A program made the position numbers and the translations under genes. Positions 1 through 64,000 of a DNA stretch of 64,000 bases are shown in pieces. The DNA is from an uncultured Actinomycetes bacterium. GTDB taxonomy: Bacteria > Chloroflexota > Dormibacteria > Aeolococcales > Aeolococcaceae. The notes beneath the pieces are model-generated. The model ran no database searches, was not told the DNA's origin, and saw only the letters and a program-made list of their open reading frames with translations. Each line of letters opens with the position of its first letter. The stretch's first letter is position 1. Location of the stretch: NCBI GenBank assembly GCA_964618935.1, contig CAZUDL010000006.1, forward strand, positions 71,874 through 135,873, read 5' to 3'.

Positions 1-1290
1 GGGCCACGGGCAGGCCGAGCAGGTCGGCCTGGAACTGGCAGAGGCCGTCCATCTGGCTGGCGCCGCCGTCCACGCGCAGCTCCGTGAAGGCGACCCCCGA
101 CGCCGACTCCATGGCCTCAACGACGTCGCGCGTGCGCAGCGCCATGGACTCGACCACGGCGCGGACGACGTGGGCCCGCTCCACCCCGGCGGAGAGCCCG
201 AGCAGGGCGCCCCGCGCCTCCGCATCCCAATAGGGAGCCCCCAGCCCGGCCAGGGCCGGGACGAAGATGCAGCCGCGGCTGTCGGCGACGGACTCGAAGA
301 GCGGGCCCGCCTCGTCGTCGCCGGCGATCAGGTGGAGCCCGTCGCGCAGCCAGCGGAGCGCCGCCCCGGTCACGAAGATGCTGCCCTCCAGGGCGAAGGT
401 GTCCCGCCCCTGGAGCCGCCACGCCACAGTGGTCAGCACGCCGTGGGCGGGCTCCGACACGCTCTCGCCGACATTGACCAGGACGAAAGAGCCGGTGCCA
501 TACGTGTTCTTGCTGGTCCCCGGCGTGATGCACGCCTGCCCGAAGAGCGCCGCCTGCTGGTCACCGGCGATCCCGCTCACCGGCAGCCGGCGGCCATGGA
601 AGACGCCCGGATCGGTGAATCCCACCCGTCCCGCGCTCGGCACCACCGTGGGCAGCACCGCCATCGGGATGCCGAAGACGGCGCACAGCTCGGCGTCGAA
701 GTCGCCGCGCCGGAGGTCGTAGAGGAGGGTCCGGCTGGCGTTCGAGGCGTCGGTGGCCACGACCTGGCCCCCCGTCAGCCGGGCCACCAGCCAGGTGTCG
801 ACGGTGGAGGCGCAGATCTCCCCCGCTTCGGCCCGCCGCCGGAGGCCGGCGTCGCCGCGGAGAAGCCATTCGATCTTGGTGGCGGAGAAGTAGGGGTCGA
901 GGAGCAGGCCGGTGCGCCGGCGCAGCTCGGGTTCCTCCCCGGCACGCCGGTGCGCCTCGCACAGCTGGGCACCGCGGCGGTCCTGCCAGACCACGGCAGG
1001 ACCGACCGGCTCCAGGGTGCGGCGATCGAAGACCACCACGGTCTCGCGCTGGTTGGTGATGCCGATCGCGGCCGGCTCCCCCGCCCGCAGCGCCTCGGCC
1101 GACGCGGCGAGGACCGATGCGAGCAGATCCATGGGGTCCTGCTCGACCCAGCCGGGCCTGGGGTGACGCACGGCGACCTCGCGGTGGGCGCGCGCACGGA
1201 TCTCTCCACCGGTGGTCACCATCAGGCAGGTGGTCCCGGTCGTGCCCTGGTCGACGGCGAGGACGAGCGGTCCGCCCCGGGTCATGGTCG
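1..1290 (-). CDS. glpK: glycerol kinase GlpK, partial (C-terminus lies beyond window start)
   Basis: Manual reverse-complement translation from ATG at 1290 gives MTRGGPLVLAVDQGTTGTTCLMV...GWVEQDPMD...ITNQRETVVVFDRRTLEPVGPAVVWQDRR...YGTGSFVLVNVG...FEGSIFVTGAALRWLRD. These are the FGGY kinase/GlpK hallmarks. It is not in the ORF track because it runs off the window edge. The 170..1438(+) ORF is its antisense. Confidence 0.85.
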
Positions 1291-1415
1291 GGCGTTATAT
1301 CGCAGTCGGCGCGCGCGGGGCGGGGACGGCGCGTGCCGCAGCCCGCCGTCGACGTCACGCGGCCGGCCTCGCGGGCCCGGGCTCGGGCTCGCGGGGAGAC
1401 CCTCGCTCAGTCCCC

Positions 1416-2597
1416 TCAGACGACGGGAAGCAGCGTGAGCGTGGCCGAGTCGGATGCGGCACCGTCGCCCAGGCCGACAGGGAGCGGGCTGCCCTCCGCC
1501 AGCAGGCGGGCGTCCTCGGCGGCGATGGCGCCCAGCTCGGCGAGGAGGGCCTCGATCAGCTCCTTCTCGGGGAGCGACGCCACCACCCTGCCCCCCTTGT
1601 AGAGGAGGCCCTTCTGCCGGCCGCCGAAGATGCCGATGTCCGCGTGCATGCCCTCGCCCGGGCCGTTGACGACGCAGCCCATGACGGCCACGGTCAGCGG
1701 CCGGTGGATGGTGAGCAGGGCCTCCTCGACCCGCTTGACCATGGGCACCATGTCGATCTCCAGCCGCCCGCAGGTCGGGCAGGCGATGAGGTTCGGGCCG
1801 GTGGGCGTCGCCTCCAGGTTGGCGAGGATCTGGCGGGCGACCCGGACCTCGTCCTCGGGTTCGCCGACGAGCGAGACCCGGATGGTGTCTCCGATGCCCT
1901 CGGCGAGCAGGATGCCGATGCCCATGGCGCTCTTGATGCTGCCGGAATCCACCGGGCCCGCCTCGGTGAGCCCGAGGTGCATGGGATAGCCGTTGCCGAG
2001 CGCGGCGAACCGGCGGTTGGCGGCGAGGTTGGTGAGCACGTCGCTCGCCTTGAGCGACACCTTGATCTGCCGGAAGTCGAGCTCCTCGAGGATGCGGATG
2101 TGGCCGAGGGCCGCCTGGACCATCAGCTCCGCGGTCTCCTCGACGCTGCCGCCCCGACCCCGTTCCAGCCCCTTGCGGTTGGGGATACTGCCGGCATTGA
2201 CGCCGATGCGGATGGGCACCTCGCGGGCCTTCGCCTCCCGGGCGATGTCGGCCACCTTGGCAGAGTCGGTGATGTTCCCCGGGTTGAGTCGGAGGCAGGC
2301 GATGCCCGCCTCAAGGGCCTCCAGGGCCCGGGGCGCGTCGTAGTGGACGTCGGCGACGATGGGCAGCGGCGAGTTGCGAACGATCTCCCGCATCGCCTGG
2401 CCCGCCTCCGGCGTGTCGCAGGTGACCCGGACGATGTCGGCGCCCGCCCTGGCCGCCCGCTCGATCTGCGCCACGGTGGCGGCGACGTCCTCGGTCTGGG
2501 TCTTGGTCATGGTCTGGACGCTGATGGGCGCGGCCCCGCCGATGACCACGGAACCCACCCGGATGGGCACGGTGCGGCGCCGGTTGGGAGGCGTCAT
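1416..2597 (-). CDS. ispG: 4-hydroxy-3-methylbut-2-enyl diphosphate synthase IspG/GcpE
   Basis: ORF 1416..2711 contains MTPPNRRRTVPIRVGSVVIGGAAPISVQTMTKT...CPTCGR, typical IspG. Start chosen at internal ATG 2597 (393 aa). This overlaps the rseP 3' end by ~30 nt. Confidence 0.9.
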   Translation of the reverse strand: MTPPNRRRTVPIRVGSVVIGGAAPISVQTMTKTQTEDVAATVAQIERAARAGADIVRVTCDTPEAGQAMREIVRNSPLPIVADVHYDAPRALEALEAGIACLRLNPGNITDSAKVADIAREAKAREVPIRIGVNAGSIPNRKGLERGRGGSVEETAELMVQAALGHIRILEELDFRQIKVSLKASDVLTNLAANRRFAALGNGYPMHLGLTEAGPVDSGSIKSAMGIGILLAEGIGDTIRVSLVGEPEDEVRVARQILANLEATPTGPNLIACPTCGRLEIDMVPMVKRVEEALLTIHRPLTVAVMGCVVNGPGEGMHADIGIFGGRQKGLLYKGGRVVASLPEKELIEALLAELGAIAAEDARLLAEGSPLPVGLGDGAASDSATLTLLPVV

Positions 2598-2625
2598 CGG
2601 CCGTGTCCGCCGGTGGGGGATGTCA

Positions 2626-3990
2626 TCACGGGGCGCCTCCCACGATGTGATTGATGTCGCTGATGGTGATGAGCACCACTGCCAGGATAACGAAGGCGGC
2701 GCCGATGGCATACGCCAGCGCCTCGCGCTGGGGGTCGAGCCGCTTGCGGCGGACCGCCTCGATGACGATGAAGAGGACCCGGCCCCCGTCGAGGAACGGG
2801 ATGGGCAGCACGTTGATGAAGCCCAGGGCGATGCTGATGAGGCCGATCAGCCAGAGGAACTGCACCCACCCCTGCTGGATGGTGGCGCCCGCCACGGTGG
2901 CGATGCCCACCGGGCCGGAGAGCTGCTGGGCCGCCACCGACGGGTGGACGAACAGCTGGCCCAGGACGCCCAGAGTCCCGGTGACGTAGGTGGGGATCAC
3001 TCCGAACCCGTCACCCATCGCCTGGAGCAGCGGTGCCCCCGGCGTCTCGGCCACAAAGCCGATGCGCCAGGCCGCCGTGTATCCCACCTGGCTGCCGTCG
3101 CCGTCGGCGACGCCCGAGATGGCGACGGACGTGAACGTCGTCCCCGGGCTCCCCTCGACGAAGCCGCTGACGAGGACGGTGCCGTTCCCCTCCAGGGTCG
3201 CCCCGTGACGTCCGGTGCCCCAGGTGACCGCGTCCATCTCTCCGGCGTCGGTGACGGCGATCCCGCCCGTCCCCGCCAGGACCGCGGCGGGATCGCCGGT
3301 GCCCGGCGGCAGGCCGTCGACGGAGGTGATCACCAGCGCCTGGCCGGTGAGGTCGCTGGGCAGGATCCCCTCGGCGATGTTGGTGTAGACGACCAGCTCC
3401 GGGGTGATGGTGCCGGTGTGGGTGCCGCCGTCGGGGCTGCGGAAGACGACGGCCATGGGACGGCCCTGGCTGGCCTTGGTGGCCGCATGGAGGCCGTCGG
3501 AGATGGTCGTGATCGTCGAGTTGTCGATGCGGGTGCCCCCCAGGCTGAGGATGACGTCGCCACTGGTCAGGCCCGCCCGGGCCGTCGGCTGGCCCGAGGG
3601 GACCTGGGAGGGGGTGGTCTGGGCGTAGACGACGCCGAGGCACAGCGCCCCGAAGACGAAGTTGATGGCGACGCCGGCCACGATGGTGACCAGCCGCCGC
3701 GGGATCGTCGCCCGGTAGAAGTTGCGCTCGCCGGCGTCCGCCTCCCCCTCCAGCCCGAGCATGCCGGCCATGCGAACGTAGCCGCCGACGGGAAGCGCCC
3801 GCACCGAGTACTCGGTGTCGCCGCGCCGCGCGTGGAGGAGCCGGGGGCCGAAGCCGATGGAGAACTCGTCGACGCGGATGCGGAAGAGCTTGGCGAACAG
3901 GTAGTGGCCGCCCTCGTGGACGACGACGACGATGGTGAAGACCACGGCGAAGGCGATGACGTCGATGGCGGCGCCGGTGAGCCCGGACAT
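2626..3990 (-). CDS. rseP: RIP site-2 zinc metalloprotease RseP
   Basis: HEGGHYLFAKLF HExxH motif, multi-TM region, PDZ-like region. ATG (MSGLTGAAIDVIAF) overlaps the dxr stop as TGATG. The long N-terminal part of ORF 2626..4680 is a GC artefact overlapping dxr. Confidence 0.85.
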   Translation of the reverse strand: MSGLTGAAIDVIAFAVVFTIVVVVHEGGHYLFAKLFRIRVDEFSIGFGPRLLHARRGDTEYSVRALPVGGYVRMAGMLGLEGEADAGERNFYRATIPRRLVTIVAGVAINFVFGALCLGVVYAQTTPSQVPSGQPTARAGLTSGDVILSLGGTRIDNSTITTISDGLHAATKASQGRPMAVVFRSPDGGTHTGTITPELVVYTNIAEGILPSDLTGQALVITSVDGLPPGTGDPAAVLAGTGGIAVTDAGEMDAVTWGTGRHGATLEGNGTVLVSGFVEGSPGTTFTSVAISGVADGDGSQVGYTAAWRIGFVAETPGAPLLQAMGDGFGVIPTYVTGTLGVLGQLFVHPSVAAQQLSGPVGIATVAGATIQQGWVQFLWLIGLISIALGFINVLPIPFLDGGRVLFIVIEAVRRKRLDPQREALAYAIGAAFVILAVVLITISDINHIVGGAP

Positions 3991-5123
3991 CAGGCGACCA
4001 GCGCCCCCGCCACCCGGCGGCGGGCCCAGGCGTCGGCCTCGACCACGTCGTCGAGGGAGGGCCGATCGATCCTGGGAGCCGCCTCGACCGCCTCCCCGAC
4101 GGTGGCGACGATCTCGTCGAAACGGCAGCCGCCGTGGAGGAAGGCGTCGACGCAGACCTCGTTGGCGGCGTTGAGCACGGCGGGGACGACACCGCCCAGC
4201 TCCCCGGCCCGCCGGGCGAGCGGCAGCGCCGGGAACCGCGCCGGGTCGGCCGGCTCGAGGTGCAGCGGCGAGACGGCGGTCAGATCCGGTGCCGGGGCGA
4301 TCCCCGGCAGCCTCTCGCCGCCGGTGAGCGCCAGGGCGATGGGGAGGCGCATGTCGGGCACGCCCAGCTGCGCCTTGACGGCGCCGTCTCGGAACTCGAC
4401 CATCGAGTGGATGATCGAGGTGGGGTGGATGAGCACCTCGATGCGCGCGTAGTCGACGTCGAAGAGGAAGTGGGCCTCGATGATCTCCAGCCCCTTGTTC
4501 ATCATCGTCGCCGAGTCGATGGTGACCTTGGGGCCCATGGTCCAGGTGGGATGACGGAGCGCCTCCTCCGGCGTGATCTCCCGGAAGGTGGCGGGGTCGC
4601 GGCTCCGGAACGGCCCGCCGCTGGCGGTGAGGATGAGGCGCGCCACCGACGACGGCTCCTCGCCGCGCAGGCACTGCCACAGCGCCGAGTGCTCGCTGTC
4701 GATGGGGACGACGCGGGCGCCCGAGGCGCGGGAGCGGGCGCGGACGATGTCGCCGGCCATCACCAGCACCTCCTTGGTGGCGCTGGCGACGGTGTTGCCC
4801 GCGTCCAGCGCCGCCAGGGTCGGGCGCAGCGCCGCAGCGCCGGTGATGGCGACGCAGACCGTGTCGCTGGGCATGGCCGCGATCTCGCAGGCGGCATCGA
4901 GGCCGACCCCCCAGCCCGCCGGCACCGCGGCGCCGGCGTCGGGGTTGACGACGGCGGCCCGGGCCACGCCGAACCGGTCGGCGAGCGCGCGCAGCCCCGC
5001 GACGTCGCGCCCCGCCACCACCCCCACCAGTTCGAAGCGCTCGGGGAAGCGGGCGATGACGTCGACGGCCTGCCGGCCGATCGATCCGGTGGCGCCGAGG
5101 AGGACGACGCGGCGTGGTGTCAT
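3990..5123 (-). CDS. dxr: 1-deoxy-D-xylulose 5-phosphate reductoisomerase
   Basis: MTPRRVVLLGATGSIGRQAVDV...VPIDSEHSA...LTASGGPFR...HPTWTMGPKVTIDSATMMNKGLE. Full-length Dxr signature. Confidence 0.9.
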   Translation of the reverse strand: MTPRRVVLLGATGSIGRQAVDVIARFPERFELVGVVAGRDVAGLRALADRFGVARAAVVNPDAGAAVPAGWGVGLDAACEIAAMPSDTVCVAITGAAALRPTLAALDAGNTVASATKEVLVMAGDIVRARSRASGARVVPIDSEHSALWQCLRGEEPSSVARLILTASGGPFRSRDPATFREITPEEALRHPTWTMGPKVTIDSATMMNKGLEIIEAHFLFDVDYARIEVLIHPTSIIHSMVEFRDGAVKAQLGVPDMRLPIALALTGGERLPGIAPAPDLTAVSPLHLEPADPARFPALPLARRAGELGGVVPAVLNAANEVCVDAFLHGGCRFDEIVATVGEAVEAAPRIDRPSLDDVVEADAWARRRVAGALVA

Positions 5124-5178
5124 GGCTGGGGGATGGGACTCCGCGTGAGGGGCTTGGCGCCGGGGCGCGGGGATGGGC

Positions 5179-6093
5179 TCACCGGAAGCTGATGAGCACC
5201 AGAAGGCAATATACGGCCGGGCCGACCATGAGGAGGCTGTCGAGGCGGTCGAGCAGTCCCCCGTGGCCGGGGATGAGGTGGCCGGAGTCCTTCACCCCCG
5301 TCTGCCGTTTGAGGGCCGACTCGGCGAGGTCGCCCCCCTCGGCGGCGATGGCGATGAGCACGCCCATGGCCACGGCGGCCAGCGGCTGGAGGGAAACGAG
5401 CAGGGGGCCGGCGATGCCGGCGACGAGGATGGCGCCGGCGGCGCCGCCGATCGCCCCCTCCACCGACTTGCGGGGGGAGATGGAGGGGAAGAAGGGGTGG
5501 CGGCCGAGGGCGTGGCCGGTGAAGTAGGCGAGCGTGTCGGTGGCGACCACCGCCCCGATGACGGTGCCGAGCAGGCGGAGGCCGAAGTCGGCGTTGGAGC
5601 CGTGCCAGTGGTACAGCGCGAGAAGGCTGCCCAATCCGATGCCGACGTAGAGGCTGCCGCCCAGCCCGGCGGCCCAGCCGGCCCAGGGGATGCGGCGCAG
5701 CACGGCCACGACCATGCCGGCGAGCAGCGCCGCCGGCAGGATGATGTCGAGCCGGCCCCCGGGCCCGGGGAGCACGGCGCGTTCGGCGAGCCAGACCGAC
5801 AGGGCCATGACCAGCCAGCGCGGTGGCGCCGCCGGGAGCCGCACCAGGAGCCCGGTGAGCTCCCAAGCGCCCAGGGCGGCGGCGACCCCGATGAGCACGT
5901 CGAGGGGGATGCCGCCCAGGTAGAGCATGCTGCCCACCAGGGCCAGCAGCACGACGCTGGAGATGACCCGGGGGGTGAGGTTCATCCGTCTGGCGGTGCG
6001 CGGGGGGCGCGCCTGCTCCACGGCGGCCGGCCCGGTCTCATCCGGCGGGGACGGTGCCCCCTGCTCCCCCGCGCCGCCGGCGGCCGCTGTCAT
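5179..6093 (-). CDS. cdsA: phosphatidate cytidylyltransferase CdsA
   Basis: C-terminal ...SPRKSVEGAIGGAAGAILVAG...KDSGHLIPGHGGLLDRLDSLL CTP-transferase motif, 8 TM. Start set at MTAAAGG ATG, which overlaps the uppS stop as ATGA. The upstream part of ORF 5179..6780 overlaps uppS and is rejected. Confidence 0.8.
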   Translation of the reverse strand: MTAAAGGAGEQGAPSPPDETGPAAVEQARPPRTARRMNLTPRVISSVVLLALVGSMLYLGGIPLDVLIGVAAALGAWELTGLLVRLPAAPPRWLVMALSVWLAERAVLPGPGGRLDIILPAALLAGMVVAVLRRIPWAGWAAGLGGSLYVGIGLGSLLALYHWHGSNADFGLRLLGTVIGAVVATDTLAYFTGHALGRHPFFPSISPRKSVEGAIGGAAGAILVAGIAGPLLVSLQPLAAVAMGVLIAIAAEGGDLAESALKRQTGVKDSGHLIPGHGGLLDRLDSLLMVGPAVYCLLVLISFR

Positions 6094-6872
6094 CCCGCCT
6101 GCGGCGCGGAGGCCCCACCGGCGCCGTCGCCCTGGGCACGTGCCACCTGCCCGAAGGTCCGCCGCCGCGACGCGAAGTCGCGCAGCGCGAGGCCGACGTC
6201 GGCGGGGCCGAAGTCGGGCCAGAGCGTCTCGGTCACGTGCAGCTCGGCGTAGGCGCCCTGCCAGAGCAGGAAGTTGCTGACCCGCAGCTCGCCGGCGGTG
6301 CGGATGATCAAGTCGGGGTCGGGAAGTCCCGCCGTGTAGAGGGCCCCCGACAGGGTCGCCTCGTCCACGTTGCGGAGGTCGGCGCCACCGGCGGCCAGCT
6401 CGCGGATCGACTCGACGAGCTCGCTGCGCCCGCCGTAGTTGATGGCGACGTTGAGGATGGCGGTGGTGTTGGCGGCCGTCTTCGCCTCCGCCCTGCCGAC
6501 CTTGGCGCGCAGCCGGGGGCTGAGCTTGCTGCGGTCGCCGATGACACGGACCTGCACGCCCTTGGCGTCCAGCTCGTCCACCTCCGACGCCAGGGTCTCC
6601 TCGAACAGCCGCATCAGCGAGATGACCTCGCCTCTCGGTCGCTGCCAGTTCTCCGTGCTGAAGGCGTAGAGGGTGAGGATGTGCACCCCGGCGTCGTTGC
6701 AGGCCTCCATGACCTGGCGGATGGCGCGGACGCCCTCGCGGTGCCCCGCCGCCCTGGGCAGATGGCGCCGTCGAGCCCACCTGCCGTTGCCGTCCATGAT
6801 GATGCCGATATGGCGCGGCAGATCAGGGCTGGCCGGCTCGGGGATGGCGGCGGGAGGGGGTGGTCGGTGCAT
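6090..6872 (-). CDS. uppS: undecaprenyl diphosphate synthase (isoprenyl transferase)
   Basis: HIGIIMDGNGRWARRR...LTLYAFSTENWQRP...IRTAGELRVSNFLLWQ. Classic cis-prenyltransferase motifs. Confidence 0.9.
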   Translation of the reverse strand: MHRPPPPAAIPEPASPDLPRHIGIIMDGNGRWARRRHLPRAAGHREGVRAIRQVMEACNDAGVHILTLYAFSTENWQRPRGEVISLMRLFEETLASEVDELDAKGVQVRVIGDRSKLSPRLRAKVGRAEAKTAANTTAILNVAINYGGRSELVESIRELAAGGADLRNVDEATLSGALYTAGLPDPDLIIRTAGELRVSNFLLWQGAYAELHVTETLWPDFGPADVGLALRDFASRRRTFGQVARAQGDGAGGASAPQAG

Positions 6873-6928
6873 GGGTCTGAACGGGGGAACGGCCTCGGTG
6901 CGCCGGCCGTTTCGGCGATGGCCAGAGG

Positions 6929-7522
6929 CTAGACCTCGAGGATCTCAGCCTCCTTCTTCCTCGCCACCTCGTCGATCGTGGCGACGAACTGATCCGTGAT
7001 GCGCTGCACCTCGTCGACGGAGCGGTCCACCTCGTCGCGGCTGACGTGTCCGTCCTTCTCCAACCGGTGCAGGTGGTCGTCCTCGTCACGCCGGATGTTG
7101 CGCACGGCGACCCGGGCGTCCTCCGCCTTGCGCTTGCAGAGGCGGACCAGCTCGTGCCGGCGATCCTCGGTGAGCTGCGGGATGGCGATGCGGATCGTCT
7201 GCCCGTCGTTGCCCGGGGTGAGGCCGAGATCCGAGCGCAGGATGGCCTTCTCGATGGCGACGATGGCGCTGCGGTCGTACGGCTGGATGACCAGGAGGCG
7301 CGCCTCCGGGGTGGAGATGCCGGCCAGCGAGATGAGCGGCGTCATGGCGCCGTAGTAGTCCACCTGCAACCTCTCCACCAGCGAGGGGCTGGCCCGGCCG
7401 GTGCGGATCGTGCTCAGCTCCTTGTGCAGCGTCTCCACGCTCTTCTCCATCCGCGTCTCCGCCTCGCGGAGGCGTTCGGCCATGTGCTGGAGCGCTTCGT
7501 CGGCCTTGGCTCGATCGGTCAT
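6929..7522 (-). CDS. frr: ribosome recycling factor
   Basis: [18 protein letters not shown]...[23 protein letters not shown]. 197 aa. ATG overlaps pyrH stop (ATGA). N-terminal part of ORF 6929..7957 is rejected. Confidence 0.9.
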
Positions 7523-8301
7523 TCCGTCACCCCTCGCGAATCGACCCGCGTGCCGATGTCCGCCCCGAGGATGACCCGTTCCAGGTTGCCCTCGGCCAGG
7601 AGGTTGAAGACGATGATCGGCATGTGGTTGTCCATGCAGAGCGTCAGAGCCGTGTTGTCCATGATGGTCAGCCCGCGGTTGAGGACCTCCAGGTAGGAGA
7701 GGTGCCCGAAACGGGTCGCCTCGGGGTGCGAGACGGGGTCCGCCGTGTAGATGCCGTCCACCTTGGTGGCCTTGAGGAGGACGTCGGCCCCGATCTCGGC
7801 GGCACGCAGGGCGGCCGTGGTGTCGGTGGTGAAGTAGGGGCTGCCATGGCCGCCGGCGAGGATGACGACGCGGCCCTTCTCCAGGTGGCGCACGGCGCGC
7901 AGCGGGATGAACGGCTCGGCGACCTGCTGCATGGCGATGGCGCTCTGCACGCGGCACTGCATGCCCCGGTGCTCGATGGCATCGCGCAGGCTGAGCGCGT
8001 TGATGACCGTCGCCAGCATGCCCATGTAGTCCCCGGTGACCCGGTCGATGCCCTGACGGCTGATCTCCAGGCCCCTGACGATGTTGCCGCCGCCGACGAT
8101 GATCGCCAGCTGCACGCCGTGGGCCACGACCTGCTCGATCTGCTGGGCGATGAGGCGGACGGTGGCCATGTCGATGCCGAAGGCGCTGTCACCCAGCAGC
8201 GCCTCGCCGGAGAGCTTCAGCACCACCCGGCTGAAGACGGGGCGCCTGCCGCCCGCCTCCGCACTGCGGGTGGCATCCGGGTCGGCCGTCTCCAGCACCA
8301 T
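7519..8301 (-). CDS. pyrH: UMP kinase
   Basis: VLKLSGEAL...[11 protein letters not shown]...[13 protein letters not shown]...VDGIYTADP. Amino-acid kinase/UMPK signature. ATG overlaps tsf stop (TGATG). Confidence 0.9.
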
Positions 8302-8935
8302 CAGTCCTCGTCTCCAGCTTCCGCGGCGGACCTCTCACCCACCTGGAACCGCACGAAACGGCCCACCGAGATGTTCTCGCCGGTCTTGGCCACGACCTCC
8401 TGGATCAGCTCCTTGACCTTCTTCTTGTGCTTCTCGTCGCGGATCCACGGCTGCTCCAGCAGGCAGACATCGCTGTAGAAGGCGGCCAGCTTCCCGGCCA
8501 GCATCTTCTCCACCACGGCCTCGGGCTTGCCCTCGGACTGGGCACGGAAGATGTTCATCTCGCGCATCAGGCGTGCCGGGGGGACGTCCTCGGGCCGGAC
8601 GTACTCCGGGTTGGCGCCGGCGACCTGCAGGGCCAGCTCGCGGGCCAGCTGCTTGAATTCGTCGGTCTTGGCCATGAAGTCCGTCTCGCAGTTGAGCTCG
8701 ACCAGGACGCCGAGCTTGGGCAGCCCGCCACCGACGGCGTGCACGTAGGCCTCGATGACACCCTCGTCGGTGCTGCGGCCGGCCTTGCCCTGGGCCCTGG
8801 CGATGCCCTTCTCACGGAGCCGGTCGCGGGCCTTCTCGATGTCGCCGCCGGTCTCGGCCAGCGCCTTCTTGCAGTCCATCATGCCGGCCCCGGTGAGGTC
8901 CCGGAGCTCCTTGACCATCGCGGCGGTGATCTCGC

Positions 8936-8939
<4 letters not shown>
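8301..8939 (-). CDS. tsf: translation elongation factor Ts
   Basis: [48 protein letters not shown]-like N-terminus plus EF-Ts core. 212 aa. ATGA overlap with rpsB stop. Confidence 0.9.
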
Positions 8940-9856
<917 letters not shown>

Positions 9857-10027
9857 GGCCAGCTCCTCCTGTGTGGGTTTGGTCGCCTCCGCCCGGGGTG
9901 AACCGCGGCGGCGACCCCGAGGGGCACCCGCGCGCCGCGTGGACCGGGCGTGTGAAGTCAGGGCGAAGTGTGACACCCCGGCCGCACATCGCGCCGAGGA
10001 TCGCCAGCTCTCACCGCCCCGGCCCGG

Positions 10028-11365
10028 TCACTCCGGGGGTGGCTCGGGCGCGCCGCGGGCTCCCGCGCCCCGACCCCGACCGGCGCCGCGGCTCGGTGCG
10101 GCGGGCACCGGACGCCAGCCGGCGCCGTCCCACCAGTGGCCGCCGTCCTCCGAGCGGGGAGCGCCCGGCGGGACCTCTCCCGCCGCGTCCCTCCACCCCG
10201 AGCCGTCGAACCAGCGCTTGCCGTCAGGCGAGAGGGTGCCGACCGGCAGTGTCGAGACGGGGAGCCCCGGGGTCGCTCGCGGCAGGCCGGCGCCCTCCCC
10301 CTCGAAGAACATGACGCAGCCGCCGACGCCGAGCAGCCCGGCGAGGCCGACGCCCACCCAGAAGCCCCATCCGGGGCTCGTGCCGAGGACGCCCCCGTTC
10401 GAGGTCACCCAGTTGAGGACGAAGAGGCCGACCTCCACGGCGGCGAAGAGGACCCAGATCAGCGCCTCGGGCACGGGAAGGCGCAGGCGCACCTGGGGCA
10501 GCCGGCGGATCACGAAGAAGAGCAGGCCCCCCACCAGCAGCAGGGCCGGGAGCAGTCCCAGACCGGACCAGAGAGAGCCGAAGAAGTAGGTCGACGCCGG
10601 ACAGCTCGGAATGTAGGGAAGCAGCCCTCCGCGAATGATGGGGGGGCTGACCACGCACCCCACGCTCGCCTGGAACCAGGTGCCGACGAAGGAGAAGGCG
10701 AAGAGCGCGACGAGCGCCACGCCGGCGATCACCGCCCCGGCACGGGGACCGGCGGGGACCGGCCGCAGGGCGACGCCGGCCCCGAGATGCTCCGCCGGAG
10801 CTCCTGGTACGGCCGGCTGCCGGCCGCTGTCTCCTTGGATCAGCTCGAGGGCCCCGCCCGCGACGAGCAGACCACCCAGGCCGACGGCGACCCAGAACGC
10901 CCACCCCGGGGTCGCCATGGTCGAGGACAGGTACGGGGAGACGCCGGCGGGGCTGGGGATGACCCAGTACAGGAAGAGGAGGCCCGTCTCGACGACGCCG
11001 AAGACCATCCAGACCACGCCCTCGGGGATGGGCAGCGTCAACCGGACGCGGGACAGCCGCCGCACCACGAAGAACAGCATCGCCCCCACCAGCAGCAGCG
11101 CCGGCAAAAGGCCGAAGCCGGACCACAGGGTGCCGCCGGGCACCCATTCCGCGCAGATTCCGGTCCCGCCAGCGTAGATGGGCCCCGGGACCACCGGCTC
11201 CGGGCAGAACAGCTCCGTCTGGAACCAGGCGCCGACGAAGGAGAAGGAGAAGAGCAGCACCAGGGCCAGGCCGACGACCACGTCGCCGAACGAGGCGGAG
11301 ACGGCGTTGCGGACGGCGCTGTTGAGGTCCAGGGGCTCGCGCCCGGGCGGTGGTGTCGCGTCCAC
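10028..11365 (-). CDS. uncharacterised polytopic membrane protein containing two tandem copies of a ~150-aa 4-TM module plus W-rich C-terminal short repeats
   Basis: Internal duplication: FGDVVVGLALVLLFSFSFVGAWF...LWSGFGLLPALLLVGAMLFFVVRRLSRVRLTLPIPE versus AGVALVALFAFSFVGTWF...LWSGLGLLPALLLVGGLLFFVIRRLPQVRLRLPVPE. C-terminus has GKRWFDGSGWRD / GGHWWDGAGWRPVP repeats. No family recognised. Confidence 0.6.
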   Translation of the reverse strand: MDATPPPGREPLDLNSAVRNAVSASFGDVVVGLALVLLFSFSFVGAWFQTELFCPEPVVPGPIYAGGTGICAEWVPGGTLWSGFGLLPALLLVGAMLFFVVRRLSRVRLTLPIPEGVVWMVFGVVETGLLFLYWVIPSPAGVSPYLSSTMATPGWAFWVAVGLGGLLVAGGALELIQGDSGRQPAVPGAPAEHLGAGVALRPVPAGPRAGAVIAGVALVALFAFSFVGTWFQASVGCVVSPPIIRGGLLPYIPSCPASTYFFGSLWSGLGLLPALLLVGGLLFFVIRRLPQVRLRLPVPEALIWVLFAAVEVGLFVLNWVTSNGGVLGTSPGWGFWVGVGLAGLLGVGGCVMFFEGEGAGLPRATPGLPVSTLPVGTLSPDGKRWFDGSGWRDAAGEVPPGAPRSEDGGHWWDGAGWRPVPAAPSRGAGRGRGAGARGAPEPPPE

Positions 11366-11569
11366 TCTCGGTCCCTCGTGGGTGGGGCCGGCAGGCCCCT
11401 CACCCCCCGAACCTATAGCAGGCGAACCTGTCGTTTGGGTATCTCAGGCGTCACGAACTGCCGCCGAGGGCCTCGATGGCCCCCGAGATGTCGGATCCCG
11501 CCACCAATGCTCACGGCCCGCGAGGGCTCGCCAGGGTTGGGCGGTCCCGTGCGCGCCCCGTCAACCTCC

Positions 11570-12307
11570 TCAGGCAGCGTCACCAGCCGTTGCCGACGGT
11601 CTGAGGAACCTCACCGCCCCACCGACGACAAGGGCGGCGGCCAGTGCGACCGACATCCAGACCGGCCAGCCGGCGACCTTGACGGGCACGAGAACCCCCC
11701 CGGCCCCGGGGAAGGTTTGGCTCATGAAGTCCGTGAAGCCCACCACCTTGAGAAGCAGCAGGAGCCCAAGCTCGACAGCCCCGAGGCCGATCCAGACGAG
11801 CGACTCGCCACGGGAGGTGAGCCGCCGGACGTCGAAGGCCCACACCAGCAGGAACATGGCGAGGGCGGCCGCGATGAGCAGGGCCGGACTCGGACCGAAG
11901 GCGAGGAGCACCGCGACGTCCGTGACGGCCACGGCGATGCCGACCGCGGAGGCCCAGGGTCGGACCAGGCGCGGCAACCGTCGCAGGACGAAGAACATCA
12001 CCGCTGCCAGGAGGAGAAGCCCGGGCACGATGCCGAATCCCTCCCACAGCGAACCACCGGGGAACCCCTGGGGGCAGGCGGCAAAATAGTCGATGCACGG
12101 GTCGGCGGCGGTGCACCCCGCGGGAACCAAGTCGGGACAGGTCAGCGCCACCGGCAGGGACCAGGTGCCGACCAACGAGAGGCTCACCAGGGCGGCCAGT
12201 GCGAGGGCGATGATCACGTCGCCATAGGGGAAGCGGAGGAAGGCGTTCTGCCGGGTGGTCCCCGGATTCAGGCGCCGGCCCAAGGCCGGCGATCTCGCGT
12301 CCACCAT
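11570..12307 (-). CDS. paralogous single-copy 4-TM membrane protein (same module as 10028..11365)
   Basis: FPYGDVIIALALAALVSLSLVGTWS...TCPDLVPAGCTAADPCIDYFAACPQG...LWEGFGIVPGLLLLAAVMFFVLRRLPRLVRPW. Shares the LWxGxGxxPxLLLxxxxFFVxRRL core and the Cys-containing first loop. Confidence 0.6.
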   Translation of the reverse strand: MVDARSPALGRRLNPGTTRQNAFLRFPYGDVIIALALAALVSLSLVGTWSLPVALTCPDLVPAGCTAADPCIDYFAACPQGFPGGSLWEGFGIVPGLLLLAAVMFFVLRRLPRLVRPWASAVGIAVAVTDVAVLLAFGPSPALLIAAALAMFLLVWAFDVRRLTSRGESLVWIGLGAVELGLLLLLKVVGFTDFMSQTFPGAGGVLVPVKVAGWPVWMSVALAAALVVGGAVRFLRPSATAGDAA

Positions 12308-12439
12308 GCTGGCAACCCCCGTGGTGATCCGACCATCACCTCATCCCGGGCGCGGTATAGCAGAAGCCGGCGGGCTGTGTCTGCGAAAGTGGGGCGCCGG
12401 GCCGGCGACCCCGCCCCTCGCGTCTGGTAAGCCGCCGCC

Positions 12440-13984
12440 TCAGAGGATGTAGCGGCGCAGATCGTCGTTGCCGATGAGGTCGCGCAGGCGGTCGAGCACC
12501 ATGGCGCGGTCGACGACGACCTTCTGCCCGGTGAAGTCCTCGGCGCGGAACGACACGTCCTCGAGGACCTTCTCCATGATCGTGAACAGCCGGCGCGCGC
12601 CGATGTTCTCGTCCTCCTCGTTGACGCGGTATGCCTGATGGGCCAGCTCGGCGACGCCGTCGTCGGTGAAGGCGAGCTCGACGTCCTCCGTGCCGAGGAG
12701 CGCCTGGTACTGCCGGGTCAGGGCGTTGTTCGGCTCGGTGAGGATGCGGGCCAGGTCGTCCTCGCCCAGCGGGCTCAGCTCCACCCGGATGGGGAAGCGG
12801 CCCTGGAACTCGGGGATCAGGTCGCTCGGCCGAGCCACGTTGAAGGCGCCGGCGGCGATGAAGAGGATGTGCTCGGTCCGCACCGAGCCGTACCGCGTGT
12901 GCACGACCGACCCCTCCAGCAAGGGAAGCAGGTCGCGCTGCACGCCCTCGCCGCTCACGTCGGGGCCGCGATCCGGGGCGGGGCCGCAGATCTTGTCCAC
13001 CTCGTCCATGAAGACGATGCCCGCCTCCTCGACGTCCGCGATGGCGTCGTCGTACACGCGGTCCATGTCGATGAGCCGGTCGGTCTCCTCCTCGGTGAGG
13101 GCGGACCGGGCGTCGGCCACCGTCATGCGCTTCGACCGCTTCCTCGCCGGCGCCATCTGGGAGAAGAAGTCGGAGAGCGAGTAGCCGACCTCCTCGAGGC
13201 CGGTCCCGGTCAGCCCCTCGAAGGGCGGCTGGTACGGTTCGTCGACCTCGACCTCGATGTAGCGGTCCTCGAGCTGCTTGGCGCGCAGCCGGAGCGCGAG
13301 ACGGCGGCGCAGGCGCGCACGCTGGCGTTCGCGTCCGCCGCGGCCGGGGCCCGCCGCGGACGCCGCATCCGGCGGGCCCTCACCCACCGCGTCCGATACC
13401 GGCGACGCCTGCTGGCCGTCCGGGGCTCCTGCCACCGGCACGCTGGGCATCTCCGCCTCGAGGAGGATGTCGAGGATGCGGCTCTCCGCGACCTCCTGCG
13501 CCGTCTGCTCCACCTCGGAGATCCGCTCGTTCTGAACCTCGGTGATGGTCTGCTCCAGCAGGTCGCGGACGATGGCCTCGACGTCGCGCCCGACATAGCC
13601 CACCTCGGTGAACTTGGTCGCCTCGACCTTGATGAAGGGGGACGAGGTCAGCTTGGCGAGGCGGCGGGCGATCTCCGTCTTGCCCACACCGGTGGGACCG
13701 ATCATGAGGATGTTCTTGGGCAGGACCTCCTGGCGCAGCTCGTCGCTCAGGCGCCGGCGGCGCACCCGGTTGCGCAGGGCGATGGCGACCGAGCGCTTCG
13801 CCCCGGCCTGCCCGATGATGTAGGCGTCGAGGTGGCGCACGATCTCGCTGGGGCGCAGGTCATCGGCGTCCGCCGCCGCCGCCCCGTCTCCGGTCGCCTC
13901 CGGGGGCGCCGGCTCCGTGGCCCCGGACGGGTCGACCCTCTCCTGCTCTCCGCCGACCGGCGTGCTCACCGTCCCCACCGTCAC
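12440..13984 (-). CDS. hslU: ATP-dependent protease ATPase subunit HslU (CodX-like)
   Basis: [26 protein letters not shown]...[21 protein letters not shown] (Walker A)...[11 protein letters not shown] (Walker B)...RFPIRVEL. Putative GTG start overlaps hslV stop (GTGA). ~45-aa N-terminal extension and a basic insertion in the I-domain. The 900-aa ORF 12440..15142 is an artefact. Confidence 0.85.
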
Positions 13985-14547
13985 GCCGGCGCCTCCTCGG
14001 GAGCCACCGTGGAGAGCGTCTCCACGATGATCTGGTCGTTGGTGTAGATGCACAGCGTGGCGGCGATCTCGAGAGCGCGCCTCGCCACCTCGGCCGCCCC
14101 GAGGTCGGTGTTCTGCAGCAGCGCCTTGGCCGCCGCCTGCGCGTAGGGGCCGCCGCTGCCGATGGCGGCGACGTCGTCGTCGGGCTCGATGATCTCGCCC
14201 TCCCCCGACAGCAGCAGCAGCTGGTCGCGGCTGGCCACCACCAGCATCGCCTCGAGGTGGCGGAGGTACTTGTCGGTGCGCCACTCCTTGGCCAGCGAGA
14301 CCGAGGCACGCAGGAGGTTCCCCTGGTGGCGGTCGAGGTGCTGCTCGAACTTGTCGAAGAGGGTCAGCGCGTCGGCGACGGCGCCAGCGAAACCGGCCAG
14401 CACGGTGTCGTGGTGAAGGCGCCGCACCTTCTGGGCGCTGTGCTTCATGACCACGTCGCCCACGGTGACCTGCCCGTCGCCGGCGATGGCCACCGTGTCG
14501 CCGCGGCGCACTCCGAGGATGGTGGTGGCGTGGGGCCTGCGGTTCAT
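13981..14547 (-). CDS. hslV: ATP-dependent protease subunit HslV (CodW-like, with 7-aa propeptide)
   Basis: [28 protein letters not shown]...[15 protein letters not shown]. The catalytic Thr follows MNRRPHA, like B. subtilis CodW. ATG overlaps topA stop (ATGA). Confidence 0.85.
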
Positions 14548-16976
14548 GACGCCCTCGAGCGTGCCGGCGCCGGCGACGCCTTGGGCGGCCGGTACTTGCA
14601 TCCCGGGTAGCCGCTGCAGCTGACGAACGGGCCGAAGCGACCCTGGCGCCGGACCAGCGGCTTGCCGCAGTCCGGGCAGGCCTCCCCGGTCGGCTCGGCG
14701 GCAGCGGCGGTGGATGCACCGCCGCTGCGCGGCTGGATGTACTTGCAGCCCGGGTAGCCGGTGCAGCCCACGAAGCTGCCGCGGCGGCTGTCCTTGCGGG
14801 CCAGCGGCTTGCCGCACTCGGGGCAGGCGCCCAGCGCCTCGGACGGGCCCGTGGCGGAGCTCCCCTCCGCACCGGTCGAGGCAGGTGCGGCCGCGGCGGG
14901 AAGGTCTCGGATGAAGCGGCACTTGGGATAGCCGCTGCAGCCGACGAAGGGGCCGCGCCGCCCCTCGCGCTGGACGAGCGGCTTGCCGCACTGGGGGCAG
15001 ACCTCGCCGGTGACGACGGCGGTCGACACCTTCTTGTCCTTGATGTAGCTGCACTCCGGATAGCGGGAGCAGCCGACGAACTCCCCGAAGCGCCCCTGCC
15101 GGAGCACCAGCTCGCCGACGCCGCACTCGGGGCACTTCTCACCGGTCGGCTTGGCGGGCACCTTGACCCTCTGCATCGTGGCCTCCGCCCTGACGACGGT
15201 CGCGTCGAAGGGCGTGTACCAGTCCCTCACCGTGGGTTCGTACTTGCGCGTCCCGCCCTCGATGCCGTCGAGACGGCGCTCCAGGTCGGCGGTGAAGTCG
15301 ACGTCCACGATCTCCGGGAAGTGCTCGCGGAGCAGGCCGTCCACCGTCTTGCCCAGCTCGGTGGGCTGCAGGCGCCGCTCCTCCTGGCGGACGTAGGCGC
15401 GTTCCTGGATCACCTCGATGGTGGGGGCGTACGTGGACGGCCGGCCGATGCCCCTCTCCTCCATCTCCTTGATCAGGGACGCCTCCGTGTAGCGCGAGGG
15501 CGGCTGGGTGAAGTGCTGCTCCGCCACCATCTCGACACAGGCGAGCCGGTCACCGGCGGCGAGCGCCGGGAGCTGGCCCTCCTTGTCCTTCTCCTCCTCG
15601 CGCTTCCAGACCCGCTGGAAACCGTCGAAGAGCAGCACCGACCCGGTGGCCCGGAACAGATAGTCGCCACTGGCGATGGCCGCCCTGGTGTTGAGGAAGC
15701 GGGCCGCCGCCATCTGGCTGCTGACGAAGCGCCGCCAGATCAGGTCGTAGAGGCGCGCCTGCTCCCTCGAGAGCTGCCCCTCGAGCTGGTCCGGGGTCCG
15801 GCTCACGTCGGTGGGGCGGATCGCCTCGTGGGCGTCCTGGACGTTCTGCCCCTGGCGCTGGCGGCGCTGGCCCGCATGCACGTACTGCTTGCCGAAGCTC
15901 GCGGTGATGTGCCGCGCGGCCTCCTCCCGGGCCTGATCGCTGATGCGGGTCGAGTCGGTGCGCATGTAGGTGATCAGTCCGACGGGGCCGGAGCTGCCCA
16001 GGTCCACGCCTTCGTACAGCTCCTGGGCGATGGACATCGTCCGGCGCGGCGAGAAGCGCAGCCTGGTGCTCGCGTCCTGCTGCAGGGTGCTGGTGGTGTG
16101 CGGGAAGGGCGCCGAGCGCATCGTCTCGCTGGTCTCGACGGCCTCCACCTCGAAGGGCGGATCGTCGACCTTGCGGTGCCCGGTCTCGTCGAAGCGGAGG
16201 GCGCGAAGCACCTCGAATGCCTCCGCCTGGGTGGGCAGCTCGAGCCTGTCGCCCTTGCCCCCGGTGTCGTCGGCGGCGGCTCCCTTCGCCGTGCGGCGGC
16301 GCGGCGCCACGGCGGCCCTCTCCTCGGCCGGCACGGCGCCACGGCGTCCCTGGAGACGAGCCGTGAAGCGGCTGTCCCCCTTCTCCAAGACCGCGTCGAG
16401 GCTCCACGACTCGACCGGCACGAAGGCGTCGATCTCGTTCTCCCGGTCGACGACGAGCCGCACCGCCACCGACTGGACCCGGCCGGCCGACAGGCCGGTC
16501 CGCACCTTGCGCCAGAGAAGCGGGCTCAGCCGGTAGCCGACCAGGCGGTCGATGACGCGCCGCGCCTCCTGGGCATAGACGAGGTTCCGGTCGATCTTCC
16601 GGGGGTTCTTGAGAGCGGCCTCGACGGCGCTCTTGGTGATCTCGTGGACGACGATCCGATCGGGATCGGAGAGCTTGAGGGCTTCGGCGATGTGCCAGGC
16701 GATCGCCTCCCCCTCACGGTCCGGGTCGGCCGCCAGGTAGACCTGCTCGGCGCGCTTGGCGGCGTCGCGCAGCTCCTTGATCTGCTTCTCCTTGCCCCGG
16801 ATCACCCCGTACTCGGGCTCGAAACCGCGCTCGACGTCCACCCCCATCTTCGACTTGGGGAGGTCGCGGACATGACCCATCGAGGCCTTCACGGTGTACC
16901 CGGCACCCAGGAACTTGGCGAGGGTTCGGGCCTTGCTGGGGGACTCGACGATGATCAGGTGGTTGGGCATGGGCAT
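14544..16976 (-). CDS. topA: DNA topoisomerase I with C-terminal C4 zinc-ribbon repeats
   Basis: [24 protein letters not shown] (Toprim)...active-site region ...[13 protein letters not shown]...four C-terminal CPxCG...C zinc ribbons ([37 protein letters not shown]). Confidence 0.9.
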
Positions 16977-17267
16977 CCTGTGAGGGGGCGATCCGGCCCG
17001 CCGGAGGTTCCGGAGGCCGGGCGATGATAGCAACGGCCTTCCACTCGGGCCGGGAGTCACCGCCCACTGTAGCCCCGATCATCACCACGGGAGGCCCCGG
17101 GTCAAACCTCCGCGCGGCTCGCGCCGTCCCCCGCCCGTTCCGGGCGGCGGGCGCGACGGCCCTCCCGGGCTCCCCCGCCAAGGACCGCGGCAGCCTCTCA
17201 GCCAGGCCTCAGCCCCCTCTCAGACTCCTCTCAGCGGTGCGCCCACACCCGGCCCTAGCCTTGAGCC

Positions 17268-18716
17268 ATGACCTCCCCCTCGCAGACCCACGGCTGGGCC
17301 CAGCGTTGCAGCAGATGCGGGCGAGGTGTCGCGATGCTCGTCCTCGGCTGGGCGCTGGGGGGCGGCGCCAACGCCTCCATCGTCCTGGATTCCCTGGCAC
17401 AGGCGGTGACCTGCCGGAGGACCGCCGCCCCGCTGCGGCCCACCGGCCCCGCCACCCCGGTCTGGCGCCGCGTCGCCGGATTGGGCACCGTTCTCGGAAC
17501 CCTCGCCCTGGCGGGCTGCGGAGTGACCGCGACCGCCTCCGTCCAGGCGATCTCCGGCGCCCAGGCCACCTCGCCGGCGCAGGCGGCAGGCTCCGTCCCC
17601 GCCCAGTACCAATCGCAGTACGCCACCATCGCTTCCCAGACCCAGGCCTTCCAGGCCATGGCCGGAGGCCCGGCGAGCGCCAGCTCGACGACCGTCGGCG
17701 TGGAGCTTCTCGCCGCCAACGGCAACGTCGGGGCAGGTCTGCTCACCTCCCACGCCATCTCCGGCGTCGAGTCCGAGCTGAACGCCGACCAGTCCCTCGG
17801 CATCCAGGGGGTGACCGTGTGCGTCTCGTTCCCCCTGCTGCTCCCCACCACCCCGGACAGCTCCGGGTACCTGAGCTTCTACGAGCAGGTCGCCCAGCAG
17901 GTCCGCGCCCGGGGAATGGTCCTCTCCGTCGAGGAGAACCCCATCTTCGCCGGCACCCCGCTCACCTCGCTCCCCATCAGCTACGCGGGGCTGACCCTCT
18001 CCTCCTACGCCGCCGAGGAGCAGCAGCAGGCCCAGATCATCATCGATGACATGCAGCCCGAGTACCTGTCGCTGCTCACCGAGCCCGACACCTACACGAG
18101 CGTCCTCCACATCGTCCTCGACACGCCGGCGGCGGCGGCCCAGGTGGTGACCGACGAGCTGACCGGCCTGAACCGGGGGACCACCCGGGTCGGCGCCGGC
18201 GCGGGCACCTGGTCGAGCCCGGCGATCGACCAGGCTCTGCTGACCACCTCCATCGACTATCTGGACGTCCACGTCTACCCGGAGGCGCCCGCCGACCTCG
18301 CCAACCTGGCCAGCGACGTCTCCGCCGCCAAGGCGGTCGGGAAGCCCCTGGTCATGGACGAGACCTGGCTCTACAAGGACTACTCCGACGGGAGCTTCAC
18401 CGCCGCCGGCACGTCCGAGCCCGGGGTGGACGGCGCCCCCAACGAGATGAAGGATGTCAGCTTCAGCTTCTGGCAGCCCCTCGACCAGACCTACGTCGCG
18501 GCGGTGGTCGACTACGTGCGGGCGGAGGGCTTCTCCTACGTGGCCTTCTTCGACGGATCGCGCTGCTTCTTCGGCTACCTGACCTGGTCGCCCACGCTGC
18601 AGTCGGCCTCGTACCAGACGTTCTCGCAGCAGTACAACCAGCTGGTTTCGGCCGACTTCGCCAGCCTCACCGTCTCCGGCACGGGGAACACCCTGCGCCA
18701 GGCGATCGCCGGGTAG
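17268..18716 (+). CDS. secreted lipoprotein, putative clan GH-A (GH5-like) glycoside hydrolase; start codon uncertain
   Basis: Lipobox LGTLALAGC preceded by WRRVAGLG. Candidate catalytic motifs VLSVEENPIF (acid/base) and LVMDETWLY (nucleophile) in a TIM-barrel-like sequence. An alternative start at ATG 17334 (MLVLGW...) is possible. Confidence 0.5.
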   Translation: MTSPSQTHGWAQRCSRCGRGVAMLVLGWALGGGANASIVLDSLAQAVTCRRTAAPLRPTGPATPVWRRVAGLGTVLGTLALAGCGVTATASVQAISGAQATSPAQAAGSVPAQYQSQYATIASQTQAFQAMAGGPASASSTTVGVELLAANGNVGAGLLTSHAISGVESELNADQSLGIQGVTVCVSFPLLLPTTPDSSGYLSFYEQVAQQVRARGMVLSVEENPIFAGTPLTSLPISYAGLTLSSYAAEEQQQAQIIIDDMQPEYLSLLTEPDTYTSVLHIVLDTPAAAAQVVTDELTGLNRGTTRVGAGAGTWSSPAIDQALLTTSIDYLDVHVYPEAPADLANLASDVSAAKAVGKPLVMDETWLYKDYSDGSFTAAGTSEPGVDGAPNEMKDVSFSFWQPLDQTYVAAVVDYVRAEGFSYVAFFDGSRCFFGYLTWSPTLQSASYQTFSQQYNQLVSADFASLTVSGTGNTLRQAIAG

Positions 18717-18776
18717 CGCCGCCGGCGGGCGGCGCTCCCGCCGGGCGGGCGAGGCGTGGCCCGCCGCTCAGGTCTG

Positions 18777-19046
18777 TCAGCGCTCGACCCGGAGCGCGGG
18801 ATGGCCGCGCCACGCCGGCATGGAGCTCATGTACTCGCGGGTGGCCCGTTCGGCGGAGAGGCGGTCGAGGCCGTCCTTGCGCATCGACCACTGGGTCATC
18901 CTCTCGAAGCGCTCCTCGAAGGGCTGCAACTCGCCGCTCTCCGTGGTGCAGTGCGTGCAGTAGGGGATGGCGGCGTCGCCCCGGGCATGATCCGCCGCCG
19001 ACGTCAGGGGCATGCCGCAACTCAGACAGCTGGTCACCGCGCTCAT
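18777..19046 (-). CDS. small zinc-ribbon protein (CxxC...CxxC)
   Basis: MSAVTSCLSCGMPLTS...IPYCTHCTTESGELQPFEERFERMTQW. 89 aa. ATG overlaps marR stop (ATGA), so likely co-transcribed with marR. Confidence 0.5.
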   Translation of the reverse strand: MSAVTSCLSCGMPLTSAADHARGDAAIPYCTHCTTESGELQPFEERFERMTQWSMRKDGLDRLSAERATREYMSSMPAWRGHPALRVER

Positions 19047-19534
19047 GAGACCTCCTCCTCGTGGTGGACTGTTGGCGTGTCGGCGGCGGCCCGGAGCAGG
19101 TCGCCGAGACCCTTGATGAGGGCCATCCGCGTGGCCGCCGGCAGAGCGGCAACGGCGCGGAGGAAGCGATCGTCGACGGCCTGGCCGGCCAGTGCCAGGA
19201 GCTGCTGGCGGCCGCCGTCGGTGAGCCAGACGAACACCCTCCGCTGGTCCCGGCCGTCGCGCATCCGCTCGACGAGCCCCTTGGCCTCGAGGCGCTGGAC
19301 CACCTCGCTGGCGGTGGCGCGGCTGATGCCGAGATGGCTGGCCTGCTCCCCAACGGTGAGCGGCCCCGACGCGGCCAGATGGCGCAGGAAGGCAAGCATC
19401 CGCGGCGTCACCGAGGAGCCGCTGATGGCCTGCCGGGGCTCCTGGAACCGGCGCCACATCTCCCCGTAGAGGCGGGAGATCTCGGCGCCGTCGCGGACGG
19501 CCTCGGGGCTGGCCGCGCCACCGGCTGTGATCAT
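19043..19534 (-). CDS. MarR-family transcriptional regulator
   Basis: winged-HTH: LTVGEQASHLGISRATASEVVQRLEAKGLVERMRDGRDQRRVFVWLTDGG. 163 aa. Confidence 0.75.
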   Translation of the reverse strand: MITAGGAASPEAVRDGAEISRLYGEMWRRFQEPRQAISGSSVTPRMLAFLRHLAASGPLTVGEQASHLGISRATASEVVQRLEAKGLVERMRDGRDQRRVFVWLTDGGRQQLLALAGQAVDDRFLRAVAALPAATRMALIKGLGDLLRAAADTPTVHHEEEVS

Positions 19535-19576
19535 CCCGGCTCCGATCGTCCGGCCCCGGCGCCGTTGCCGATGTTC

Positions 19577-19601
19577 TTCGTGACGAACATTTCGTCACGA
19601 A
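19577..19601. promoter_or_regulatory. perfect 11-bp inverted repeat TTCGTGACGAA-cat-TTCGTCACGAA ~45 bp upstream of the marR start; candidate MarR autoregulatory operator
   Basis: Seen directly in sequence at 19577-19601, in the lower-GC segment between marR and the GGDEF gene. Confidence 0.4.
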
Positions 19602-20166
19602 TTATATGCGGGATGCCGCCCCTGTCAAGAGATTGGGATGGATGGCATCGTGATCACGGTCACGGTGGGCAGACCGAGGTTCTCTGCAGGGTGCAATCCC
19701 GATCCGGCCAGCTCCGCGCGAGGGCCGGACCCGTCAGCCGCCTCATGGCTCGGGCGACGGCACGGTCCTGCTCCTGCCCCACCACGGCGACTCCTGCCGC
19801 ACGGAGTGCATTAGCAGGCTGAGGTCGGCCGATGTCCCATGCGGGTGTGCCGGCATACGGCGCATCGAAGTCCCCCTGCCTCCGTCGGATGGGCCCCCGC
19901 CCCACCGTCGAGCCCGACCCACCGTCGTCGGAGTATCAACGGCCTTCACCTTGAGCTTCGGGTATCCCGCCCGATTCCCACGACGCCCTGTCCGGCGGGT
20001 GCGCCAGGAGCTTGGACGCCCACTTGGTCTGCATGGGCACCCCTGGAGGCCGAGCTTCCGCGCCGCACCGGACGGTTCCGTTCACACGACTGTGACCGGG
20101 GCGTGATCTCGATCCGCCAAGCGCTTCCATACGATCGGATCGGGGACAGAGAGTTGAGGGAAGAGG

Positions 20167-22497
20167 GTGGCCGGGCTGGCTGATCTCGGGCATGCGGGGG
20201 CAGGAGGTACCGCGATACCGGGACGGGTCGCCGCCCACCGGCGGGGCGCCTCCGACCGCCTCCTCGACGCCGTCCTCCTCCCCTCGCGAGGCTGGGCGCG
20301 GGTGGCGGGGCTTGCGGTGGGCAGGCGGCACGCCTGGGAGTCCCTGGCGGACGCCGCCGGCGACCTCGGCGAGGGTGTCCTGGTCACCGAGGCCGGGCGC
20401 CCGGTTCACGTCAGCCCCGCCTTCGCCGCCTTGACCGGGTACCCGGCCGGAGAGATCCTCGCCATGGACTCGCTGGCCCCGCTCCTCCCCGCGGAGGAGA
20501 GGGAGGCCGGCCTGGCCCTTCTCGGTACGGAGATGGTGAGCAGCGCGGGTCATCGCTTCCCGCTCCAGCTGAGGGCGAAGGGTGGCCGCACCCTGTCGGT
20601 CCAGGTCGCGGCCCGGCCTCTGGCGGGCATCGGGCGGCGCCGCGTCCTCCTCCTGGTTCGCGACGTCACCGCCAACGGCAGGGCGGAGGGGATGCGGGCC
20701 ATGCAGGTGGCCATCACCCGCACCCTCGGCATGACGCCCACCTTCGAGGCCGGCGCGCCTCGCATCCTCGAGGCCGTGGCGCGGGCCATGGGAATGCTGG
20801 GTGGAGAGGTCTGGCTGCTCGACCCCGATCGCGCCGTGCTGACCAGGCGGGCCTGCTGGTGGGCGCCCGGCGTGGACGGCGGCACCTTCGACCAGGAGCG
20901 ATGGGACCTCGACGTGAAGATCGGCGCCGACCTGCCGGGCCGGGCGTGGGCCGCCGCGGCCCCGGTGATCGTCGCCGACCTCGCCCGCATCGCCGACCTG
21001 AGTGGCGGCGGCGCCGCCGCCTCCATGGGGATCACCTCCGGCATCGGGTTTCCGCTGCTCGCCGACGACAGCGTGGTCGGCGTCATCGCCCTGTTCGCCA
21101 GCTCCATGCCCGCCATGAGTCCCGCGGCCGTGGAGATCATGGTCGACTTCGGACGGCAGGCCGGGCACGTGCTGGAGCGGCGCAGGGCCGAGGCGGCGCT
21201 GCGCGACACCATGGCCCGGCTGGCGGAGGTCGCCGCCACCGATCCCCTCACCGGGCTGCGCAACCGGCGAGAGTTCGACCGGCTGCTCGCCACCATCCCA
21301 CGCAAGCGCTTCGCCATCTGCGCCGTCGACGTGGATAACCTCAAGCGCGTGAACGACGGCTTCGGTCACGAGGCCGGGGACGCCCTGCTCCGCGCCGTCG
21401 GCCAGACCATGACGTCCAGCCTCCGCGGCTGGGATGTGGTGGCCCGCATCGGCGGCGACGAGTTCGCCGCGCTGATGGTGGACATCAGCGCCACCGAGAC
21501 CGCCACCGCGGCGGAGAGGCTGCGCCGCACGATCCACTCGATCTCTGTCGCGTCCGGCCAGGCCCGCGTGAGCGTGGGATGGGCGGTCGGGGAGCCAGGG
21601 GCCGACCCCAGGGCGGTCGCCCGGCTTGCCGACACCCACCTGTACCGCGCCAAGGAGGGCGGGCGCGACCGCGTCTCCGGCGGGGAGATCGACCTTCCCT
21701 CCGGCCTCAGCCACCGATCCGAGTGGGCGGCCCGCGTCGACCACGCCCTGGCCCAGCGCGACCTCCGCATGGTGTACCAGCCCATCTGCCGTCTCTCCGA
21801 CGGCACCGTCATCGGCAACGAGGCGCTGGCACGGCCCCACGACATGGGCGCGGGAGACAGCGTCGAGGATCTCTTCGCCGAGGCGCAGCGGATCGGGCGC
21901 ATCCGGGACCTGGACTGGCTCTGCCGCCGGATCGCCATCGCCGACGCCCCCTGGCGCCTGCAGCCCGGCCGCGCCCTGTTCCTCAACGTCAGCGCGCTGA
22001 CCCTGCTCGACCCCGTCCACGGGCCGGACCAGCTCATGCTCGTTCTCAAGGCCGCGGGGGCCCGCCCCGACCTGCTGGTGCTCGAGATCACCGAGCGGGA
22101 GATCATCACCGACCTCGCCCGGGTCCGCCGGGTGCTCGCCTCGTACCGGGCGCTTGGGGTCCGTTTCGCCCTCGACGACGTCGGCGACGGCCACTCGACC
22201 CTCGAGCTGCTGGCCGCCGCCAACCCCGAGTTCATCAAGATCGCCCGCAGCCTGACCATGACCGCGTCGCACTCGGGCTCGCGGGCGGCGATCCGGGCGG
22301 TCGTCTCCTTCGCCAAGGCGAGCGGAGCGTCGGTCATCGCCGAGGGCGTCGAGAACGAGCTGGCCGCGCGGCAGACCAGGGACCTGGGGGCCGAACTCGG
22401 ACAGGGCTGGTGGCTGGCGCGTCCCGTCGAGGCCGACGGCCTCCAGGTCAAAGGCGCCCGATTCCTGGGGCGCCGCCCGGCCACCCGTGCGGGCTGA
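20167..22497 (+). CDS. PAS/GAF sensor diguanylate cyclase/phosphodiesterase (GGDEF-EAL)
   Basis: GGDEF domain: RNRREFDRLL...VDVDNLKRVNDGFGHEAGDALL...ARIGGDEFAAL. EAL domain: MVYQPICRLSDGTVIGNEALARP...DDVGDGHST...EGVE. GTG start with GAGGG Shine-Dalgarno. Confidence 0.85.
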   Translation: MAGLADLGHAGAGGTAIPGRVAAHRRGASDRLLDAVLLPSRGWARVAGLAVGRRHAWESLADAAGDLGEGVLVTEAGRPVHVSPAFAALTGYPAGEILAMDSLAPLLPAEEREAGLALLGTEMVSSAGHRFPLQLRAKGGRTLSVQVAARPLAGIGRRRVLLLVRDVTANGRAEGMRAMQVAITRTLGMTPTFEAGAPRILEAVARAMGMLGGEVWLLDPDRAVLTRRACWWAPGVDGGTFDQERWDLDVKIGADLPGRAWAAAAPVIVADLARIADLSGGGAAASMGITSGIGFPLLADDSVVGVIALFASSMPAMSPAAVEIMVDFGRQAGHVLERRRAEAALRDTMARLAEVAATDPLTGLRNRREFDRLLATIPRKRFAICAVDVDNLKRVNDGFGHEAGDALLRAVGQTMTSSLRGWDVVARIGGDEFAALMVDISATETATAAERLRRTIHSISVASGQARVSVGWAVGEPGADPRAVARLADTHLYRAKEGGRDRVSGGEIDLPSGLSHRSEWAARVDHALAQRDLRMVYQPICRLSDGTVIGNEALARPHDMGAGDSVEDLFAEAQRIGRIRDLDWLCRRIAIADAPWRLQPGRALFLNVSALTLLDPVHGPDQLMLVLKAAGARPDLLVLEITEREIITDLARVRRVLASYRALGVRFALDDVGDGHSTLELLAAANPEFIKIARSLTMTASHSGSRAAIRAVVSFAKASGASVIAEGVENELAARQTRDLGAELGQGWWLARPVEADGLQVKGARFLGRRPATRAG

Positions 22498-22518
22498 CCC
22501 AGGCCGTGTGCCCCGACG

Positions 22519-23247
22519 GTGGGCCGGGGGCGCTCCGGGGACCTCGCGCTAGGGTGGTCCGCCATGGGTGAGATCCGGGTCCACGTCGAATCCGCCTCCC
22601 GCCGCACGTTCGCGGCCGCCCTCGACTGGCCGGGATGGTGCCGCTCAGCGAAGGACGAGGCGGGGGCGCTCACCGCCCTCCTCGCCTACGCGCCCCGCTA
22701 CGCAGCCGTGGCCCGCGACGCCGGACTGCAGCTGCCCGGCGAGCCGGCGCTCCGGGTGGTGGGGCGGGTGCCCGGCTCGACGACGACCGATTTCGGGGCG
22801 CCGGACGTGCCGGCGATCGGCGACGCCGACGCGCTGGCCCCCGGCGAGGCAGCGCGACTGGTGGGACTCGTGGAGGCGTGCTGGAGGCGCTTCGACAGCG
22901 TCGCCGCGGCCAGCCCCGAGATCCTCCGCAGGGGGCCGCGCGGGGGCGGGCGCGATCGCGACGCCATCATCGATCACCTCCTCGCGACCGAGACGTCGCT
23001 GTGCGCCCCCAGGCTGGGGCTGCGCGGGCTGCGCGCCGCCAGGGGCGACGACGCCGGCATCACCGCCATGCGGGCCGCCATCGCCGCCGCCCTGGGCCCG
23101 GCTCCTCCCCCGCCGGGGGTCGGCCGGCCCGGCTGGCCGCCCCGCTACGCCGCCCGACGCATCGCCTGGCACGCCCTCGACCACGCCTGGGAGATGGAGG
23201 ACCGCGGCATCGTCTCGCCCGGGGAGGCCGGCAACCCCACCCGGTGA
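22519..23247 (+). CDS. hypothetical protein (possibly DinB/YfiT-like His-rich fold)
   Basis: No strong motif. DHLLATE...AWHALDHAWEMED His cluster. Start could be MGEIRVHVE. Confidence 0.45.
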   Translation: MGRGRSGDLALGWSAMGEIRVHVESASRRTFAAALDWPGWCRSAKDEAGALTALLAYAPRYAAVARDAGLQLPGEPALRVVGRVPGSTTTDFGAPDVPAIGDADALAPGEAARLVGLVEACWRRFDSVAAASPEILRRGPRGGGRDRDAIIDHLLATETSLCAPRLGLRGLRAARGDDAGITAMRAAIAAALGPAPPPPGVGRPGWPPRYAARRIAWHALDHAWEMEDRGIVSPGEAGNPTR

Positions 23248-23394
23248 GCCCCACTGCGCCCGGCACGCGCCGGGCCGGGTCGAAGACACCGGGCACCCGA
23301 TGCGCTGCAACGACGGGTGCCGTCCGCCCGGGTCCGCGACCGGGAGGCCCGGGACCGGAGCGCGCCCGCCCCGGTCCCGCGATCCTCCCTCAGC

Positions 23395-24078
23395 TCAGAT
23401 GCCCGGTTCGGTGACGCAGATCCAGCTCTCGGTGATGGTCTCGGTCTGACCGTTGCCGCCGCTGTTGATCAGCGTGGCCTTCAGCGTGCCCGATCCGTCC
23501 GCGTTCACCTGGGCGGTGACCGACGAGGCGGCTTCGTTGTCGTTGTCCCAGTCGGTGTCGCCGTAGCTGGCGAACTCGTACAGGCTGGTCGACGGGTACG
23601 ACCCGGGGCCCGTGTAGGGCCCGATGTTGAAACCGAACTCGAGGTCGTTGCCGTTGACGGTGATGTCGGCCTCTGACGCGTCGGGTGCCGGCAGGACCTC
23701 GCTGGCCGCACCGGTCGTCTGCTCACCGTTGGTCACCCAGTCGGTGCAGCTGACCGCTCCGTTGCCCTCCCCGTCGTCGTAGAAGCCGCCGCTCGCGGTC
23801 ACCTCGCCGGCCATCGTGTAGCAGCTGATGAGGGTGACCCCGCTGGGCGGGAAGTCGGCGGCGGCCACCTGGCAGCCGCCCGGCCCGGCGGTCGGCCCGC
23901 CCGCGGTGGCCGGTGTCGGCGTGGCCGCGGCGGTGGTCGTGATCGGCGTCGACGAGGTCCCTCCCGCGGGCGGCGTCGACCCCGACGAGTTGCTGGGCGT
24001 CTGCACGGAGATGCCGCACGACGAGATGACGAGGGCCATCCCGGCCAGGAAAAGGGGGAGGAGGGCGCGATTTCTCAT
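23395..24078 (-). CDS. Thr/Ser/Asn-rich secreted lipoprotein
   Basis: MRNRALLPLFLAGMALVISSCG lipobox, then TPPAGGTSSTPITTTAAATPTP linker. 227 aa. The upstream part of ORF 23395..24987 overlaps rplS and is rejected. Confidence 0.6.
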   Translation of the reverse strand: MRNRALLPLFLAGMALVISSCGISVQTPSNSSGSTPPAGGTSSTPITTTAAATPTPATAGGPTAGPGGCQVAAADFPPSGVTLISCYTMAGEVTASGGFYDDGEGNGAVSCTDWVTNGEQTTGAASEVLPAPDASEADITVNGNDLEFGFNIGPYTGPGSYPSTSLYEFASYGDTDWDNDNEAASSVTAQVNADGSGTLKATLINSGGNGQTETITESWICVTEPGI

Positions 24079-24544
24079 GGGCAAGGAATGGTAGAGGTTC
24101 GATGGGGGTGACAGGCGACGCTTCCCCGGCCACCGCCCGATCGCGATCGGTCGGGGCCCGGGCCACCGCCCAGCCCCGACGGCGTTGCGGATGCGGTCGC
24201 AGCACCGCGCTCCCCGGTCGCCACCGAGCTGAGGGACGACGACGTCGATGCGGCACGGCTGATCGGCTCGGCCGGTCGCCGCCCGCACGGCGCCGAGGAG
24301 CATCCCGAAGTTCGCCTGCCTGCGCCGGTCCACCGCCTGCCGCGGCGGGCCGTCACCTCCGCCGCCAGAGGATCCCGCGCTCCTCGCACGGGGCGTCCAG
24401 CCGCCCGCACGGCAGCGCCGGTCGCGGGCGAGCACGGGCATTCCCCGCACCTCGAGGTGACCACCACCGCCCCGGCCATCCCGGCACGCCGCCGCGATGG
24501 CGGCGGCGTGACCGCCCCCCGGCCCCCGTCCTGTCCGCGGACGG

Positions 24545-25048
24545 TCAGACGTTGCCGGGCTCGGCCTCCACGTCGGGCTGGGTGGGCGTCTGGTCCTCGA
24601 CGTCCAGGTCGTCCGCCGCCGGCGTCTCGCCGGCGCTCTCCGCTGTCTCGGGCAGAGCGGCGCGGGCGTGGCTGACCGAGGTGGCCTCGGCGCCCACGGG
24701 CTGGCGGCGCTCGCGGATTCGGGCCCGCTTGCCCACCTTCTCGCGCAAGTAGTAGAGCTTGGCGCGCCGGACCTCGCCGTGGCGGAGGACCTCGATCCTG
24801 TCGATCCGCGGCGAATGGAGCAGGAAGGTGCGCTCCACGCCCACGCCGTGCGAGGCGATGCGCCGGACGGTGAAGCTGGTGGCGGTCCCGATCTTGCCGT
24901 TGACGGCGATGACCACGCCCTCGAAGACCTGGATGCGCTCGCGGGTGCCCTCGACGACCTTGACGTGGACGCGGACCGTGTCGCCACTGCGCAGCACCGG
25001 CACCTCGGGCTTCTCCTGCTCGCGCTTCAGGAGCTCGATGACGTTCAC
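24545..25048 (-). CDS. rplS: 50S ribosomal protein L19 with acidic C-terminal extension
   Basis: [75 protein letters not shown]. Confidence 0.9.
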
Positions 25049-25752
25049 TGTGTACCTCCAGCTATCGTGCGGGACCCTAACAGATCGGGTCGCCGGCGGC
25101 TTGTCGATTCATGGCTCTGCTGCCGGCGCCAGGCGGCGATGGCGGCGTGGTTACCACTGCGCAGCACCTCGGGAACCGTCCGGCCCTCGAAATCCGCGGG
25201 ACGGGTGTAGAGGGGGGCCTCCAGGCCCCCACCGGCGGCCTCGGAGAAGGTCTCGTCGGCCAGCGACTCGGGGGATCCGACGACGCCGGGAAGGAGCCGG
25301 GCCACCGCGTCCACCACCGCCATGGCGGCGATCTCCCCCCCGCTCAGCACGTAGTCGCCGACGCTCAGCTCCTCGCCGATCTCCTCGCGCGCCCGCTCGT
25401 CGACGCCCTGGTAGCGGCCGCAGACGAGCAGCAGCGCGCTCTCCCCGGCGAGTTCGCGCGCGACATCCTGGTCGAGGCGCCGCCCCTGGGGGGACAGCAG
25501 GATGCTGCGCAGCCCCGGCACCTCGGCGCGGAGCCGGCGCACCGCCCGGATGAGCGGCTCGGGCTTGAGGATCATCCCCGGGCCGCCGCCGAAGGCGATG
25601 TCGTCGACCTGGCGGTGCCGGTCCCGCGTGAAGTCGCGGAGATCGTGGACGGTGAGGACGACGTCGCCGCTCTCCCGTGCCCGGCCCACGACGCCGACGC
25701 CGAGGGGCCCGGGGAAGACCTCGGGGAAGATGGTGAGGATGTCGAAGCGCAC
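25045..25752 (-). CDS. trmD: tRNA (guanine37-N1)-methyltransferase
   Basis: [13 protein letters not shown]...[12 protein letters not shown]...[14 protein letters not shown]...[31 protein letters not shown] start a few nt after rimM stop. Confidence 0.85.
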
Positions 25753-25757
25753 CGCCC

Positions 25758-26300
25758 CTACTCCTCCTCGTCCCAGGGGGTGAGGACGATGCGGCCCCCG
25801 GCGAGGTCGATCTCGGTGACGAACGCCGACACCATGGGGAAGCGGCGCTCCGCCGTCCCCCTGCCGACCACCAGGATGTCGTGGGCCGGTCCCGACTCGA
25901 TGTCGGTCACCTCGCCGAGGGCGCGGCCCTGCGCGTCGACGGCGGCCAGGCCCACCAGCTGCCAGACGAACCACTCGCCGGGCGGGAGGTGCCGGACGGC
26001 CTGCGGCCGGACGCAGAGGTAGGCGCCGCGCAGCGGCGCCGCCGCCTCCGGCGTGTCGATGCCGTCGAAGCTGACCAGCAACTCGTCACCGGCGACGCCG
26101 CGGGCGGAGCGCACGGTGAGGACGGTGCCGGTCTGCTCGACGGTCAGCTTCACCCCGCGACGGAAGCGGCGCGCGTCACCACCCAGGCTCTCCACGCTCA
26201 GCTCGCCGCGGACGCCGTGGGGACGGCGCACCCGGGCGGCGCGGAGCAGGGTGGGACTGGACGGGCGAGGCCCGGCCGCTCCTCGGGGACCGCGGCTCAT
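25758..26300 (-). CDS. rimM: 16S rRNA processing protein RimM
   Basis: HGVRGELSVESL...PRC-barrel ...GEWFVWQLVGLAAVDAQGRALGEVTDI. ATGA overlap with KH-protein stop. Confidence 0.8.
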   Translation of the reverse strand: MSRGPRGAAGPRPSSPTLLRAARVRRPHGVRGELSVESLGGDARRFRRGVKLTVEQTGTVLTVRSARGVAGDELLVSFDGIDTPEAAAPLRGAYLCVRPQAVRHLPPGEWFVWQLVGLAAVDAQGRALGEVTDIESGPAHDILVVGRGTAERRFPMVSAFVTEIDLAGGRIVLTPWDEEE

Positions 26301-26542
26301 CGCTGCTCGGCGACCTCCACCTGGACCCGCTCGTGGGCACGCAGCCCCGCGGCGCGGACCACGGCGCGGACGGCGTCGATGTTGCGGCCGCCCTTGCCGA
26401 TGAGCTTGCCGATGTCGGACTCCGCGACCCCCACCTCGATGATCGTGGTGCGGCCGTGGGGCAGGGCGCGAACGTTCACCGCCTCCGGGGCGCTGACCAT
26501 TCGCTCGACGATGAAGCGGGTGAGGTCCACGTAGTCGGTCAC
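26297..26542 (-). CDS. KH-domain RNA-binding protein (YlqC/UPF0109)
   Basis: [25 protein letters not shown] motif. 81 aa, between rpsP and rimM as in Bacillota. Confidence 0.8.
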
Positions 26543-26976
26543 TTGCCGGTCTTCCCGGCTCCCGGAGCCGCCTCCGCCACGGAAGCCGCCTCGTCGGTTG
26601 CCGCTGCGGCGGGCGCGTCCGCCACCCCGGCGGCCACCTCGTCAGCCTGCGGCGCGGCCGCCGGGGACTGCACCTCGGTCACCGCCGGCGTCTCCACCGC
26701 CTCGGAGGCCGCGGCGTGGCTCCGCCGGCTGTTGGCGGGCAGGATGCCCTGGGCGACGAGCAGGTCGCGGGCGCTGTCGCTGGGCCGGGCGCCCTTGCGC
26801 AGCCACTCGCGGACGCGGTCGGCGTCGATCTGCACCGACGCGGGCACGGGGAGCGGGTCGTAGAAGCCGAGCGCCTCGATGAAGCGCCCGTCACGCGGGC
26901 TGCGCGAGTCGGCGACCACCAGGCGGTAGAAGGGACGCTTCGTCGTCCCCATCCTCTTCAGCCGGATCTTGACCAA
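26539..26976 (-). CDS. rpsP: 30S ribosomal protein S16 with Ala-rich C-terminal extension
   Basis: TTG start (AAAGGAGAG Shine-Dalgarno) giving [41 protein letters not shown]. Confidence 0.85.
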
Positions 26977-27070
26977 GGCCTCTCCTTTTGGTGAGCCCGG
27001 CACGGGTGGCCGGGTGACAGCGGGTGGGTGATCCTCATCGGGTGCATGCCGGTCATCGGGTTCGGCGTCC

Positions 27071-28456
27071 TCACGGCGTCGGCAGCCCGAACTGCGAGGG
27101 GTCCATGCCGCGCAGCTGGCGCAGCATGCGGGCCTTGCTGCGCACGCCCTTGCCGGTCCCCTTGCCGCCCATCGCCTTCATCATCGACTGCATCTGCTCG
27201 AAGCCCTTGAGCAGCCGGTTGACGTCGGCCATGGTGGTGCCACTGCCCAGCGCGACGCGGCGGCGCCGCGAGTTCTTCAGCAGCTCGGGATGGATGCGCT
27301 CGTGGGCCGTCATGGAGAGCACGATGGCCTCCATCCGCGACAGGTCCTTCTCCGTCGGGACCATGCCGCCCGCCTGCTTGAGCATCTGGCGGCCGCCGGG
27401 CAGCATGCCGAGGATGCCCTCCAGCGGGCCCATGTTGCGGAGCTGGCGCATCTGCTCCAGCCAGTCGTTCATGGTGAAGCGGCCCTGCAGCAGGCGCGTC
27501 GCCGCCTCCTCCGCCTTCTTCTCGCTCATCTGCGACTGGGCCCGCTCGACGAGGGTGAGGATGTCGCCCATGCCGAGGATGCGCGATGCCATCCGCTCCG
27601 GCTGGAAGGGTTCCAGCTCCGAGACCTTCTCCCCCACCCCGGTGAAGAGGATGGGCTTGCCCATCGCCTCCTTCATGGAGAGCGCCGCACCGCCCCGGGC
27701 GTCGCCGTCGAGCTTGGTCAGGATCACGCCGTCGACGCCCACCTGATGGTCGAATTCGCGGGCGACGTTCACCGCCTCCTGCCCGGTCATGGCGTCGACC
27801 ACCAGCACCGTGTCGTGGACGGTCAGCTTCTTCCTGATGTCCTTCAGCTCGTCCAGCATCACCTGGTCGATCTGCAGGCGACCGGCGGTGTCGAGGATGA
27901 CCACGTCGCAGTTGAACCGCCTGGCCTCGTCCAGCCCGCGGCGGCAGAGTTCGGCGGGCTTGCTCTTGCCGTCGGGCATGGCCACGGGGATCTGGTTGTC
28001 CTTGCCCAGCTTCTCCAGCTGCTGCGCGGCGGCCGGGCGGTGCGTGTCGGCGGCGACCAGGAGGGGGCGGTGACCCTCGCGCCGAGTCGCCAGCGCGAGC
28101 TTGGCGCAGGTGGTCGTCTTGCCGCTGCCCTGGAGGCCGATGAGCATCACCACGGTGGGCGGCTGCGGCTGGTAGTGGAGCTTGCGCTGCTCGCCGCCGA
28201 GCGTGGTCACCAGCTCCTCGTTGACGATCTTCACGATCTGCTGCCCCGGGGTCAGCGACTCGAGGACGTCGGCGCCGACCGCGCGCTCGCGGATGCGGTC
28301 GACCAGCGCGCGCGCAACCTTGAAGTTGACGTCGGCCTCGAGCAGGGCGAGGCGCACCTCGCGCATGCCCAGCTCGACCTCCTCCCTGGTCAGGCGGCCG
28401 CGCCCGCTCAGGGATTTGAAGATCTCGCCGAGCCGGTCGGAGAGGGAGTCGAACAT
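27071..28456 (-). CDS. ffh: signal recognition particle protein Ffh
   Basis: [20 protein letters not shown]...[16 protein letters not shown]...DTAGRL...[10 protein letters not shown]...Met-rich M domain. ATG 28456 verified in sequence. Confidence 0.9.
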
Positions 28457-28457
28457 G

Positions 28458-28814
28458 TCAGTCGGCCCGGGAGCGCAGCCGCGCGATGCGGGTCCGCAGC
28501 TCGCTCTCGATGGCATCGCGGCGCGCCAGCTCCCGGGCGTGCCCCAGGCTCTCCTCGAAGTGCTCCAGCTGGGCCAGGGCCCGCCGGACCAGGTCATGGG
28601 CGCCGCTGCGGCTGCAGCCCAGGTGCTCGGCCAGCTCGCTGAACGACCAGTCCTGGTCGAGATGGAGGTGGCAGGCGAGCCGCTGGTGCTCGGTCAGCAG
28701 CGGTCCGTACACGTCGAGGAGCCGCTGCAGGCGGGCGTTCCGGGCCAGCGCGTCGCGCGCCACCTCGCCCGGCGCGGCCGGGGGGCGGGAGCTCATCGTC
28801 GCTGTCAAGGGCAA
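28458..28814 (-). CDS. ylxM: YlxM/UPF0122 putative HTH protein encoded upstream of ffh
   Basis: LLDVYGPLLTEHQRLACHLHLDQDWSFSELAEHLGCSRSGAHDLVRRAL sigma-70 region-4-like HTH. Position immediately 5' of ffh is typical for Bacillota. Confidence 0.7.
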   Translation of the reverse strand: MPLTATMSSRPPAAPGEVARDALARNARLQRLLDVYGPLLTEHQRLACHLHLDQDWSFSELAEHLGCSRSGAHDLVRRALAQLEHFEESLGHARELARRDAIESELRTRIARLRSRAD

Positions 28815-29053
28815 AGCCTGGACAGTGTACCGGTCCGGGCCGCCCGCGGGTGGCCACCGGGTCGGTGATGGTCACCCGACAGCTGAAGCCCGATCGTGGT
28901 GACCGCCATTGTCTACCAATCAGGTAGTCTTATGGCATGACCGCGTCATCGCGCGCCGCCCCGGCTTCGCGGCCCGGCGCCGAGCGCGGAGAATGGCATG
29001 TCACCGATGCCCCGCCGCAGCGGCGGGCATCCTCCCCGGCTTCAGGAGCCACC

Positions 29054-29929
29054 ATGCCGACGCTGACCGACGCATCCATCTCCAGCGATCCCCAGGAGTT
29101 CGACGGCGCCTTCGTCCGAGCGCTCGTCGAGGGCCGCTCCGGCGTGGTCGCCAAACTCCCCTCCAAGCGGAAGATCGACGCGGTCATCGAGAGCATCCTC
29201 GGCCTCCTCTTCCCGCAGCACACGGCGGACGTCGAGGCGACGCAGGAGCAACTGGTCGCCCGCCTGACCCTGCTCCGCGGCGACCTCTCCCGCATGCTCG
29301 GCAGCGTCGTCCCGCGCCAGCACGCGGCGGCCCTGGCGACGCGCTTCATCGAGAGGCTGCCGGAGATCCACACGCACCTCCGCGAGGACGCGGAGGCGAT
29401 CATGCAGGGCGACCCGGCGGCGGAGAGCCTCGACGAGGTCATCGTCGCCTACCCCGGCTTCCTCGCCATCGCCGTCCACCGCGTGGCCCACGAGCTGCAC
29501 GCCCTCGGCGTCCCCGTCCTCCCCCGCCTCCTCTCCGAGGCGGCGCACGCCAGGACGGGCATCGACATCCACCCCGGCGCCAGCATCGGGCGCTCCTTGT
29601 GCATCGACCACGGCACCGGCATCGTCATCGGCGAGACGGCGGTGATCGGCGACAACGTCAAGCTGTACCAGGGGGTGACGCTGGGTGCGCTCAGCGTCTC
29701 CAAGGCGGCGGCCGGCTCCAAGCGCCATCCCACCATCGAGGACCGCGTCGTCATCTACGCCAACGCCACCGTCCTCGGCGGCGACACCACGGTGGGCCAC
29801 GACACGGTGATCGGCGGCAACGTCTGGCTCACCACCAGCGTGCCGCCGGGGTCGTTCGTCCACCACACCAGCCAGGTGACCGTGCGCAGCGTGGCCGACA
29901 CGCTGGCCAGCTCCGACTATTCGATCTGA
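29054..29929 (+). CDS. cysE: serine O-acetyltransferase
   Basis: SAT N-terminal domain plus hexapeptide repeats IDIHPGASIGRSLCIDHGTGIVIGETAVIGDNVKLYQGVTLG. ATG with AGGAG Shine-Dalgarno. Confidence 0.85.
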   Translation: MPTLTDASISSDPQEFDGAFVRALVEGRSGVVAKLPSKRKIDAVIESILGLLFPQHTADVEATQEQLVARLTLLRGDLSRMLGSVVPRQHAAALATRFIERLPEIHTHLREDAEAIMQGDPAAESLDEVIVAYPGFLAIAVHRVAHELHALGVPVLPRLLSEAAHARTGIDIHPGASIGRSLCIDHGTGIVIGETAVIGDNVKLYQGVTLGALSVSKAAAGSKRHPTIEDRVVIYANATVLGGDTTVGHDTVIGGNVWLTTSVPPGSFVHHTSQVTVRSVADTLASSDYSI

Positions 29930-29950
29930 CAGTGGAGGAGGGAACCATCC

Positions 29951-30868
<918 letters not shown>

Positions 30869-30911
30869 CCCGCAGCGGCCGGCATGGCCTAATCGTCTGA
30901 CGCCGGATCAT

Positions 30912-30928
30912 CCCCGGAGCGCCCGGGG
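30912..30928. terminator. GC hairpin CCCCGG-agcgc-CCGGGG between convergent cysK and ftsY (candidate bidirectional terminator, no U-tract)
   Basis: Seen in sequence. 6-bp GC stem, 5-nt loop. Confidence 0.3.
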
Positions 30929-30943
30929 TGCTGGATGGGCCGC

Positions 30944-31909
30944 CTACGCGGACGGCTCCTCCAGCACGCCGGCGAAGAGGGCGTCGAGGTACGCCCTCGG
31001 CTCGAAGACGTTGAGGTCGTCGATGCCCTCCCCGAGGCCGACCAGCTTGACGGGGACGCCGAGGTCCTCCTCGATGGCGAGGACGGTGCCGCCCCGCGAG
31101 CTGCCGTCCAGCTTGGTGAGCACGATCCCGGTGAGCTTCAGCGCCTGGTCGAAGACGCGGGCCTGGGTGATGGCGTTCATCCCCGTCGGCGCGTCGATGA
31201 CGAGCAGCACCTCGTTGGGCGCCTCGGGGATGAGGCGCTGCACCACGTTGCGGATCTTGGCCAGCTCCGCCATGAGGTTGGTCTTGGTGTGGAGCCGCCC
31301 GGCCGTGTCCACCAGCACGCAGTCGATGCGGCGGGCCATGGCCGCCTGCAGGGCGTCGAAGACAACCGCCCCCGGGTCCGCCCCCGGCTGGTGGGCGACG
31401 ACGTCGCTGCCGCTGCGGTCCGCCCAGATCCGCATCTGCTCGATGGCGGCGGCCCGGAACGTGTCGGCGGCGGCGATCAGCGTGGTGCGGCCCTCCGCAT
31501 GCAGGCGGTGGGCGAGCTTGCCGACGGTGGTGGTCTTGCCGCTGCCGTTGACGCCGACCGCCAGCAGCACGGCGGGCACGCCCTCCAGGTCGAGGCGGCG
31601 GTCCCGCGCCTCGAGGACGTCGAGCATCTCGGCCTTGAGGGCTCGCAGGGCCTGCTCGGGAGTCGACAGCCTCTCGTCGCGAACCCTGGCCCGCAGCCGC
31701 TCCACCATCCGCTCCGAGATCACCGGGCCGCAGTCGGCGCCGACGAGGACCTGGAGCAGGTCCTCGTAGAAGGCGTCGTCCAGGTCCCGGCGCAGCAGGA
31801 CGGTGTCGCGGACCTGCTCGCTGAAGCTGAGCGAGGCGCGGTCCATGCGCCGCGACATGCGCCGCCACCACGCCTCCCGCCCCGGCCGGCGGCTCATCTC
31901 CTCGCTCAT
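30944..31909 (-). CDS. ftsY: signal recognition particle receptor FtsY
   Basis: LLAVGVNGSGKTTTVGKLA...DTAGRLHTK...TKLDGSSRGG. ATG overlaps smc stop (ATGA). Confidence 0.9.
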   Translation of the reverse strand: MSEEMSRRPGREAWWRRMSRRMDRASLSFSEQVRDTVLLRRDLDDAFYEDLLQVLVGADCGPVISERMVERLRARVRDERLSTPEQALRALKAEMLDVLEARDRRLDLEGVPAVLLAVGVNGSGKTTTVGKLAHRLHAEGRTTLIAAADTFRAAAIEQMRIWADRSGSDVVAHQPGADPGAVVFDALQAAMARRIDCVLVDTAGRLHTKTNLMAELAKIRNVVQRLIPEAPNEVLLVIDAPTGMNAITQARVFDQALKLTGIVLTKLDGSSRGGTVLAIEEDLGVPVKLVGLGEGIDDLNVFEPRAYLDALFAGVLEEPSA

Positions 31910-34900
31910 GAGGCGGCGCGGCGCAGCGGCGACCGGCCGGAGCCGATCGCGATGGCGCTCTCCTCGGCGCGCGCCGGAAGCCGCACGGACAGCACGGTGG
32001 TGACCCCCTCGCGGTCGATGGTCACACCGTAGAGCGCGTCCGCCACCGCCATGGTCATGTGGTTGTGGGTGACGACGAGGAACTGCTGGCGCTGCGCCAG
32101 CCGGGTGAGCAGGCGGGTGAAGCGCGCGACGTTGGCGTCGTCGAGGGCGGCGTCCACCTCGTCGAAGACGTAGAACGGCGACGGGTTGACGTGTTCGAGG
32201 GCGAAGATCACCGCCATCGCGGTGAGCGCCCGCTCCCCGCCGCTCAGATGGCTGAGGGGCTGGAGACGCTTCCCCGCCGGCTGGGCGAGGATCTCGATGC
32301 CGGGGAGCCGCTCGCCGTCGGGCGCCGCCTCGTCGCCGTCCCCGTCCGCTGCCGGCAGCTCGGCCTCCTGGAGGTGCAGCGTCGCCCGCCCCCCGGGGAA
32401 CAGCTCGCCGAACAGCCCGGCGAAGTGGACGCTGACGTCACCGAACACGGCGTCGAAGCGGCGTCCCGCCTCGACCCCCAGGCGGCGGGCGAGGTTGCGG
32501 ATCTCCCCGGCGGCGACGGCGAGGTCCTCGCGGTCGGCCCGCTGCCGGGCCACCCTCTCGGCGAGGGCCTGGTGCTGCTCCGGCGCCAGGGCGTTGACCG
32601 GGCCCATGGCGGCGATGCGCCGCTCCAGGCGGGTGATCTCCCGCTCCGCCCGTTCCGCCGCCGCCGCGTCCAGCTCCGGGGCGTCCTCGACCACCTCGCC
32701 GCGCACCGAGTCCGCCAGCTCGGCGACCCGCATCTCGGCGACGCCCACCTCGTCCCCGGCCGCGTTCACCTCGTCCTCGGCGCGGGCCAGGGCGACCCTC
32801 ACCTCGGACCGCTCCGACTCGGCGGCGGCGATCCCCGCCTCCAGCTCGCCCAGGGGGAGGCTGGCGCGGCGCAGCCGCTCTTCGGCCTGCGCCACCTGAC
32901 CGGCGGCCGAGAGGGCCACGGCGGAGGCGTCGCCGCTCCGCGCCAGGGCGGTCAGGACGTCGGTCTCGGCCGCCGCCACGCGCTCCTCCGCCTGGGCGAC
33001 CCGACCGCCCGCCTCGGCGCGCCGCCGCAGGCCGTCGGAGCGCAGGCGTTCCACGTCGTCGTGCTCCCGGCGCATCCCGGCGAGCTCCTCCCGCGCCGCG
33101 GCGAGCTGGCCCGCCAGCGAGGCCTCCCGGCCGTCGCGATCGGCCGCCTCCCGGCTCGCCCGCTCCCTGGCAGCCCGGACCTGCTCGGCCTGCTCCAGCC
33201 GCCGGGCCGCCTCCACCGCGGCGGCCGTGGCCGCCTCGAGGGCCCCGGCGGCGGCCTCCCGGCGGCGGCTCACCTCCGCCTCCAGCGAGGGGAGGCGCCT
33301 CTCCTCCGTCTCCAGAGCCGCCCGTGCCGACGCGGCGGGGGCGGCGGCCTCGGCGACCTCGCGGCGGCGGGCGCTGAGATCGGCCGCGGCGGCGGCCGCG
33401 GCGCCGTCCGCGACGGCCACCTCCTCCGACAGCCGCCGCACCTCGGCGTCGGCCCGGGCCTCCGCCTCGCCCGCGGCGTGCGCCGCCGCCCCGGCCTCGC
33501 GGGCGGCCTCCACCAGGCGGAGGGTGGCCCCGTGCCCGCCCCCGGCCCGGACTCCGGCCGCGGTGACGACGGTGCCGTCGGGGAGCACCGCCCGCCCGGC
33601 TCCGCCGGCGGCGACCCGTCGCGCCGCGGCCAGGTCGGGCACCATCCAGGTCGCGCCGAGGCAGTGGGCGGCGGCCCGGCCGGCCCCCGGCGACACCAGG
33701 ACGGCGGAGAGGGCGGGACGGGCCTCTCCCGCCTGCAGCGCCGGCGGCCGCGTCTCCGCGCCGCCGTCGCCGGCGAGGAACACCTCCTCGCGCAGATCGG
33801 CGGCGCGGAGGAACCCCAGGGCGAGGTCGAGGTCGCCGACGATCCAGGCGCCGAGATGCGGCTCCAGCGCCGCCTCGAGGGCCGCGGCGTCGGCGGGGTC
33901 GCGAACCCGCAGCGAATCGATGAGGCGGGTGGCCCCCAGCTCGGCGGCGTGGGCGGTGACGGACCCGCTGCCCCCCAGAGCGCCCTCCACCTGGCCCTGC
34001 AGGCTGGCGGCCCGGGCGATCGACTGGGCCGTCGCCTCCCGGGCGGCGAGGAGCCCCGCCTCCGCCCGCCGCAGCGCGGCGCGGGCCGCCTCCAGGGCGG
34101 CGGCGCCGTCCGCGGCAGCCTTCTCGGCACGGGACGCGACGGCCTCGGTCTCCCGCAGGCGCGCCTGGGCGTCATCGGCGATCGAGCGCAACCCGGCCAC
34201 CCGCCGTCCCGACTCCGCCAGCTCCTCGCTCTGGGAGCGCACCGCCTCCTCGAGCAGCGACGCCCGCGCCGCCGCCTCACGGCCGGCGGCCTGTGCGAGC
34301 GCCGCGGTCTCCCCCATGCGGGCCAGGTCGGCGTCCGCCGCGGCGAGCACGCGTCGCGCCTCCGCGGCATCGCCCGCGGCCGCGCCGCTGCGCGCCTCCA
34401 GCTCGGTGAGCGAGGCCTCCAGCCCCTCGAGGCGCCGCTGGACGTCGGCACCCGACCCGGCTAGGTCCACCAGCGCCCCGCCCGCCTCGCGCTCGTCGAG
34501 GAGCGCCCGGGCGAGGTCGAGGCGGGCGTCGGCCCGCCGCAGCACGCTGGTGGTGATGCGGTCACCGAACCGGCGCGTCTCGCCCCCGGCACGCTCGGCG
34601 GCAACGCGCGCCGCCTCCAGCTGCTGGGCCGCCAGCCGCTGGGCCGCACGCGCCCTCTCCAGGTTCTCGCGCTCGGCGTCGAGCCTCTCGGCATATCCGG
34701 AGTCGGCGAGCCGGGCGGCGTCGAGCCGGCGTTCGGCGGCGTCCAGGCGCCGCCGGGCCTGCTTGAGCTGCGCCCGCGCAGAGCGCCACTCCTCGCGGGT
34801 GAGGCTGCCCCGCAGCTCGCCGAGCCGCCCGGAGAGGCCGCGCAGCTCGAGTGCGGCCTCCGTCTCTGCGGCCAGCAGGCGGAGCCGCGGCTCGGTCTCC

Positions 34901-35487
34901 CCGAGCCGGTCGACCAGCCGCTGCACGGCGACATCGACGTGCTCCAGCCGGCGCAGGGCGTCGTCGCAGGCGACGCGCAGGGGGCGGACCCCGGCCGCCT
35001 GCTCGACCAGGCTGCGCCGCTGGCGCGGCGTCGCCTCGATGATCGCCTCGATGTCGTTCTGCGCGACGACGGCATAGCCGTGCTGGGTCAGCCCCGTCCC
35101 GCCGAGAAGGCGCTCGACGTCGCGGAGGCGGGCCCGATCCCCGTTGATCCTGTACTCGACCTCGCCGCCCCGCACCACGCGGCGGCTCACCGCCACCTCG
35201 GCGTCGTCGGCCGGAAGGCCGCCGTCCTCGTTGTCGAGGACCAGCTCGACCTCGGCCACCCCCATCCGCGGCCTGCCCTGGCCGCCGGCGAAGATGACCT
35301 CGTCGAGGCGGCTGCCGCGCAACTCCCTCGCGTTGGTCTCCCCCAGCGCCCAGCGGATGGCGTCGACGAGGTTGCTCTTGCCGCTGCCGTTGGGGCCCAC
35401 CACGCCGGTGATGCCCGGCTCGAAGCGGATCTCGCTGCGCAGCGCGAAGGTCTTGAACCCGCTGAGAACGACCCGGCGCAGCCTCAT
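31906..35487 (-). CDS. smc: chromosome segregation protein SMC
   Basis: [50 protein letters not shown]...long coiled coils...C-terminal [17 protein letters not shown]...[12 protein letters not shown]. Confidence 0.9.
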
Positions 35488-35572
35488 CCGCCGGATTCTC
35501 CCTGCAGGCTCAGCTCGGCGTCAACATCTGGGGTCGGCGCCGGGCCGGCACCACAAGATGTCGGGGCCGCGA

Positions 35573-36646
35573 TCACGTCGGCGGCGTGGACGAAGGAGAG
35601 GGGCGGTGGCGGCCGCGCCCGCCGCGATGACCCCGGCGGGTGTGCTTGCGGACCTCCGGCTCGGGCTCGGGCTCGGGCGCCGGCTCCGGCTCGGGACGGC
35701 GGCCGGTGATGACGCGGAGCATGCCGAGGAGGCCGCGGCGCGGCTTCCCCGGCGCGGCCGGCGCCGCGGCGGCCGCGGACCGGCCCGGGGACGCGCTGCG
35801 ATCGGCGGCGACCTCGGCGACACGGCGCCGCACCCTGACCGACTCGGCGGCGGGGGCGTGCGGAGGCGCCGGCCGGGCCCGGGCGGCGGCGTGGGCGGGG
35901 ACGGGGACGGCGGGGGCGGAGACGCCCAGGCGCTCCAGGGCCTGGCTGGCGGCGGCCTGCTCGGCCGCCTGCTTGGTGCCGCCGCGGCCCTCGCCGACGA
36001 CACGGCCGCCCACCACCGCCTCGGCCCGGTACTCGCGCCGGTGTCCGGGGCCGCCGACGGCGGCGACGCGGTAGCCGGGGGTCGAGTTGAAGCGCTCCTG
36101 GGCGAGCTCCTGGAGCTTGCCCTTGTGGTTCTCGTCGCTCCACTCGTCGAGGTCGCCGATGCTCTGCAGGAAGACGCGGGTGGCGACCCGGTATCCCTGG
36201 TCGAGGAAGATGGCGCCGATCATCGCCTCGAAGCTGTTGGCGAGAAGCGACGGCAGCTGCCGCGCGCCGGTCTTGGCCGCGCCCTTGCCGAGCAGGAGGG
36301 TGTCGCCCAGCCCCAGGCGCTCCGCCAGCTTGGCGAGCGAGAGGGTGTTGACGAGGGCGGCGCGCAGCTGGGTCAGCTGGCCCTCGTCGTGGCCGGGGAA
36401 GCGTTTGAAGAGGTTCTCCCCGGCGACCAGCTCGAGGACCGCGTCGCCCAGGTACTCCAGGCGCTCGTTGTCGTGGCCGGGCCCGGCGGGTGCCCCCCGC
36501 TCGTTGTTCCACGAGGCGTGGGTCATCGCCTCGCGCAGCAGGGAGGGGCGGCGGAAGGTGATGCTCAGGCGGGCGGCGAGGTCGTCGAGCCGCCGCTGCT
36601 CCGCCGCCGTCAGCTCCGGCTGGCGGAAGCTCTCGAAGGCGGACAT
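35573..36646 (-). CDS. rnc: ribonuclease III with basic low-complexity C-terminal tail (start uncertain, may lie upstream)
   Basis: [46 protein letters not shown]...[14 protein letters not shown] (RNase III signature)...dsRBD...[14 protein letters not shown] tail. The ORF continues in-frame upstream to 37723 as a Pro/Ala-rich sequence. Confidence 0.7.
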
Positions 36647-37194
36647 CTCGGAGGGGGGCGCGTCGTCGGCCTGCCCCTCGGCGATGGCCGCCTCCCGCGC
36701 CGGCGGCACCCCGGGCAGGGGCTCCATCGCCTGCGGCTCGGAGGCCGGTGCCTTGTGCGAGCGCCCCCGGCTGCGATGCCGCCGGGCGGCCGCCGCCGGG
36801 GCCGCCGCCTCGACGCTCGGGGAGGGTGCGGGCGCGAGAGCCGCAGCCGGCGGCTCGGCGGGGGCGGGGACCGCGGGCGCGGCACCGGGGAGCACCCGCT
36901 CCGCGGCGTCCTCGGGCGACGTCGCCGCCGCCCTGGGGCGGCGCGACCGGCTGCGGCGGCGGCGCGGCACCGCCCCCGGGGAGGGCTCCATCGGGTCGGC
37001 CACCGCCGGCTCCGCCTCGGGGACGGAGACGATGACCGGCAGGGGGACCCAGACCGGCTCGGAGGGATCGGCCCAGCCCGACGGGGCGGCGGCCGCGGGC
37101 GGGGCGGTCGGCGTGCCCGTCGCGGAGGCGGACGGAGGTTCAGCGGGGGCGACGGCCCCCGGGACGGCGACCTCGTCCGGCGGCGGAGCGGCGG

Positions 37195-37443
37195 CTAGCT
37201 GGCCGCTCCGCTCTTCTCCTGGATGTACTCCCACGCCTGGGACACGGTCCCGATCCTCTCCGCGTCCTCGTCGCTGATCTCCATCTGGTACTCCTCCTCG
37301 AAGGCCATGATCAGCTCCACGAGGTCGAGCGAGTCCGCGTTGAGATCCTCGACGAACGACGCCTCCGGCGTCACCTGGTCCGGCTCCACGCCGAGTTGCT
37401 CGGCGACGATCGTCTTGAACCGGTCGAACGTCACGTCTGGCAT
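37195..37443 (-). CDS. acpP: acyl carrier protein
   Basis: [56 protein letters not shown] phosphopantetheine site. Confidence 0.9.
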
Positions 37444-37765
37444 CAGTCGTCAGTCCTTCTGTGTCGTCGGCGTGAGCCGCTTGGGATTGGTGGGGAACGA
37501 TAGCGTTGGGAGGGGGGTTGTCGCCAGTGGGCGAACCGGCGGGGGGTGGGCGGAAGGCGTAGAGACCCGACGCGCCGTCGAGGGGGGTGGCGGGGGTGAC
37601 CTCCTGAATTGAGGCGGCGGGAGCGGGGGCCTCCGCCGGATGGGCCGCGGTCGCGGGGCGGCGGCGGCGCGCCGAGCTCGGCGACCCGGCCGGCCCGGCG
37701 TGCTCGGCTGGAATATCGGGCACGATGTCCTCTGATCTTAACGGGGGATGGGCGTCCCCCGGCCG

Positions 37766-38539
37766 CTAAGCCCCCATTCCACCGTCGATCTGGAGGACGC
37801 AGCCGGAGATGTAACCGGCCTCGGGGAGGGCGAGGAAACGGATGGCGGCGGCCACGTCCTCGACCTTCCCCACCCGGCCGAGGGGGATGGCGGCGAGAGC
37901 CGACGACAGCACCTTGTCGCCCAGCGCCGCCGTCATGTCGGTGTCGATGAACCCGGGGGCCACGGCGTTGACGGTGATCCCCCGCGAGCCGACCTCGCGG
38001 CACAGGCTCTTGGTGAGCCCGATGAGCCCGGCCTTTGCGGCTGAGTAGTTGGCCTGGCCCGGGTTGCCGATGACCCCGGCGATGCTGCTCACGTTGATGA
38101 TGCGGCCGGAGCGCTGGCGCAGCATCGGCCGCAGCGCCGCGCGGCACACGTGGAAGGCGGCGGAGAGGTCGATGGCGATGACCAGGTCCCATTCGGCGTT
38201 GGTCATCCGCACGGCGAGGTTGTCGCGGGCGATGCCGGCGTTGTTGACGACGATGTCGATGCGCCCGAGCTGCTCCACGGTGGCATCGACCATGCCCTGC
38301 GCCGCGGCGGGGTCGGCGATGTCGGCGTCGAGGCTGACCGCGCGGACTCCGAGGGCGCGCGCCTCCTCGGCGGTCTCCTCGGCGATGCCGGGGTGGCCGG
38401 CGCGCGCATCGGCGGGCGCGGAGTAGCTGAGGGCGACGTCGGCGCCGGATCGGGCGAGGGCGAGGACGGTGGCCCGGCCGATGCCCTTGGACCCACCGGT
38501 GACCAGGGCGACCTTGCCGGCGAGCGCGGCCTCAAACAC
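37766..38539 (-). CDS. fabG: 3-oxoacyl-[ACP] reductase FabG
   Basis: GKVALVTGGSKGIGRA...NNAGI...SSIAGVIGNPGQANYSAAKAGLIG (YxxxK). Start taken at internal GTG (MFEAALAGK). Confidence 0.85.
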   Translation of the reverse strand: MFEAALAGKVALVTGGSKGIGRATVLALARSGADVALSYSAPADARAGHPGIAEETAEEARALGVRAVSLDADIADPAAAQGMVDATVEQLGRIDIVVNNAGIARDNLAVRMTNAEWDLVIAIDLSAAFHVCRAALRPMLRQRSGRIINVSSIAGVIGNPGQANYSAAKAGLIGLTKSLCREVGSRGITVNAVAPGFIDTDMTAALGDKVLSSALAAIPLGRVGKVEDVAAAIRFLALPEAGYISGCVLQIDGGMGA

Positions 38540-38626
38540 GGGTGCCTGCCGGCGGGCGCGGGGCACGTGCTGGGGGCGCCTGGAACACGGACCGTAGAGT
38601 ACTCGACGGACGGTCCCCGGGTCCGC

Positions 38627-39550
38627 TCATTCGCCCCCCTCGGCCGCCAGGCGGCCGGCGAGATCCGCGGCCGCGCTCAGCGAATCCACGCAGAGGGCCG
38701 GGATGCCCGGCGCGGCCCGCCGGGCGAGCCCGGTGAGGACGGCCCCGGGGCCGACCTCGACCAGGGCCTGGACGCCCATCTCCACCATCCGCCGCACCGA
38801 GGCCTCCCATTGCACGGGAGACCCCATCTGCCGCCGCATCCGGTCGCGCAGGATCTCCACGTCGGTGACGGGATCCGCGCCGACGTTGGTCACCACGGGC
38901 ACCCGCGGCGCCCGCAGGGGCGCGGCGTCCATCGCCCTGGCGAAGGCGGCGGCGGCATCCGCCATCAGCGGGGAATGGAAGGCGCCGCCGACCCTGAGCG
39001 GCACGACGCGCCGCGCGCCGGCGGTGCGGGCCAGGTCGCCGGCGGCGGCCACGGCGTCCTCGGTGCCGCTGATCACCACCTGCCCGGGGGCGTTGAGGTT
39101 GGCGACCACGACGGTCCCGTCCACCCGCTCGCACAGCCGGGCCAGCTCCACCGCGTCCAGGCCGAGGACGGCGGCCATCGTCCCCTGGGTCATCGCCGCC
39201 ATGAGGCGGCTGCGCTCGATGACCAGGCGCAGCGCGTCCTCCGGCGCGAGCGCGCCGGCGGCGGCGCAGGCGGCGAACTCCCCGACCGAGTGGCCGGCGA
39301 CGACCACCACGTCGAGACGGCTCGGCAGCGCCGCCGCCAGCACCATCTCGGTGAGCACCAGCGCCGGCTGGGCGATCTCGGTGCGCCGCAGCGCCGCGTC
39401 GTCGTCGCCTCCCCAGGCCGGGGCGAGGTCGACGCCCGCGGCGGCCGCGACGGCTCGCAGACGCCCGCCCAGGTCGGTGCCGTCGAGACCGGCGGCCATC
39501 CCCGGCGTCTGGCTCCCCTGACCGGGGAAGCAGAGTGCGATGCGCAGCAC
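38627..39550 (-). CDS. fabD: malonyl-CoA:ACP transacylase FabD
   Basis: ALCFPGQGSQTPGM...AGHSVGEFAACAAAGAL (GHSxG)...GAFHSPLM. GTG start (MLRIALCFPGQGSQ). Confidence 0.85.
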   Translation of the reverse strand: MLRIALCFPGQGSQTPGMAAGLDGTDLGGRLRAVAAAAGVDLAPAWGGDDDAALRRTEIAQPALVLTEMVLAAALPSRLDVVVVAGHSVGEFAACAAAGALAPEDALRLVIERSRLMAAMTQGTMAAVLGLDAVELARLCERVDGTVVVANLNAPGQVVISGTEDAVAAAGDLARTAGARRVVPLRVGGAFHSPLMADAAAAFARAMDAAPLRAPRVPVVTNVGADPVTDVEILRDRMRRQMGSPVQWEASVRRMVEMGVQALVEVGPGAVLTGLARRAAPGIPALCVDSLSAAADLAGRLAAEGGE

Positions 39551-39591
39551 GGCCAGGCGGGCGACCGTCCCGAGAGCAGGCGGATCGCCGC

Positions 39592-39768
39592 CTACTCGGT
39601 GGCGATCACCTCGCGGCCGTCGTAGTGGCCGCAGTTGGGGCAGACCCGGTGCGGCAGCCGCGGCTGCTTGCACTGCGGGCACGGGTTGAGCGTGGGCAGC
39701 TGCAGCGCATGGTGGGCGCGCCGCGTGTCACGGCGGCGGCTCGACACCCGTTGCTTTGGAAGGGGCAT
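39592..39768 (-). CDS. rpmF: 50S ribosomal protein L32
   Basis: MPLPKQRVSSRRRDTRRAHHALQLP...CPQCKQPRLPHRVCPNCGHY. ATG with GGAG Shine-Dalgarno verified. Confidence 0.85.
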   Translation of the reverse strand: MPLPKQRVSSRRRDTRRAHHALQLPTLNPCPQCKQPRLPHRVCPNCGHYDGREVIATE

Positions 39769-39880
39769 GACGTCTCCACTGAAGGACGAGGCCGCGCGGC
39801 CGGAGGCGCGCCGCGACCGGGCCGCAGTATACGGGATCGGCGCCGACATGACGGCGGGGGCCCGCCCGGGAGACGGACTG

Positions 39881-40471
39881 TCAGCGGCGGCGCGGCGGCG
39901 GGGTCAGCGCCTTGAGACCGCGCCGGACGGTGGTCGTCGCCTTGACGAGCTGCTCCTCGAGACCGGTCATGACGGCTCGGACGTACTCGTCCGCCTCGGC
40001 CGCCACGCGCTGGGCGCGCTCCTCCGCCTCGCGCAACAGCACCGCCGATCGCTCCGCCGCGATCGCCGCCACGGCGTCCGCGGAGACGAGCTGCTCGGCC
40101 TGTGCGTGCGCCTCGTCGAGGAGGCGCCGGATCTCCGCCTGGGCCTGGGCGCGCAGCGCCGCCACCTGCGCCCGACCCTCCTCGACCAGGTGCCGCGCCT
40201 GCTCCTGGGCCTCCTCGCGGAGCTGGGCCGCCTGCTCCTCGGTCCCCACCAGGATCCGCTCCCGCTCGTCGAGGAGATCGCGGGCCTCCACCAGCTCATC
40301 GGGCAGCGAGGTCCGGATCCGGTCGAGGAGATCGGTCAGCTCCGCGTCGTTGACGACGACGTTGCCGCTGAAGGGGACGCGGCGGGCGTCCCCGACGAGG
40401 GCGTCCACGGCGTCGAGCACGTCGAGGACGGAGGGCACCCCCACCCCCTCGGAGCCGGTCGGGTCGCTCAC
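39881..40471 (-). CDS. hypothetical coiled-coil protein (between coaD and rpmF; not the usual YceD/DUF177)
   Basis: Ala/Glu/Gln/Arg-rich heptad-like region LREEAQEQARHLVEEGRAQVAALRAQAQAEIRRLLDEAHAQAEQL. No Cys, so not DUF177. Confidence 0.45.
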   Translation of the reverse strand: MSDPTGSEGVGVPSVLDVLDAVDALVGDARRVPFSGNVVVNDAELTDLLDRIRTSLPDELVEARDLLDERERILVGTEEQAAQLREEAQEQARHLVEEGRAQVAALRAQAQAEIRRLLDEAHAQAEQLVSADAVAAIAAERSAVLLREAEERAQRVAAEADEYVRAVMTGLEEQLVKATTTVRRGLKALTPPPRRR

Positions 40472-40962
40472 CTGGGCTCGCCGAAACGACGGCGGATGGC
40501 CTCCGCCGTGGCCGGAGGCACCAGCTCGGTGATGTCCCCGCCCAGCCGGCCGATCTGCTTCACCATCGACGAGGACATGAAGATGTTCTCCGCCGACGTC
40601 ATGAGGAAGACGGTGTGGATGCCGGGGCTGAGGCGGCGGTTCATCAGCGCCATCTGCAGCTCGGTCTCGAAGTCGCTGAGGGCGCGGAGGCCGCGGACGA
40701 TGGCGATGGCGCCCACCGCCTCGGCGTGGTGCACGGTGAGCCCCTGGAAGGTGTCGACGGTGACGCTGCCGTCGAGGCTGGCGACGGCGGAGCGGATCAT
40801 ATCCAGCCTCTCCTCCACCGTGAAGAGCGGCTCCTTGGCCGGATTGCGCAGCACCGACACCACGACGCGGTCGAAGATCGCCGTCGCCCGCTCCAGGATG
40901 TCGAGGTGGCCGAGCGTGATGGGGTCGAAGCTCCCCGGGTAGAGGGCCACACGCTCGCTCAT
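40468..40962 (-). CDS. coaD: phosphopantetheine adenylyltransferase
   Basis: MSERVALYPGSFDPITLGHLDILERA...ISSS. ATG overlaps rsmD stop (ATGA). The upstream part of ORF 40468..41256 is an artefact. Confidence 0.9.
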   Translation of the reverse strand: MSERVALYPGSFDPITLGHLDILERATAIFDRVVVSVLRNPAKEPLFTVEERLDMIRSAVASLDGSVTVDTFQGLTVHHAEAVGAIAIVRGLRALSDFETELQMALMNRRLSPGIHTVFLMTSAENIFMSSSMVKQIGRLGGDITELVPPATAEAIRRRFGEPR

Positions 40963-41540
40963 GGGTTTGTCTTCTCTCGGTCCTGGGGTCGGTACATCGT
41001 CAGATCGGTGAGGCCGTAATGGGCCGTCCGCACCGCGGCCATCGTCCCCAGGGTGTCGGGCATCGGCCGTGCGCGGTGATGTTCGCACACGATGAGAGGC
41101 GGTGCCAGGTCGCCGAGGACCTGCAGTGCCGCCAGCATCTCGTCGTCCTGGTAGGGCGCGTCCACGTAGCACACGTCCGCCTCCACCGCCGCGGTGGGCC
41201 GGCGGCGCAGCCAGGGCACGGCGTCGGCCGCCACCAGCTCCACGCGGTCCCGGCACCCGAAGCTGTCGGCGTTGACGCCGATGACGCGAAGGCTCTCCCG
41301 TCCCCGGTCCACGAAGGTCACCCGGGAGGCGCCGCGGCTCAGCGCCTCGAAGCCCACCGACCCGGCGCCGGCGTAGAGGTCGAGAAAGCGGGCGCCCGCC
41401 ACCTCACCGCCGAGGATGTTGAAGAGCGCTTGGCGGACCATGCCGCGGGTCGGCCGCAACACGTCGAGCCCCCTGGGCGTGGCGATGCGCCGGCCCCTCC
41501 AGTCGCCCCCGGTGATCCTCGTCTCCGCCAGCTTCGCCAT
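40959..41540 (-). CDS. rsmD: 16S rRNA (guanine966-N2)-methyltransferase RsmD
   Basis: FLDLYAGAGSVGFEALSRGASRVTFVD...VDAPY (DPPY-like) methyltransferase motifs. Confidence 0.85.
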   Translation of the reverse strand: MAKLAETRITGGDWRGRRIATPRGLDVLRPTRGMVRQALFNILGGEVAGARFLDLYAGAGSVGFEALSRGASRVTFVDRGRESLRVIGVNADSFGCRDRVELVAADAVPWLRRRPTAAVEADVCYVDAPYQDDEMLAALQVLGDLAPPLIVCEHHRARPMPDTLGTMAAVRTAHYGLTDLTMYRPQDREKTNP

Positions 41541-41560
41541 CCGCCGCTCCCGCCGCCCGC

Positions 41561-43654
41561 TCAGTCCAGGTCGAAGACGGCGCGGTAGCCGTGCATCGCC
41601 TCGCGCAGCGGCGCGTATGCGGTGAGCTCGGGATCGCGATCCAGCCAGCCCATGGCGGCGGCACGGGCGCGCTGGGCCAGGGCGACATCGAGCAGGTCGG
41701 CGGCGCGCATCTCCGGAAGCCCGTGCTGGCGGAGGCCGACCACCTCTCCGGGCCCGCGGAGGCGGAGGTCCATCTCGGCCAGGTCGAAGCCGCTCTGCGT
41801 CGTCTCCAGCGCCCGCAGCCGTGCCGATCCGTCGGGGTCGGCCTCTCCCTCGAAGAGCAGGCAGTGAGCCTGGTGCCGGTCACGCCCCACCCGCCCGCGC
41901 AGCTGGTGCAGCTGGGCGAGGCCGAAGCGCTCGGCCGCCTCGATGACCATGATGCCGGCGTTGGGGACGTCGACGCCGACCTCGACGACCGACGTCGCCA
42001 CCAGGATGTCCGCCGCGCCGGAGGCGAAGCGGGACATCCTCGCCTCCTTCTCCCGCGCCGGCATGCGCCCGTGGAGCATCTCGAGGCGAAGGTCGGGGAA
42101 CACCTCGTCCGCCAGGCGCTGGTGCTCGGCGGTCACGGCCTTGGCACCGAGGCTGTCCGACTCCTCGATCAACGGGCAGATGACGAAGGCCTGCCGGCCC
42201 GCCCTGACCTGGCCGCGGATGAACCCGTAGGCGTCGGCGCGCCCCTCGGGGGGAACCACGCGCGTCTCGACGGCAAGCCGGCCGGGCGGCATCTCGCGCA
42301 GCTCGCTGAGGTCGACGTCGCCGTACAGGGTCAGGGTCAGCGAGCGGGGGATCGGGGTCGCCGTCATGGCCAAGAAGTTGGGCACGGCCCGGGCCTTGAG
42401 GCGCAGCCTCTGGCGCTGGGCCACGCCGAACCGGTGCTGTTCGTCGACGACGACGAGGCCGAGGTTGCTGAAGGCGACGTCGTCCTCGATGAGGGCGTGG
42501 GTTCCCACCACCAGGGCGTCGTGGCCGGCGGCGAGCCCGTCGAGGATCTCGCGGCGGGCGCGGCTGCCGGTGCTGCCCAGCAGCAGGCGTGGGGGGAGGC
42601 CGTGGCCGGAGAGGAGCTGGTCGAGGGTCGCGTGGTGCTGCCGTGCGAGGATCTCGGTGGGCGCCATCACCGCGATCTGGCCGCCGGCGCGATGCGTCAT
42701 CAGCGCCGCCAGGGCGGCGACCACCGTCTTGCCGCTGCCGACGTCGCCCTGGAGCAGCCGGTTCATGGGCCCCGGAGCGGCGAGGTCGGTGAGGATCTGG
42801 TGGGCGGCGATGCGCTGGCCGTCGGTGAGGTGGAAGGGAAGGCTCCTGGTCAGGGCCCGCGCCACCTCCGCGTCGTAGGGCGCGACGAACCCCGCCGAGC
42901 GCAGCCGGCGCCGCCGCGCCCTCTCGGCGGCGAGCTGGAGGAGGAACAGCTCCTCGAAGGCCATCCGCTCCCGGCCGGCGTCCGCCGACGGCTGGTCGTC
43001 GGGCATGTGCACCTGCCGCAGCGCCTCCCCCACCGGCATCAGCCCCTCCGCCTGGCGGACCGACGGCGGCAGCCGGTCGGGAAGGCGGTCCGCCACCGGC
43101 AGGTACCTGGCGATCAGGCCCCGGAGGAAGGCCGAGGTGAGCTTCTCCGTCTCGGGGTACACCGCCGCCAGGCGTCCGACATGCCGCTGGGAGGGGCCGG
43201 TGCGCTCGAACGTGGGGCTCTGGAAGGCCAGGCCGTGGAGGGACTGCTTCAGCTTGCCGCTGACCAGCAGGTCCATGCCGACCTTGAGCTGGGAGCCCAG
43301 GTAGGGCTGGTTGAACCAGACGGCGCCGACCTCGGCCCCGTCCTCCTCCAGCGTCGCCTCGACGAGCGCCATGCCCCGCCTCGGGCTGCGGCGGACACGC
43401 ACGCTCGCCACCCGGACGTGGGCCGTCTGCACCGTCCCCGGGGCCAGCTGCCGGACCGGCGTGACATCCCGCGTATCCTCATAGCGGCGAGGGAGATGCA
43501 GCAGAAGGTCGGCAAGCGTGACGATGCCCAGCCGGGCGAGGCCCCTGGCCCGAGCGGATCCCACCCCGGACAGCCGCTCCACGGGCGTGTCCGGGAGCAG
43601 GGCGGTGGGATGGATGAGCATCCGGCCCATCTCCTGGTCCCGGGCGTCCGTCAT
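41561..43654 (-). CDS. recG: ATP-dependent DNA helicase RecG
   Basis: Wedge/OB N-terminus, LQGDVGSGKT Walker A, VVDEQHRFG DEQH box, helicase C motifs. Confidence 0.9.
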   Translation of the reverse strand: MTDARDQEMGRMLIHPTALLPDTPVERLSGVGSARARGLARLGIVTLADLLLHLPRRYEDTRDVTPVRQLAPGTVQTAHVRVASVRVRRSPRRGMALVEATLEEDGAEVGAVWFNQPYLGSQLKVGMDLLVSGKLKQSLHGLAFQSPTFERTGPSQRHVGRLAAVYPETEKLTSAFLRGLIARYLPVADRLPDRLPPSVRQAEGLMPVGEALRQVHMPDDQPSADAGRERMAFEELFLLQLAAERARRRRLRSAGFVAPYDAEVARALTRSLPFHLTDGQRIAAHQILTDLAAPGPMNRLLQGDVGSGKTVVAALAALMTHRAGGQIAVMAPTEILARQHHATLDQLLSGHGLPPRLLLGSTGSRARREILDGLAAGHDALVVGTHALIEDDVAFSNLGLVVVDEQHRFGVAQRQRLRLKARAVPNFLAMTATPIPRSLTLTLYGDVDLSELREMPPGRLAVETRVVPPEGRADAYGFIRGQVRAGRQAFVICPLIEESDSLGAKAVTAEHQRLADEVFPDLRLEMLHGRMPAREKEARMSRFASGAADILVATSVVEVGVDVPNAGIMVIEAAERFGLAQLHQLRGRVGRDRHQAHCLLFEGEADPDGSARLRALETTQSGFDLAEMDLRLRGPGEVVGLRQHGLPEMRAADLLDVALAQRARAAAMGWLDRDPELTAYAPLREAMHGYRAVFDLD

Positions 43655-43774
43655 GCGGCGGGTACCACCGGACCGTAACAGGTCGGTGATGTCTCAGAAT
43701 TCAATCGCGTCATTCAGCATACTTGGCTGGCCCACCATGGATGGTACATGTCTCCGGAGGACCCTCCAGTGAAC

Positions 43775-44437
43775 ATGCGACGCCTCGGTCCGCGCCCCGC
43801 CCGCCGCCGCCGCTGCGGACAGGCGGCCCAGGGGATGGTCGAGTTCGCCCTCGTGGGCGGGATCTTCTTCTTCGTGCTCTTCTCCACGGTGAACGCCGGG
43901 CTGTTCCTTTACGGGCGCAACTCGATCTCCTACGCCGCCGACGTCGGCGTCGCGGCCATCGCCGCCGAGGGCAACTGCACCGCCTATGCGGCCGACACCA
44001 CCTGCGTGCAGGCCCCCGCCGGATGCCCGGCGAGCAACGCGGACGACGTGGGCATCTGCCGCATGGACGGCGCCGGCCTCACCAGCCAGCCTCTGATCAC
44101 GGTGACCGAAGTCGACATCTGGCGTGAGATCGCAGGCAGTAACACCTGCAACAGCACCGGCACCGGCTCCGGAGGCAACCAGCCGTGCAACGACAGCACC
44201 TGCGACACGGCGCAGGACGGGCCGGGCACTGGGACTGCGCCGTGCGAGGACAGTTACACAGCGACCGGGGCGCAGGTCGGCAACGACAACTGGCCGCCCA
44301 AGATCCGGAATGTCAACCAGTCGACGGCGCCTGACTTCGCCCGCCTCGTCATCACCTACACGTACACGCTCGCCGGCAGCGCCGCAAGCTTCCACCTGAC
44401 GGACTCCACCGTCTTCCGGCTGGAGCCTCAGCAGTGA
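43775..44437 (+). CDS. TadE-family Flp-pilus-assembly pseudopilin-like protein
   Basis: RRRRCGQAAQGMVEFALVGGIFFFVLFSTVNAGLF. TadE N-terminal signature (GQxxVEFALV + TM). Stop overlaps the next start (GTGATG). Confidence 0.65.
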   Translation: MRRLGPRPARRRRCGQAAQGMVEFALVGGIFFFVLFSTVNAGLFLYGRNSISYAADVGVAAIAAEGNCTAYAADTTCVQAPAGCPASNADDVGICRMDGAGLTSQPLITVTEVDIWREIAGSNTCNSTGTGSGGNQPCNDSTCDTAQDGPGTGTAPCEDSYTATGAQVGNDNWPPKIRNVNQSTAPDFARLVITYTYTLAGSAASFHLTDSTVFRLEPQQ

Positions 44438-45018
44438 TGCGGCCCGCCCGCCGCCGCTCCCGCGGGCAGTCGCTCGTCGAGCTCGCGGTCCTCCTCCCCG
44501 TTATGGTCATCCTCTTCATGGGCGCCTGGACCGCCGCGGACCTCGTCGCCGACAACAACACCGCGATCCAGGCGACTCAGGAGGGCGCCCGCTACGCGGC
44601 CGAGCTCGGCGATGGCTCGAGCATGGGCACCGGGGTCACCGTCAACCAGGTCGACACTGCGATCGTCGAGCAGATGCTCCCGGTCCTGCATAGCCAGTTC
44701 ACCAACGCCGTGATCAACGAGATCGACATCTACCAGCCCGAGGGCTCCGGCAACGACTGCACCTTCACCACCTCGAGCTGTCCGCCCGACAACGGCGCCT
44801 ATGTGACCGGCGACCCCGTCGACCAGTGGCCGATCAGCGGCACGACGATCGGGACGCCGCTCCAGCTCACCTACACCCTCGCCCTGCGCGACCAGATTCA
44901 CCCCTTCGAGTCGGAGCTGGGCGTTCGGGTCAGATTCACATACACCTCGCCGACCATGCAGGTGTTCACCCAGACGGACTTCCAGTACACGGTCGTCCGG
45001 CTCGCGCCGGAGGAGTGA
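44434..45018 (+). CDS. TadE-family protein (second copy)
   Basis: RRRSRGQSLVELAVLLPVMVILFMGAWT. TadE signature. Confidence 0.65.
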   Translation: MMRPARRRSRGQSLVELAVLLPVMVILFMGAWTAADLVADNNTAIQATQEGARYAAELGDGSSMGTGVTVNQVDTAIVEQMLPVLHSQFTNAVINEIDIYQPEGSGNDCTFTTSSCPPDNGAYVTGDPVDQWPISGTTIGTPLQLTYTLALRDQIHPFESELGVRVRFTYTSPTMQVFTQTDFQYTVVRLAPEE

Positions 45019-45023
45019 TTCCC

Positions 45024-47012
45024 ATGCGCCCAAACCGTCCCCGAGTGATCGTGCGCGGCGAGCGCGGACAGGTCATGGTGATCTTCGCTCTGGTCTCCCT
45101 CGTCCTCTTCGCCATCGTCGGCCTGTCCATCGACGCCGGCATGAGCTACCTGGCCAGCGACCAGGTGTCGCGTGCCGCAGACGCCGCCGCCCTGGCCGGA
45201 GTGGCCTACATGCCCGGCGAATACGGCAGCGCGGAGAACGCGGCCCTGGTCGAAGCCGCCCGTAACGGCTTCACCGATGCCGGATCCAACAACACATGCA
45301 CGGCATCCCAGTTCCCCTGCGTCATCACCTCGCAACCGCCCGGCACCACCAACCAGCTCAAGGTCACCATCTCGGTGACGGTGCCGTCGACCTTCCTCAA
45401 ACTGCTCGGCTTCGGCTCGCACGTCGTCACCCGTTCGGCGACCGCCGAGTACCTGCCCCCCATCGCCCTCGGCCAGCCGGGAACCCAGCAGGGCAGCACT
45501 CTGGCCCAGCTGGGCACGGCCAACAACTTCTACTTCGAGCGCACCGAGGGCTACGGCAACCCGCGCTCCGAGGGCGACCCCTTCACACCAGCAGCCGATG
45601 ACTCCGCCAACTCCTGCGACCCGCAGAGCAGCTGCGCGGCGACGACTGCCCCGGACGCGCAGGCCATCAGCCAGACCAACGGCACCGAGAAGGCCTACCC
45701 CGGATACAACCTCAACTACAACGGAGGCTACGACTACCTCATCACGCTGGCACCGGGGCAGAGCGCCGACGTCCAGGTCTACGACCCGGCCTTCGCGCCC
45801 GACAACGCGGACGACGCCAACGACACCACCTACACGTACCACGAGGACGATGGCAGCTTCCCGGACGACAACAACACGACGGGGCGGACCGACACCACCA
45901 CCGATTCGGAATACTCGGCGATGTCCTACACGCTCTTCTCAGTGCCCACGCTCTCGTCGGACATGCAGGACACGCTCGTCAGCCAGGACGTCTTCTACCC
46001 GTACAATGCCACCTGCATCGCCACCAATGGCACCGGCCAGTACGACAGCGGCGGGACCATGACCGACTGCCCCAGCGGCGGCCCCAGCTACTTCTACTTC
46101 AACGGCTCCGGCCATGCGACGACGGTGAAGGGTCACACCCCCGCGACGTACCACCAGTGGGTGTCGGTGATCGATTACACGCCGTCCGCTGCCGATGCCA
46201 ACCTCGTCTCCGTGACCAACCAGCAGAACGGCGTGCTCGACAACACGACCAGCACCACCGAGTACTTCCGCCTCGAGGTTGACACCCTGACCTGGAACGG
46301 CCAGGCGACCTGCACCAGCAACCCCTGTGGCAGCGATCCCGACACGGGGAACCTCTCGGATGGCAGCTCCACCGCCCACAAGGGCTACTCCGTGCAGATC
46401 GTTCCCGCGGTGGCGGGCGACTGCGCCAACACAACGACGGTCACCGAGTGCGGCGTCTCGGCCATGGACGACATGACCGTGTACACGCCGATCATCAACG
46501 CCAGCAGCACCAGCCATGCGCAGTTCAGCATCCCTCTCTTCCGGCTCGACCCGTCGTATGCGGGACACACCATCGATGTCGACATCTTCGACATCGGCGA
46601 CGTCTCGAACACGACGGCCGGGGGTGCCTGGGTCGGGGTGCAGCAGCCCGACACAGGATGGGGCCAGTTCCCCAGCGGGGTCACGACGATGACCAACCTG
46701 GGGACCTCCCTCAACGAGGATGGGGCGACCTACGCGGTGTCTGCCAACTGGGAGGGCACGGCGACGCCTCACAGCGCCGTCTTCCAGACCGCGAACGCGA
46801 CGGGGGGCGCGATCTACAACGGGCAGTGGGTCCAGGTCCAGATCAGCGTTCCCTCGACGTTCGCCGACGCCGCGGCCTGCTCCGGCGGGAGCAGCAACTG
46901 CTGGAACGACTACTGGAACCTCGTCTATGACGTGGGTCCCCAGACGATCTCGGGAGACACCTTCGCGGTCGAGGTCGGATTCGCCGGCTCGCCCGATCAC
47001 CTTCTCCCCTGA
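45024..47012 (+). CDS. TadG-like large pilus-assembly/adhesin protein, Asn/Thr/Ser/Gly-rich
   Basis: N-terminus RGERGQVMVIFALVSLVLFAIVGLSIDAGMSYLASDQVSRAADAAALAG (Tad/TadG-like pfam13400-type), then ~600 aa of N/T/S/G/D-rich extracellular sequence. ATG with GGAGGAG Shine-Dalgarno. Confidence 0.6.
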   Translation: MRPNRPRVIVRGERGQVMVIFALVSLVLFAIVGLSIDAGMSYLASDQVSRAADAAALAGVAYMPGEYGSAENAALVEAARNGFTDAGSNNTCTASQFPCVITSQPPGTTNQLKVTISVTVPSTFLKLLGFGSHVVTRSATAEYLPPIALGQPGTQQGSTLAQLGTANNFYFERTEGYGNPRSEGDPFTPAADDSANSCDPQSSCAATTAPDAQAISQTNGTEKAYPGYNLNYNGGYDYLITLAPGQSADVQVYDPAFAPDNADDANDTTYTYHEDDGSFPDDNNTTGRTDTTTDSEYSAMSYTLFSVPTLSSDMQDTLVSQDVFYPYNATCIATNGTGQYDSGGTMTDCPSGGPSYFYFNGSGHATTVKGHTPATYHQWVSVIDYTPSAADANLVSVTNQQNGVLDNTTSTTEYFRLEVDTLTWNGQATCTSNPCGSDPDTGNLSDGSSTAHKGYSVQIVPAVAGDCANTTTVTECGVSAMDDMTVYTPIINASSTSHAQFSIPLFRLDPSYAGHTIDVDIFDIGDVSNTTAGGAWVGVQQPDTGWGQFPSGVTTMTNLGTSLNEDGATYAVSANWEGTATPHSAVFQTANATGGAIYNGQWVQVQISVPSTFADAAACSGGSSNCWNDYWNLVYDVGPQTISGDTFAVEVGFAGSPDHLLP

Positions 47013-47048
47013 CCCGGGGCGCGCCGGTCGGTCTCCCCCCCGGGCCCG

Positions 47049-48311
47049 TCAGCGCAGGGCCTCGTCGACCAGCTCGATGACGTCGCGGACCTGGAGCCGG
47101 CCCTGGTTGCCGGTCGACTTCACGGCGTCCTCGAAGCGGGAGACCTCGTACGGGCAGCAGACGGCCAGGGTGTCCGCGCCCGTCTCCACCGCCTCGCGGA
47201 CCCGCCGCTCGCTGAGACGCTCCGCGATATGGTCGCGGGCGAAGCCGTCGAGCCACATGCCACCGCCGCCCCCGCCGCAGCAGTAGGCGTTCTCGCGGCA
47301 GCGGCGCATCTCCACCAACTCCAGGCCGGGGATGCTGCGGATCATCTGCCGCGGGGCGTCGTACTCGCCGTTGTGACGGCCCAGGTAGCAGGGGTCGTGG
47401 AAGGTGACCCGGTAGGGCAGCTCACGCGTCCAGGGAAGCCCCCCGAGCAGCGGGGCGAGGAACTGGGTGTAGTGGCTGACGTCGTAGCTGGCGCCGAGCT
47501 TGGGGTACTGGTGGCGCAGGGCGTTGTAGGCGTGGGGGTCGGGGGTGACCAGGCGGGTGAAGGCGTGGCGGGCGAGGGTCGCGATGTTCCGCTCCGCCTC
47601 CGCCTCGAAGAGGCCCCGCTCGCCGGCCATGCGCTGGCTGTCGCAGGCGCACCTCTCCTCCTGGCCGAGGATCCCCCAGTCGACGCCCAGCGCCGCCATG
47701 ACGCGGGCGAAGGCGCGCGCCGCGTCCCGGCCTCGGGGGTGATAGGACCAGTAACACTCCACGAAGACGAGGACGTCGACGGGGCGGGGATCGCGGCTCA
47801 GCACCGTCACCGGCACGCCCGCCTCGGCCACCCAGTCGGCCCGGCGGCGGGCGGGCTCACCGAGCGGGTTGCCGTGGCGGAAGGTGTTCTCCAGGGCGGT
47901 CTGCAGCTCGGCCGGGACGTTGCCCTGGGCCACGGCCTGCTCGCGCACCGCCGGCATGATCTGGAGCATGTCGACCTGCTTGGGGCAGACGCGCAGGCAG
48001 TTGGCGCAGGTGGTGCAGAGCCAGAGATCGGGGCTCTGGAGGAGATCGGCGCCCAGCTGGGTGCGCCGGTAGATCTTGCGGGGGCTGTAGTCGCCCACAT
48101 GGTCCACCGGGCAGACGGGGGTGCAGCCGCCGCACTGGAAGCAGGACCCCAGCGACTCGGCGCCGGCGATCTCCCGGACGCGGTCGAGGGCGCCGACGTC
48201 GTAGTCCCAGATCACCCGTTGCTCGAACATCCGGTTCCACGACCCGGAGATGTCCACCCCCTCGAAGGTGAGCTCCTTCTCCTCGGCGATCCGGGGGGGC
48301 GGATCGGCCAT
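47049..48311 (-). CDS. fused HdrC-HdrB-like (HdrD/GlcF-like) iron-sulfur protein, sHdr C2B2 equivalent
   Basis: Two ferredoxin motifs CFQCGGCTPVCP and CTTCANCLRVCP, followed by two CCG domains (VECYWSYH...; CYLGRHNGEYD...AYCCGGGGGGMWL...AVCCPYE). No TM segment. Confidence 0.75.
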   Translation of the reverse strand: MADPPPRIAEEKELTFEGVDISGSWNRMFEQRVIWDYDVGALDRVREIAGAESLGSCFQCGGCTPVCPVDHVGDYSPRKIYRRTQLGADLLQSPDLWLCTTCANCLRVCPKQVDMLQIMPAVREQAVAQGNVPAELQTALENTFRHGNPLGEPARRRADWVAEAGVPVTVLSRDPRPVDVLVFVECYWSYHPRGRDAARAFARVMAALGVDWGILGQEERCACDSQRMAGERGLFEAEAERNIATLARHAFTRLVTPDPHAYNALRHQYPKLGASYDVSHYTQFLAPLLGGLPWTRELPYRVTFHDPCYLGRHNGEYDAPRQMIRSIPGLELVEMRRCRENAYCCGGGGGGMWLDGFARDHIAERLSERRVREAVETGADTLAVCCPYEVSRFEDAVKSTGNQGRLQVRDVIELVDEALR

Positions 48312-49054
48312 CAGGCTCCCCGCCGCTGGACGCCGAGCAGCCGGCGCACCAGCTCGGGCGCCGGCGGGAGCACCGCGTTGAACTCGCGGCTCATGGCCGT
48401 CCCGGTGACGGTGTAGAGGTGGGCGGCGTAGACGGCGGCGAGGAACACGTCCACGCCGAACGGGGCCGGGCCGAAGCGGGTGATGCCCGCCGCCACCGCG
48501 GTCCGCTCGACGAAGGCGATGCCCTCCCCCACCCGCAGGTAGCTCTGGCCCGCCGACGCCGCGCTCAGATCGAGCTCCTCCGGGGTCGCCAGCGACAGGG
48601 CCCCGGTGCCCGTCCCCGGGTCCCAGATCCACCGCGTCCACAGCCAGTGGCGCGACGGGTCGAAGAAGTGCAGCACCTCTCCGGCGACGTCGAGGCGGAT
48701 GCCCGGGTCGACCCCGGCCAGGGCCGCGTCGAAGGCGTCGACGCGCGCGGCGACGGGCCCGGCGCCGTGCAGGAGGTCCCAGAGGGCGGACCGCCAGGCG
48801 TCCACGCCGCCCTCCGACAGCAGCGCGCCGGCGCGGCGGCGGGCGGCGAAGATGGTGCGCAGGCAGGCGCGCAGCCTCTCCGCGGAGACGTCGCGCAGCA
48901 CGCCGCGATCCAGCGCGTCCTGGAAGAGCCGGGACTTCGCCAGCAGGTCAGCGGCGACGCCCTCGAGCCCGGGCTCGGTGATCAGCGCCTGGGCCTGCCT
49001 CGCGAACTCGGCGGCGGCCTCGGTGCCGGCCACCTGGCCCTGGCCCCGGGTCAT
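48311..49054 (-). CDS. conserved hypothetical protein in the hdrA-hyp-hdrC2B2 position
   Basis: MTRGQGQVAG...DPSRHWLWTRWIWDPGTGTG. 247 aa. ATGA overlaps on both sides. The N-terminal 250 aa of ORF 48311..49801 overlaps hdrA and is an artefact. Confidence 0.5.
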   Translation of the reverse strand: MTRGQGQVAGTEAAAEFARQAQALITEPGLEGVAADLLAKSRLFQDALDRGVLRDVSAERLRACLRTIFAARRRAGALLSEGGVDAWRSALWDLLHGAGPVAARVDAFDAALAGVDPGIRLDVAGEVLHFFDPSRHWLWTRWIWDPGTGTGALSLATPEELDLSAASAGQSYLRVGEGIAFVERTAVAAGITRFGPAPFGVDVFLAAVYAAHLYTVTGTAMSREFNAVLPPAPELVRRLLGVQRRGA

Positions 49055-50121
49055 GCCCGCGGCGTGGCCGGCTCGGCGCGGCGGACCGCTGCCACCGCCC
49101 TGGCGGCGGCGGCGCCCGCCATGGAGACGCTGTCGTCCAGGTCCTTGGGGCCGGCCGCGGCGCCGGCGACGTAGATGCCCGGCACGGAGGTGCTGACGCT
49201 GTCCAGGGCGTCCTCCGCCACGGCGATGAAGCCGTGCTTCTCCTGGGCCACACCGAGCAGCGGGCCGATCGCCCTGGTCCCCTCCGACGGCACCATGCCG
49301 ACCGAGAGGACGACCACATCCATGGGGATCTCCAGGGGCCGGTTCATGGTCGTGTCCTCGCCCTTGATCACCAGGCGGTCGCCGCGCCTCGTGACCTCGG
49401 TGACGATGCCGCGCACGAAGTTGACGTGGTCCTCCTCCTGCGCCTTCCAGTAGAGGCGATCCTCCCAGAAGCCGTAGGTGCGCATGTCGATGTAGAAGAT
49501 GAAGACGCGGCAGTCCGGCACCAGGGCGCGGATCTCGGAGGCCTCCTTGGTGGCCACGGCGCAGCAGACCTTGGAGCAGTACTCGTTGCCGATGCGGCGG
49601 TCGCGGGAGCCGACGCACTGGATGAAGCAGACCTGCGCCGGCGGCAGCCCGGTGGAGGGCCGCACGAACCTCCCCGCCGACAGCATGCGCTCGGCGTCGA
49701 CCAGGGTGATGACGTCCTCGTACTCGTAGTAGCCGTACGCCTGCGTCTCCCGCCCGGGATCGAAGTGGTCGAAACCGGTGGCGATGATGACGGCGCCGCA
49801 CTCCACCACCGCGGTCGCCCCGTCCGCGTCGCGGAGCGTGGCCCGGAACGCCCCCAGCTCCCCCTCGAAGGCGGTCACCGACACACCCAGGCGCACCGAG
49901 ACGAGGGGATGGCCGAGCACCGCCCGGCGGGCCGCCTCGAGCACGACCTGCACCGGGCGGTGGTCGAGGGCGAACGCGGAGAAGCCGGCGGCGTCGGGGG
50001 TGCCGCCCAGCCGCTGCCGCTGCTCGACCAGCACCACCGGGCAGCCCAGGCCGACGGCGGCCCGGGCCGCCTCCAGCCCGGCCGGGCCGCCGCCGACGAC
50101 GAGGATCGTCTCAGCCGACAT
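49051..50121 (-). CDS. HdrA-like FAD-dependent iron-sulfur flavoprotein (heterodisulfide reductase subunit A family)
   Basis: ILVVGGGPAGLEAA (FAD GxGxxG)...CFIQCVGSRDRRIGNEYCSKVCCAVATKEA (HdrA-type Cx...CSxxCC 4Fe-4S)...GIYVAGAAAGPKD. Confidence 0.8.
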   Translation of the reverse strand: MSAETILVVGGGPAGLEAARAAVGLGCPVVLVEQRQRLGGTPDAAGFSAFALDHRPVQVVLEAARRAVLGHPLVSVRLGVSVTAFEGELGAFRATLRDADGATAVVECGAVIIATGFDHFDPGRETQAYGYYEYEDVITLVDAERMLSAGRFVRPSTGLPPAQVCFIQCVGSRDRRIGNEYCSKVCCAVATKEASEIRALVPDCRVFIFYIDMRTYGFWEDRLYWKAQEEDHVNFVRGIVTEVTRRGDRLVIKGEDTTMNRPLEIPMDVVVLSVGMVPSEGTRAIGPLLGVAQEKHGFIAVAEDALDSVSTSVPGIYVAGAAAGPKDLDDSVSMAGAAAARAVAAVRRAEPATPRA

Positions 50122-51310
50122 CCGTCCCCTCCCAGGTCACGTGCTCGATCTCGCCGCTCCTGATGCGCCGCAGGTCCTCCTCGAACTCCGCCCAGCGCGC
50201 CTCCCAGTCGATCCCCATCTTGGTCAGCAGCGGACGGTAGTCCACGGCGTGCCAGTGCAGCTGGCAGACCCGGTAGGGGTGCGCCCCCATCGAGAGGGCC
50301 ACGAACTGGGCCTCCGACATCACCGGAATGCCCACCTTGAACCCCTTGGCGCGGGCCACGAACTGGCTCTTGTCCAGCGTCGTGACGCAGCCCGTGTCGT
50401 GGGTCAGCACCACGTCGGGATTGGCCTCGTCGCGCATCACCTCGATCTTGCGCAGGGTGGCGAAGGAGCGGGTGAAGTCGCGCTGCAACATGATGTGCCG
50501 GAAGCCGAAGCCGCAGCAGTCGAACCACGTCGAGTAGTCGGCCACGGTGGCACCCATGGCCTGCACCACCGCGGAGACCACGGCGGTGCGCTGGCCGCCG
50601 TAGAGATCGGCGTCGTAGATGGCGTCCTCGGCCACCAGTTTGTAGTAGTGGCAGGCGGGGTGCACCGTGGCGGTGATCGCGGAGACGTCGAAGACGCGGC
50701 GCCTGGCGAACTCGTCACGCATGGCGTGCACCCATTCGCTGTAGTGCACGATCTCCTCGGGGATGACCATCGGTTTGCCCAGCTTGGCGAGGATGTCGCG
50801 CACCTGGTGGCGCAGCTCCGGGCTGTGGACGAGCTGCTCGCGGACCTCCTTGTAGTGGCCGTAGCTGGTGCCGCAATGGATCAGCGGGTAGTACCCCGTC
50901 TCGTGCGCTGCCGCGAAGTTGCGCAGCGCCACCGCCGCCTGGGCGGCGGCGTTGGAGGTCGCCGACGCATAGTAGTTCCACGCCGTGCACGAGGTCTGGT
51001 CGCGCGGGTCCTCGTAGTCCAGGCCCAGGGCCCGGTGCAGCCAGAAGATGGACGTCGAGTACCCGGGCAGGTGGCCGCACTGGCCGCAGCTCTTGTGGTG
51101 CCAGGTGTGCCGCACCGGGATCCTCTTGGTGCGCCCGTACTTGGTCTCCAGCTCGACATACGGCTCGGGCACGCGCTGGACGATCCACTCCCCCCGGCGC
51201 TCCAGCTCGAAGACGGCCTCGCGCAGATCCTCGGTGGGGGCGTTGGCCGGATCCCGTGTGAACGTCCGTCCCGCGGGGCCCAGCGCGGACAGCGTCACCA
51301 TGCCGCTCAT
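50111..51310 (-). CDS. HdrB-like protein with two CCG (Cys-rich) domains
   Basis: HKSCGQCGHLPGY...CTAWNYY and HPACHYYK...FDCCGFGFRH...THDTGCVTT. No ferredoxin CxxCxxCxxxCP motif. 399 aa. Confidence 0.75.
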   Translation of the reverse strand: MSGMVTLSALGPAGRTFTRDPANAPTEDLREAVFELERRGEWIVQRVPEPYVELETKYGRTKRIPVRHTWHHKSCGQCGHLPGYSTSIFWLHRALGLDYEDPRDQTSCTAWNYYASATSNAAAQAAVALRNFAAAHETGYYPLIHCGTSYGHYKEVREQLVHSPELRHQVRDILAKLGKPMVIPEEIVHYSEWVHAMRDEFARRRVFDVSAITATVHPACHYYKLVAEDAIYDADLYGGQRTAVVSAVVQAMGATVADYSTWFDCCGFGFRHIMLQRDFTRSFATLRKIEVMRDEANPDVVLTHDTGCVTTLDKSQFVARAKGFKVGIPVMSEAQFVALSMGAHPYRVCQLHWHAVDYRPLLTKMGIDWEARWAEFEEDLRRIRSGEIEHVTWEGTDVG

Positions 51311-51353
51311 GCTGCGCCCGCTGCGCGACCGGCGCGACGCTCAAGGCGGCGCA

Positions 51354-51728
51354 TCAGTAGCAGAACACCCGGCACTCGTCGGAGAGCGCCATCTCCGTGT
51401 AGCGCGCCGCGCCCATGGCACCGTCGACCTCGGGGATGAGGTCCTCCATGGTGAGGTCGTGCAGCGACAGCGACGCCGGGCAGACGTAGAGCGAGGCTCC
51501 GGCCGCCTTCGCCTGACGGATGAAGTCGAGCACCGTCTTGTCCTCACCGTCCTTGATGGTCAGCGTCTCCGCTACACCCTTCTTGAGCAGCAGGGTGCCG
51601 TCGATGAGGGTCACGATGACGCACTCGTAGTCGAGCGCCGTCGCGGCCATGGCCTGGAAGAAGGGCGTGCCGAGTCGGTGTCGCGTGTCGGGCCCCGACG
51701 TCATCATGATCAGCAGCGTGTTGGGCAT
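51354..51728 (-). CDS. DsrE/DsrF/TusD-like sulfur-relay family protein
   Basis: MPNTLLIMMTSGPD...YECVIVTLIDGTLLLKKG...SLYVCPASLSL. DsrE-fold Cys in CPAS. ATG with GGAGG Shine-Dalgarno. Confidence 0.65.
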   Translation of the reverse strand: MPNTLLIMMTSGPDTRHRLGTPFFQAMAATALDYECVIVTLIDGTLLLKKGVAETLTIKDGEDKTVLDFIRQAKAAGASLYVCPASLSLHDLTMEDLIPEVDGAMGAARYTEMALSDECRVFCY

Positions 51729-51862
51729 TGAGGCCTCCACCGCGGCGCCGGCCGACCCCGACTCGCGGCGTTGACGGCAGGATGCATACTGTGTTCACAT
51801 GTGGTTGTCGCGGTTCGAATGCCCCGGGAGTCCGGGGCGGAACGCGGCGAGGAGGGACGGCG

Positions 51863-52426
51863 ATGCCGACCAAGGTGTCCGCTGACGCGGAGATAGAGGA
51901 GCGCGTCCGCCAGGCCGTCGACGCCTACCTCGCCGAGAAGGCTCAGAAGGAGGCAGAGCGGCCCAAGAAGATCGCGCTGATCTCCAGCAAGGGCACGCTC
52001 GACATGGCCTACCCGCCCCTCATCCTCGCCACCACCGCGGCGGCGCTGGGCTGGGAGGCCGGCATCTTCTTCACCTTCTATGGCCTGAACATCATTCATC
52101 AGAAGAAGCACGCCAAGCTGCAGGTCGCGCCGCTCGGCAACCCCGCCATGCCCATGCCCGTCCCCAACCTGGTGGGCGCCATCCCGGGCATGACCGCGCT
52201 CGGCTCGACGATCATGAAGTCGATGTTCAAGTCGCACGGCATCGCCACCATCGACGATCTGCTCGAGGCGGCCGTCGACGGCGGCGTGCGGCTCATCCCC
52301 TGCTCCATGACCATGGACGTCTTCGGTTACAAGCCGACCGACTTCCTGAAGGGCGCCGAGGCTCCCTGCGGGGCGGCGACGTTCCTCGACTGGGCCGCCG
52401 ACTCGGACATCTCGCTGTTCATCTGA
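51863..52426 (+). CDS. DsrE/DsrF-like (DsrE3-type) family protein
   Basis: KKIALISSKGTLDMAYPPLILATTAAALGWEAGIFFTFYGLNII...VRLIPCSMTMDVFG. DsrE3-like conserved Cys. ATG with GGAGGG Shine-Dalgarno. The ORF 51728..52426 N-terminus is rejected. Confidence 0.6.
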   Translation: MPTKVSADAEIEERVRQAVDAYLAEKAQKEAERPKKIALISSKGTLDMAYPPLILATTAAALGWEAGIFFTFYGLNIIHQKKHAKLQVAPLGNPAMPMPVPNLVGAIPGMTALGSTIMKSMFKSHGIATIDDLLEAAVDGGVRLIPCSMTMDVFGYKPTDFLKGAEAPCGAATFLDWAADSDISLFI

Positions 52427-52461
52427 GCGCGCCCGGGGGGGTATGCGGAGCATGGGACGTC

Positions 52462-53934
52462 TCACTCTGACCGGGACGCCGCGGCCCGCCCCCACAGCGC
52501 GGGGCGGGTCAGCGGGACGGCGAGCTCCGGCCACACCCTCGGGTCGGGCCGCGGAGCGTATTCGCCGGTGACCGGGCTCACGTCGTAGGTCCAGCGCGGA
52601 CCCTCGCCGGCGATCCGGGTGAGCGCCTCGACGAGGCGATCCACGTCCCCCCTGGTCGTGCCCAGGCCCATGCTCATCCTCACCGCCCCCGGGACGCTGC
52701 GCCGGTCCCCGGCGATCAGCCGGCAGCGCACCAGCTCCGCCTCGGCGGGGTCGACGTGCAGCAGGTCCACCATCAGCGGATGGGCGCAGAAGCAGCCGTT
52801 GCGGACACCGATGCCGAACTCGGCGCTGAGGACGACGGCGAGCTGGCTGTGCTGGAAGCCGCCGAGGTTGAAGGTGACCACGCCGATGCGGGCACTGTCG
52901 TCGTGCCACGATCGGTAGAGCTCGATGCCGGGGATCTCGGCCAGCCGTCCTCGCGCGTACGCGCCCAGCTCCAGCTCCTCGCCAGCCACCCGGTTCATGC
53001 CATAGTCGCCCAGAACCCGCACGGCCGCGCCCAGCGCCACGGCGCCGGTGACGTTCGGCGAGCCCGCCTCCTGGCGGTCGGGCAGCGCGGTCCAGAGGAC
53101 GTCCCCGCCGGTGACGAACTCGACGGCTCCCCCGCCGCGCAGGAAGGGGGCGGAGCGCTCCAGCCAGTCCGGGCGCCCGATGAGCACGCCGACGCCGAAG
53201 GGCGCGTACATCTTGTGGCCGGAGGCCGCCATGTAGTCGACCCCGAGGTCACGGATGCTGACGGGGAAATGCGGCGCCAGCTGGGCGGCGTCCAGCAGCA
53301 CGCGGGCGCCGTGCGCGTGGGCCACGTCGGCCAGCTCGCGCACCGGCCAGATCTCGCCGGTGACATTGGACGCGCCGGTGATGGCGACCAGGTCGGTGCG
53401 GGTGCGCTCGAGATGGCGGGCCAGCGCCGCGACGGCCTCCTCCGCACTGCGGGGCACCTCCAGGTGGGTCGTGCGGAGCGTGTCCCGCCGCCAGGGCAGG
53501 AGGTTGGCGTGGTGCTCGGAGACGAAGGTCACGATCGAGGTCCCGGCCGGCAGCGACCCGGCCAGCAGGTTGACAGACTCCGTCGTGTTGCGGGTGAAGA
53601 TGACGACGTCGTCGGAGCGCGCGTCGAAGAACTCGTGGACGGCGTCGCGAGCGCCCTCGTAGGCGGCGGTCGCCAGCTGCGACTTGAAGCCGGTGCCGCG
53701 ATGGATGCTGCTGTAGTAGGGCAGGAACTCGGTGAGGGCGTCGGTCACCTCGGTGAGCGGCGGCGTGCTCGCCGCATAGTCGAGGTTGACGTAGCGAGTC
53801 CACCCACCGGTGACCAGCGGCACCTCGACGCCATCGCCGAGCAGCGCGGGCCGTGCCGTCGCCGACGCGTCGCATCCGGTGGCTGCGATGCCCGCGGGCA
53901 CACTGCCGCGCACGCGGACGGGGAACGTGGTCAC
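52462..53934 (-). CDS. class-V aminotransferase / cysteine desulfurase-like (SufS/CsdA group) with C-terminal extension
   Basis: SGHKMYAPFGVGVL (PLP Lys)...VRNGCFCAHP (cf. RxGHHCAxP persulfide-Cys loop). GTG start. Confidence 0.8.
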   Translation of the reverse strand: MTTFPVRVRGSVPAGIAATGCDASATARPALLGDGVEVPLVTGGWTRYVNLDYAASTPPLTEVTDALTEFLPYYSSIHRGTGFKSQLATAAYEGARDAVHEFFDARSDDVVIFTRNTTESVNLLAGSLPAGTSIVTFVSEHHANLLPWRRDTLRTTHLEVPRSAEEAVAALARHLERTRTDLVAITGASNVTGEIWPVRELADVAHAHGARVLLDAAQLAPHFPVSIRDLGVDYMAASGHKMYAPFGVGVLIGRPDWLERSAPFLRGGGAVEFVTGGDVLWTALPDRQEAGSPNVTGAVALGAAVRVLGDYGMNRVAGEELELGAYARGRLAEIPGIELYRSWHDDSARIGVVTFNLGGFQHSQLAVVLSAEFGIGVRNGCFCAHPLMVDLLHVDPAEAELVRCRLIAGDRRSVPGAVRMSMGLGTTRGDVDRLVEALTRIAGEGPRWTYDVSPVTGEYAPRPDPRVWPELAVPLTRPALWGRAAASRSE

Positions 53935-54137
53935 GTCGCCGCCAGACTCACGCGACTCGCGGCCGGCGATGCGTCATGAGGGTCGCCGTCGCGCCGTGGG
54001 AACGGCATGGGCCGGCAACCACCTCATGGTGCCATACTATACCGCATCAGTAGACATTCCGCCCCGGGCGGTCCGGCGCCCCAGCCCGCCGGCGGCACCG
54101 CCACGCCGCGCGGCGAGATGACCCCAGGAGTCCCACG

Positions 54138-54905
54138 TTGCGCATCGCGGTGATCATGAAACAGGTCCCGGACCTGGTTGAGGACGTCGAGGTGGACGCC
54201 CGAGGAACGGCCATCGACCGCGACGGAGTGCGCTGGACGGTGAACGAATTCGACGGTCACGCCCTGGAGCAGGCGATGCTGCTCAAGGAGGCGGTCGGGG
54301 CCGAGGTCACCGTCCTGGCCGTCGCCGCCGCCGGCATCGACCAGGTGCTCTTCGCCGCCCTGGCCCGGGGCGCGGACCGGGCCATCGTGGTGCCCACCCC
54401 GGAGGGCCGGACGGATGCCCCCCGGGTGGCGGCGGCCCTGGCGCCTGCGCTCACCGAGATCGGCGCGGACCTGGTCCTGACCGGCGTCCAGGCGGCCGAC
54501 GATCTCCACGGCCAGCTCGGCCCGATCCTGGCCGCGTCGCTGGGATGGCCCCACGTCAGCGTCGTCTGCGGCGCCGAGCTCCACGGCTCGGCGGTCGTCG
54601 TGCAGCAGGAGTACTCCGGCGGCCGGACGGCCGCCCTCGAGGTCGATCTCCCCGCCGTCCTCGGCGTCCAGGCCGCCGGCCGCCCGCCCCGGTACGTGCC
54701 CATCAGCCGGCTCCGCCAGGTCATCGCCTCGGCCACCATCGGCTCGCACGCCCCCGCCGCCGTGGTGCCGGCCCCGGCGACCACGGTGACCCGGCTGGCG
54801 GCCCCGGCCCAGGAGTCGCTGGCGCGCATGCTGGAGGGAAGCGCCGACGACGTGGCGCGCCAGATCGTCGAGGCGCTCCACGAACACGGCCTGGTGGGCG
54901 TCTGA
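54138..54905 (+). CDS. etfB: electron transfer flavoprotein beta subunit
   Basis: TTG start with AGGAG Shine-Dalgarno: MRIAVIMKQVPDLVEDVEVD...LVLTGVQAADD. Confidence 0.9.
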   Translation: MRIAVIMKQVPDLVEDVEVDARGTAIDRDGVRWTVNEFDGHALEQAMLLKEAVGAEVTVLAVAAAGIDQVLFAALARGADRAIVVPTPEGRTDAPRVAAALAPALTEIGADLVLTGVQAADDLHGQLGPILAASLGWPHVSVVCGAELHGSAVVVQQEYSGGRTAALEVDLPAVLGVQAAGRPPRYVPISRLRQVIASATIGSHAPAAVVPAPATTVTRLAAPAQESLARMLEGSADDVARQIVEALHEHGLVGV

Positions 54906-54907
54906 GC

Positions 54908-55876
54908 ATGCCCGGCATCCTCGTCTACATCGAGGCCGACCCCGGCGGTGTCGCCCCCGTCAGCTTCGAGGTCCTGGGGGCGGCGCGCACCCTGGCGCCG
55001 CATCTCGGCGGCCCCGTCGAGGCGCTGGTGGCCGCGGCCGACCCGGACACCCTGGCCGCCGCGCTGGGGGCCGCGGACAGTGTCCTCACGGTGACCGATC
55101 CGTCCCTCACCCCCTACCTCCCCGAGGCGCACCGGGCGGCCCTCGAAGAGGCCATCCGCGTCCGGCAGCCGTCGGTCGTCCTCATCGGCGGCACCTCCGC
55201 GGGGATCGACCTCGCCGCCGGCGCCGCCACCGCCACGAGCCGTCCCCTGGTCGCCTACTGCACCGCCCTGAGGGTGGCGGGGCAGGAGATGGAGGCCGAG
55301 AGCCAGCTCTACGGCGGCAAGCTGGTGGCGACCACCAGGACGGCCCCGCCGGCGATCTTCTCGCTGGTCGCGGGGTGCTTCCCCGAGGCTCCCGGGCACG
55401 CGCCGGGGACCGCCCCCCGCATCGCCCTGCCGCCGCCGGCCGCCCTCCAGCGGCTGAGGACGAGGCTGGTGGGGACGGGGGCCGCCGCCGCCGGCACGGT
55501 GGACATCACCAAGGCCGAGCGGATCGTCAGCGTCGGACGCGGCATCGGCGCCCCCGGCGACATCGACCTGGCCCGCGACCTGGCGACCGCCCTCGGTGCC
55601 GAGCTGGGCGCCTCCCGCCCGGTGGTCGACAGCGGCTGGCTGCCCAAGGAGCGGCAGGTGGGCAAGTCGGGGATGACCGTGAAGCCCAGGCTCTACGTGG
55701 CCGTCGGCATCTCCGGGGCGCCGGAGCACCTCGAGGGCATGCGCGGCGCCGGAGTCATCGTGGCCATCAACACCGACCCCGGCGCCCCGATCTTCCAGGT
55801 CGCCACCTACGGCAGCACCTGCGACTTCGGCGATCTCCTCCCCGCCCTCAGCGCCCGCCTGACGGCAGCCGGCTGA
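54908..55876 (+). CDS. etfA: electron transfer flavoprotein alpha subunit
   Basis: [11 protein letters not shown]...IVSVGRGIG...[43 protein letters not shown] (FAD-binding). Confidence 0.9.
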
Positions 55877-55880
55877 CCCG

Positions 55881-57875
55881 GTGGCGGTGCCCGCGATCCT
55901 CCTGCTCGCCCTGGTCGCGGCGGTCCTCCTCTGGTCCGGCACCCGCTACTGGCGGGTGCTGCGCCCCTTGGCCTCGGCTGCGCCCGAGCACCGCTCCGAC
56001 CACCCGGGGACCCGGCTCCGCGGTGTCGTCACCGAGGTCGGCGGCCACACCCGCCTCTTCGAGGTCCCCTACTCCGGGACGTTGCACGCGCTCATCTTCG
56101 GAGGCTTCGTGGTCCTGCTCACCGCGCTCGTCGAGGAGGCGGGCCGCCTGGTGGCGCCCGGATTCAGCCTCGACGCCATCGGCGGCTCCACCTGGATCGC
56201 CCTGCTGCAGGACGTCTTCGAGGTCGCCGTCCTGGTGGGGGTCTGCATGGCCGCCTACAACCGCTGGGCCCGGCGGCCCGCCCGCTTCCGCGGCTCCAAC
56301 CAGCGCGACGCGGCGGTGATCCTGGCGCTGATCTTCTGCGAGATGGTCAGCCTGCTCCTCCACGACGCCTTCCGCATCGGCCAGGGCGGCGATGCCGCCG
56401 CCGGCTGGCAGCCGGTGGCATCGGCGCTGGCGCGGCTGATCGAGGTGGCCGGGGTGCACGACGCGGCCGCCGCGCCCTGGGCGGGTGCCTTCTTCTGGGC
56501 CCACGTCACCGCGCTCCTCGTCTTCCTCCCCTACATCGCCACCAGCAAGCATCTGCACATCGCCACGGCCGTCCCCAACCTCTACTTCCGCAATCTCGGG
56601 CCCCGCGGCGCGCTGCGCCCGGTCGACCCCGGCGGCCCGGCGGTCGGGGTCGGCGAGGTCGACCAGCTCAGCTGGAAGCAGATGCTCGACCTCTACGCCT
56701 GCACCGAGTGCGGCCGCTGCCAGGACGCCTGTCCCGCCTTCGCCGCCGGCCAGCCGCTCAGCCCCAAGGTGCTGATCATGGACGTGCGCAACCACCTCCG
56801 CGACCGCGGCCGCTCCGCCACACGGAAGGCGGCAGGGGGCGCCGTGCCGCAGCTGCTCGGCGACGTCGTCCGCGACGAGACCCTCTGGGCCTGCACCACC
56901 TGCACCGCCTGCATGGAGGTGTGCCCCCTCCACATCGAGCACGTCCCCCTCATCGTCGACATGCGCCGCCGCCTCGTCGAGGAGGGTCGCATGGAGCCGC
57001 CGCTCCAGGACGCGCTGGCCAGCCTGGCCCGCCACGGCAACTCGTTCAACCGCTCGGAGCGGGCGCGATCGGCATGGACCAGGGATCTCGGCTTCCCGGT
57101 CAAGGACGCGCGCACTGAGCCGGTCGACGTGCTCTGGTTCGTCGGCGACTACGCCGCCTACGACCCCCGGGTGCAGGAGCTCACCAGGGGCGTCGCCCGC
57201 GTGCTGCACCGCGCCGGCGTCGACTACGGCATCCTCTACGAGGCGGAGCGGAACAGCGGCAACGACGTGCGCCGCGTCGGCGAGGAGGGGCTGTTCGAGC
57301 AGCTCGCCCGGCACAACATCGAGACGCTGGGCCGGTGCAGCTTCCGCCGCATCATGACCGCCGACCCCCACAGCCTCAACGCCCTCGCCCAGGAGTATCC
57401 GGGGATGGGCGGCCGCTATCCGGTGCTCCACTACACGCAGCTGCTGCTGGAGCTGGTGGAGAGGGGGGCGCTGGCGCCGGCGCCCCACCCGCAGGTGGTG
57501 ACCTACCACGATCCCTGCTACCTGGGACGCTACAACCAGGGGTACGACGCCCCGCGGCGGCTCCTGGAGCGCCTCGGCGTCACTCTCCACGAGATGCCGC
57601 GCTGCCGGGAGGCGAGCTTCTGCTGCGGGGCCGGCGGCGGCCGCATCTGGATGGATGACAGCGGGCAGACGGAGCGCCCCAGCGAGTCGCGGATCCGCGA
57701 GGCGGTCGCCCTGGGTGACGCCCACCGCCTGGTCGTGGCCTGCCCCAAGGACATGGTGATGTTCACCGCCGCGGTGCAGGCGACCGGCATGGCCGGGCGC
57801 ATGGAGGTGGTGGACGTCATCGAGCTGGTGGAGGCGTCCCTGACGCCGGAGGAGGTGGCCGTTGCCGTCGCCTGA
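55881..57875 (+). CDS. membrane-anchored Fe-S oxidoreductase, HdrE/NarI-like cytochrome-b N-domain fused to HdrD/DsrK-like CCG domain (EtfD-like)
   Basis: 5-6 TM with conserved His (HALIFGG, HDAF, WAHVTALLVFLPYIATSKHLHIA), then CTECGRCQDACP and CTTCTACMEVCP ferredoxin motifs, then CCG domains (YHDPCYLGRYNQGYD...FCCGAGGGRIW...VVACPKD). GTG 4 nt after etfA stop. Confidence 0.8.
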   Translation: MAVPAILLLALVAAVLLWSGTRYWRVLRPLASAAPEHRSDHPGTRLRGVVTEVGGHTRLFEVPYSGTLHALIFGGFVVLLTALVEEAGRLVAPGFSLDAIGGSTWIALLQDVFEVAVLVGVCMAAYNRWARRPARFRGSNQRDAAVILALIFCEMVSLLLHDAFRIGQGGDAAAGWQPVASALARLIEVAGVHDAAAAPWAGAFFWAHVTALLVFLPYIATSKHLHIATAVPNLYFRNLGPRGALRPVDPGGPAVGVGEVDQLSWKQMLDLYACTECGRCQDACPAFAAGQPLSPKVLIMDVRNHLRDRGRSATRKAAGGAVPQLLGDVVRDETLWACTTCTACMEVCPLHIEHVPLIVDMRRRLVEEGRMEPPLQDALASLARHGNSFNRSERARSAWTRDLGFPVKDARTEPVDVLWFVGDYAAYDPRVQELTRGVARVLHRAGVDYGILYEAERNSGNDVRRVGEEGLFEQLARHNIETLGRCSFRRIMTADPHSLNALAQEYPGMGGRYPVLHYTQLLLELVERGALAPAPHPQVVTYHDPCYLGRYNQGYDAPRRLLERLGVTLHEMPRCREASFCCGAGGGRIWMDDSGQTERPSESRIREAVALGDAHRLVVACPKDMVMFTAAVQATGMAGRMEVVDVIELVEASLTPEEVAVAVA

Positions 57876-57962
57876 GCCGCCCGGAGGACGTCGGGATTCC
57901 CTCCTGTACCATGGCGGAATCCATGCCGAGGCCGCCGCCCAGCGGCCCGCGGAGGCCTGACC

Positions 57963-58400
57963 GTGGCGACCGTCAACCATTGCGACATCCCCGAAGACCT
58001 GCACTATCTGGTGGACAAGCACGTCTGGGTGCAGCGCCAGGACGACGGTGCCGTCCTGCTCGGCATCACCGACCCCGCCCAGAAGCTGGCCGGCAGGATC
58101 GTCGCCCTCACCACCAAGAAGGTCGGGCGCGTCATCACCAGGGGACAGAGCGCCGGCACCGTCGAGAGCTCCAAGTGGGTGGGACCGATCCCGAGCCCGC
58201 TCAGCGGCGAGATCGTGGCCGTCAACGAGGCCCCGCTGAAGGACCCCGCCGTGCTCAACCGGGAGCCCTACGCCAACTGGATCGTGCGCCTCCAGCCCAG
58301 CCTGTGGGACGAGGAGTGCGGCGAGATGGTGACCGGTGCCGAGGGGGTTGAGGCGTACCGCCGCCTGCTCGCCGAGGCGGGCATCGACTGCGACAGTTGA
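57963..58400 (+). CDS. GcvH-like lipoate-binding protein (LbpA-type by context)
   Basis: LLGITDPAQKLAGRIVALT...GTVESSKWVGPIPSPLSGEIVAVNEAPLKDP. Lipoyl-Lys in ESSKW. GTG with GGAGG Shine-Dalgarno. Confidence 0.8.
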   Translation: MATVNHCDIPEDLHYLVDKHVWVQRQDDGAVLLGITDPAQKLAGRIVALTTKKVGRVITRGQSAGTVESSKWVGPIPSPLSGEIVAVNEAPLKDPAVLNREPYANWIVRLQPSLWDEECGEMVTGAEGVEAYRRLLAEAGIDCDS

Positions 58401-58424
58401 CACAACGAGAACGGGAGGAGAACG

Positions 58425-58664
58425 ATGGCCATCGATAGTGCGGATTTGACCCTGGACTGCCGGCACATGCTGTGCCCGACACCGATCGTCAAGGTGTCCA
58501 AGGCGATCAAGGAGGTGGAGCTCGGCCAGACGCTGCTGCTCATCGCCGACGACCCTGGGGCGCCCTCCGACGTCCAGAGCTGGTCGCGCCGCACCGGCAA
58601 CGAGCTGGTCTCCACCGAGCAGGAGGGCGACGTGTCGCGATTCCTGATCCGCCGCACCCGCTGA
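58425..58664 (+). CDS. TusA-family sulfurtransferase
   Basis: LDCRHMLCPTPIVKVSKAIKEV. CPxP motif. 79 aa. GGGAGGAG Shine-Dalgarno. Confidence 0.8.
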   Translation: MAIDSADLTLDCRHMLCPTPIVKVSKAIKEVELGQTLLLIADDPGAPSDVQSWSRRTGNELVSTEQEGDVSRFLIRRTR

Positions 58665-59347
58665 TGTCTCCCCCCCCGGCCCCCGCCGCCACTCTCGAGG
58701 AGAGATGGCGGCTGCTCGCCGAGGTGGAGGCGGACCCGCGCTTCCCCGACTGCCTGCGGGGCTGTTTCGAGTGCGGCATCTGCGTGGCGGCGTGCCCGTC
58801 GGCGCGCTTCTACGACTTCAGTCCCCGCCGCATCGTGCAGGCGATGGCACGCGAGGACGTCGATCTGGTGTGGGAGCAGATGAACCACGACGTCTGGGAC
58901 TGCTCCCAGTGCTTCTCCTGCCTGCGCTGCCCGCGGGGCAACAACCCCGGCGGCGTGATCACCATCATGCGCGAGGTGGCGGTGCGCAACGGGCTCCACT
59001 CGGCCAAGCAGGCGCTCGCCGGGTACGGCCGCATCATCTACAAGATCATGGCCACCGGGACGCAGGTGGCCCCGGACATGATCCAGCCCGAGTCCTTCCC
59101 CGACTGGGGCCCGGTCACCCGCGAGATCGCCGACAACCTCCAGGTCTGGCGCCAGGCGCTGCCGCCGGAGACGCTCCACACCACCGGCGCGTCGTGGGAC
59201 GTCGACGCCAAGACGGTCGCCGAGCTCTACCTCATCTGGCACCTGACGGGCGTCCTCGACATCATCAAGAGCGTCGACCCGACACTGCACTCGATCCTCA
59301 GCGACGTCATGGAAGAGGTGCTGGAGGAGCACGGGTACCAGGTCTGA
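58664..59347 (+). CDS. HdrC-like ferredoxin (2x[4Fe-4S])
   Basis: CFECGICVAACP and CSQCFSCLRCP. 227 aa. ATG overlaps tusA stop (TGATG). Confidence 0.75.
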   Translation: MSPPPAPAATLEERWRLLAEVEADPRFPDCLRGCFECGICVAACPSARFYDFSPRRIVQAMAREDVDLVWEQMNHDVWDCSQCFSCLRCPRGNNPGGVITIMREVAVRNGLHSAKQALAGYGRIIYKIMATGTQVAPDMIQPESFPDWGPVTREIADNLQVWRQALPPETLHTTGASWDVDAKTVAELYLIWHLTGVLDIIKSVDPTLHSILSDVMEEVLEEHGYQV

Positions 59348-59357
59348 TGGCACTGCG

Positions 59358-59384
59358 CCGCGCCCGGCGGGCCGGCGGGCGCGG
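59358..59384. terminator. GC hairpin CCGCGCCCG-(9 nt)-CGGGCGCGG between convergent hdrC-like and nitroreductase genes
   Basis: Seen in sequence. 9-bp stem, no U-tract. Bidirectional terminator candidate. Confidence 0.35.
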
Positions 59385-59816
59385 TCAGAGAGGGGTGAGG
59401 CGGAAGACCGGGTGGCGCGGCGCCTCGGCGGCGATCTCCGCAAGGGACGCGCCGTGCTTGACGTCGAAGAAGGGGCGCACCACGGTCACCTGCTTCAGGT
59501 ACTCCTTCAGCACCGGCGCCGCCTCATGGGGCGGGACCTGCTCGATGCGCAGGCGTTGCGTTCGCCCGCGACGGCTCACCTCGACCTCCCCGGCGGCGCG
59601 CGCGTTGCGCACCCAGGCGACCTCGCCGTACGGGGCCACCAGCCAGCGCTCGCGGTCCTCGATCAGCCGCACCGGCGTGGACCGCGAGAGGCCCGTGCGC
59701 CGGCCCTTCACCGTCAGCGTGTACGTGTGCCGCCCGCCGAGACCGCCACGGTCGAGCAGCTTGATCACCGCGTTCACGGCGCGGCGTGCCGGGCCGCGGC
59801 GGTACGTCCTCGGCAT
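59385..59816 (-). CDS. nitroreductase-family deazaflavin-dependent oxidoreductase (DUF385/PNPOx-like)
   Basis: MPRTYRRGPARRAVNAVIKLL...TVKGRRTGLSRSTPV...WLVAPYGEVAWVRNARAAGEVE. Matches the DUF385 family pattern. Confidence 0.65.
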   Translation of the reverse strand: MPRTYRRGPARRAVNAVIKLLDRGGLGGRHTYTLTVKGRRTGLSRSTPVRLIEDRERWLVAPYGEVAWVRNARAAGEVEVSRRGRTQRLRIEQVPPHEAAPVLKEYLKQVTVVRPFFDVKHGASLAEIAAEAPRHPVFRLTPL

Positions 59817-59817
59817 G

Positions 59818-60192
59818 CTAGAGGAGGCTTCCCACCAGCAGCAGCACCGCCGACGCGGTGAGCAGCACCGGGCAGATCTTGAACCAGACCACCGGCGTAC
59901 GCGCCCCGGTGAGGGCCGTCAGCACGGCGAGCGCGACCAGCCACGCCGCGGCGACCCGGTCGATCCACAGCGTGGACGTGGCGTGCGCCCCACCGGCGGC
60001 GGTGGCCACGACGAGCACCGCCGCGAGGCCCCACATGGTGATCGCCTCCGCCAGCCATTCCTGCTTGACGACGCGCCGGTTGTCGACGGTCACGGGCTCG
60101 AAGCCCACCAGCACCTGGTGCGTGGGGATGGCATGGGCCACACCCCACAGGCCGACGAGGGCGGCGGCGGCGTAGACGAGGACGGCTGTCAC
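59818..60192 (-). CDS. small 4-TM membrane protein
   Basis: GTG start overlapping the upstream stop (GTGA). Hydrophobic VTAVLVYAAAALVGLWGV...LLTASAVLLLVGSLL. Confidence 0.45.
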   Translation of the reverse strand: MTAVLVYAAAALVGLWGVAHAIPTHQVLVGFEPVTVDNRRVVKQEWLAEAITMWGLAAVLVVATAAGGAHATSTLWIDRVAAAWLVALAVLTALTGARTPVVWFKICPVLLTASAVLLLVGSLL

Positions 60193-60482
60193 CCGGGCGG
60201 CGGCGCGGTGTGCCGGCCCATCTCGCGGGCGATGTCGGCCTCGGTGATCGGCCGGCGCCCGTACACGTCCCAGGCGTGCAGCACGATGCCGATGCCCCAC
60301 GCCGCCAGCACCCAACCGGGCCAGAAGTAGCTGTGGCCGGCGATGTACCAGATGGCGATCAGTCCGAGGTTGACGACGACGTAGCAGACCACGTGAGTCC
60401 CGAAGTCGCGCCGGGCGGACAGCCGCTGAATGGCCGCGGCGCGCTCGTCCGCCGGGTCGATCACCGAGGGTTTGCTGGCCAT
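60189..60482 (-). CDS. 2TM-domain membrane protein
   Basis: MASKPSVIDPADERAAAIQRLSARRDFGTHVVCYVVVNLGLIAIWYIAGHSYFWPGWVLAAWGIGIVLHAWDVY. ATG with AGGAGG Shine-Dalgarno. Confidence 0.55.
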   Translation of the reverse strand: MASKPSVIDPADERAAAIQRLSARRDFGTHVVCYVVVNLGLIAIWYIAGHSYFWPGWVLAAWGIGIVLHAWDVYGRRPITEADIAREMGRHTAPPPG

Positions 60483-60609
60483 CGTGGTTACCTCCTGGCG
60501 CGATGGTGGCGCTTCACGGCCCCCTCTCGCCACAGCGCTTGGTCACCTGGGGGAAGAGCCGAACGTCCCGTCCGGTGACGCCCCGCGCGCCGGCGTCAGC
60601 CGCGCCGCG

Positions 60610-62376
60610 TCATTCCAGGGACAGGATGTAGGGGTAATGCTCCTGGCCGCCGCGGTGCAGCTCGAACTCGGTGGTCGGGAAGGCCTCCCGGAGCCGCTCC
60701 ACCAGGGCGGTGGCCGCCGCCTCGTCCACCTGCTCCCCCCAGTACGCGGTGACCAGCTCCGGCGGGGTCTCGTGGTTGCGGAGGACCGCCTCGATGACGG
60801 CGAGCTCGTCCTCCCCGGTCTGGACGATGTCGTCGTCGACCAGGGCCATGACCTCCCCGGCCCGGATGCGGAGGCCACCCGCGGAGCTGTCGCGCACCGC
60901 CCGGGTGATCTCGACGGTGCTCACCCGGCCCAGCGCCTCGGCCATCCGCACCAGGTTGCCGGCGACGTCGCCGCTCGGGTCGATGGCCAGCATGGCGCTG
61001 ATGCCCTGGGGAAGGCTGCGCGACGGGCTGACCTTGACCTCGATGCCCTCGGCGAGGCCGTGCACCTGCTCGGCGGTGAGGATGACGTTGGGGTTGTTGG
61101 GCAGGATGACGACCGTCTCGGCGCCCACCTTGCGCACCCCCTTGAGCAGGTCCTCGATGGAGGGGTTCATGGTCTGGCCGCCGGCGACGACGACGTCGGC
61201 GCCGAGGCTCAGGAAGATGTCGCGGAAGCCGTCGCCGGGAGCCACCGCCACCACCCCCAGCGGCTTCGCGGCCGCCGCCGGGGTGAACGCCGCATCGGCG
61301 GCCTCACGCTGGTCGGCGCGAGCCATGACCTCGTGATGCTGGGCCGTCATGTCCTCGACCTTGAGGTTGGAGAGGCGGCCGCGCTGGGAGGCGACGCTGA
61401 TGAGCCCGGCGGGGTCGTGGGTGTGGATATGGACCCGGGCGACGTCGCTGTCGCCCACCACCAGGGCCGACTCGCCCAGCGCGCCCAGCTCCTTGCCGAG
61501 GGCGTCGACGTCCAGTCCCGGACCGCTGACCATGAACTCGGTGCAGTAGCCCCAGCCCTGCTCGCGGACGGCCACGGCGGCGGCGCCGCGGCGCCGGGCG
61601 GTCCTCGACGGCGCTGCCGCCGCGCCGCCCGGGGCGCTGTTCCCGGCGCCGGTGGGGGCCTGGAGGTGGGGCTCCCCGGAGCGCCGCCGGCGCACCGCCG
61701 GCAGGCTGGCCGACCCGTCCGTGTCCGCCAGGGCGCGGGTCAGGCCCTCGAGCACGATGGCGAGGCCGAAACCGCCGGCATCGACGACGCCGGCGTCGCG
61801 GAGCACGGCGAGCTGGTCGGTGGTCCGCTCCACCGCGGCGTGGGCCTCGCGCACCGTCTCCTCCAGCACGATGCGGATGTCGTCGGACTCGGCGGCGGCG
61901 CGCCGGGCCGCTTCCGCCGCCTCGCGCACCACGGTGAGGATGGTCCCCTCGGTCGGCTTCATCACCGCCTTGTAGGCGACCCGGGCACCCTCCTGGAGAC
62001 ACTCGGCGAACGCCTTGGCATCGAGCACATCCCGGTCCCCGACCCCCTGGGCGAAGCCGCGGAAGATCTGCGAGAGGATGACCCCGCTGTTGCCGCGCGC
62101 GCCCATCAGCGAGCCGTGCGCTGCCGCCCGCATCACCGAGCCCGCCGACGACGGCACGGGGGCACCCTGGGCGTCCTCGACCGCCGAGCGCAGGGTCAGG
62201 TACATGTTCGAGCCGGTGTCCCCGTCGGGCACCGGGAAGACGTTGAGGTCGTTGACCTGCTCCTGGTTGGCCTGCAGCCACGACAGCGAGCTGCGCAGCC
62301 CCTGCAGGAGCGCGTCGCCGTCGACCTCGCGGAGTGGCTCCCGTGTCACTGCCGCCGCCCGATCAGCGCTGCTCAT
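60610..62376 (-). CDS. DAK2-domain fusion protein YloV-like
   Basis: DGDTGSNM DAK2 motif plus C-terminal DegV/fatty-acid-binding-like part. Position next to asp23 and recG is conserved in Bacillota. Confidence 0.85.
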   Translation of the reverse strand: MSSADRAAAVTREPLREVDGDALLQGLRSSLSWLQANQEQVNDLNVFPVPDGDTGSNMYLTLRSAVEDAQGAPVPSSAGSVMRAAAHGSLMGARGNSGVILSQIFRGFAQGVGDRDVLDAKAFAECLQEGARVAYKAVMKPTEGTILTVVREAAEAARRAAAESDDIRIVLEETVREAHAAVERTTDQLAVLRDAGVVDAGGFGLAIVLEGLTRALADTDGSASLPAVRRRRSGEPHLQAPTGAGNSAPGGAAAAPSRTARRRGAAAVAVREQGWGYCTEFMVSGPGLDVDALGKELGALGESALVVGDSDVARVHIHTHDPAGLISVASQRGRLSNLKVEDMTAQHHEVMARADQREAADAAFTPAAAAKPLGVVAVAPGDGFRDIFLSLGADVVVAGGQTMNPSIEDLLKGVRKVGAETVVILPNNPNVILTAEQVHGLAEGIEVKVSPSRSLPQGISAMLAIDPSGDVAGNLVRMAEALGRVSTVEITRAVRDSSAGGLRIRAGEVMALVDDDIVQTGEDELAVIEAVLRNHETPPELVTAYWGEQVDEAAATALVERLREAFPTTEFELHRGGQEHYPYILSLE

Positions 62377-62758
62377 CGGCCTGATCCAGGTGGATGCCCT
62401 GCACGTTCACGTTGACCGCGATGACATCCACCCCCAGGGTCTTCTCGACCTCGTACTTGACCGCGCTCATCAGGTTGTGGGCGACCTCGCTGATGCGGGT
62501 GCCGTACTGGGCGATGATGTAGAGCTCGATGATCAGGCCGCCCTCGGCGACCTCGACCTCGATGCCCCGGTGCATGTTCTCGCGGTTGAGCCTCTCCGCC
62601 AGCCCGTCGCGCAGGCCCCGGGCGGCCATGCCGACCACGCCATAGCACTCGCCGGCGGCGTGGCCCACGATGGACGCGACCACGCGCGGCGACACCTCGA
62701 TGCGGCCGAGACCGGCCGTTCGTGTCAGCACCCCCGCCGTCTTCTCCTTGCTCGTCAC
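62363..62758 (-). CDS. Asp23/Gls24-family alkaline shock protein (YloU-like)
   Basis: GRIEVSPRVVASIVGHAAGECYGVVGM...GIEVEVAEGGLIIELYIIAQYGTRISEVAHNLMSAVKYEVEKTLG. Confidence 0.85.
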   Translation of the reverse strand: MTSKEKTAGVLTRTAGLGRIEVSPRVVASIVGHAAGECYGVVGMAARGLRDGLAERLNRENMHRGIEVEVAEGGLIIELYIIAQYGTRISEVAHNLMSAVKYEVEKTLGVDVIAVNVNVQGIHLDQADEQR

Positions 62759-62912
62759 GTCACTTCCAGCAGGTCGGGAAACAGTGGTGTGGTATTCTCG
62801 CCGTCTCCCCGGCAGTCGGGCAAGCGCCCCGAGCGCGAACCCGCGGGCGAGTGCCTAGTATGCCGCTGCGGCCCGGCCGTCTGCGGCCCGTTCTCAGGAT
62901 TGCAAAAGAGCC

Positions 62913-63101
62913 ATGTCCCAACGATGCGACCGGTGCGGCAAGGGCCCGATGGCCGGCAACAACGTCAGCCACTCGAAGGTCCGCACCCGCCGCCGCTTCA
63001 TGCCCAACCTGAAGGCGGCGCGCGTCCTCGAGGGCGGCCAGCTGGTCAGAGCCACCCTCTGCACCCGCTGCATCCGCACCTCCGCCAAGCCGAAGCGCTA
63101 G
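62913..63101 (+). CDS. rpmB: 50S ribosomal protein L28
   Basis: [38 protein letters not shown]. Confidence 0.85.
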
Positions 63102-63223
63102 CCGGCCGTCGCCTCCAACCGGCGCCCGGCCGCCTCGCGCAGGCATCCGGCCCAGCGTCACCGGCGCGCCCCGCGCCCGTCCCGGGACGGTGAGCCGGAC
63201 GGGCAGAGGCGGTCGTCCCCAGA

Positions 63224-64000
63224 TCATCTCGGGCCCGCCGCCCCCCTCACCGGGCGCTGCGGCGGTCCCAGGGTGCCGTCGGGGCGGAGATGGCGCCGGG
63301 TTTCCAGCGACGCCCGGAGCTGGCCGCAGGCGGCGTCGGCGCCGGCGCCCCTGGTGTCGCGCACCGTCATGGTCACCCCGTCCAGGGCGCGGAGGAAGGC
63401 GCGGGCCGTCTCGGGGGGCGGCGGTCCCCAGGGGCTGCCCTCGATCCGGTTCATGGGGATGACGTTGACGTGGGCGTGGAGGCGCGCGGCGATCTCCCCG
63501 AGGCGGCGCGCCTGCTCTGGGGTGTCGTTGACACCTCCGATCAGGCACCACTCCAGGCTGAGGCGCCGCCCCGAGGCCTGGGCGTAGCCGCCGGCGCTGG
63601 CCAGCAGGCGCCGCAGCGGATGGGCCCGGTTCAGTGGCACCAGGCGGTCGCGGAGCTCGTCGGTGGCGGCATGGAGTGAGATCGCCAGGGTCACCGGCAG
63701 CCCCTCCCCCGCCAGCCGGTCGATGCCGGGGACGACGCCGCTGGTGGAGACGGTGATCCGCCGCGGGCTGATGCCTCCATCCCGCGCCAGGGCCCGGATC
63801 GAGCTCACCGTGGTCTCGTACGCGAGGAGGGGCTCGCCCATGCCCATGTAGACGGCGTGGGTGGGGGGGCCGAAACCGTGACGGTGCAGCGCCTGCCCCG
63901 CCAGCCGCACCTGGTCGACCACCTCGGCGGCGGTGCAGCTCCGCCGCAGGCCCATCCGGCCGGTGGCGCAGAAGGGGCAGCCGACGGCGCAGCCGACCTG
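63224..64000 (-). CDS. rlmN: 23S rRNA (adenine2503-C2)-methyltransferase RlmN, partial (N-terminus beyond window end)
   Basis: Radical-SAM CAVGCPFCATG motif at the window edge (same frame). GMGEPLLAYE. SGVVPGIDRLA. Confidence 0.85.
   Translation of the reverse strand, partial: QVGCAVGCPFCATGRMGLRRSCTAAEVVDQVRLAGQALHRHGFGPPTHAVYMGMGEPLLAYETTVSSIRALARDGGISPRRITVSTSGVVPGIDRLAGEGLPVTLAISLHAATDELRDRLVPLNRAHPLRRLLASAGGYAQASGRRLSLEWCLIGGVNDTPEQARRLGEIAARLHAHVNVIPMNRIEGSPWGPPPPETARAFLRALDGVTMTVRDTRGAGADAACGQLRASLETRRHLRPDGTLGPPQRPVRGAAGPR

Follow-up and report, generated by a model that had tools for sequence, protein, structure and literature searches.

The region described here occupies positions 47049–59347 of a 64-kb stretch of DNA (64,000 nucleotides, hereafter the window) from an uncultured soil bacterium. 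At 72% GC, the sequence yields many spurious open reading frames, and genes were picked by third-position GC content and their starts refined (GC3 of 0.85–0.97 in the chosen genes). The thirteen real genes are arranged in four transcription units on two strands within 12.3 kb, and the borders of the region are the stop codons of the genes for sHdrB3 and sHdrC1, respectively. One module, dsrE3A-shdrB1AHB3, lies on the minus strand and the other, etfBA-emo-lbpA-tusA-shdrC1, on the plus strand. Within each, the refined starts show neighbouring genes that abut or overlap, which is consistent with co-transcription. Domains were assigned with Pfam and NCBIfam models, structural matches were retrieved against the PDB, and conservation was read from alignments of homologues. 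All the sHdr components named in the first-pass annotation are present with the domains stated, and the strand layout and gene order match its description. It had, however, taken the host for a high-GC Bacillota; it encodes proteins 100% identical to MAG entries, and the host is Candidatus Dormibacteria.

sHdrA (49051–50121, minus strand; 356 aa) is a short FAD/[4Fe-4S] flavoprotein that resembles HdrA and carries the motif CVGSRD...CSKVCC. Its top PDB match is sHdrA of Hyphomicrobium denitrificans (6TJR), which aligns over the full length with 294 bits; methanogen HdrA aligns to residues 97–348 only. C169, C182, C186 and C187 are invariant among its homologues. sHdrB1 (50111–51310, minus strand; 399 aa; Pfam CCG), an HdrB-like protein homologous to methanogen HdrB (NF041780; PDB 9SFI/5ODC), is proposed to be the catalytic CCG subunit. 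Eight of its cysteines do not vary among 71 homologues: C75, C78, C108, C146, C220, C265, C266 and C308. It had been annotated with two CCG motifs; the protein does belong to the CCG type, but Pfam finds one canonical CCG stretch, and the N-terminal half bears four further invariant cysteines. sHdrC1 (58664–59347, plus strand; 227 aa) is a ferredoxin-like protein with two [4Fe-4S] sites (Pfam Fer4_8, NF041779 HdrC) and eight cysteines invariant in 66 homologues, and its gene is the last of the etf-lbpA-tusA operon.

sHdrB3 (47049–48311, minus strand; 420 aa) fuses an HdrC-like part with two [4Fe-4S] clusters to an HdrB-like CCG part (Pfam Fer4_8 and CCG). Across 72 homologues, its eight cubane cysteines are invariant, as are C308, C344, C345, C386 and E389, whereas the cysteines of the first CCG domain are just 39–60% conserved. 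Only the second CCG domain is thus intact, with a single noncubane site, as described for sHdrB3 proteins (PMC11094781). With the soluble domain of the EMO encoded in the same region, sHdrB3 shares 41% identity. sHdrH (48311–49054, minus strand; 247 aa) is the hypothetical protein conserved in shdr clusters. Searches of Pfam and NCBIfam returned no match, and no informative structural neighbour was found for its AlphaFold2 model, which is all-alpha (pLDDT 86). In about 70 of the 80 loci surveyed below, a homologue separates sHdrA from sHdrB3.

The genes for a DsrE3A-like sulfur transferase (51354–51728, minus strand; 124 aa; Pfam DsrE) and a DsrE2(B)-like carrier (51863–52426, plus strand; 187 aa; Pfam DrsE_2, 162 bits) are divergently transcribed. 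The former, a small DsrE, has as its top PDB match 3MC3, identified as DsrE3A of S. solfataricus (PMC11094781), and its Cys83 is invariant in 65 homologues. The latter scores 184 bits with the DsrE2 model NF047629, under the cut-off of 210; its top PDB match is 2QS7, and Cys147 is invariant. TusA (58425–58664, plus strand; 79 aa; Pfam TusA, 76 bits) carries the motif LCPTP, whose Cys17 is kept in 95% of 62 homologues. The GcvH-like protein (57963–58400, plus strand; 145 aa; Pfam GCV_H) belongs to the lipoate-binding proteins and is encoded by a single copy in the window. Its K71 aligns with the lipoyl lysine of GcvH, and among 50 homologues encoded in clusters C7 and C143 do not vary; Cao et al. 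2018 (PMC6067878) recognised such a cysteine pair, missing from GcvH, as the hallmark of LbpA. The protein scores 111.6 and 73.7 bits with the two NCBI GcvH models, under their cut-offs of 117 and 115.9, and is 37–38% identical to the GcvH of Mycobacterium tuberculosis and Escherichia coli vs 47–74% to LbpAs. These features place it, as first proposed, with LbpA and not with true GcvH. No genes for a lipoate ligase or for LipS1/S2/LipT were found within the 64-kb window.

EtfB (54138–54905, plus strand; 255 aa; Pfam ETF) has as its nearest structure the non-bifurcating ETF of M. methylotrophus (1O94), and reads AADDLHG where bifurcating EtfB has the DGDT motif. EtfA (54908–55876, plus strand; 322 aa) contains the ETF and ETF_alpha domains and has PDB matches. 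They are followed by the ETF:menaquinone oxidoreductase EMO/EtfD (55881–57875, plus strand; 664 aa), a membrane protein with two [4Fe-4S] clusters and a CCG domain. The membrane quinone reductase-type fusion reported initially is a genuine EtfD/EMO homologue, matching M. smegmatis EtfD (9OJN) over residues 9–656 (E 8e-103). By this homology, it is predicted to have a five-helix membrane domain with haem b, a pair of cubane clusters and a single noncubane [4Fe-4S] site: the haem ligands H69/H226, R128/R279, F76/F215, the eight cysteines of clusters D3/D4 and the D2 cysteines C546/C581/C582/C621 are all conserved. As fifth D2 ligand the protein has Asp624, and an Asp occupies this position in 43 of 44 sHdr-linked EMO homologues (the 44th has a gap). 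All four D1 ligands are absent. EtfD/EMO is regarded as the wire from ETF to menaquinone (PMC13083937; bioRxiv 10.64898/2026.08.18.745454).

The synteny survey covered 80 related loci from more than ten phyla, including Dormibacterota, Chloroflexota, Methylomirabilota, Bacillota, Bacteroidota, Marinimicrobia, Calditrichota, Planctomycetota and archaea. The gene set co-occurs in nearly all of them, far beyond chance, and the anticipated co-conservation of the two modules in relatives is thereby borne out. The usual order is tusA-dsrE2-dsrE-C1-B1-A-H-B3-etfB-etfA-emo-lbpA. Homologues encoded in clusters of Chloroflexota, Bacillota, Methylomirabilota and others are 55–91% identical for sHdrA and 38–69% for EMO. 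The window layout is a lineage-specific rearrangement of this otherwise colinear operon, with the etf-emo-lbpA-tusA-C1 module in the opposite orientation to dsrE3A-B1-A-H-B3. The position of sHdrC1 after tusA is common to the Dormibacterota loci L002, L003, L005 and L006. Two small genes and a second lbpA, still present in relatives, have been lost from the window copy. A small Zn-ribbon gene between emo and lbpA, intact in 16 loci, survives in the window as a remnant of roughly its last 20 codons (57895–57954, plus strand), detected by tblastn (60% identity over 20 aa, E 0.004) and by DNA alignment with L002, L003 and L006. With these losses, the functionality of the window copy is not guaranteed.

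We regard the region as very likely a type II sHdr-LbpA gene cluster of a Candidatus Dormibacteria genome, complete but with its genes rearranged. The first-pass annotation knew of no description of the coupling to ETF. Its novelty is not supported: ETF and the membrane quinone reductase are standard parts of type II sHdr, shdrC1B1AHB3-etfAB-emo (Tanabe et al. 2024, PMC11094781), which is the same system as Group III of Cao et al. 2018 (PMC6067878) and Hdr cluster II of Sulfobacillus (Justice et al. 2014, PMC4378227). The electron route to the quinone pool that it suggested agrees with the published proposal that EtfAB and EMO pass electrons to menaquinone (PMC11094781). Since type II systems lack biochemical or genetic characterisation (PMC11094781), we infer substrate, product and direction of electron flow alike, and the sulfur-oxidising function is putative. 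Judging from the protein families and the published model, sulfane sulfur would ride on DsrE3A/DsrE2 and TusA as a persulfide or thiosulfonate and be handed to lipoylated LbpA and a cytoplasmic sHdr complex (A, B1, C1, H and B3). The noncubane Fe-S centres of sHdrB1 would be the site of its oxidation, probably to sulfite. Electrons would exit to EtfAB via sHdrB3, a soluble paralogue of the ETF-facing domain of EMO, and pass from ETF through the noncubane cluster, the two cubane clusters and haem b of EMO to menaquinone.

Alternatively, an ETF/EtfD module of fatty-acid or amino-acid oxidation might lie by chance beside a glycolate-, lactate- or Flx-Hdr-type CCG module with an ordinary GcvH. EtfD/EMO with EtfAB normally serves beta-oxidation (PMC13083937; bioRxiv 10.64898/2026.08.18.745454), the two modules occupy opposite strands in the window, and CCG proteins also occur in GlcF/LutA. 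However, in nearly all related loci of many phyla, sHdrB3 is followed immediately by etfB-etfA-emo on its own strand, and the survey effectively refutes this extremely improbable reading. The sHdr/LbpA identity proposed at the outset also holds: GlcF, LutB and GlpC models reach 20–56 bits vs cut-offs of 278–445, the HdrA is of the short sHdrA type, the LbpA cysteines are present in the GcvH-like protein, which scores under the GcvH cut-offs, and acyl-CoA dehydrogenase, gcvT and gcvP are absent from the window. It is also conceivable, though unlikely, that type II Hdr-ETF-EMO serves thiol/disulfide redox metabolism in starvation or persistence and not dissimilatory oxidation of inorganic sulfur; it would oxidise organic thiols, whether endogenous or exogenous, or protein persulfides, or would operate in reverse. 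Dormibacteria are soil oligotrophs and, to our knowledge, neither sulfur oxidation nor sulfur lithotrophy is known in them. The window lacks genes handling inorganic sulfur substrates or sulfite, and no rhodanese, sulfite-oxidising enzyme or sulfur importer was found near the cluster. In the non-lithotroph Thermomicrobium roseum, a homologous 19-gene cluster is about 45-fold upregulated in nutrient-limited cells, for which Islam et al. proposed thiol oxidation with electrons passed onward via ETF (PMC6776052). Against this, TusA, DsrE3A, DsrE2 and an LbpA with a SoxY-like terminal cysteine form the set of proven type I sulfur oxidisers, and type II carriers such as Sulfobacillus oxidise sulfur (PMC11094781).

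The thirteenth gene, csd, encodes a SufS/CsdA-like class-V PLP enzyme (52462–53934, minus strand; 490 aa; Aminotran_5, 298 bits) that reaches 302 bits with the sufS model, under the cut-off of 475. Its PLP lysine and catalytic cysteine align with those of Bacillus subtilis SufS (5J8Q). In this Dormibacteria subclade, the enzyme could be the entry point of the pathway, passing sulfur from cysteine as persulfide to TusA/DsrE, so that the cluster would oxidise cysteine-derived sulfur. In E. coli, TusA is known to accept persulfide from desulfurases; csd lies between the two modules, divergent from etfB, and it adjoins dsrE2-dsrE3A in L001 and L003, although the etf module of L003 is elsewhere. 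Class-V aminotransferase genes also occur inside the Planctomycetota cluster L066 (34.6% identical) and near the Marinimicrobia cluster L023 (35.1%; distance about 1.1 kb). Yet csd is its own transcription unit and not a conserved part of the system: such genes are absent from most of the 80 loci, the frequency of about 5/80 being close to chance for a common family. Dormibacteraeota, Ferrimicrobium and other genomes carry orthologues with 57–61% identity that are unlinked to shdr and usually have a GntR regulator upstream, and the orthologue with 71% identity lies 7 kb off, beyond a transposase gene. A role as entry point thus seems quite improbable; csd lies beside the cluster in the closest Dormibacteria only, and its membership of the sHdr system is doubtful.

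Compared with known systems, the type II cluster of the window shares with methanogenic HdrABC and Flx-HdrABC homologous B (CCG) and C (two [4Fe-4S]) subunits and the thioredoxin reductase-like core of HdrA. However, its 356-aa HdrA lacks the ferredoxin and inserted domains, scores lie far under cut-offs (HdrA2 251 vs 1100, HdrB 129 vs 450), and Mvh and Flx partners are absent. With EtfD/EMO of M. smegmatis and Syntrophus aciditrophicus, the window EMO shares the five-helix membrane domain, proximal haem b histidine pair, haem-propionate arginine residues, quinone-site phenylalanine residues, two cubane clusters, noncubane [4Fe-4S] site and location by etfBA. It differs in lacking the four cysteines of the linear [3Fe-4S] cluster D1, as in FadF and DgcB, in the Asp replacing the fifth D2 cysteine, in the missing long disordered C-terminal tail, and in its presumed electron source, sHdr instead of acyl-CoA dehydrogenases. 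Type I sHdr-LbpA (shdrC1B1AHC2B2) of Hyphomicrobium denitrificans, Acidithiobacillus and Aquifex is a genetically proven pathway of sulfane-sulfur oxidation. It has in common with the window sHdrA, B1, C1 and H, an LbpA with the lysine and two cysteines, TusA and DsrE-type transferases, whereas the window has B3, EtfAB and EMO instead of separate sHdrC2 and sHdrB2, and lipoate-maturation genes are not adjacent. Our literature search found no mention of sHdr in Dormibacterota. The likeness to type II extends to sHdrC1, B1, A, H, the fused B3, EtfAB and EMO, with LbpA, TusA, DsrE3A and DsrE2 accompanying this core. Particular to the window copy are sHdrC1 moved behind tusA from its type II place before B1, a trait shared across Dormibacterota; the inverted etf module; one LbpA vs two or three; the loss of the small Zn-ribbon gene, but for its remnant, and of its neighbour; and the intercalated cysteine-desulfurase gene.

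The interval 47049-59347 of the window, which has a GC content of ~72%, is filled by 13 genes and is bounded on either side by a stop codon, that of sHdrB3 at one border and that of sHdrC1 at the other. Long spurious ORFs are common at this composition, so coding frames were picked by third-position GC (GC3 0.85-0.97), after which start codons were refined. The minus strand carries a ferredoxin-CCG fusion (sHdrB3, 47049-48311), a hypothetical protein (sHdrH, 48311-49054), an HdrA-like flavoprotein (sHdrA, 49051-50121), an HdrB-like CCG protein (sHdrB1, 50111-51310) and a small DsrE (DsrE3A-like, 51354-51728). These are followed by a DsrE2-like protein on the plus strand (51863-52426) and a SufS-like class-V PLP enzyme on the minus strand (52462-53934). 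EtfB and EtfA (54138-55876), a membrane-anchored ferredoxin-CCG protein (EMO, 55881-57875), a GcvH-like protein (LbpA, 57963-58400), TusA (58425-58664) and an HdrC-like ferredoxin (sHdrC1, 58664-59347) are all encoded on the plus strand. Apart from sHdrH, for which neither Pfam nor NCBIfam returned a family match, domains were assigned with these two collections, which confirmed every domain that the first-pass annotation had listed for the interval. Genes overlap or abut inside each module (e.g. B1/A, A/H, H/B3 and tusA/C1), which fits co-transcription.

The identity of the cluster as a type II sulfur-oxidising heterodisulfide-reductase-like (sHdr) system is well supported. Type II is defined by shdrC1, B1, A, H, B3 and etfAB in one syntenic cluster (PMC11094781, section 5.8), and all seven genes lie within 47049-59347. 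EMO is encoded in the cluster, as are sulfur transferases of the kind linked with type II, which are predominantly TusA and DsrE3A and often DsrE2. The canonical colinear order shdrC1-B1-A-H-B3-etfA/B-emo is not kept: C1 stands after tusA, and the etf and hdr modules are read from different strands. Since the family is defined by gene content, the altered order is a difference in arrangement and not in content. For the coupling of Hdr, LbpA, ETF and a membrane CCG protein, the first-pass annotation was aware of no earlier description. This coupling has been described repeatedly, and the claim of novelty is therefore unsupported. Hdr-like genes linked with EtfAB and a membrane CCG protein were reported as 'hdr gene cluster II' of Sulfobacillus (Justice 2014, PMC4378227), as 'Group III' of Actinobacteria and Firmicutes (Cao 2018, PMC6067878) and as a starvation-induced 19-gene cluster of Thermomicrobium roseum (Islam 2019, PMC6776052), and type II spans 12 phyla and 130 assemblies (Tanabe 2024, PMC11094781). 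We found no link between sHdr and Dormibacterota in the literature searched, which did not cover Tanabe 2024's list of these phyla. Here a known type II system stands in a lineage undiscussed in that literature, with its gene set rearranged and slightly reduced.

sHdrA of the window matched 6TJR, the crystal structure of the Hyphomicrobium denitrificans protein, along its entire length (294 bits), and the four cluster cysteines of the window's protein (C169, C182, C186 and C187) are invariant in homologues. Methanogen HdrA structures covered residues 97-348 only. A methanogen- or Flx-type Hdr was ruled out by the PDB matches and by scores far under the cut-offs of the NCBIfam HdrA models (251 against 1100 and 223 against 1400). 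sHdrB1 is homologous to methanogen HdrB and has eight invariant cysteines, and the eight cysteines for two cubane clusters are present in sHdrC1. sHdrB3 combines Fer4 and CCG domains (Pfam) within a single 420-aa protein. Its eight cubane cysteines are invariant, the first CCG domain is degenerate and the second alone is intact (invariant C308/C344/C345/C386), and an invariant glutamate, Glu389, occupies the position of the last cysteine of HdrB. Besides B1, the window has no CCG/ferredoxin paralogue other than B3, EMO and C1. Glycolate-oxidase or lactate-utilisation paralogues were another candidate. The GlcF, LutA and GlpC identities were ruled out by the PDB matches together with NCBIfam scores far under the cut-offs, namely 20-31 bits against 333 for GlcF, 33-37 against 445 for LutB and 36-56 against 278-280 for GlpC. 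The predicted structure of sHdrH is a confident, all-helical model, and a structural-neighbour search with it gave no informative match.

The GcvH-like protein is LbpA and is predicted to bind lipoate. K71 falls at the position of the lipoyl lysine in GcvH from M. tuberculosis and E. coli. This lysine, C7 near the N-terminus and C143 near the C-terminus do not vary across 50 cluster-encoded homologues. M. tuberculosis GcvH has serine where LbpA has C7, and two cysteines near the termini were reported to set LbpA apart from GcvH (Cao 2018, PMC6067878). The window's protein falls short of the cut-offs of both NCBI GcvH models (TIGR00527, 73.7 against 115.85; PRK01202, 111.6 against 117), and its identity is 37-38% with GcvH from M. 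tuberculosis and E. coli compared with 47-74% with cluster-encoded LbpAs of other genomes. Neither gcvT nor gcvP was found in the 64-kb window. The first-pass annotation had named grouping with glycine-cleavage H proteins as what would overturn the LbpA assignment. The missed cut-offs, K71 with the two LbpA cysteines and the identity pattern all favour LbpA, so a bona fide GcvH is ruled out. The lipoate-assembly genes sLpl(AB), LipS1, LipS2 and LipT were absent from the 64-kb window, in which the sole radical-SAM gene is an RlmN fragment (63224-64000), and they may lie elsewhere in the host genome. Strict linkage of maturation genes in the same operon was reported by Cao 2018 for its Group I only (PMC6067878). 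Among 97 GcvH-like ORFs, 20 form a third class that lacks both LbpA cysteines, is 27-39% identical to the LbpA of the window and is positioned after B3 or emo. Bacteroidota, Marinimicrobia, Calditrichota and others encode them within their type II clusters (related loci L010, L016, L020, L021, L023, L027, L028, L030, L031, L034, L038, L046, L047, L050, L051, L054, L072-L074 and L077).

The 664-aa protein encoded after etfA is clearly homologous to M. smegmatis EtfD (9OJN, E 8e-103, residues 9-656), and its sequence marks it as a predicted EtfD-type ETF:menaquinone oxidoreductase. Published EtfD ligands (PMC13083937) were transferred to EMO through the 9OJN alignment. The membrane domain is of the five-TM type, the haem b histidines H69 and H226 are conserved, two of the three haem-propionate arginines (R128 and R279) and both quinone-site phenylalanines (F76 and F215) are kept, and all eight cysteines of the cubane clusters D3 and D4 are present. 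Noncubane cluster D2 retains four of its five cysteines (C546/C581/C582/C621). The position of the fifth ligand is held by Asp624, with aspartate in 43 of 44 sHdr-linked homologues and a gap in the remaining one. None of the four residues that bind the linear [3Fe-4S] cluster D1 in EtfD is present, and D423, N458, D495 and S498 take their places; no cysteine occurs at any D1 position in the 44 sHdr-linked EMOs, and aspartate is invariant at two. sHdrB3 and the soluble part of EMO share 41% identity, and the invariant glutamate of B3 falls at the position of Asp624. This likeness suggests, at the level of sequence, that B3 may face ETF where electrons leave the sHdr complex and that EMO may face ETF where they enter the membrane. 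On whether the ETF is of the bifurcating type the two subunits point different ways: EtfB is closest to the non-bifurcating ETF of M. methylotrophus and lacks DGDT, and EtfA is closest to the bifurcating-type CarE.

The closest sHdrA homologues are named Candidatus Dormibacteria or Dormibacteraeota. A Bacillota host, as originally suggested for this DNA, is wrong: proteins of the window are 100% identical to entries from Candidatus Dormibacteria MAG contigs, and the nearest species-representative locus (L001, 91% identity) comes from a Dormibacteraeota MAG. We surveyed synteny in 80 related genome loci annotated against the proteins of the window. The order was almost always tusA-(dsrE2)-dsrE-(lbpA)-C1-B1-A-H-B3-etfB-etfA-emo-lbpA(-lbpA) on one strand, in Chloroflexota, Methylomirabilota, Bacillota, Bacteroidota, Marinimicrobia, Calditrichota, Planctomycetota and archaea. 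Three Dormibacterota loci (L002, L005 and L006) have B1-A-H-B3-etfB-etfA-emo-[two small genes]-lbpA-lbpA-tusA-C1, in which C1 has been relocated to the end. In the window and L001 the second half is inverted and the desulfurase gene lies between the halves, and a further Dormibacterota locus, L003, shows a third arrangement. The hdr and etf modules, which the first-pass annotation had joined into one gene set, are thus firmly co-conserved, and their split is a local rearrangement. With domains, structure matches and residues, this synteny bears out the sHdr/LbpA family assignment. In the close relative L002, an extra set at 4477-8583, directly upstream of sHdrB1, adds a pair of HdrA-like genes (34-36% identity) and another B3-like gene (60% identity).

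In relatives the stretch from emo to lbpA holds two small genes. The product of one is a Zn-ribbon protein (CxxC...CxxC, ~95 aa); this small conserved gene is intact there in 16 type II loci of Dormibacterota and Chloroflexota, and the gene preceding it encodes ~110 aa. A second lbpA is present in L002, L005 and L006 and absent from L003. In the window, the emo-lbpA spacer (57876-57962) is ~88 bp long and holds a remnant at 57895-57954 that corresponds to the last ~20 Zn-ribbon codons. Other than this 60-nt remnant, no second lbpA and neither small gene was found elsewhere in the window. The Zn-ribbon gene, the preceding ~110-aa gene and the second lbpA have been deleted in this copy.

Housekeeping genes make up the remainder of the window (ispG, dxr, uppS, pyrH, rpsB, topA, rplS, rimM, rpsP, ffh, ftsY, smc, rnc, acpP, fabG, fabD, rsmD, recG, fakA, asp23 and rlmN). 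The stretch from recG to fakA(yloV)-asp23 (41561-62758) encloses pseudopilin genes (tadE/tadE/tadG, 43748-47012) along with the shdr cluster and three small genes. As recG and fakA(yloV)-asp23 are contiguous in many Gram-positive genomes, an insertion of ~17 kb is suggested. The flank B3-tadG-tadE-tadE-recG-rsmD is common to L001 (8730-14770) and absent from the other Dormibacterota loci. A deazaflavin (F420H2)-dependent nitroreductase/quinone-reductase family gene (59385-59816, minus strand) is convergent with sHdrC1, and a gene of this family adjoins the cluster in none of the 80 related loci. Scans for promoters, terminators and inverted repeats gave nothing beyond what shuffled sequence would yield. 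The divergent dsrE2/dsrE3A intergenic region (51729-51862) contains an AT-rich palindromic element at 51778-51791 in this 72% GC genome, and relatives have TTCGGATAT..GCATATTATGC in common in the same region (L003 7328-7475, L004 822-941 and L006 6697-6814). The palindrome could be a candidate operator for some regulator. A gene pair that looks like cysE-cysK lies 20 kb away from the sulfur cluster, on the plus strand at 28937-30868. Its first gene encodes a serine acetyltransferase-like protein with hexapeptide repeats, an acyltransferase, and its second a cysteine synthase-like PALP enzyme. GC rises to 0.79 at 32000-36000, across smc (31906-35487, minus strand); the long ORF antisense to smc (32059-34464, 801 aa, high GC3) is probably a shadow ORF.

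The CPxP cysteine of TusA is present as Cys17. The small DsrE has its best PDB match in 3MC3, a DsrE3A according to Tanabe et al. (PMC11094781), and Cys83 is invariant. The larger DsrE best matches 2QS7, a DsrE2B, and scores 184 bits with the NCBI DsrE2 model NF047629, under the 210 cut-off. The SufS-like protein keeps the PLP lysine and the catalytic cysteine. Among relatives, only L001 and L003, the nearest ones, have its gene beside the shdr cluster; an orthologue at 71% identity lies 7 kb off, beyond a transposase gene, and those at ~60% identity are not linked to shdr. A role for it as a conserved component of the system is unsupported. It is a neighbour of the cluster whose relevance is uncertain.

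Sulfane-sulfur oxidation with electrons passing via ETF and EMO to menaquinone is the published proposal for type II (PMC11094781). In the host of the window, DsrE and TusA would relay sulfur to LbpA and sHdr, the sulfur would be oxidised at sHdrB1 and electrons would flow from B3 through EtfAB and EMO to menaquinone. The basis of this mechanism is type I genetics and biochemistry together with the type II proposal, to which the window adds conserved cofactor ligands and synteny only. The chief alternative is that the cluster handles thiol or persulfide redox chemistry under starvation, a role put forward for the T. roseum cluster (PMC6776052). That two unrelated modules became adjacent by chance is unlikely, as the hdr and etf modules are co-conserved in nearly all of the 80 loci.

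A desulfurase-fed variant of the sulfane-sulfur route is also unlikely. One Dormibacteria subclade would have recruited the SufS-like desulfurase beside a streamlined type II cluster with a single LbpA and the Zn-ribbon gene missing, and non-lithotrophic soil oligotrophs would respire sulfane sulfur derived from cysteine or organosulfur, which seems a long shot given that the gene is not conserved with the cluster in the 80 loci and that its orthologues are distant or unlinked. The same reading has electrons reaching menaquinone via sHdrB3, ETF and EMO to supply maintenance energy beside the known trace-gas oxidation, a use that we consider very improbable. Sulfane-sulfur oxidation as published for type II remains the preferred reading.

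These results place a complete type II sHdr-ETF-EMO cluster, and not a new wiring, in Candidatus Dormibacteria. This uncultured lineage of soils is known mostly for persisting on trace gases, and its repertoire gains a possible energy route based on sulfur or thiols. The variants seen here (relocated C1, single LbpA, lost Zn-ribbon gene and EMO without D1) could guide work on which accessory genes type II needs, and the EtfD cofactor sites mapped on the sHdr-linked EMO and on sHdrB3 give a concrete, testable path through B3, ETF and EMO. Methanogenic and Flx HdrABC have a long HdrA (~650 aa) with ferredoxin domains, whereas the sHdrA of the window has 356 aa. Type I sHdr has separate sHdrC2 and sHdrB2, which the window lacks; its sHdrB3 instead matches exactly, in fusion and in single noncubane site, the published sHdrB3, an sHdrC2-sHdrB2 fusion able to bind only one noncubane cluster (PMC11094781). 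Mycobacterial EtfD carries the linear cluster D1, in contrast to the EMO of the window. D1 is likewise absent from the EtfD homologues FadF and DgcB, in which ETF has been proposed to pass electrons directly to D2.

Follow-up and report, generated by a model that had tools for sequence, protein, structure and literature searches.

A six-gene etfBA-emo-lbpA-tusA-shdrC1 block as the probable electron-output and sulfur-carrier half of a type II sHdr-LbpA cluster in Candidatus Dormibacteria

Six co-oriented genes near one end of the window, by which we mean the whole 64,000-nucleotide stretch of DNA analyzed here, combine an ETF and a putative membrane partner with genes for sulfur carriers. Do they form one expression unit, and what would such a unit do? 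The first-pass annotation had described a near-zero-spaced etfB-etfA-etfD-lbpA-tusA-hdrC operon, and its coordinates, its spacings, and the GGAGG preceding lbpA were all reproduced from the sequence. Its ‘etfD’ and ‘hdrC’ correspond to EMO and sHdrC1 in the sHdr literature, and it did not mention the already named system of which the block makes up one half. Taking the whole explanation together, we consider it probable that the block supplies the sulfur carriers and the electron output of a type II sHdr-LbpA cluster, of which it forms one half, in a Candidatus Dormibacteria genome.

The block and its opposite-strand partner

The block consists of the following genes:

54138-54905, + strand: etfB, ETF small subunit, 255 aa, TTG start with AGGAG 7 nt 5′ of it; PF01012, E = 1.8e-26
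54908-55876, + strand: etfA, ETF large subunit with FAD-binding domain, 322 aa, ATG start; PF01012 and PF00766
55881-57875, + strand: emo/etfD, predicted membrane ETF:menaquinone oxidoreductase, 664 aa, GTG start; Fer4 and CCG
57963-58400, + strand: lbpA, lipoate-binding protein, GcvH-like, 145 aa, GTG start; PF01597, E = 6e-29
58425-58664, + strand: tusA, sulfur-carrier protein, 79 aa; PF01206, E = 1.6e-21
58664-59347, + strand: shdrC1 (hdrC), ferredoxin-like sHdr subunit, 227 aa; Fer4_8 and HdrC NCBIfam matches

Recomputed junction spacings from etfB to shdrC1 are 2 (gc), 4 (cccg), 87, 24, and -1 nt; the last is a TGATG overlap of 1 nt, and the 24-nt lbpA-tusA spacer contains GGAGGA. Third-position GC bias is 0.83-0.96 in all six open reading frames, as expected in a window of ~72% GC, indicating that these are real genes. 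Each of the six matched its expected Pfam or NCBIfam family (ETF, ETF_alpha, Fer4 with CCG, GCV_H, TusA, and HdrC-like Fer4), and alignment showed N-termini consistent with those of homologues.

The other half of the cluster (shdrB1, A, H, B3, and dsrE) lies on the opposite strand, 2.8-7 kb upstream of the block. Domain searches took in 13 cluster genes, which besides the block comprise:

52462-53934, - strand: class-V aminotransferase, cysteine-desulfurase-like, between the cluster halves, 490 aa; PF00266, E = 1.5e-88
51863-52426, + strand: DsrE_2-family sulfur-transferase-like protein, 187 aa; PF13686, E = 3e-47; 65-70% identity to its counterpart in L034-L036
51354-51728, - strand: DsrE-type sulfur transferase, 124 aa; PF02635; 72-77% identity in relatives
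50111-51310, - strand: shdrB1, proposed catalytic CCG subunit, 399 aa; PF02754, NCBIfam HdrB 2.9e-37; 81-84% identity
49051-50121, - strand: shdrA, Fe/S flavoprotein, 356 aa; HdrA NCBIfam 2.6e-74, Pyr_redox_2; Cys cluster at residues 165-187
48311-49054, - strand: shdrH, conserved protein without Pfam match, 247 aa; 52-59% identity to the ORF that relatives have between shdrA and shdrB3
47049-48311, - strand: shdrB3, HdrC-like and HdrB-like fusion, 420 aa; 75-79% identity in relatives

shdrH overlaps shdrA by ATGA and shdrB3 by TGATG. The trio of dsrE, dsrE_2, and aminotransferase genes is also present in the related locus L042.

Type II sHdr-LbpA is given as shdrC1B1AHB3-etfAB-emo in the literature (‘Group III’ of Cao 2018; Tanabe 2024; Kümpel 2024), and type II is assigned where shdrC1, B1, A, H, and B3 occur in one syntenic cluster (PMC11094781; PMC11582611). 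All five occur here in one such cluster, on two strands and with C1 apart from B1AHB3. The same cluster contains etfAB and emo, a sHdrB3 fusion (Fer4_8 at residues 53-112) with a single CCG, or non-cubane-cluster, domain match at residues 301-386, a lipoate-binding protein whose sequence includes the lipoyl-lysine, and accompanying TusA and DsrE-type sulfur transferases. The full published set (shdrC1, B1, A, H, B3, etfAB, emo, lbpA, tusA, and dsrE) thus spans 12.3 kb (47049-59347). By gene content, then, the cluster is a complete type II sHdr-LbpA cluster of a kind already described, and Dormibacterota have been tabulated as type II carriers. It is no new kind of system and mostly ordinary, but its gene order is unusual: the published shdrC1-B1-A-H-B3-etfAB-emo order, which is descriptive and outside the detection criterion, is not followed. 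Instead, shdrC1 and tusA stand at the 3′ end after lbpA, where they usually occupy the 5′ end before shdrB1, and the cluster is split over two strands.

Further differences concern accessory genes. Where other type II clusters have two or three LbpA copies and small ORFs between emo and lbpA, this one has a single LbpA and no such ORFs. Lipoate ligase, LipS1/S2, an sHdrR-type regulator, and TauE adjoin the cluster in relatives, whereas a tblastn search of the 64-kb window with L035 proteins found none of these and one LbpA only. The lipoate-assembly genes (sLpl(AB), LipS1/S2), not linked to the cluster here, may lie elsewhere in the genome. Type I sHdr (shdrC1B1AHC2B2, as in Hyphomicrobium denitrificans) shares sHdrA, B1, C1, H, LbpA, and the TusA/DsrE relay, but has C2 and B2 as distinct subunits and neither EtfAB nor EMO, and an electron route via ETF to quinone is not proposed for it.

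The three distal products of the block retain their functional residues. Of the two LbpA copies in relatives, LbpA resembles the first (63-93% identity). Its predicted lipoylated lysine lies in VESSKW and recurs in every LbpA copy of those relatives. The active-site cysteine of TusA, in LCPTP, is conserved in alignment. In sHdrC1 two Cys-rich motifs for clusters, CxxCxxCxxxCP and CxxCxxCxxCP, are conserved; the protein shares 76-97% identity with its positional counterpart in relatives and is exactly identical to MGD0834690.1 of Candidatus Dormibacteria.

Gene order in relatives and signals for transcription

Related loci with an sHdrC1 homologue number 89 and fall into two cluster architectures. 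The usual order is found in 65 of them; the remaining 24 have a cyclic permutation that places shdrC1 at the block end, after tusA. In these 24 the order etfB-etfA-emo-...-lbpA-...-tusA-hdrC1 recurs, with tusA immediately 5′ of shdrC1 in every case. The block stays intact in three arrangements relative to shdrB1AHB3, which lies colinear upstream in L031-L036, divergent upstream in this window, and convergent downstream in L037 and L042. This persistence of the whole block while its position varies supports a single unit.

The regions that might carry transcription signals are:

53935-54137, no strand assigned: divergent intergenic region, putative block promoter region, 203 nt, with an AT-richer patch CATACTAT at 54033-54040
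57876-57962, + strand: emo-lbpA spacer, 87 nt, with GGAGG at 57951-57955 (7 nt 5′ of the lbpA GTG) and a TACCAT hexamer at 57907-57912
~59356-59377 (core), no strand assigned: GC-rich imperfect hairpin, weak candidate terminator with no U-tract, between the convergent stops at 59347 and 59385

The six genes are most likely carried on one transcript starting in the 203-nt region 5′ of etfB, with probable translational coupling where etfB meets etfA, etfA meets emo, and tusA meets shdrC1. As far as can be read from sequence, the proposal of a single operon holds: the genes are co-oriented, their junctions are compatible with coupling, their order is kept in 24 loci, and the gap contains no terminator-like site. 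The divergent region likely holds the block promoter, by inference only; it gave no sigma-70 consensus match, Rfam match, or significant fold. Consensus scans for promoters and terminators over the block and its surroundings produced nothing useful, the three terminator-like matches all falling within coding sequence; the promoter scan covered the sigma-70 consensus only, which is weakly informative for a Dormibacteria genome of 72% GC. An Rfam search of 46500-60500 found no match, and when the etfB leader, the 87-nt gap, and the spacer between lbpA and tusA were folded, none was more structured than its shuffled counterparts. The L030 contig has 1.2 kb of unrelated low-GC sequence at its 5′ end, so this locus is uninformative on the region upstream of etfB.

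The 87-nt gap between emo and lbpA is where a different reading would begin. etfBA-emo and lbpA-tusA-shdrC1 could be two transcription units, the second driven by an internal promoter in the gap, in which case the operon would be a mere conserved neighborhood. This is the only sizeable gap of the block, and it contains a strong Shine-Dalgarno sequence of its own as well as a hexamer of the TANNNT type, so a second promoter within it is possible. The hexamer, TACCAT, precedes the lbpA start by 50 nt, and L030, a relative with 87% identity, has it unchanged. The interval is also evolutionarily plastic, with 0, 1, or 2 small ORFs in relatives and an emo-to-lbpA distance of ~650-720 nt in most of them (~330 nt in L038 and L040). 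However, no terminator-like hairpin or U-tract follows emo, most relatives fill the interval with overlapping or abutting ORFs, and the gap sequence is not conserved past the closest relative: it resembles that of L030, unlike L037 or L038, and alignment of the spacer over four loci revealed no conserved element. A search for an internal promoter, suggested with the first-pass annotation, found no sigma-70 consensus promoter, terminator-like site, or significant structure in 57876-57962 (fold z = 0.17), while the hexamer leaves room for one. Moreover, an internal promoter would be compatible with read-through from upstream. We therefore regard two separate units as rather unlikely, and a single transcript as the preferred reading.

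At the other end of the block, a GC hairpin terminator had been proposed at 59358-59384. A hairpin does exist in the 37-nt spacer between hdrC and the stop of the convergent gene at 59385, but it makes a weak terminator: it lacks a U-tract, its fold on the + strand has z = -1.3 (20 of 200 shuffles fold as well), and the terminator scan did not call it. The - strand value is z = -2.3. L030 has a different hairpin at the same place.

The ETF and its predicted membrane oxidoreductase

EtfA matched PF00766 over its full length (E = 1.3e-33), with 6fah_A, 5ol2_A, and 1o94_D among its PDB matches, while the best PDB match of EtfB is 1o94_C. The best matches of EtfA suggested a bifurcating ETF of the FixAB or EtfABCX type, which was rejected on a diagnostic position in EtfB. 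Gly123 of Acidaminococcus fermentans EtfB is invariant in bifurcating ETFs, where the small residue makes room for a second FAD (PMC12630350). Asp122 of the window EtfB aligns with this glycine; it belongs to a DD motif conserved in relatives, and Asp is also present in human ETF. The ETF is therefore classed, from sequence, as canonical, AMP-binding, and not bifurcating.

EMO shows full-length homology to M. smegmatis EtfD (9ojn_A, residues 9-656, E = 8e-103), for which ETF to EtfD to menaquinone transfer has been demonstrated in mycobacteria (PMC13083937). The two proteins share etfBA adjacency and a number of cofactor sites (PDB 9OJN; PMC13083937). The NarI-like membrane domain has five hydrophobic segments, predicted to match the five transmembrane helices of the mycobacterial enzyme; His69 and His226 align with the heme b pair His78 and His241; and the arginine triad (Arg128, Arg135, and Arg279) and the quinone-site Phe76 and Phe215 are conserved. 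All eight cysteines of the cubane [4Fe-4S] clusters D3 and D4 are kept and are invariant in 13 homologues. For the His-liganded non-cubane [4Fe-4S] cluster D2 of the second CCG domain, Cys546, Cys581, Cys582, Cys621, and His497 are retained as putative ligands, but the fifth cysteine is replaced by a subfamily-invariant Asp624. In contrast to mycobacterial EtfD, the first CCG domain has none of the four cysteines that hold the linear [3Fe-4S] cluster D1 (Asp423, Asn458, Asp495, and Ser498 take their places), and the ~30 kDa disordered C-terminal extension is absent. As regards ETF docking, both absences weigh against the proposed output role. The partner pathway also differs, being predicted sulfur oxidation here and beta-oxidation there.

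Loss of the distal cluster was considered as a novelty and rejected: the Asp/Asn/Asp/Ser/Asp signature is invariant in the 13 homologues, including proteobacterial proteins 56-61% identical to EMO, the subfamily is very large, and the same loss had been noted for FadF and DgcB (PMC13083937). A contig scan with EMO gave matches of 29-56% identity, all of them distant homologues, and yielded no close relative. DgcB of P. aeruginosa and FadF of B. subtilis are EtfD homologues without D1 that are still regarded as ETF acceptors (PMC13083937); the likeness to EMO is taken from that statement rather than from sequence alignment, and those proteins serve dimethylglycine or fatty-acid catabolism.

Such precedents lend themselves to another interpretation, in which EtfBA-EMO is a general catabolic ETF system for fatty-acid, amino-acid, or dimethylglycine oxidation (cf. 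FadF, DgcB, EtfD) and the sulfur genes are incidental neighbors. The ETF is of the canonical type, and EMO falls in a widespread subfamily lacking the distal cluster, a loss shared with FadF and DgcB. Neighborhood data argue against it, and we consider it very improbable. Neither an acyl-CoA nor a dimethylglycine dehydrogenase gene adjoins the block; shdrB3 directly followed by etfBA-emo is found in both architectures among the 89 loci, where contigs extend that far; and an HdrB3-like gene lies directly 5′ of etfB even in distant homologues. The earlier view of a dedicated respiratory entry module, as opposed to a generic fatty-acid ETF, is thereby favored, and it matches a proposal in PMC11094781 (after Kümpel et al., 2024) that EtfAB and EMO of type II shdr clusters direct electrons to menaquinone.

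Predicted electron flow and its wider meaning

The steps below are inferred from the published type II model, in which the cluster would serve cytoplasmic oxidation of sulfane sulfur. TusA and DsrE-type proteins would supply sulfur in persulfide form to lipoylated LbpA and to the sHdr complex, composed of sHdrA, B1, C1, and B3; three of the four complex subunits come from opposite-strand genes. Electrons from its Fe/S and flavin centers would exit via sHdrC1 or sHdrB3 to the canonical, one-FAD EtfBA, which would dock onto the membrane protein EMO. Within EMO, a single non-cubane Fe-S cluster, a pair of cubane clusters, and heme b would relay them to menaquinone, so that they would enter the respiratory chain directly and not via NAD+.

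If EMO had a distal heme, for which the third conserved histidine, His208, would be a candidate ligand, quinone reduction could also be coupled to the proton gradient. In Syntrophus aciditrophicus EMO, which has three hemes and operates in a reverse redox loop, a twin distal heme provides this coupling, and three histidines are conserved across EMO membrane domains (bioRxiv 10.64898/2026.08.18.745454). The window EMO shares the family, the domain order, and these histidines (His69, His208, and His226) with SaEMO, but lacks a distal Fe-S cluster, where SaEMO has a [4Fe:5S] cluster along with its twin distal heme.

The Syntrophus enzyme is reversible, acting in enoyl-CoA respiration or in the reverse redox loop (bioRxiv 10.64898/2026.08.18.745454), and flow in the window cluster might likewise run the other way. 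EMO and ETF would then hand electrons from menaquinol to the Hdr-like complex, which would serve detoxification or assimilation by reducing a disulfide, a persulfide, or lipoamide. Conservation of the third histidine, His208, as a possible distal heme ligand, a cysteine-desulfurase-like gene within the cluster, and the fact that Dormibacteria are not established as sulfur oxidizers would all suit this direction. However, cultured organisms with type II clusters are sulfur oxidizers (PMC11094781), and relatives link the cluster to sat-aprBA and TauE-type sulfite handling, which fits oxidation to sulfite and sulfate. Reverse flow is thus an improbable alternative, and oxidation of sulfane sulfur with output to menaquinone remains the preferred reading.

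Candidatus Dormibacteria are best known for trace-gas metabolism, and in this uncultured soil lineage the type II sHdr-LbpA cluster is complete and very compact. For the electron-output branch, the analysis predicts a canonical rather than bifurcating ETF, an EMO that functions without the distal Fe-S cluster, and sHdrC1 co-encoded with the output branch. More speculatively, the cyclic permutation may have made etfBA-emo-lbpA-tusA-shdrC1 an autonomous, movable expression unit, HdrB3-like/EtfBA/EMO may be a portable Hdr-to-quinone adaptor, and the cluster may serve respiration with reduced sulfur as donor in Dormibacteria; taken jointly, these ideas are unlikely to all hold. If they did, sulfur carriers, sHdrC1, and the quinone-output branch would be co-produced, a hint that sHdrC1 (with B3) physically bridges to ETF. 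HdrB3-like/EtfBA/EMO would then connect Fe/S-flavin complexes of the Hdr type with the quinone pool, and reduced sulfur would be a supplementary respiratory electron donor for soil Dormibacteria.

HdrB3-like/EtfBA/EMO accompanies sHdr in this window and HdrABC with [NiFe]-hydrogenase in Acidobacteriota and Chloroflexota.

The six-gene block within a known sHdr gene set

Together with the genes upstream of them, the six genes from etfB to shdrC1 complete the gene set of the type II sHdr-LbpA system, which the literature denotes shdrC1B1AHB3-etfAB-emo and which is identical to the 2018 "Group III". A protein identical to the window HdrC is on record from a Candidatus Dormibacteria MAG, and Dormibacterota of the order UBA8260 are listed as carriers of type II sHdr (Supplementary Data 1, PMC11582611). 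Block and partners belong to a known kind of system, here in a permuted, unusually compact arrangement. The genes are as follows.

47049-48311, minus strand: shdrB3, an HdrC-like plus HdrB-like fusion
48311-49054, minus strand: shdrH, no Pfam family
49051-50121, minus strand: shdrA
50111-51310, minus strand: shdrB1
51354-51728, minus strand: dsrE
51863-52426, plus strand: DsrE_2-family gene
52462-53934, minus strand: class-V aminotransferase, cysteine-desulfurase-like, 490 aa, between the two shdr cluster halves
54138-54905, plus strand: etfB (ETF), TTG start, AGGAG 7 nt upstream; 2 nt to etfA
54908-55876, plus strand: etfA (ETF, ETF_alpha); 4 nt to emo
55881-57875, plus strand: emo, membrane Fe-S protein, 664 aa (Fer4, CCG), GTG start; 87 nt to lbpA
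57963-58400, plus strand: lbpA (GCV_H), GTG start, GGAGG at 57951-57955; 24 nt to tusA
58425-58664, plus strand: tusA (TusA)
58664-59347, plus strand: shdrC1 (hdrC; HdrC-like dicluster ferredoxin), TGATG overlap with tusA

Direct reading of 53900-59480 and recomputation of the junctions confirmed all the spacings and the overlap reported in the first-pass annotation, where emo was named etfD. Third-position GC bias is strong in all six ORFs, as in real genes (window GC about 72%). The class-V aminotransferase could be a local persulfide source; the dsrE, dsrE_2 and aminotransferase trio also flanks the cluster of the related locus L042 and is missing from the colinear clusters of L031-L036. 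The remaining window is housekeeping chromosome (rpsB, pyrH, uppS, dxr, ispG, topA, ffh, rplS, smc, fabD/G, recG, Tad pilins, DAK2/FakA, rpmB). Three TadE/TadG-like Flp-pilus assembly genes (43748-47012, plus strand) directly adjoin shdrB3, the third encoding a 662-aa Thr/Ser/Asn-rich product in a stretch of lower local GC (0.67-0.70). At a distance of 16 kb from the sulfur cluster, a hexapeptide-transferase gene followed by a gene for a PLP-dependent (PALP) enzyme (28928-30868, plus strand) resembles a cysteine-synthesis pair, cysE-cysK.

Gene order across relatives and the probable extent of the transcript

Related loci were collected by an sHdrC1 profile search of metagenomes and annotated by tblastn with the window proteins (n = 89), and the gene contexts of close EMO homologues were also compared, as the first-pass annotation had proposed for etfD neighbourhoods. 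The published order, tusA-dsrE-shdrC1-shdrB1-A-H-B3-etfB-etfA-emo-lbpA-lbpA (head arrangement), occurs in 65 loci, and the other 24 share a tail arrangement related to the head order by cyclic permutation, ...etfB-etfA-emo-(small ORFs)-lbpA-(lbpA)-tusA-shdrC1; the C1 proteins closest to that of the window are found in tail-type loci (74-97% identity). The tail-type block lies directly downstream of shdrB1AHB3 in L031-L036, L045, L047 and L051, divergent from it in the window and convergent with it in L037 and L042; B1AHB3 itself occurs in inverted orientation at either end of the etfB...shdrC1 block. In all three positions the block is unbroken, with 0-35 nt from tusA to shdrC1, and no other line of evidence here speaks as strongly for counting the six genes as one unit.

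The window holds the most compact tail version. Where relatives have one or two small ORFs separating emo from lbpA, only the 87-nt spacer is left, and neither a second LbpA nor the small ORF that precedes tusA is present. The small conserved ORFs are seen at L035:11992-12662 and at equivalent positions in L031, L034 and L036-L038; one between emo and lbpA encodes a 94-aa product that has CxxC pairs and matches the zf-Di19 zinc finger weakly, and the one before tusA is Cys-rich. In some tail-type relatives (L031-L033:1-3729), genes for two large HdrA-like flavoproteins, one of which has an MvhD/FlpD domain, lead up to an extra HdrB3-like gene (60% identical) that itself lies upstream of shdrB1.

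The search for internal promoters suggested in the first-pass annotation covered 51300-60000 and found no sigma-70 consensus there, and the emo-lbpA gap (57876-57962) has no terminator-like site, scans of this kind being only modestly informative in this organism. The gap folds no better than shuffled sequence, has no Rfam match, and resembles the closest relative, L030 (87% identity), and not relatives further out. A TACCAT hexamer at 57907-57912 could be a -10 element, and an additional promoter within the gap is possible. The spacings, the gap free of consensus promoter or terminator and the intact synteny favour the single operon first proposed, and a single transcript is the most likely reading, held with moderate confidence. 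The GC hairpin after hdrC, taken earlier as a candidate terminator, is real and weak in that role (no U-tract, z = -1.3 on the plus strand, unreported by the scan); it lies within the 37 nt that separate hdrC from a convergent gene of the F420H2-quinone-reductase family. Both divergent intergenic regions contain CATACT(A/G)T in AT-richer patches (51785-51792 and 54033-54040), candidates for -10 elements or for a shared operator. Relatives encode an ArsR-type sHdrR next to shdrB1, and the window has no such gene. From 54517 onward L030 is 89% identical to the window in nucleotide sequence; its first 1.2 kb (L030:1-1238) has low GC, bears no relation to the window, interrupts etfB and probably stems from a chimeric assembly or an insertion, and etfB and etfA are called as fragments on that contig.

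Electron transfer flavoprotein and the membrane protein EMO

The best structural relatives of EtfA are bifurcating enzymes. Because the best structural match of EtfB is the canonical ETF of M. methylotrophus, and because Asp122 of EtfB, kept in all relatives examined, replaces the Gly invariant in bifurcating ETFs (Gly123 in A. fermentans), the window ETF is read as a canonical single-FAD shuttle.

EMO aligns with the cryo-EM structure of M. smegmatis EtfD (9OJN) over residues 9-656 (E = 8e-103), and the published EtfD ligands (PMC13083937) were transferred through this alignment. Retained are the heme b ligands His69 and His226, three heme-propionate Arg residues, both Phe residues of the quinone site, the full set of eight Cys for the two cubane clusters, and four Cys and His497 of the non-cubane cluster, whose fifth Cys is Asp624; the five TM helices have their counterparts in five hydrophobic segments. 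The distal linear [3Fe-4S] cluster has lost every one of its four Cys (Asp423, Asn458, Asp495, Ser498 in their place). Thirteen homologues, proteobacterial ones included, carry this signature without exception, and since FadF and DgcB also lack the distal-cluster cysteines (PMC13083937), their loss is a known subfamily trait. A third His (His208), present and unused in MsEtfD, is common to EMO and Syntrophus EMO, where it ligates the distal twin heme; the window EMO may hold a distal heme too, in which case its activity could be coupled to the proton gradient.

The interpretation of the block as a respiratory-chain entry module, and not a generic fatty-acid ETF, matches the published proposal for type II sHdr-LbpA. 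To the gene content, cofactor-ligand conservation, ETF type and conserved synteny established here, earlier work adds the transfer from ETF through EtfD to menaquinone in mycobacteria, and the sulfur relay and LbpA dependence of type I systems. By this route sHdr would hand electrons to the window ETF, one of its subunits presumably serving as the donor, and electrons would be expected to flow in this direction in vivo.

More distant EMO homologues (39-56% identity) in Acidobacteriota and Chloroflexota MAGs (L001-L010; L009:6225-20380 in detail) keep HdrB3-like-etfB-etfA-emo, preceded by a MarR gene. None of these loci contains lbpA, tusA or shdrB1; emo is followed by hdrA-hdrC-hdrB-hdrA and then by genes for both [NiFe]-hydrogenase subunits, small before large, which looks like a different Hdr/hydrogenase system with the same ETF-EMO output module.
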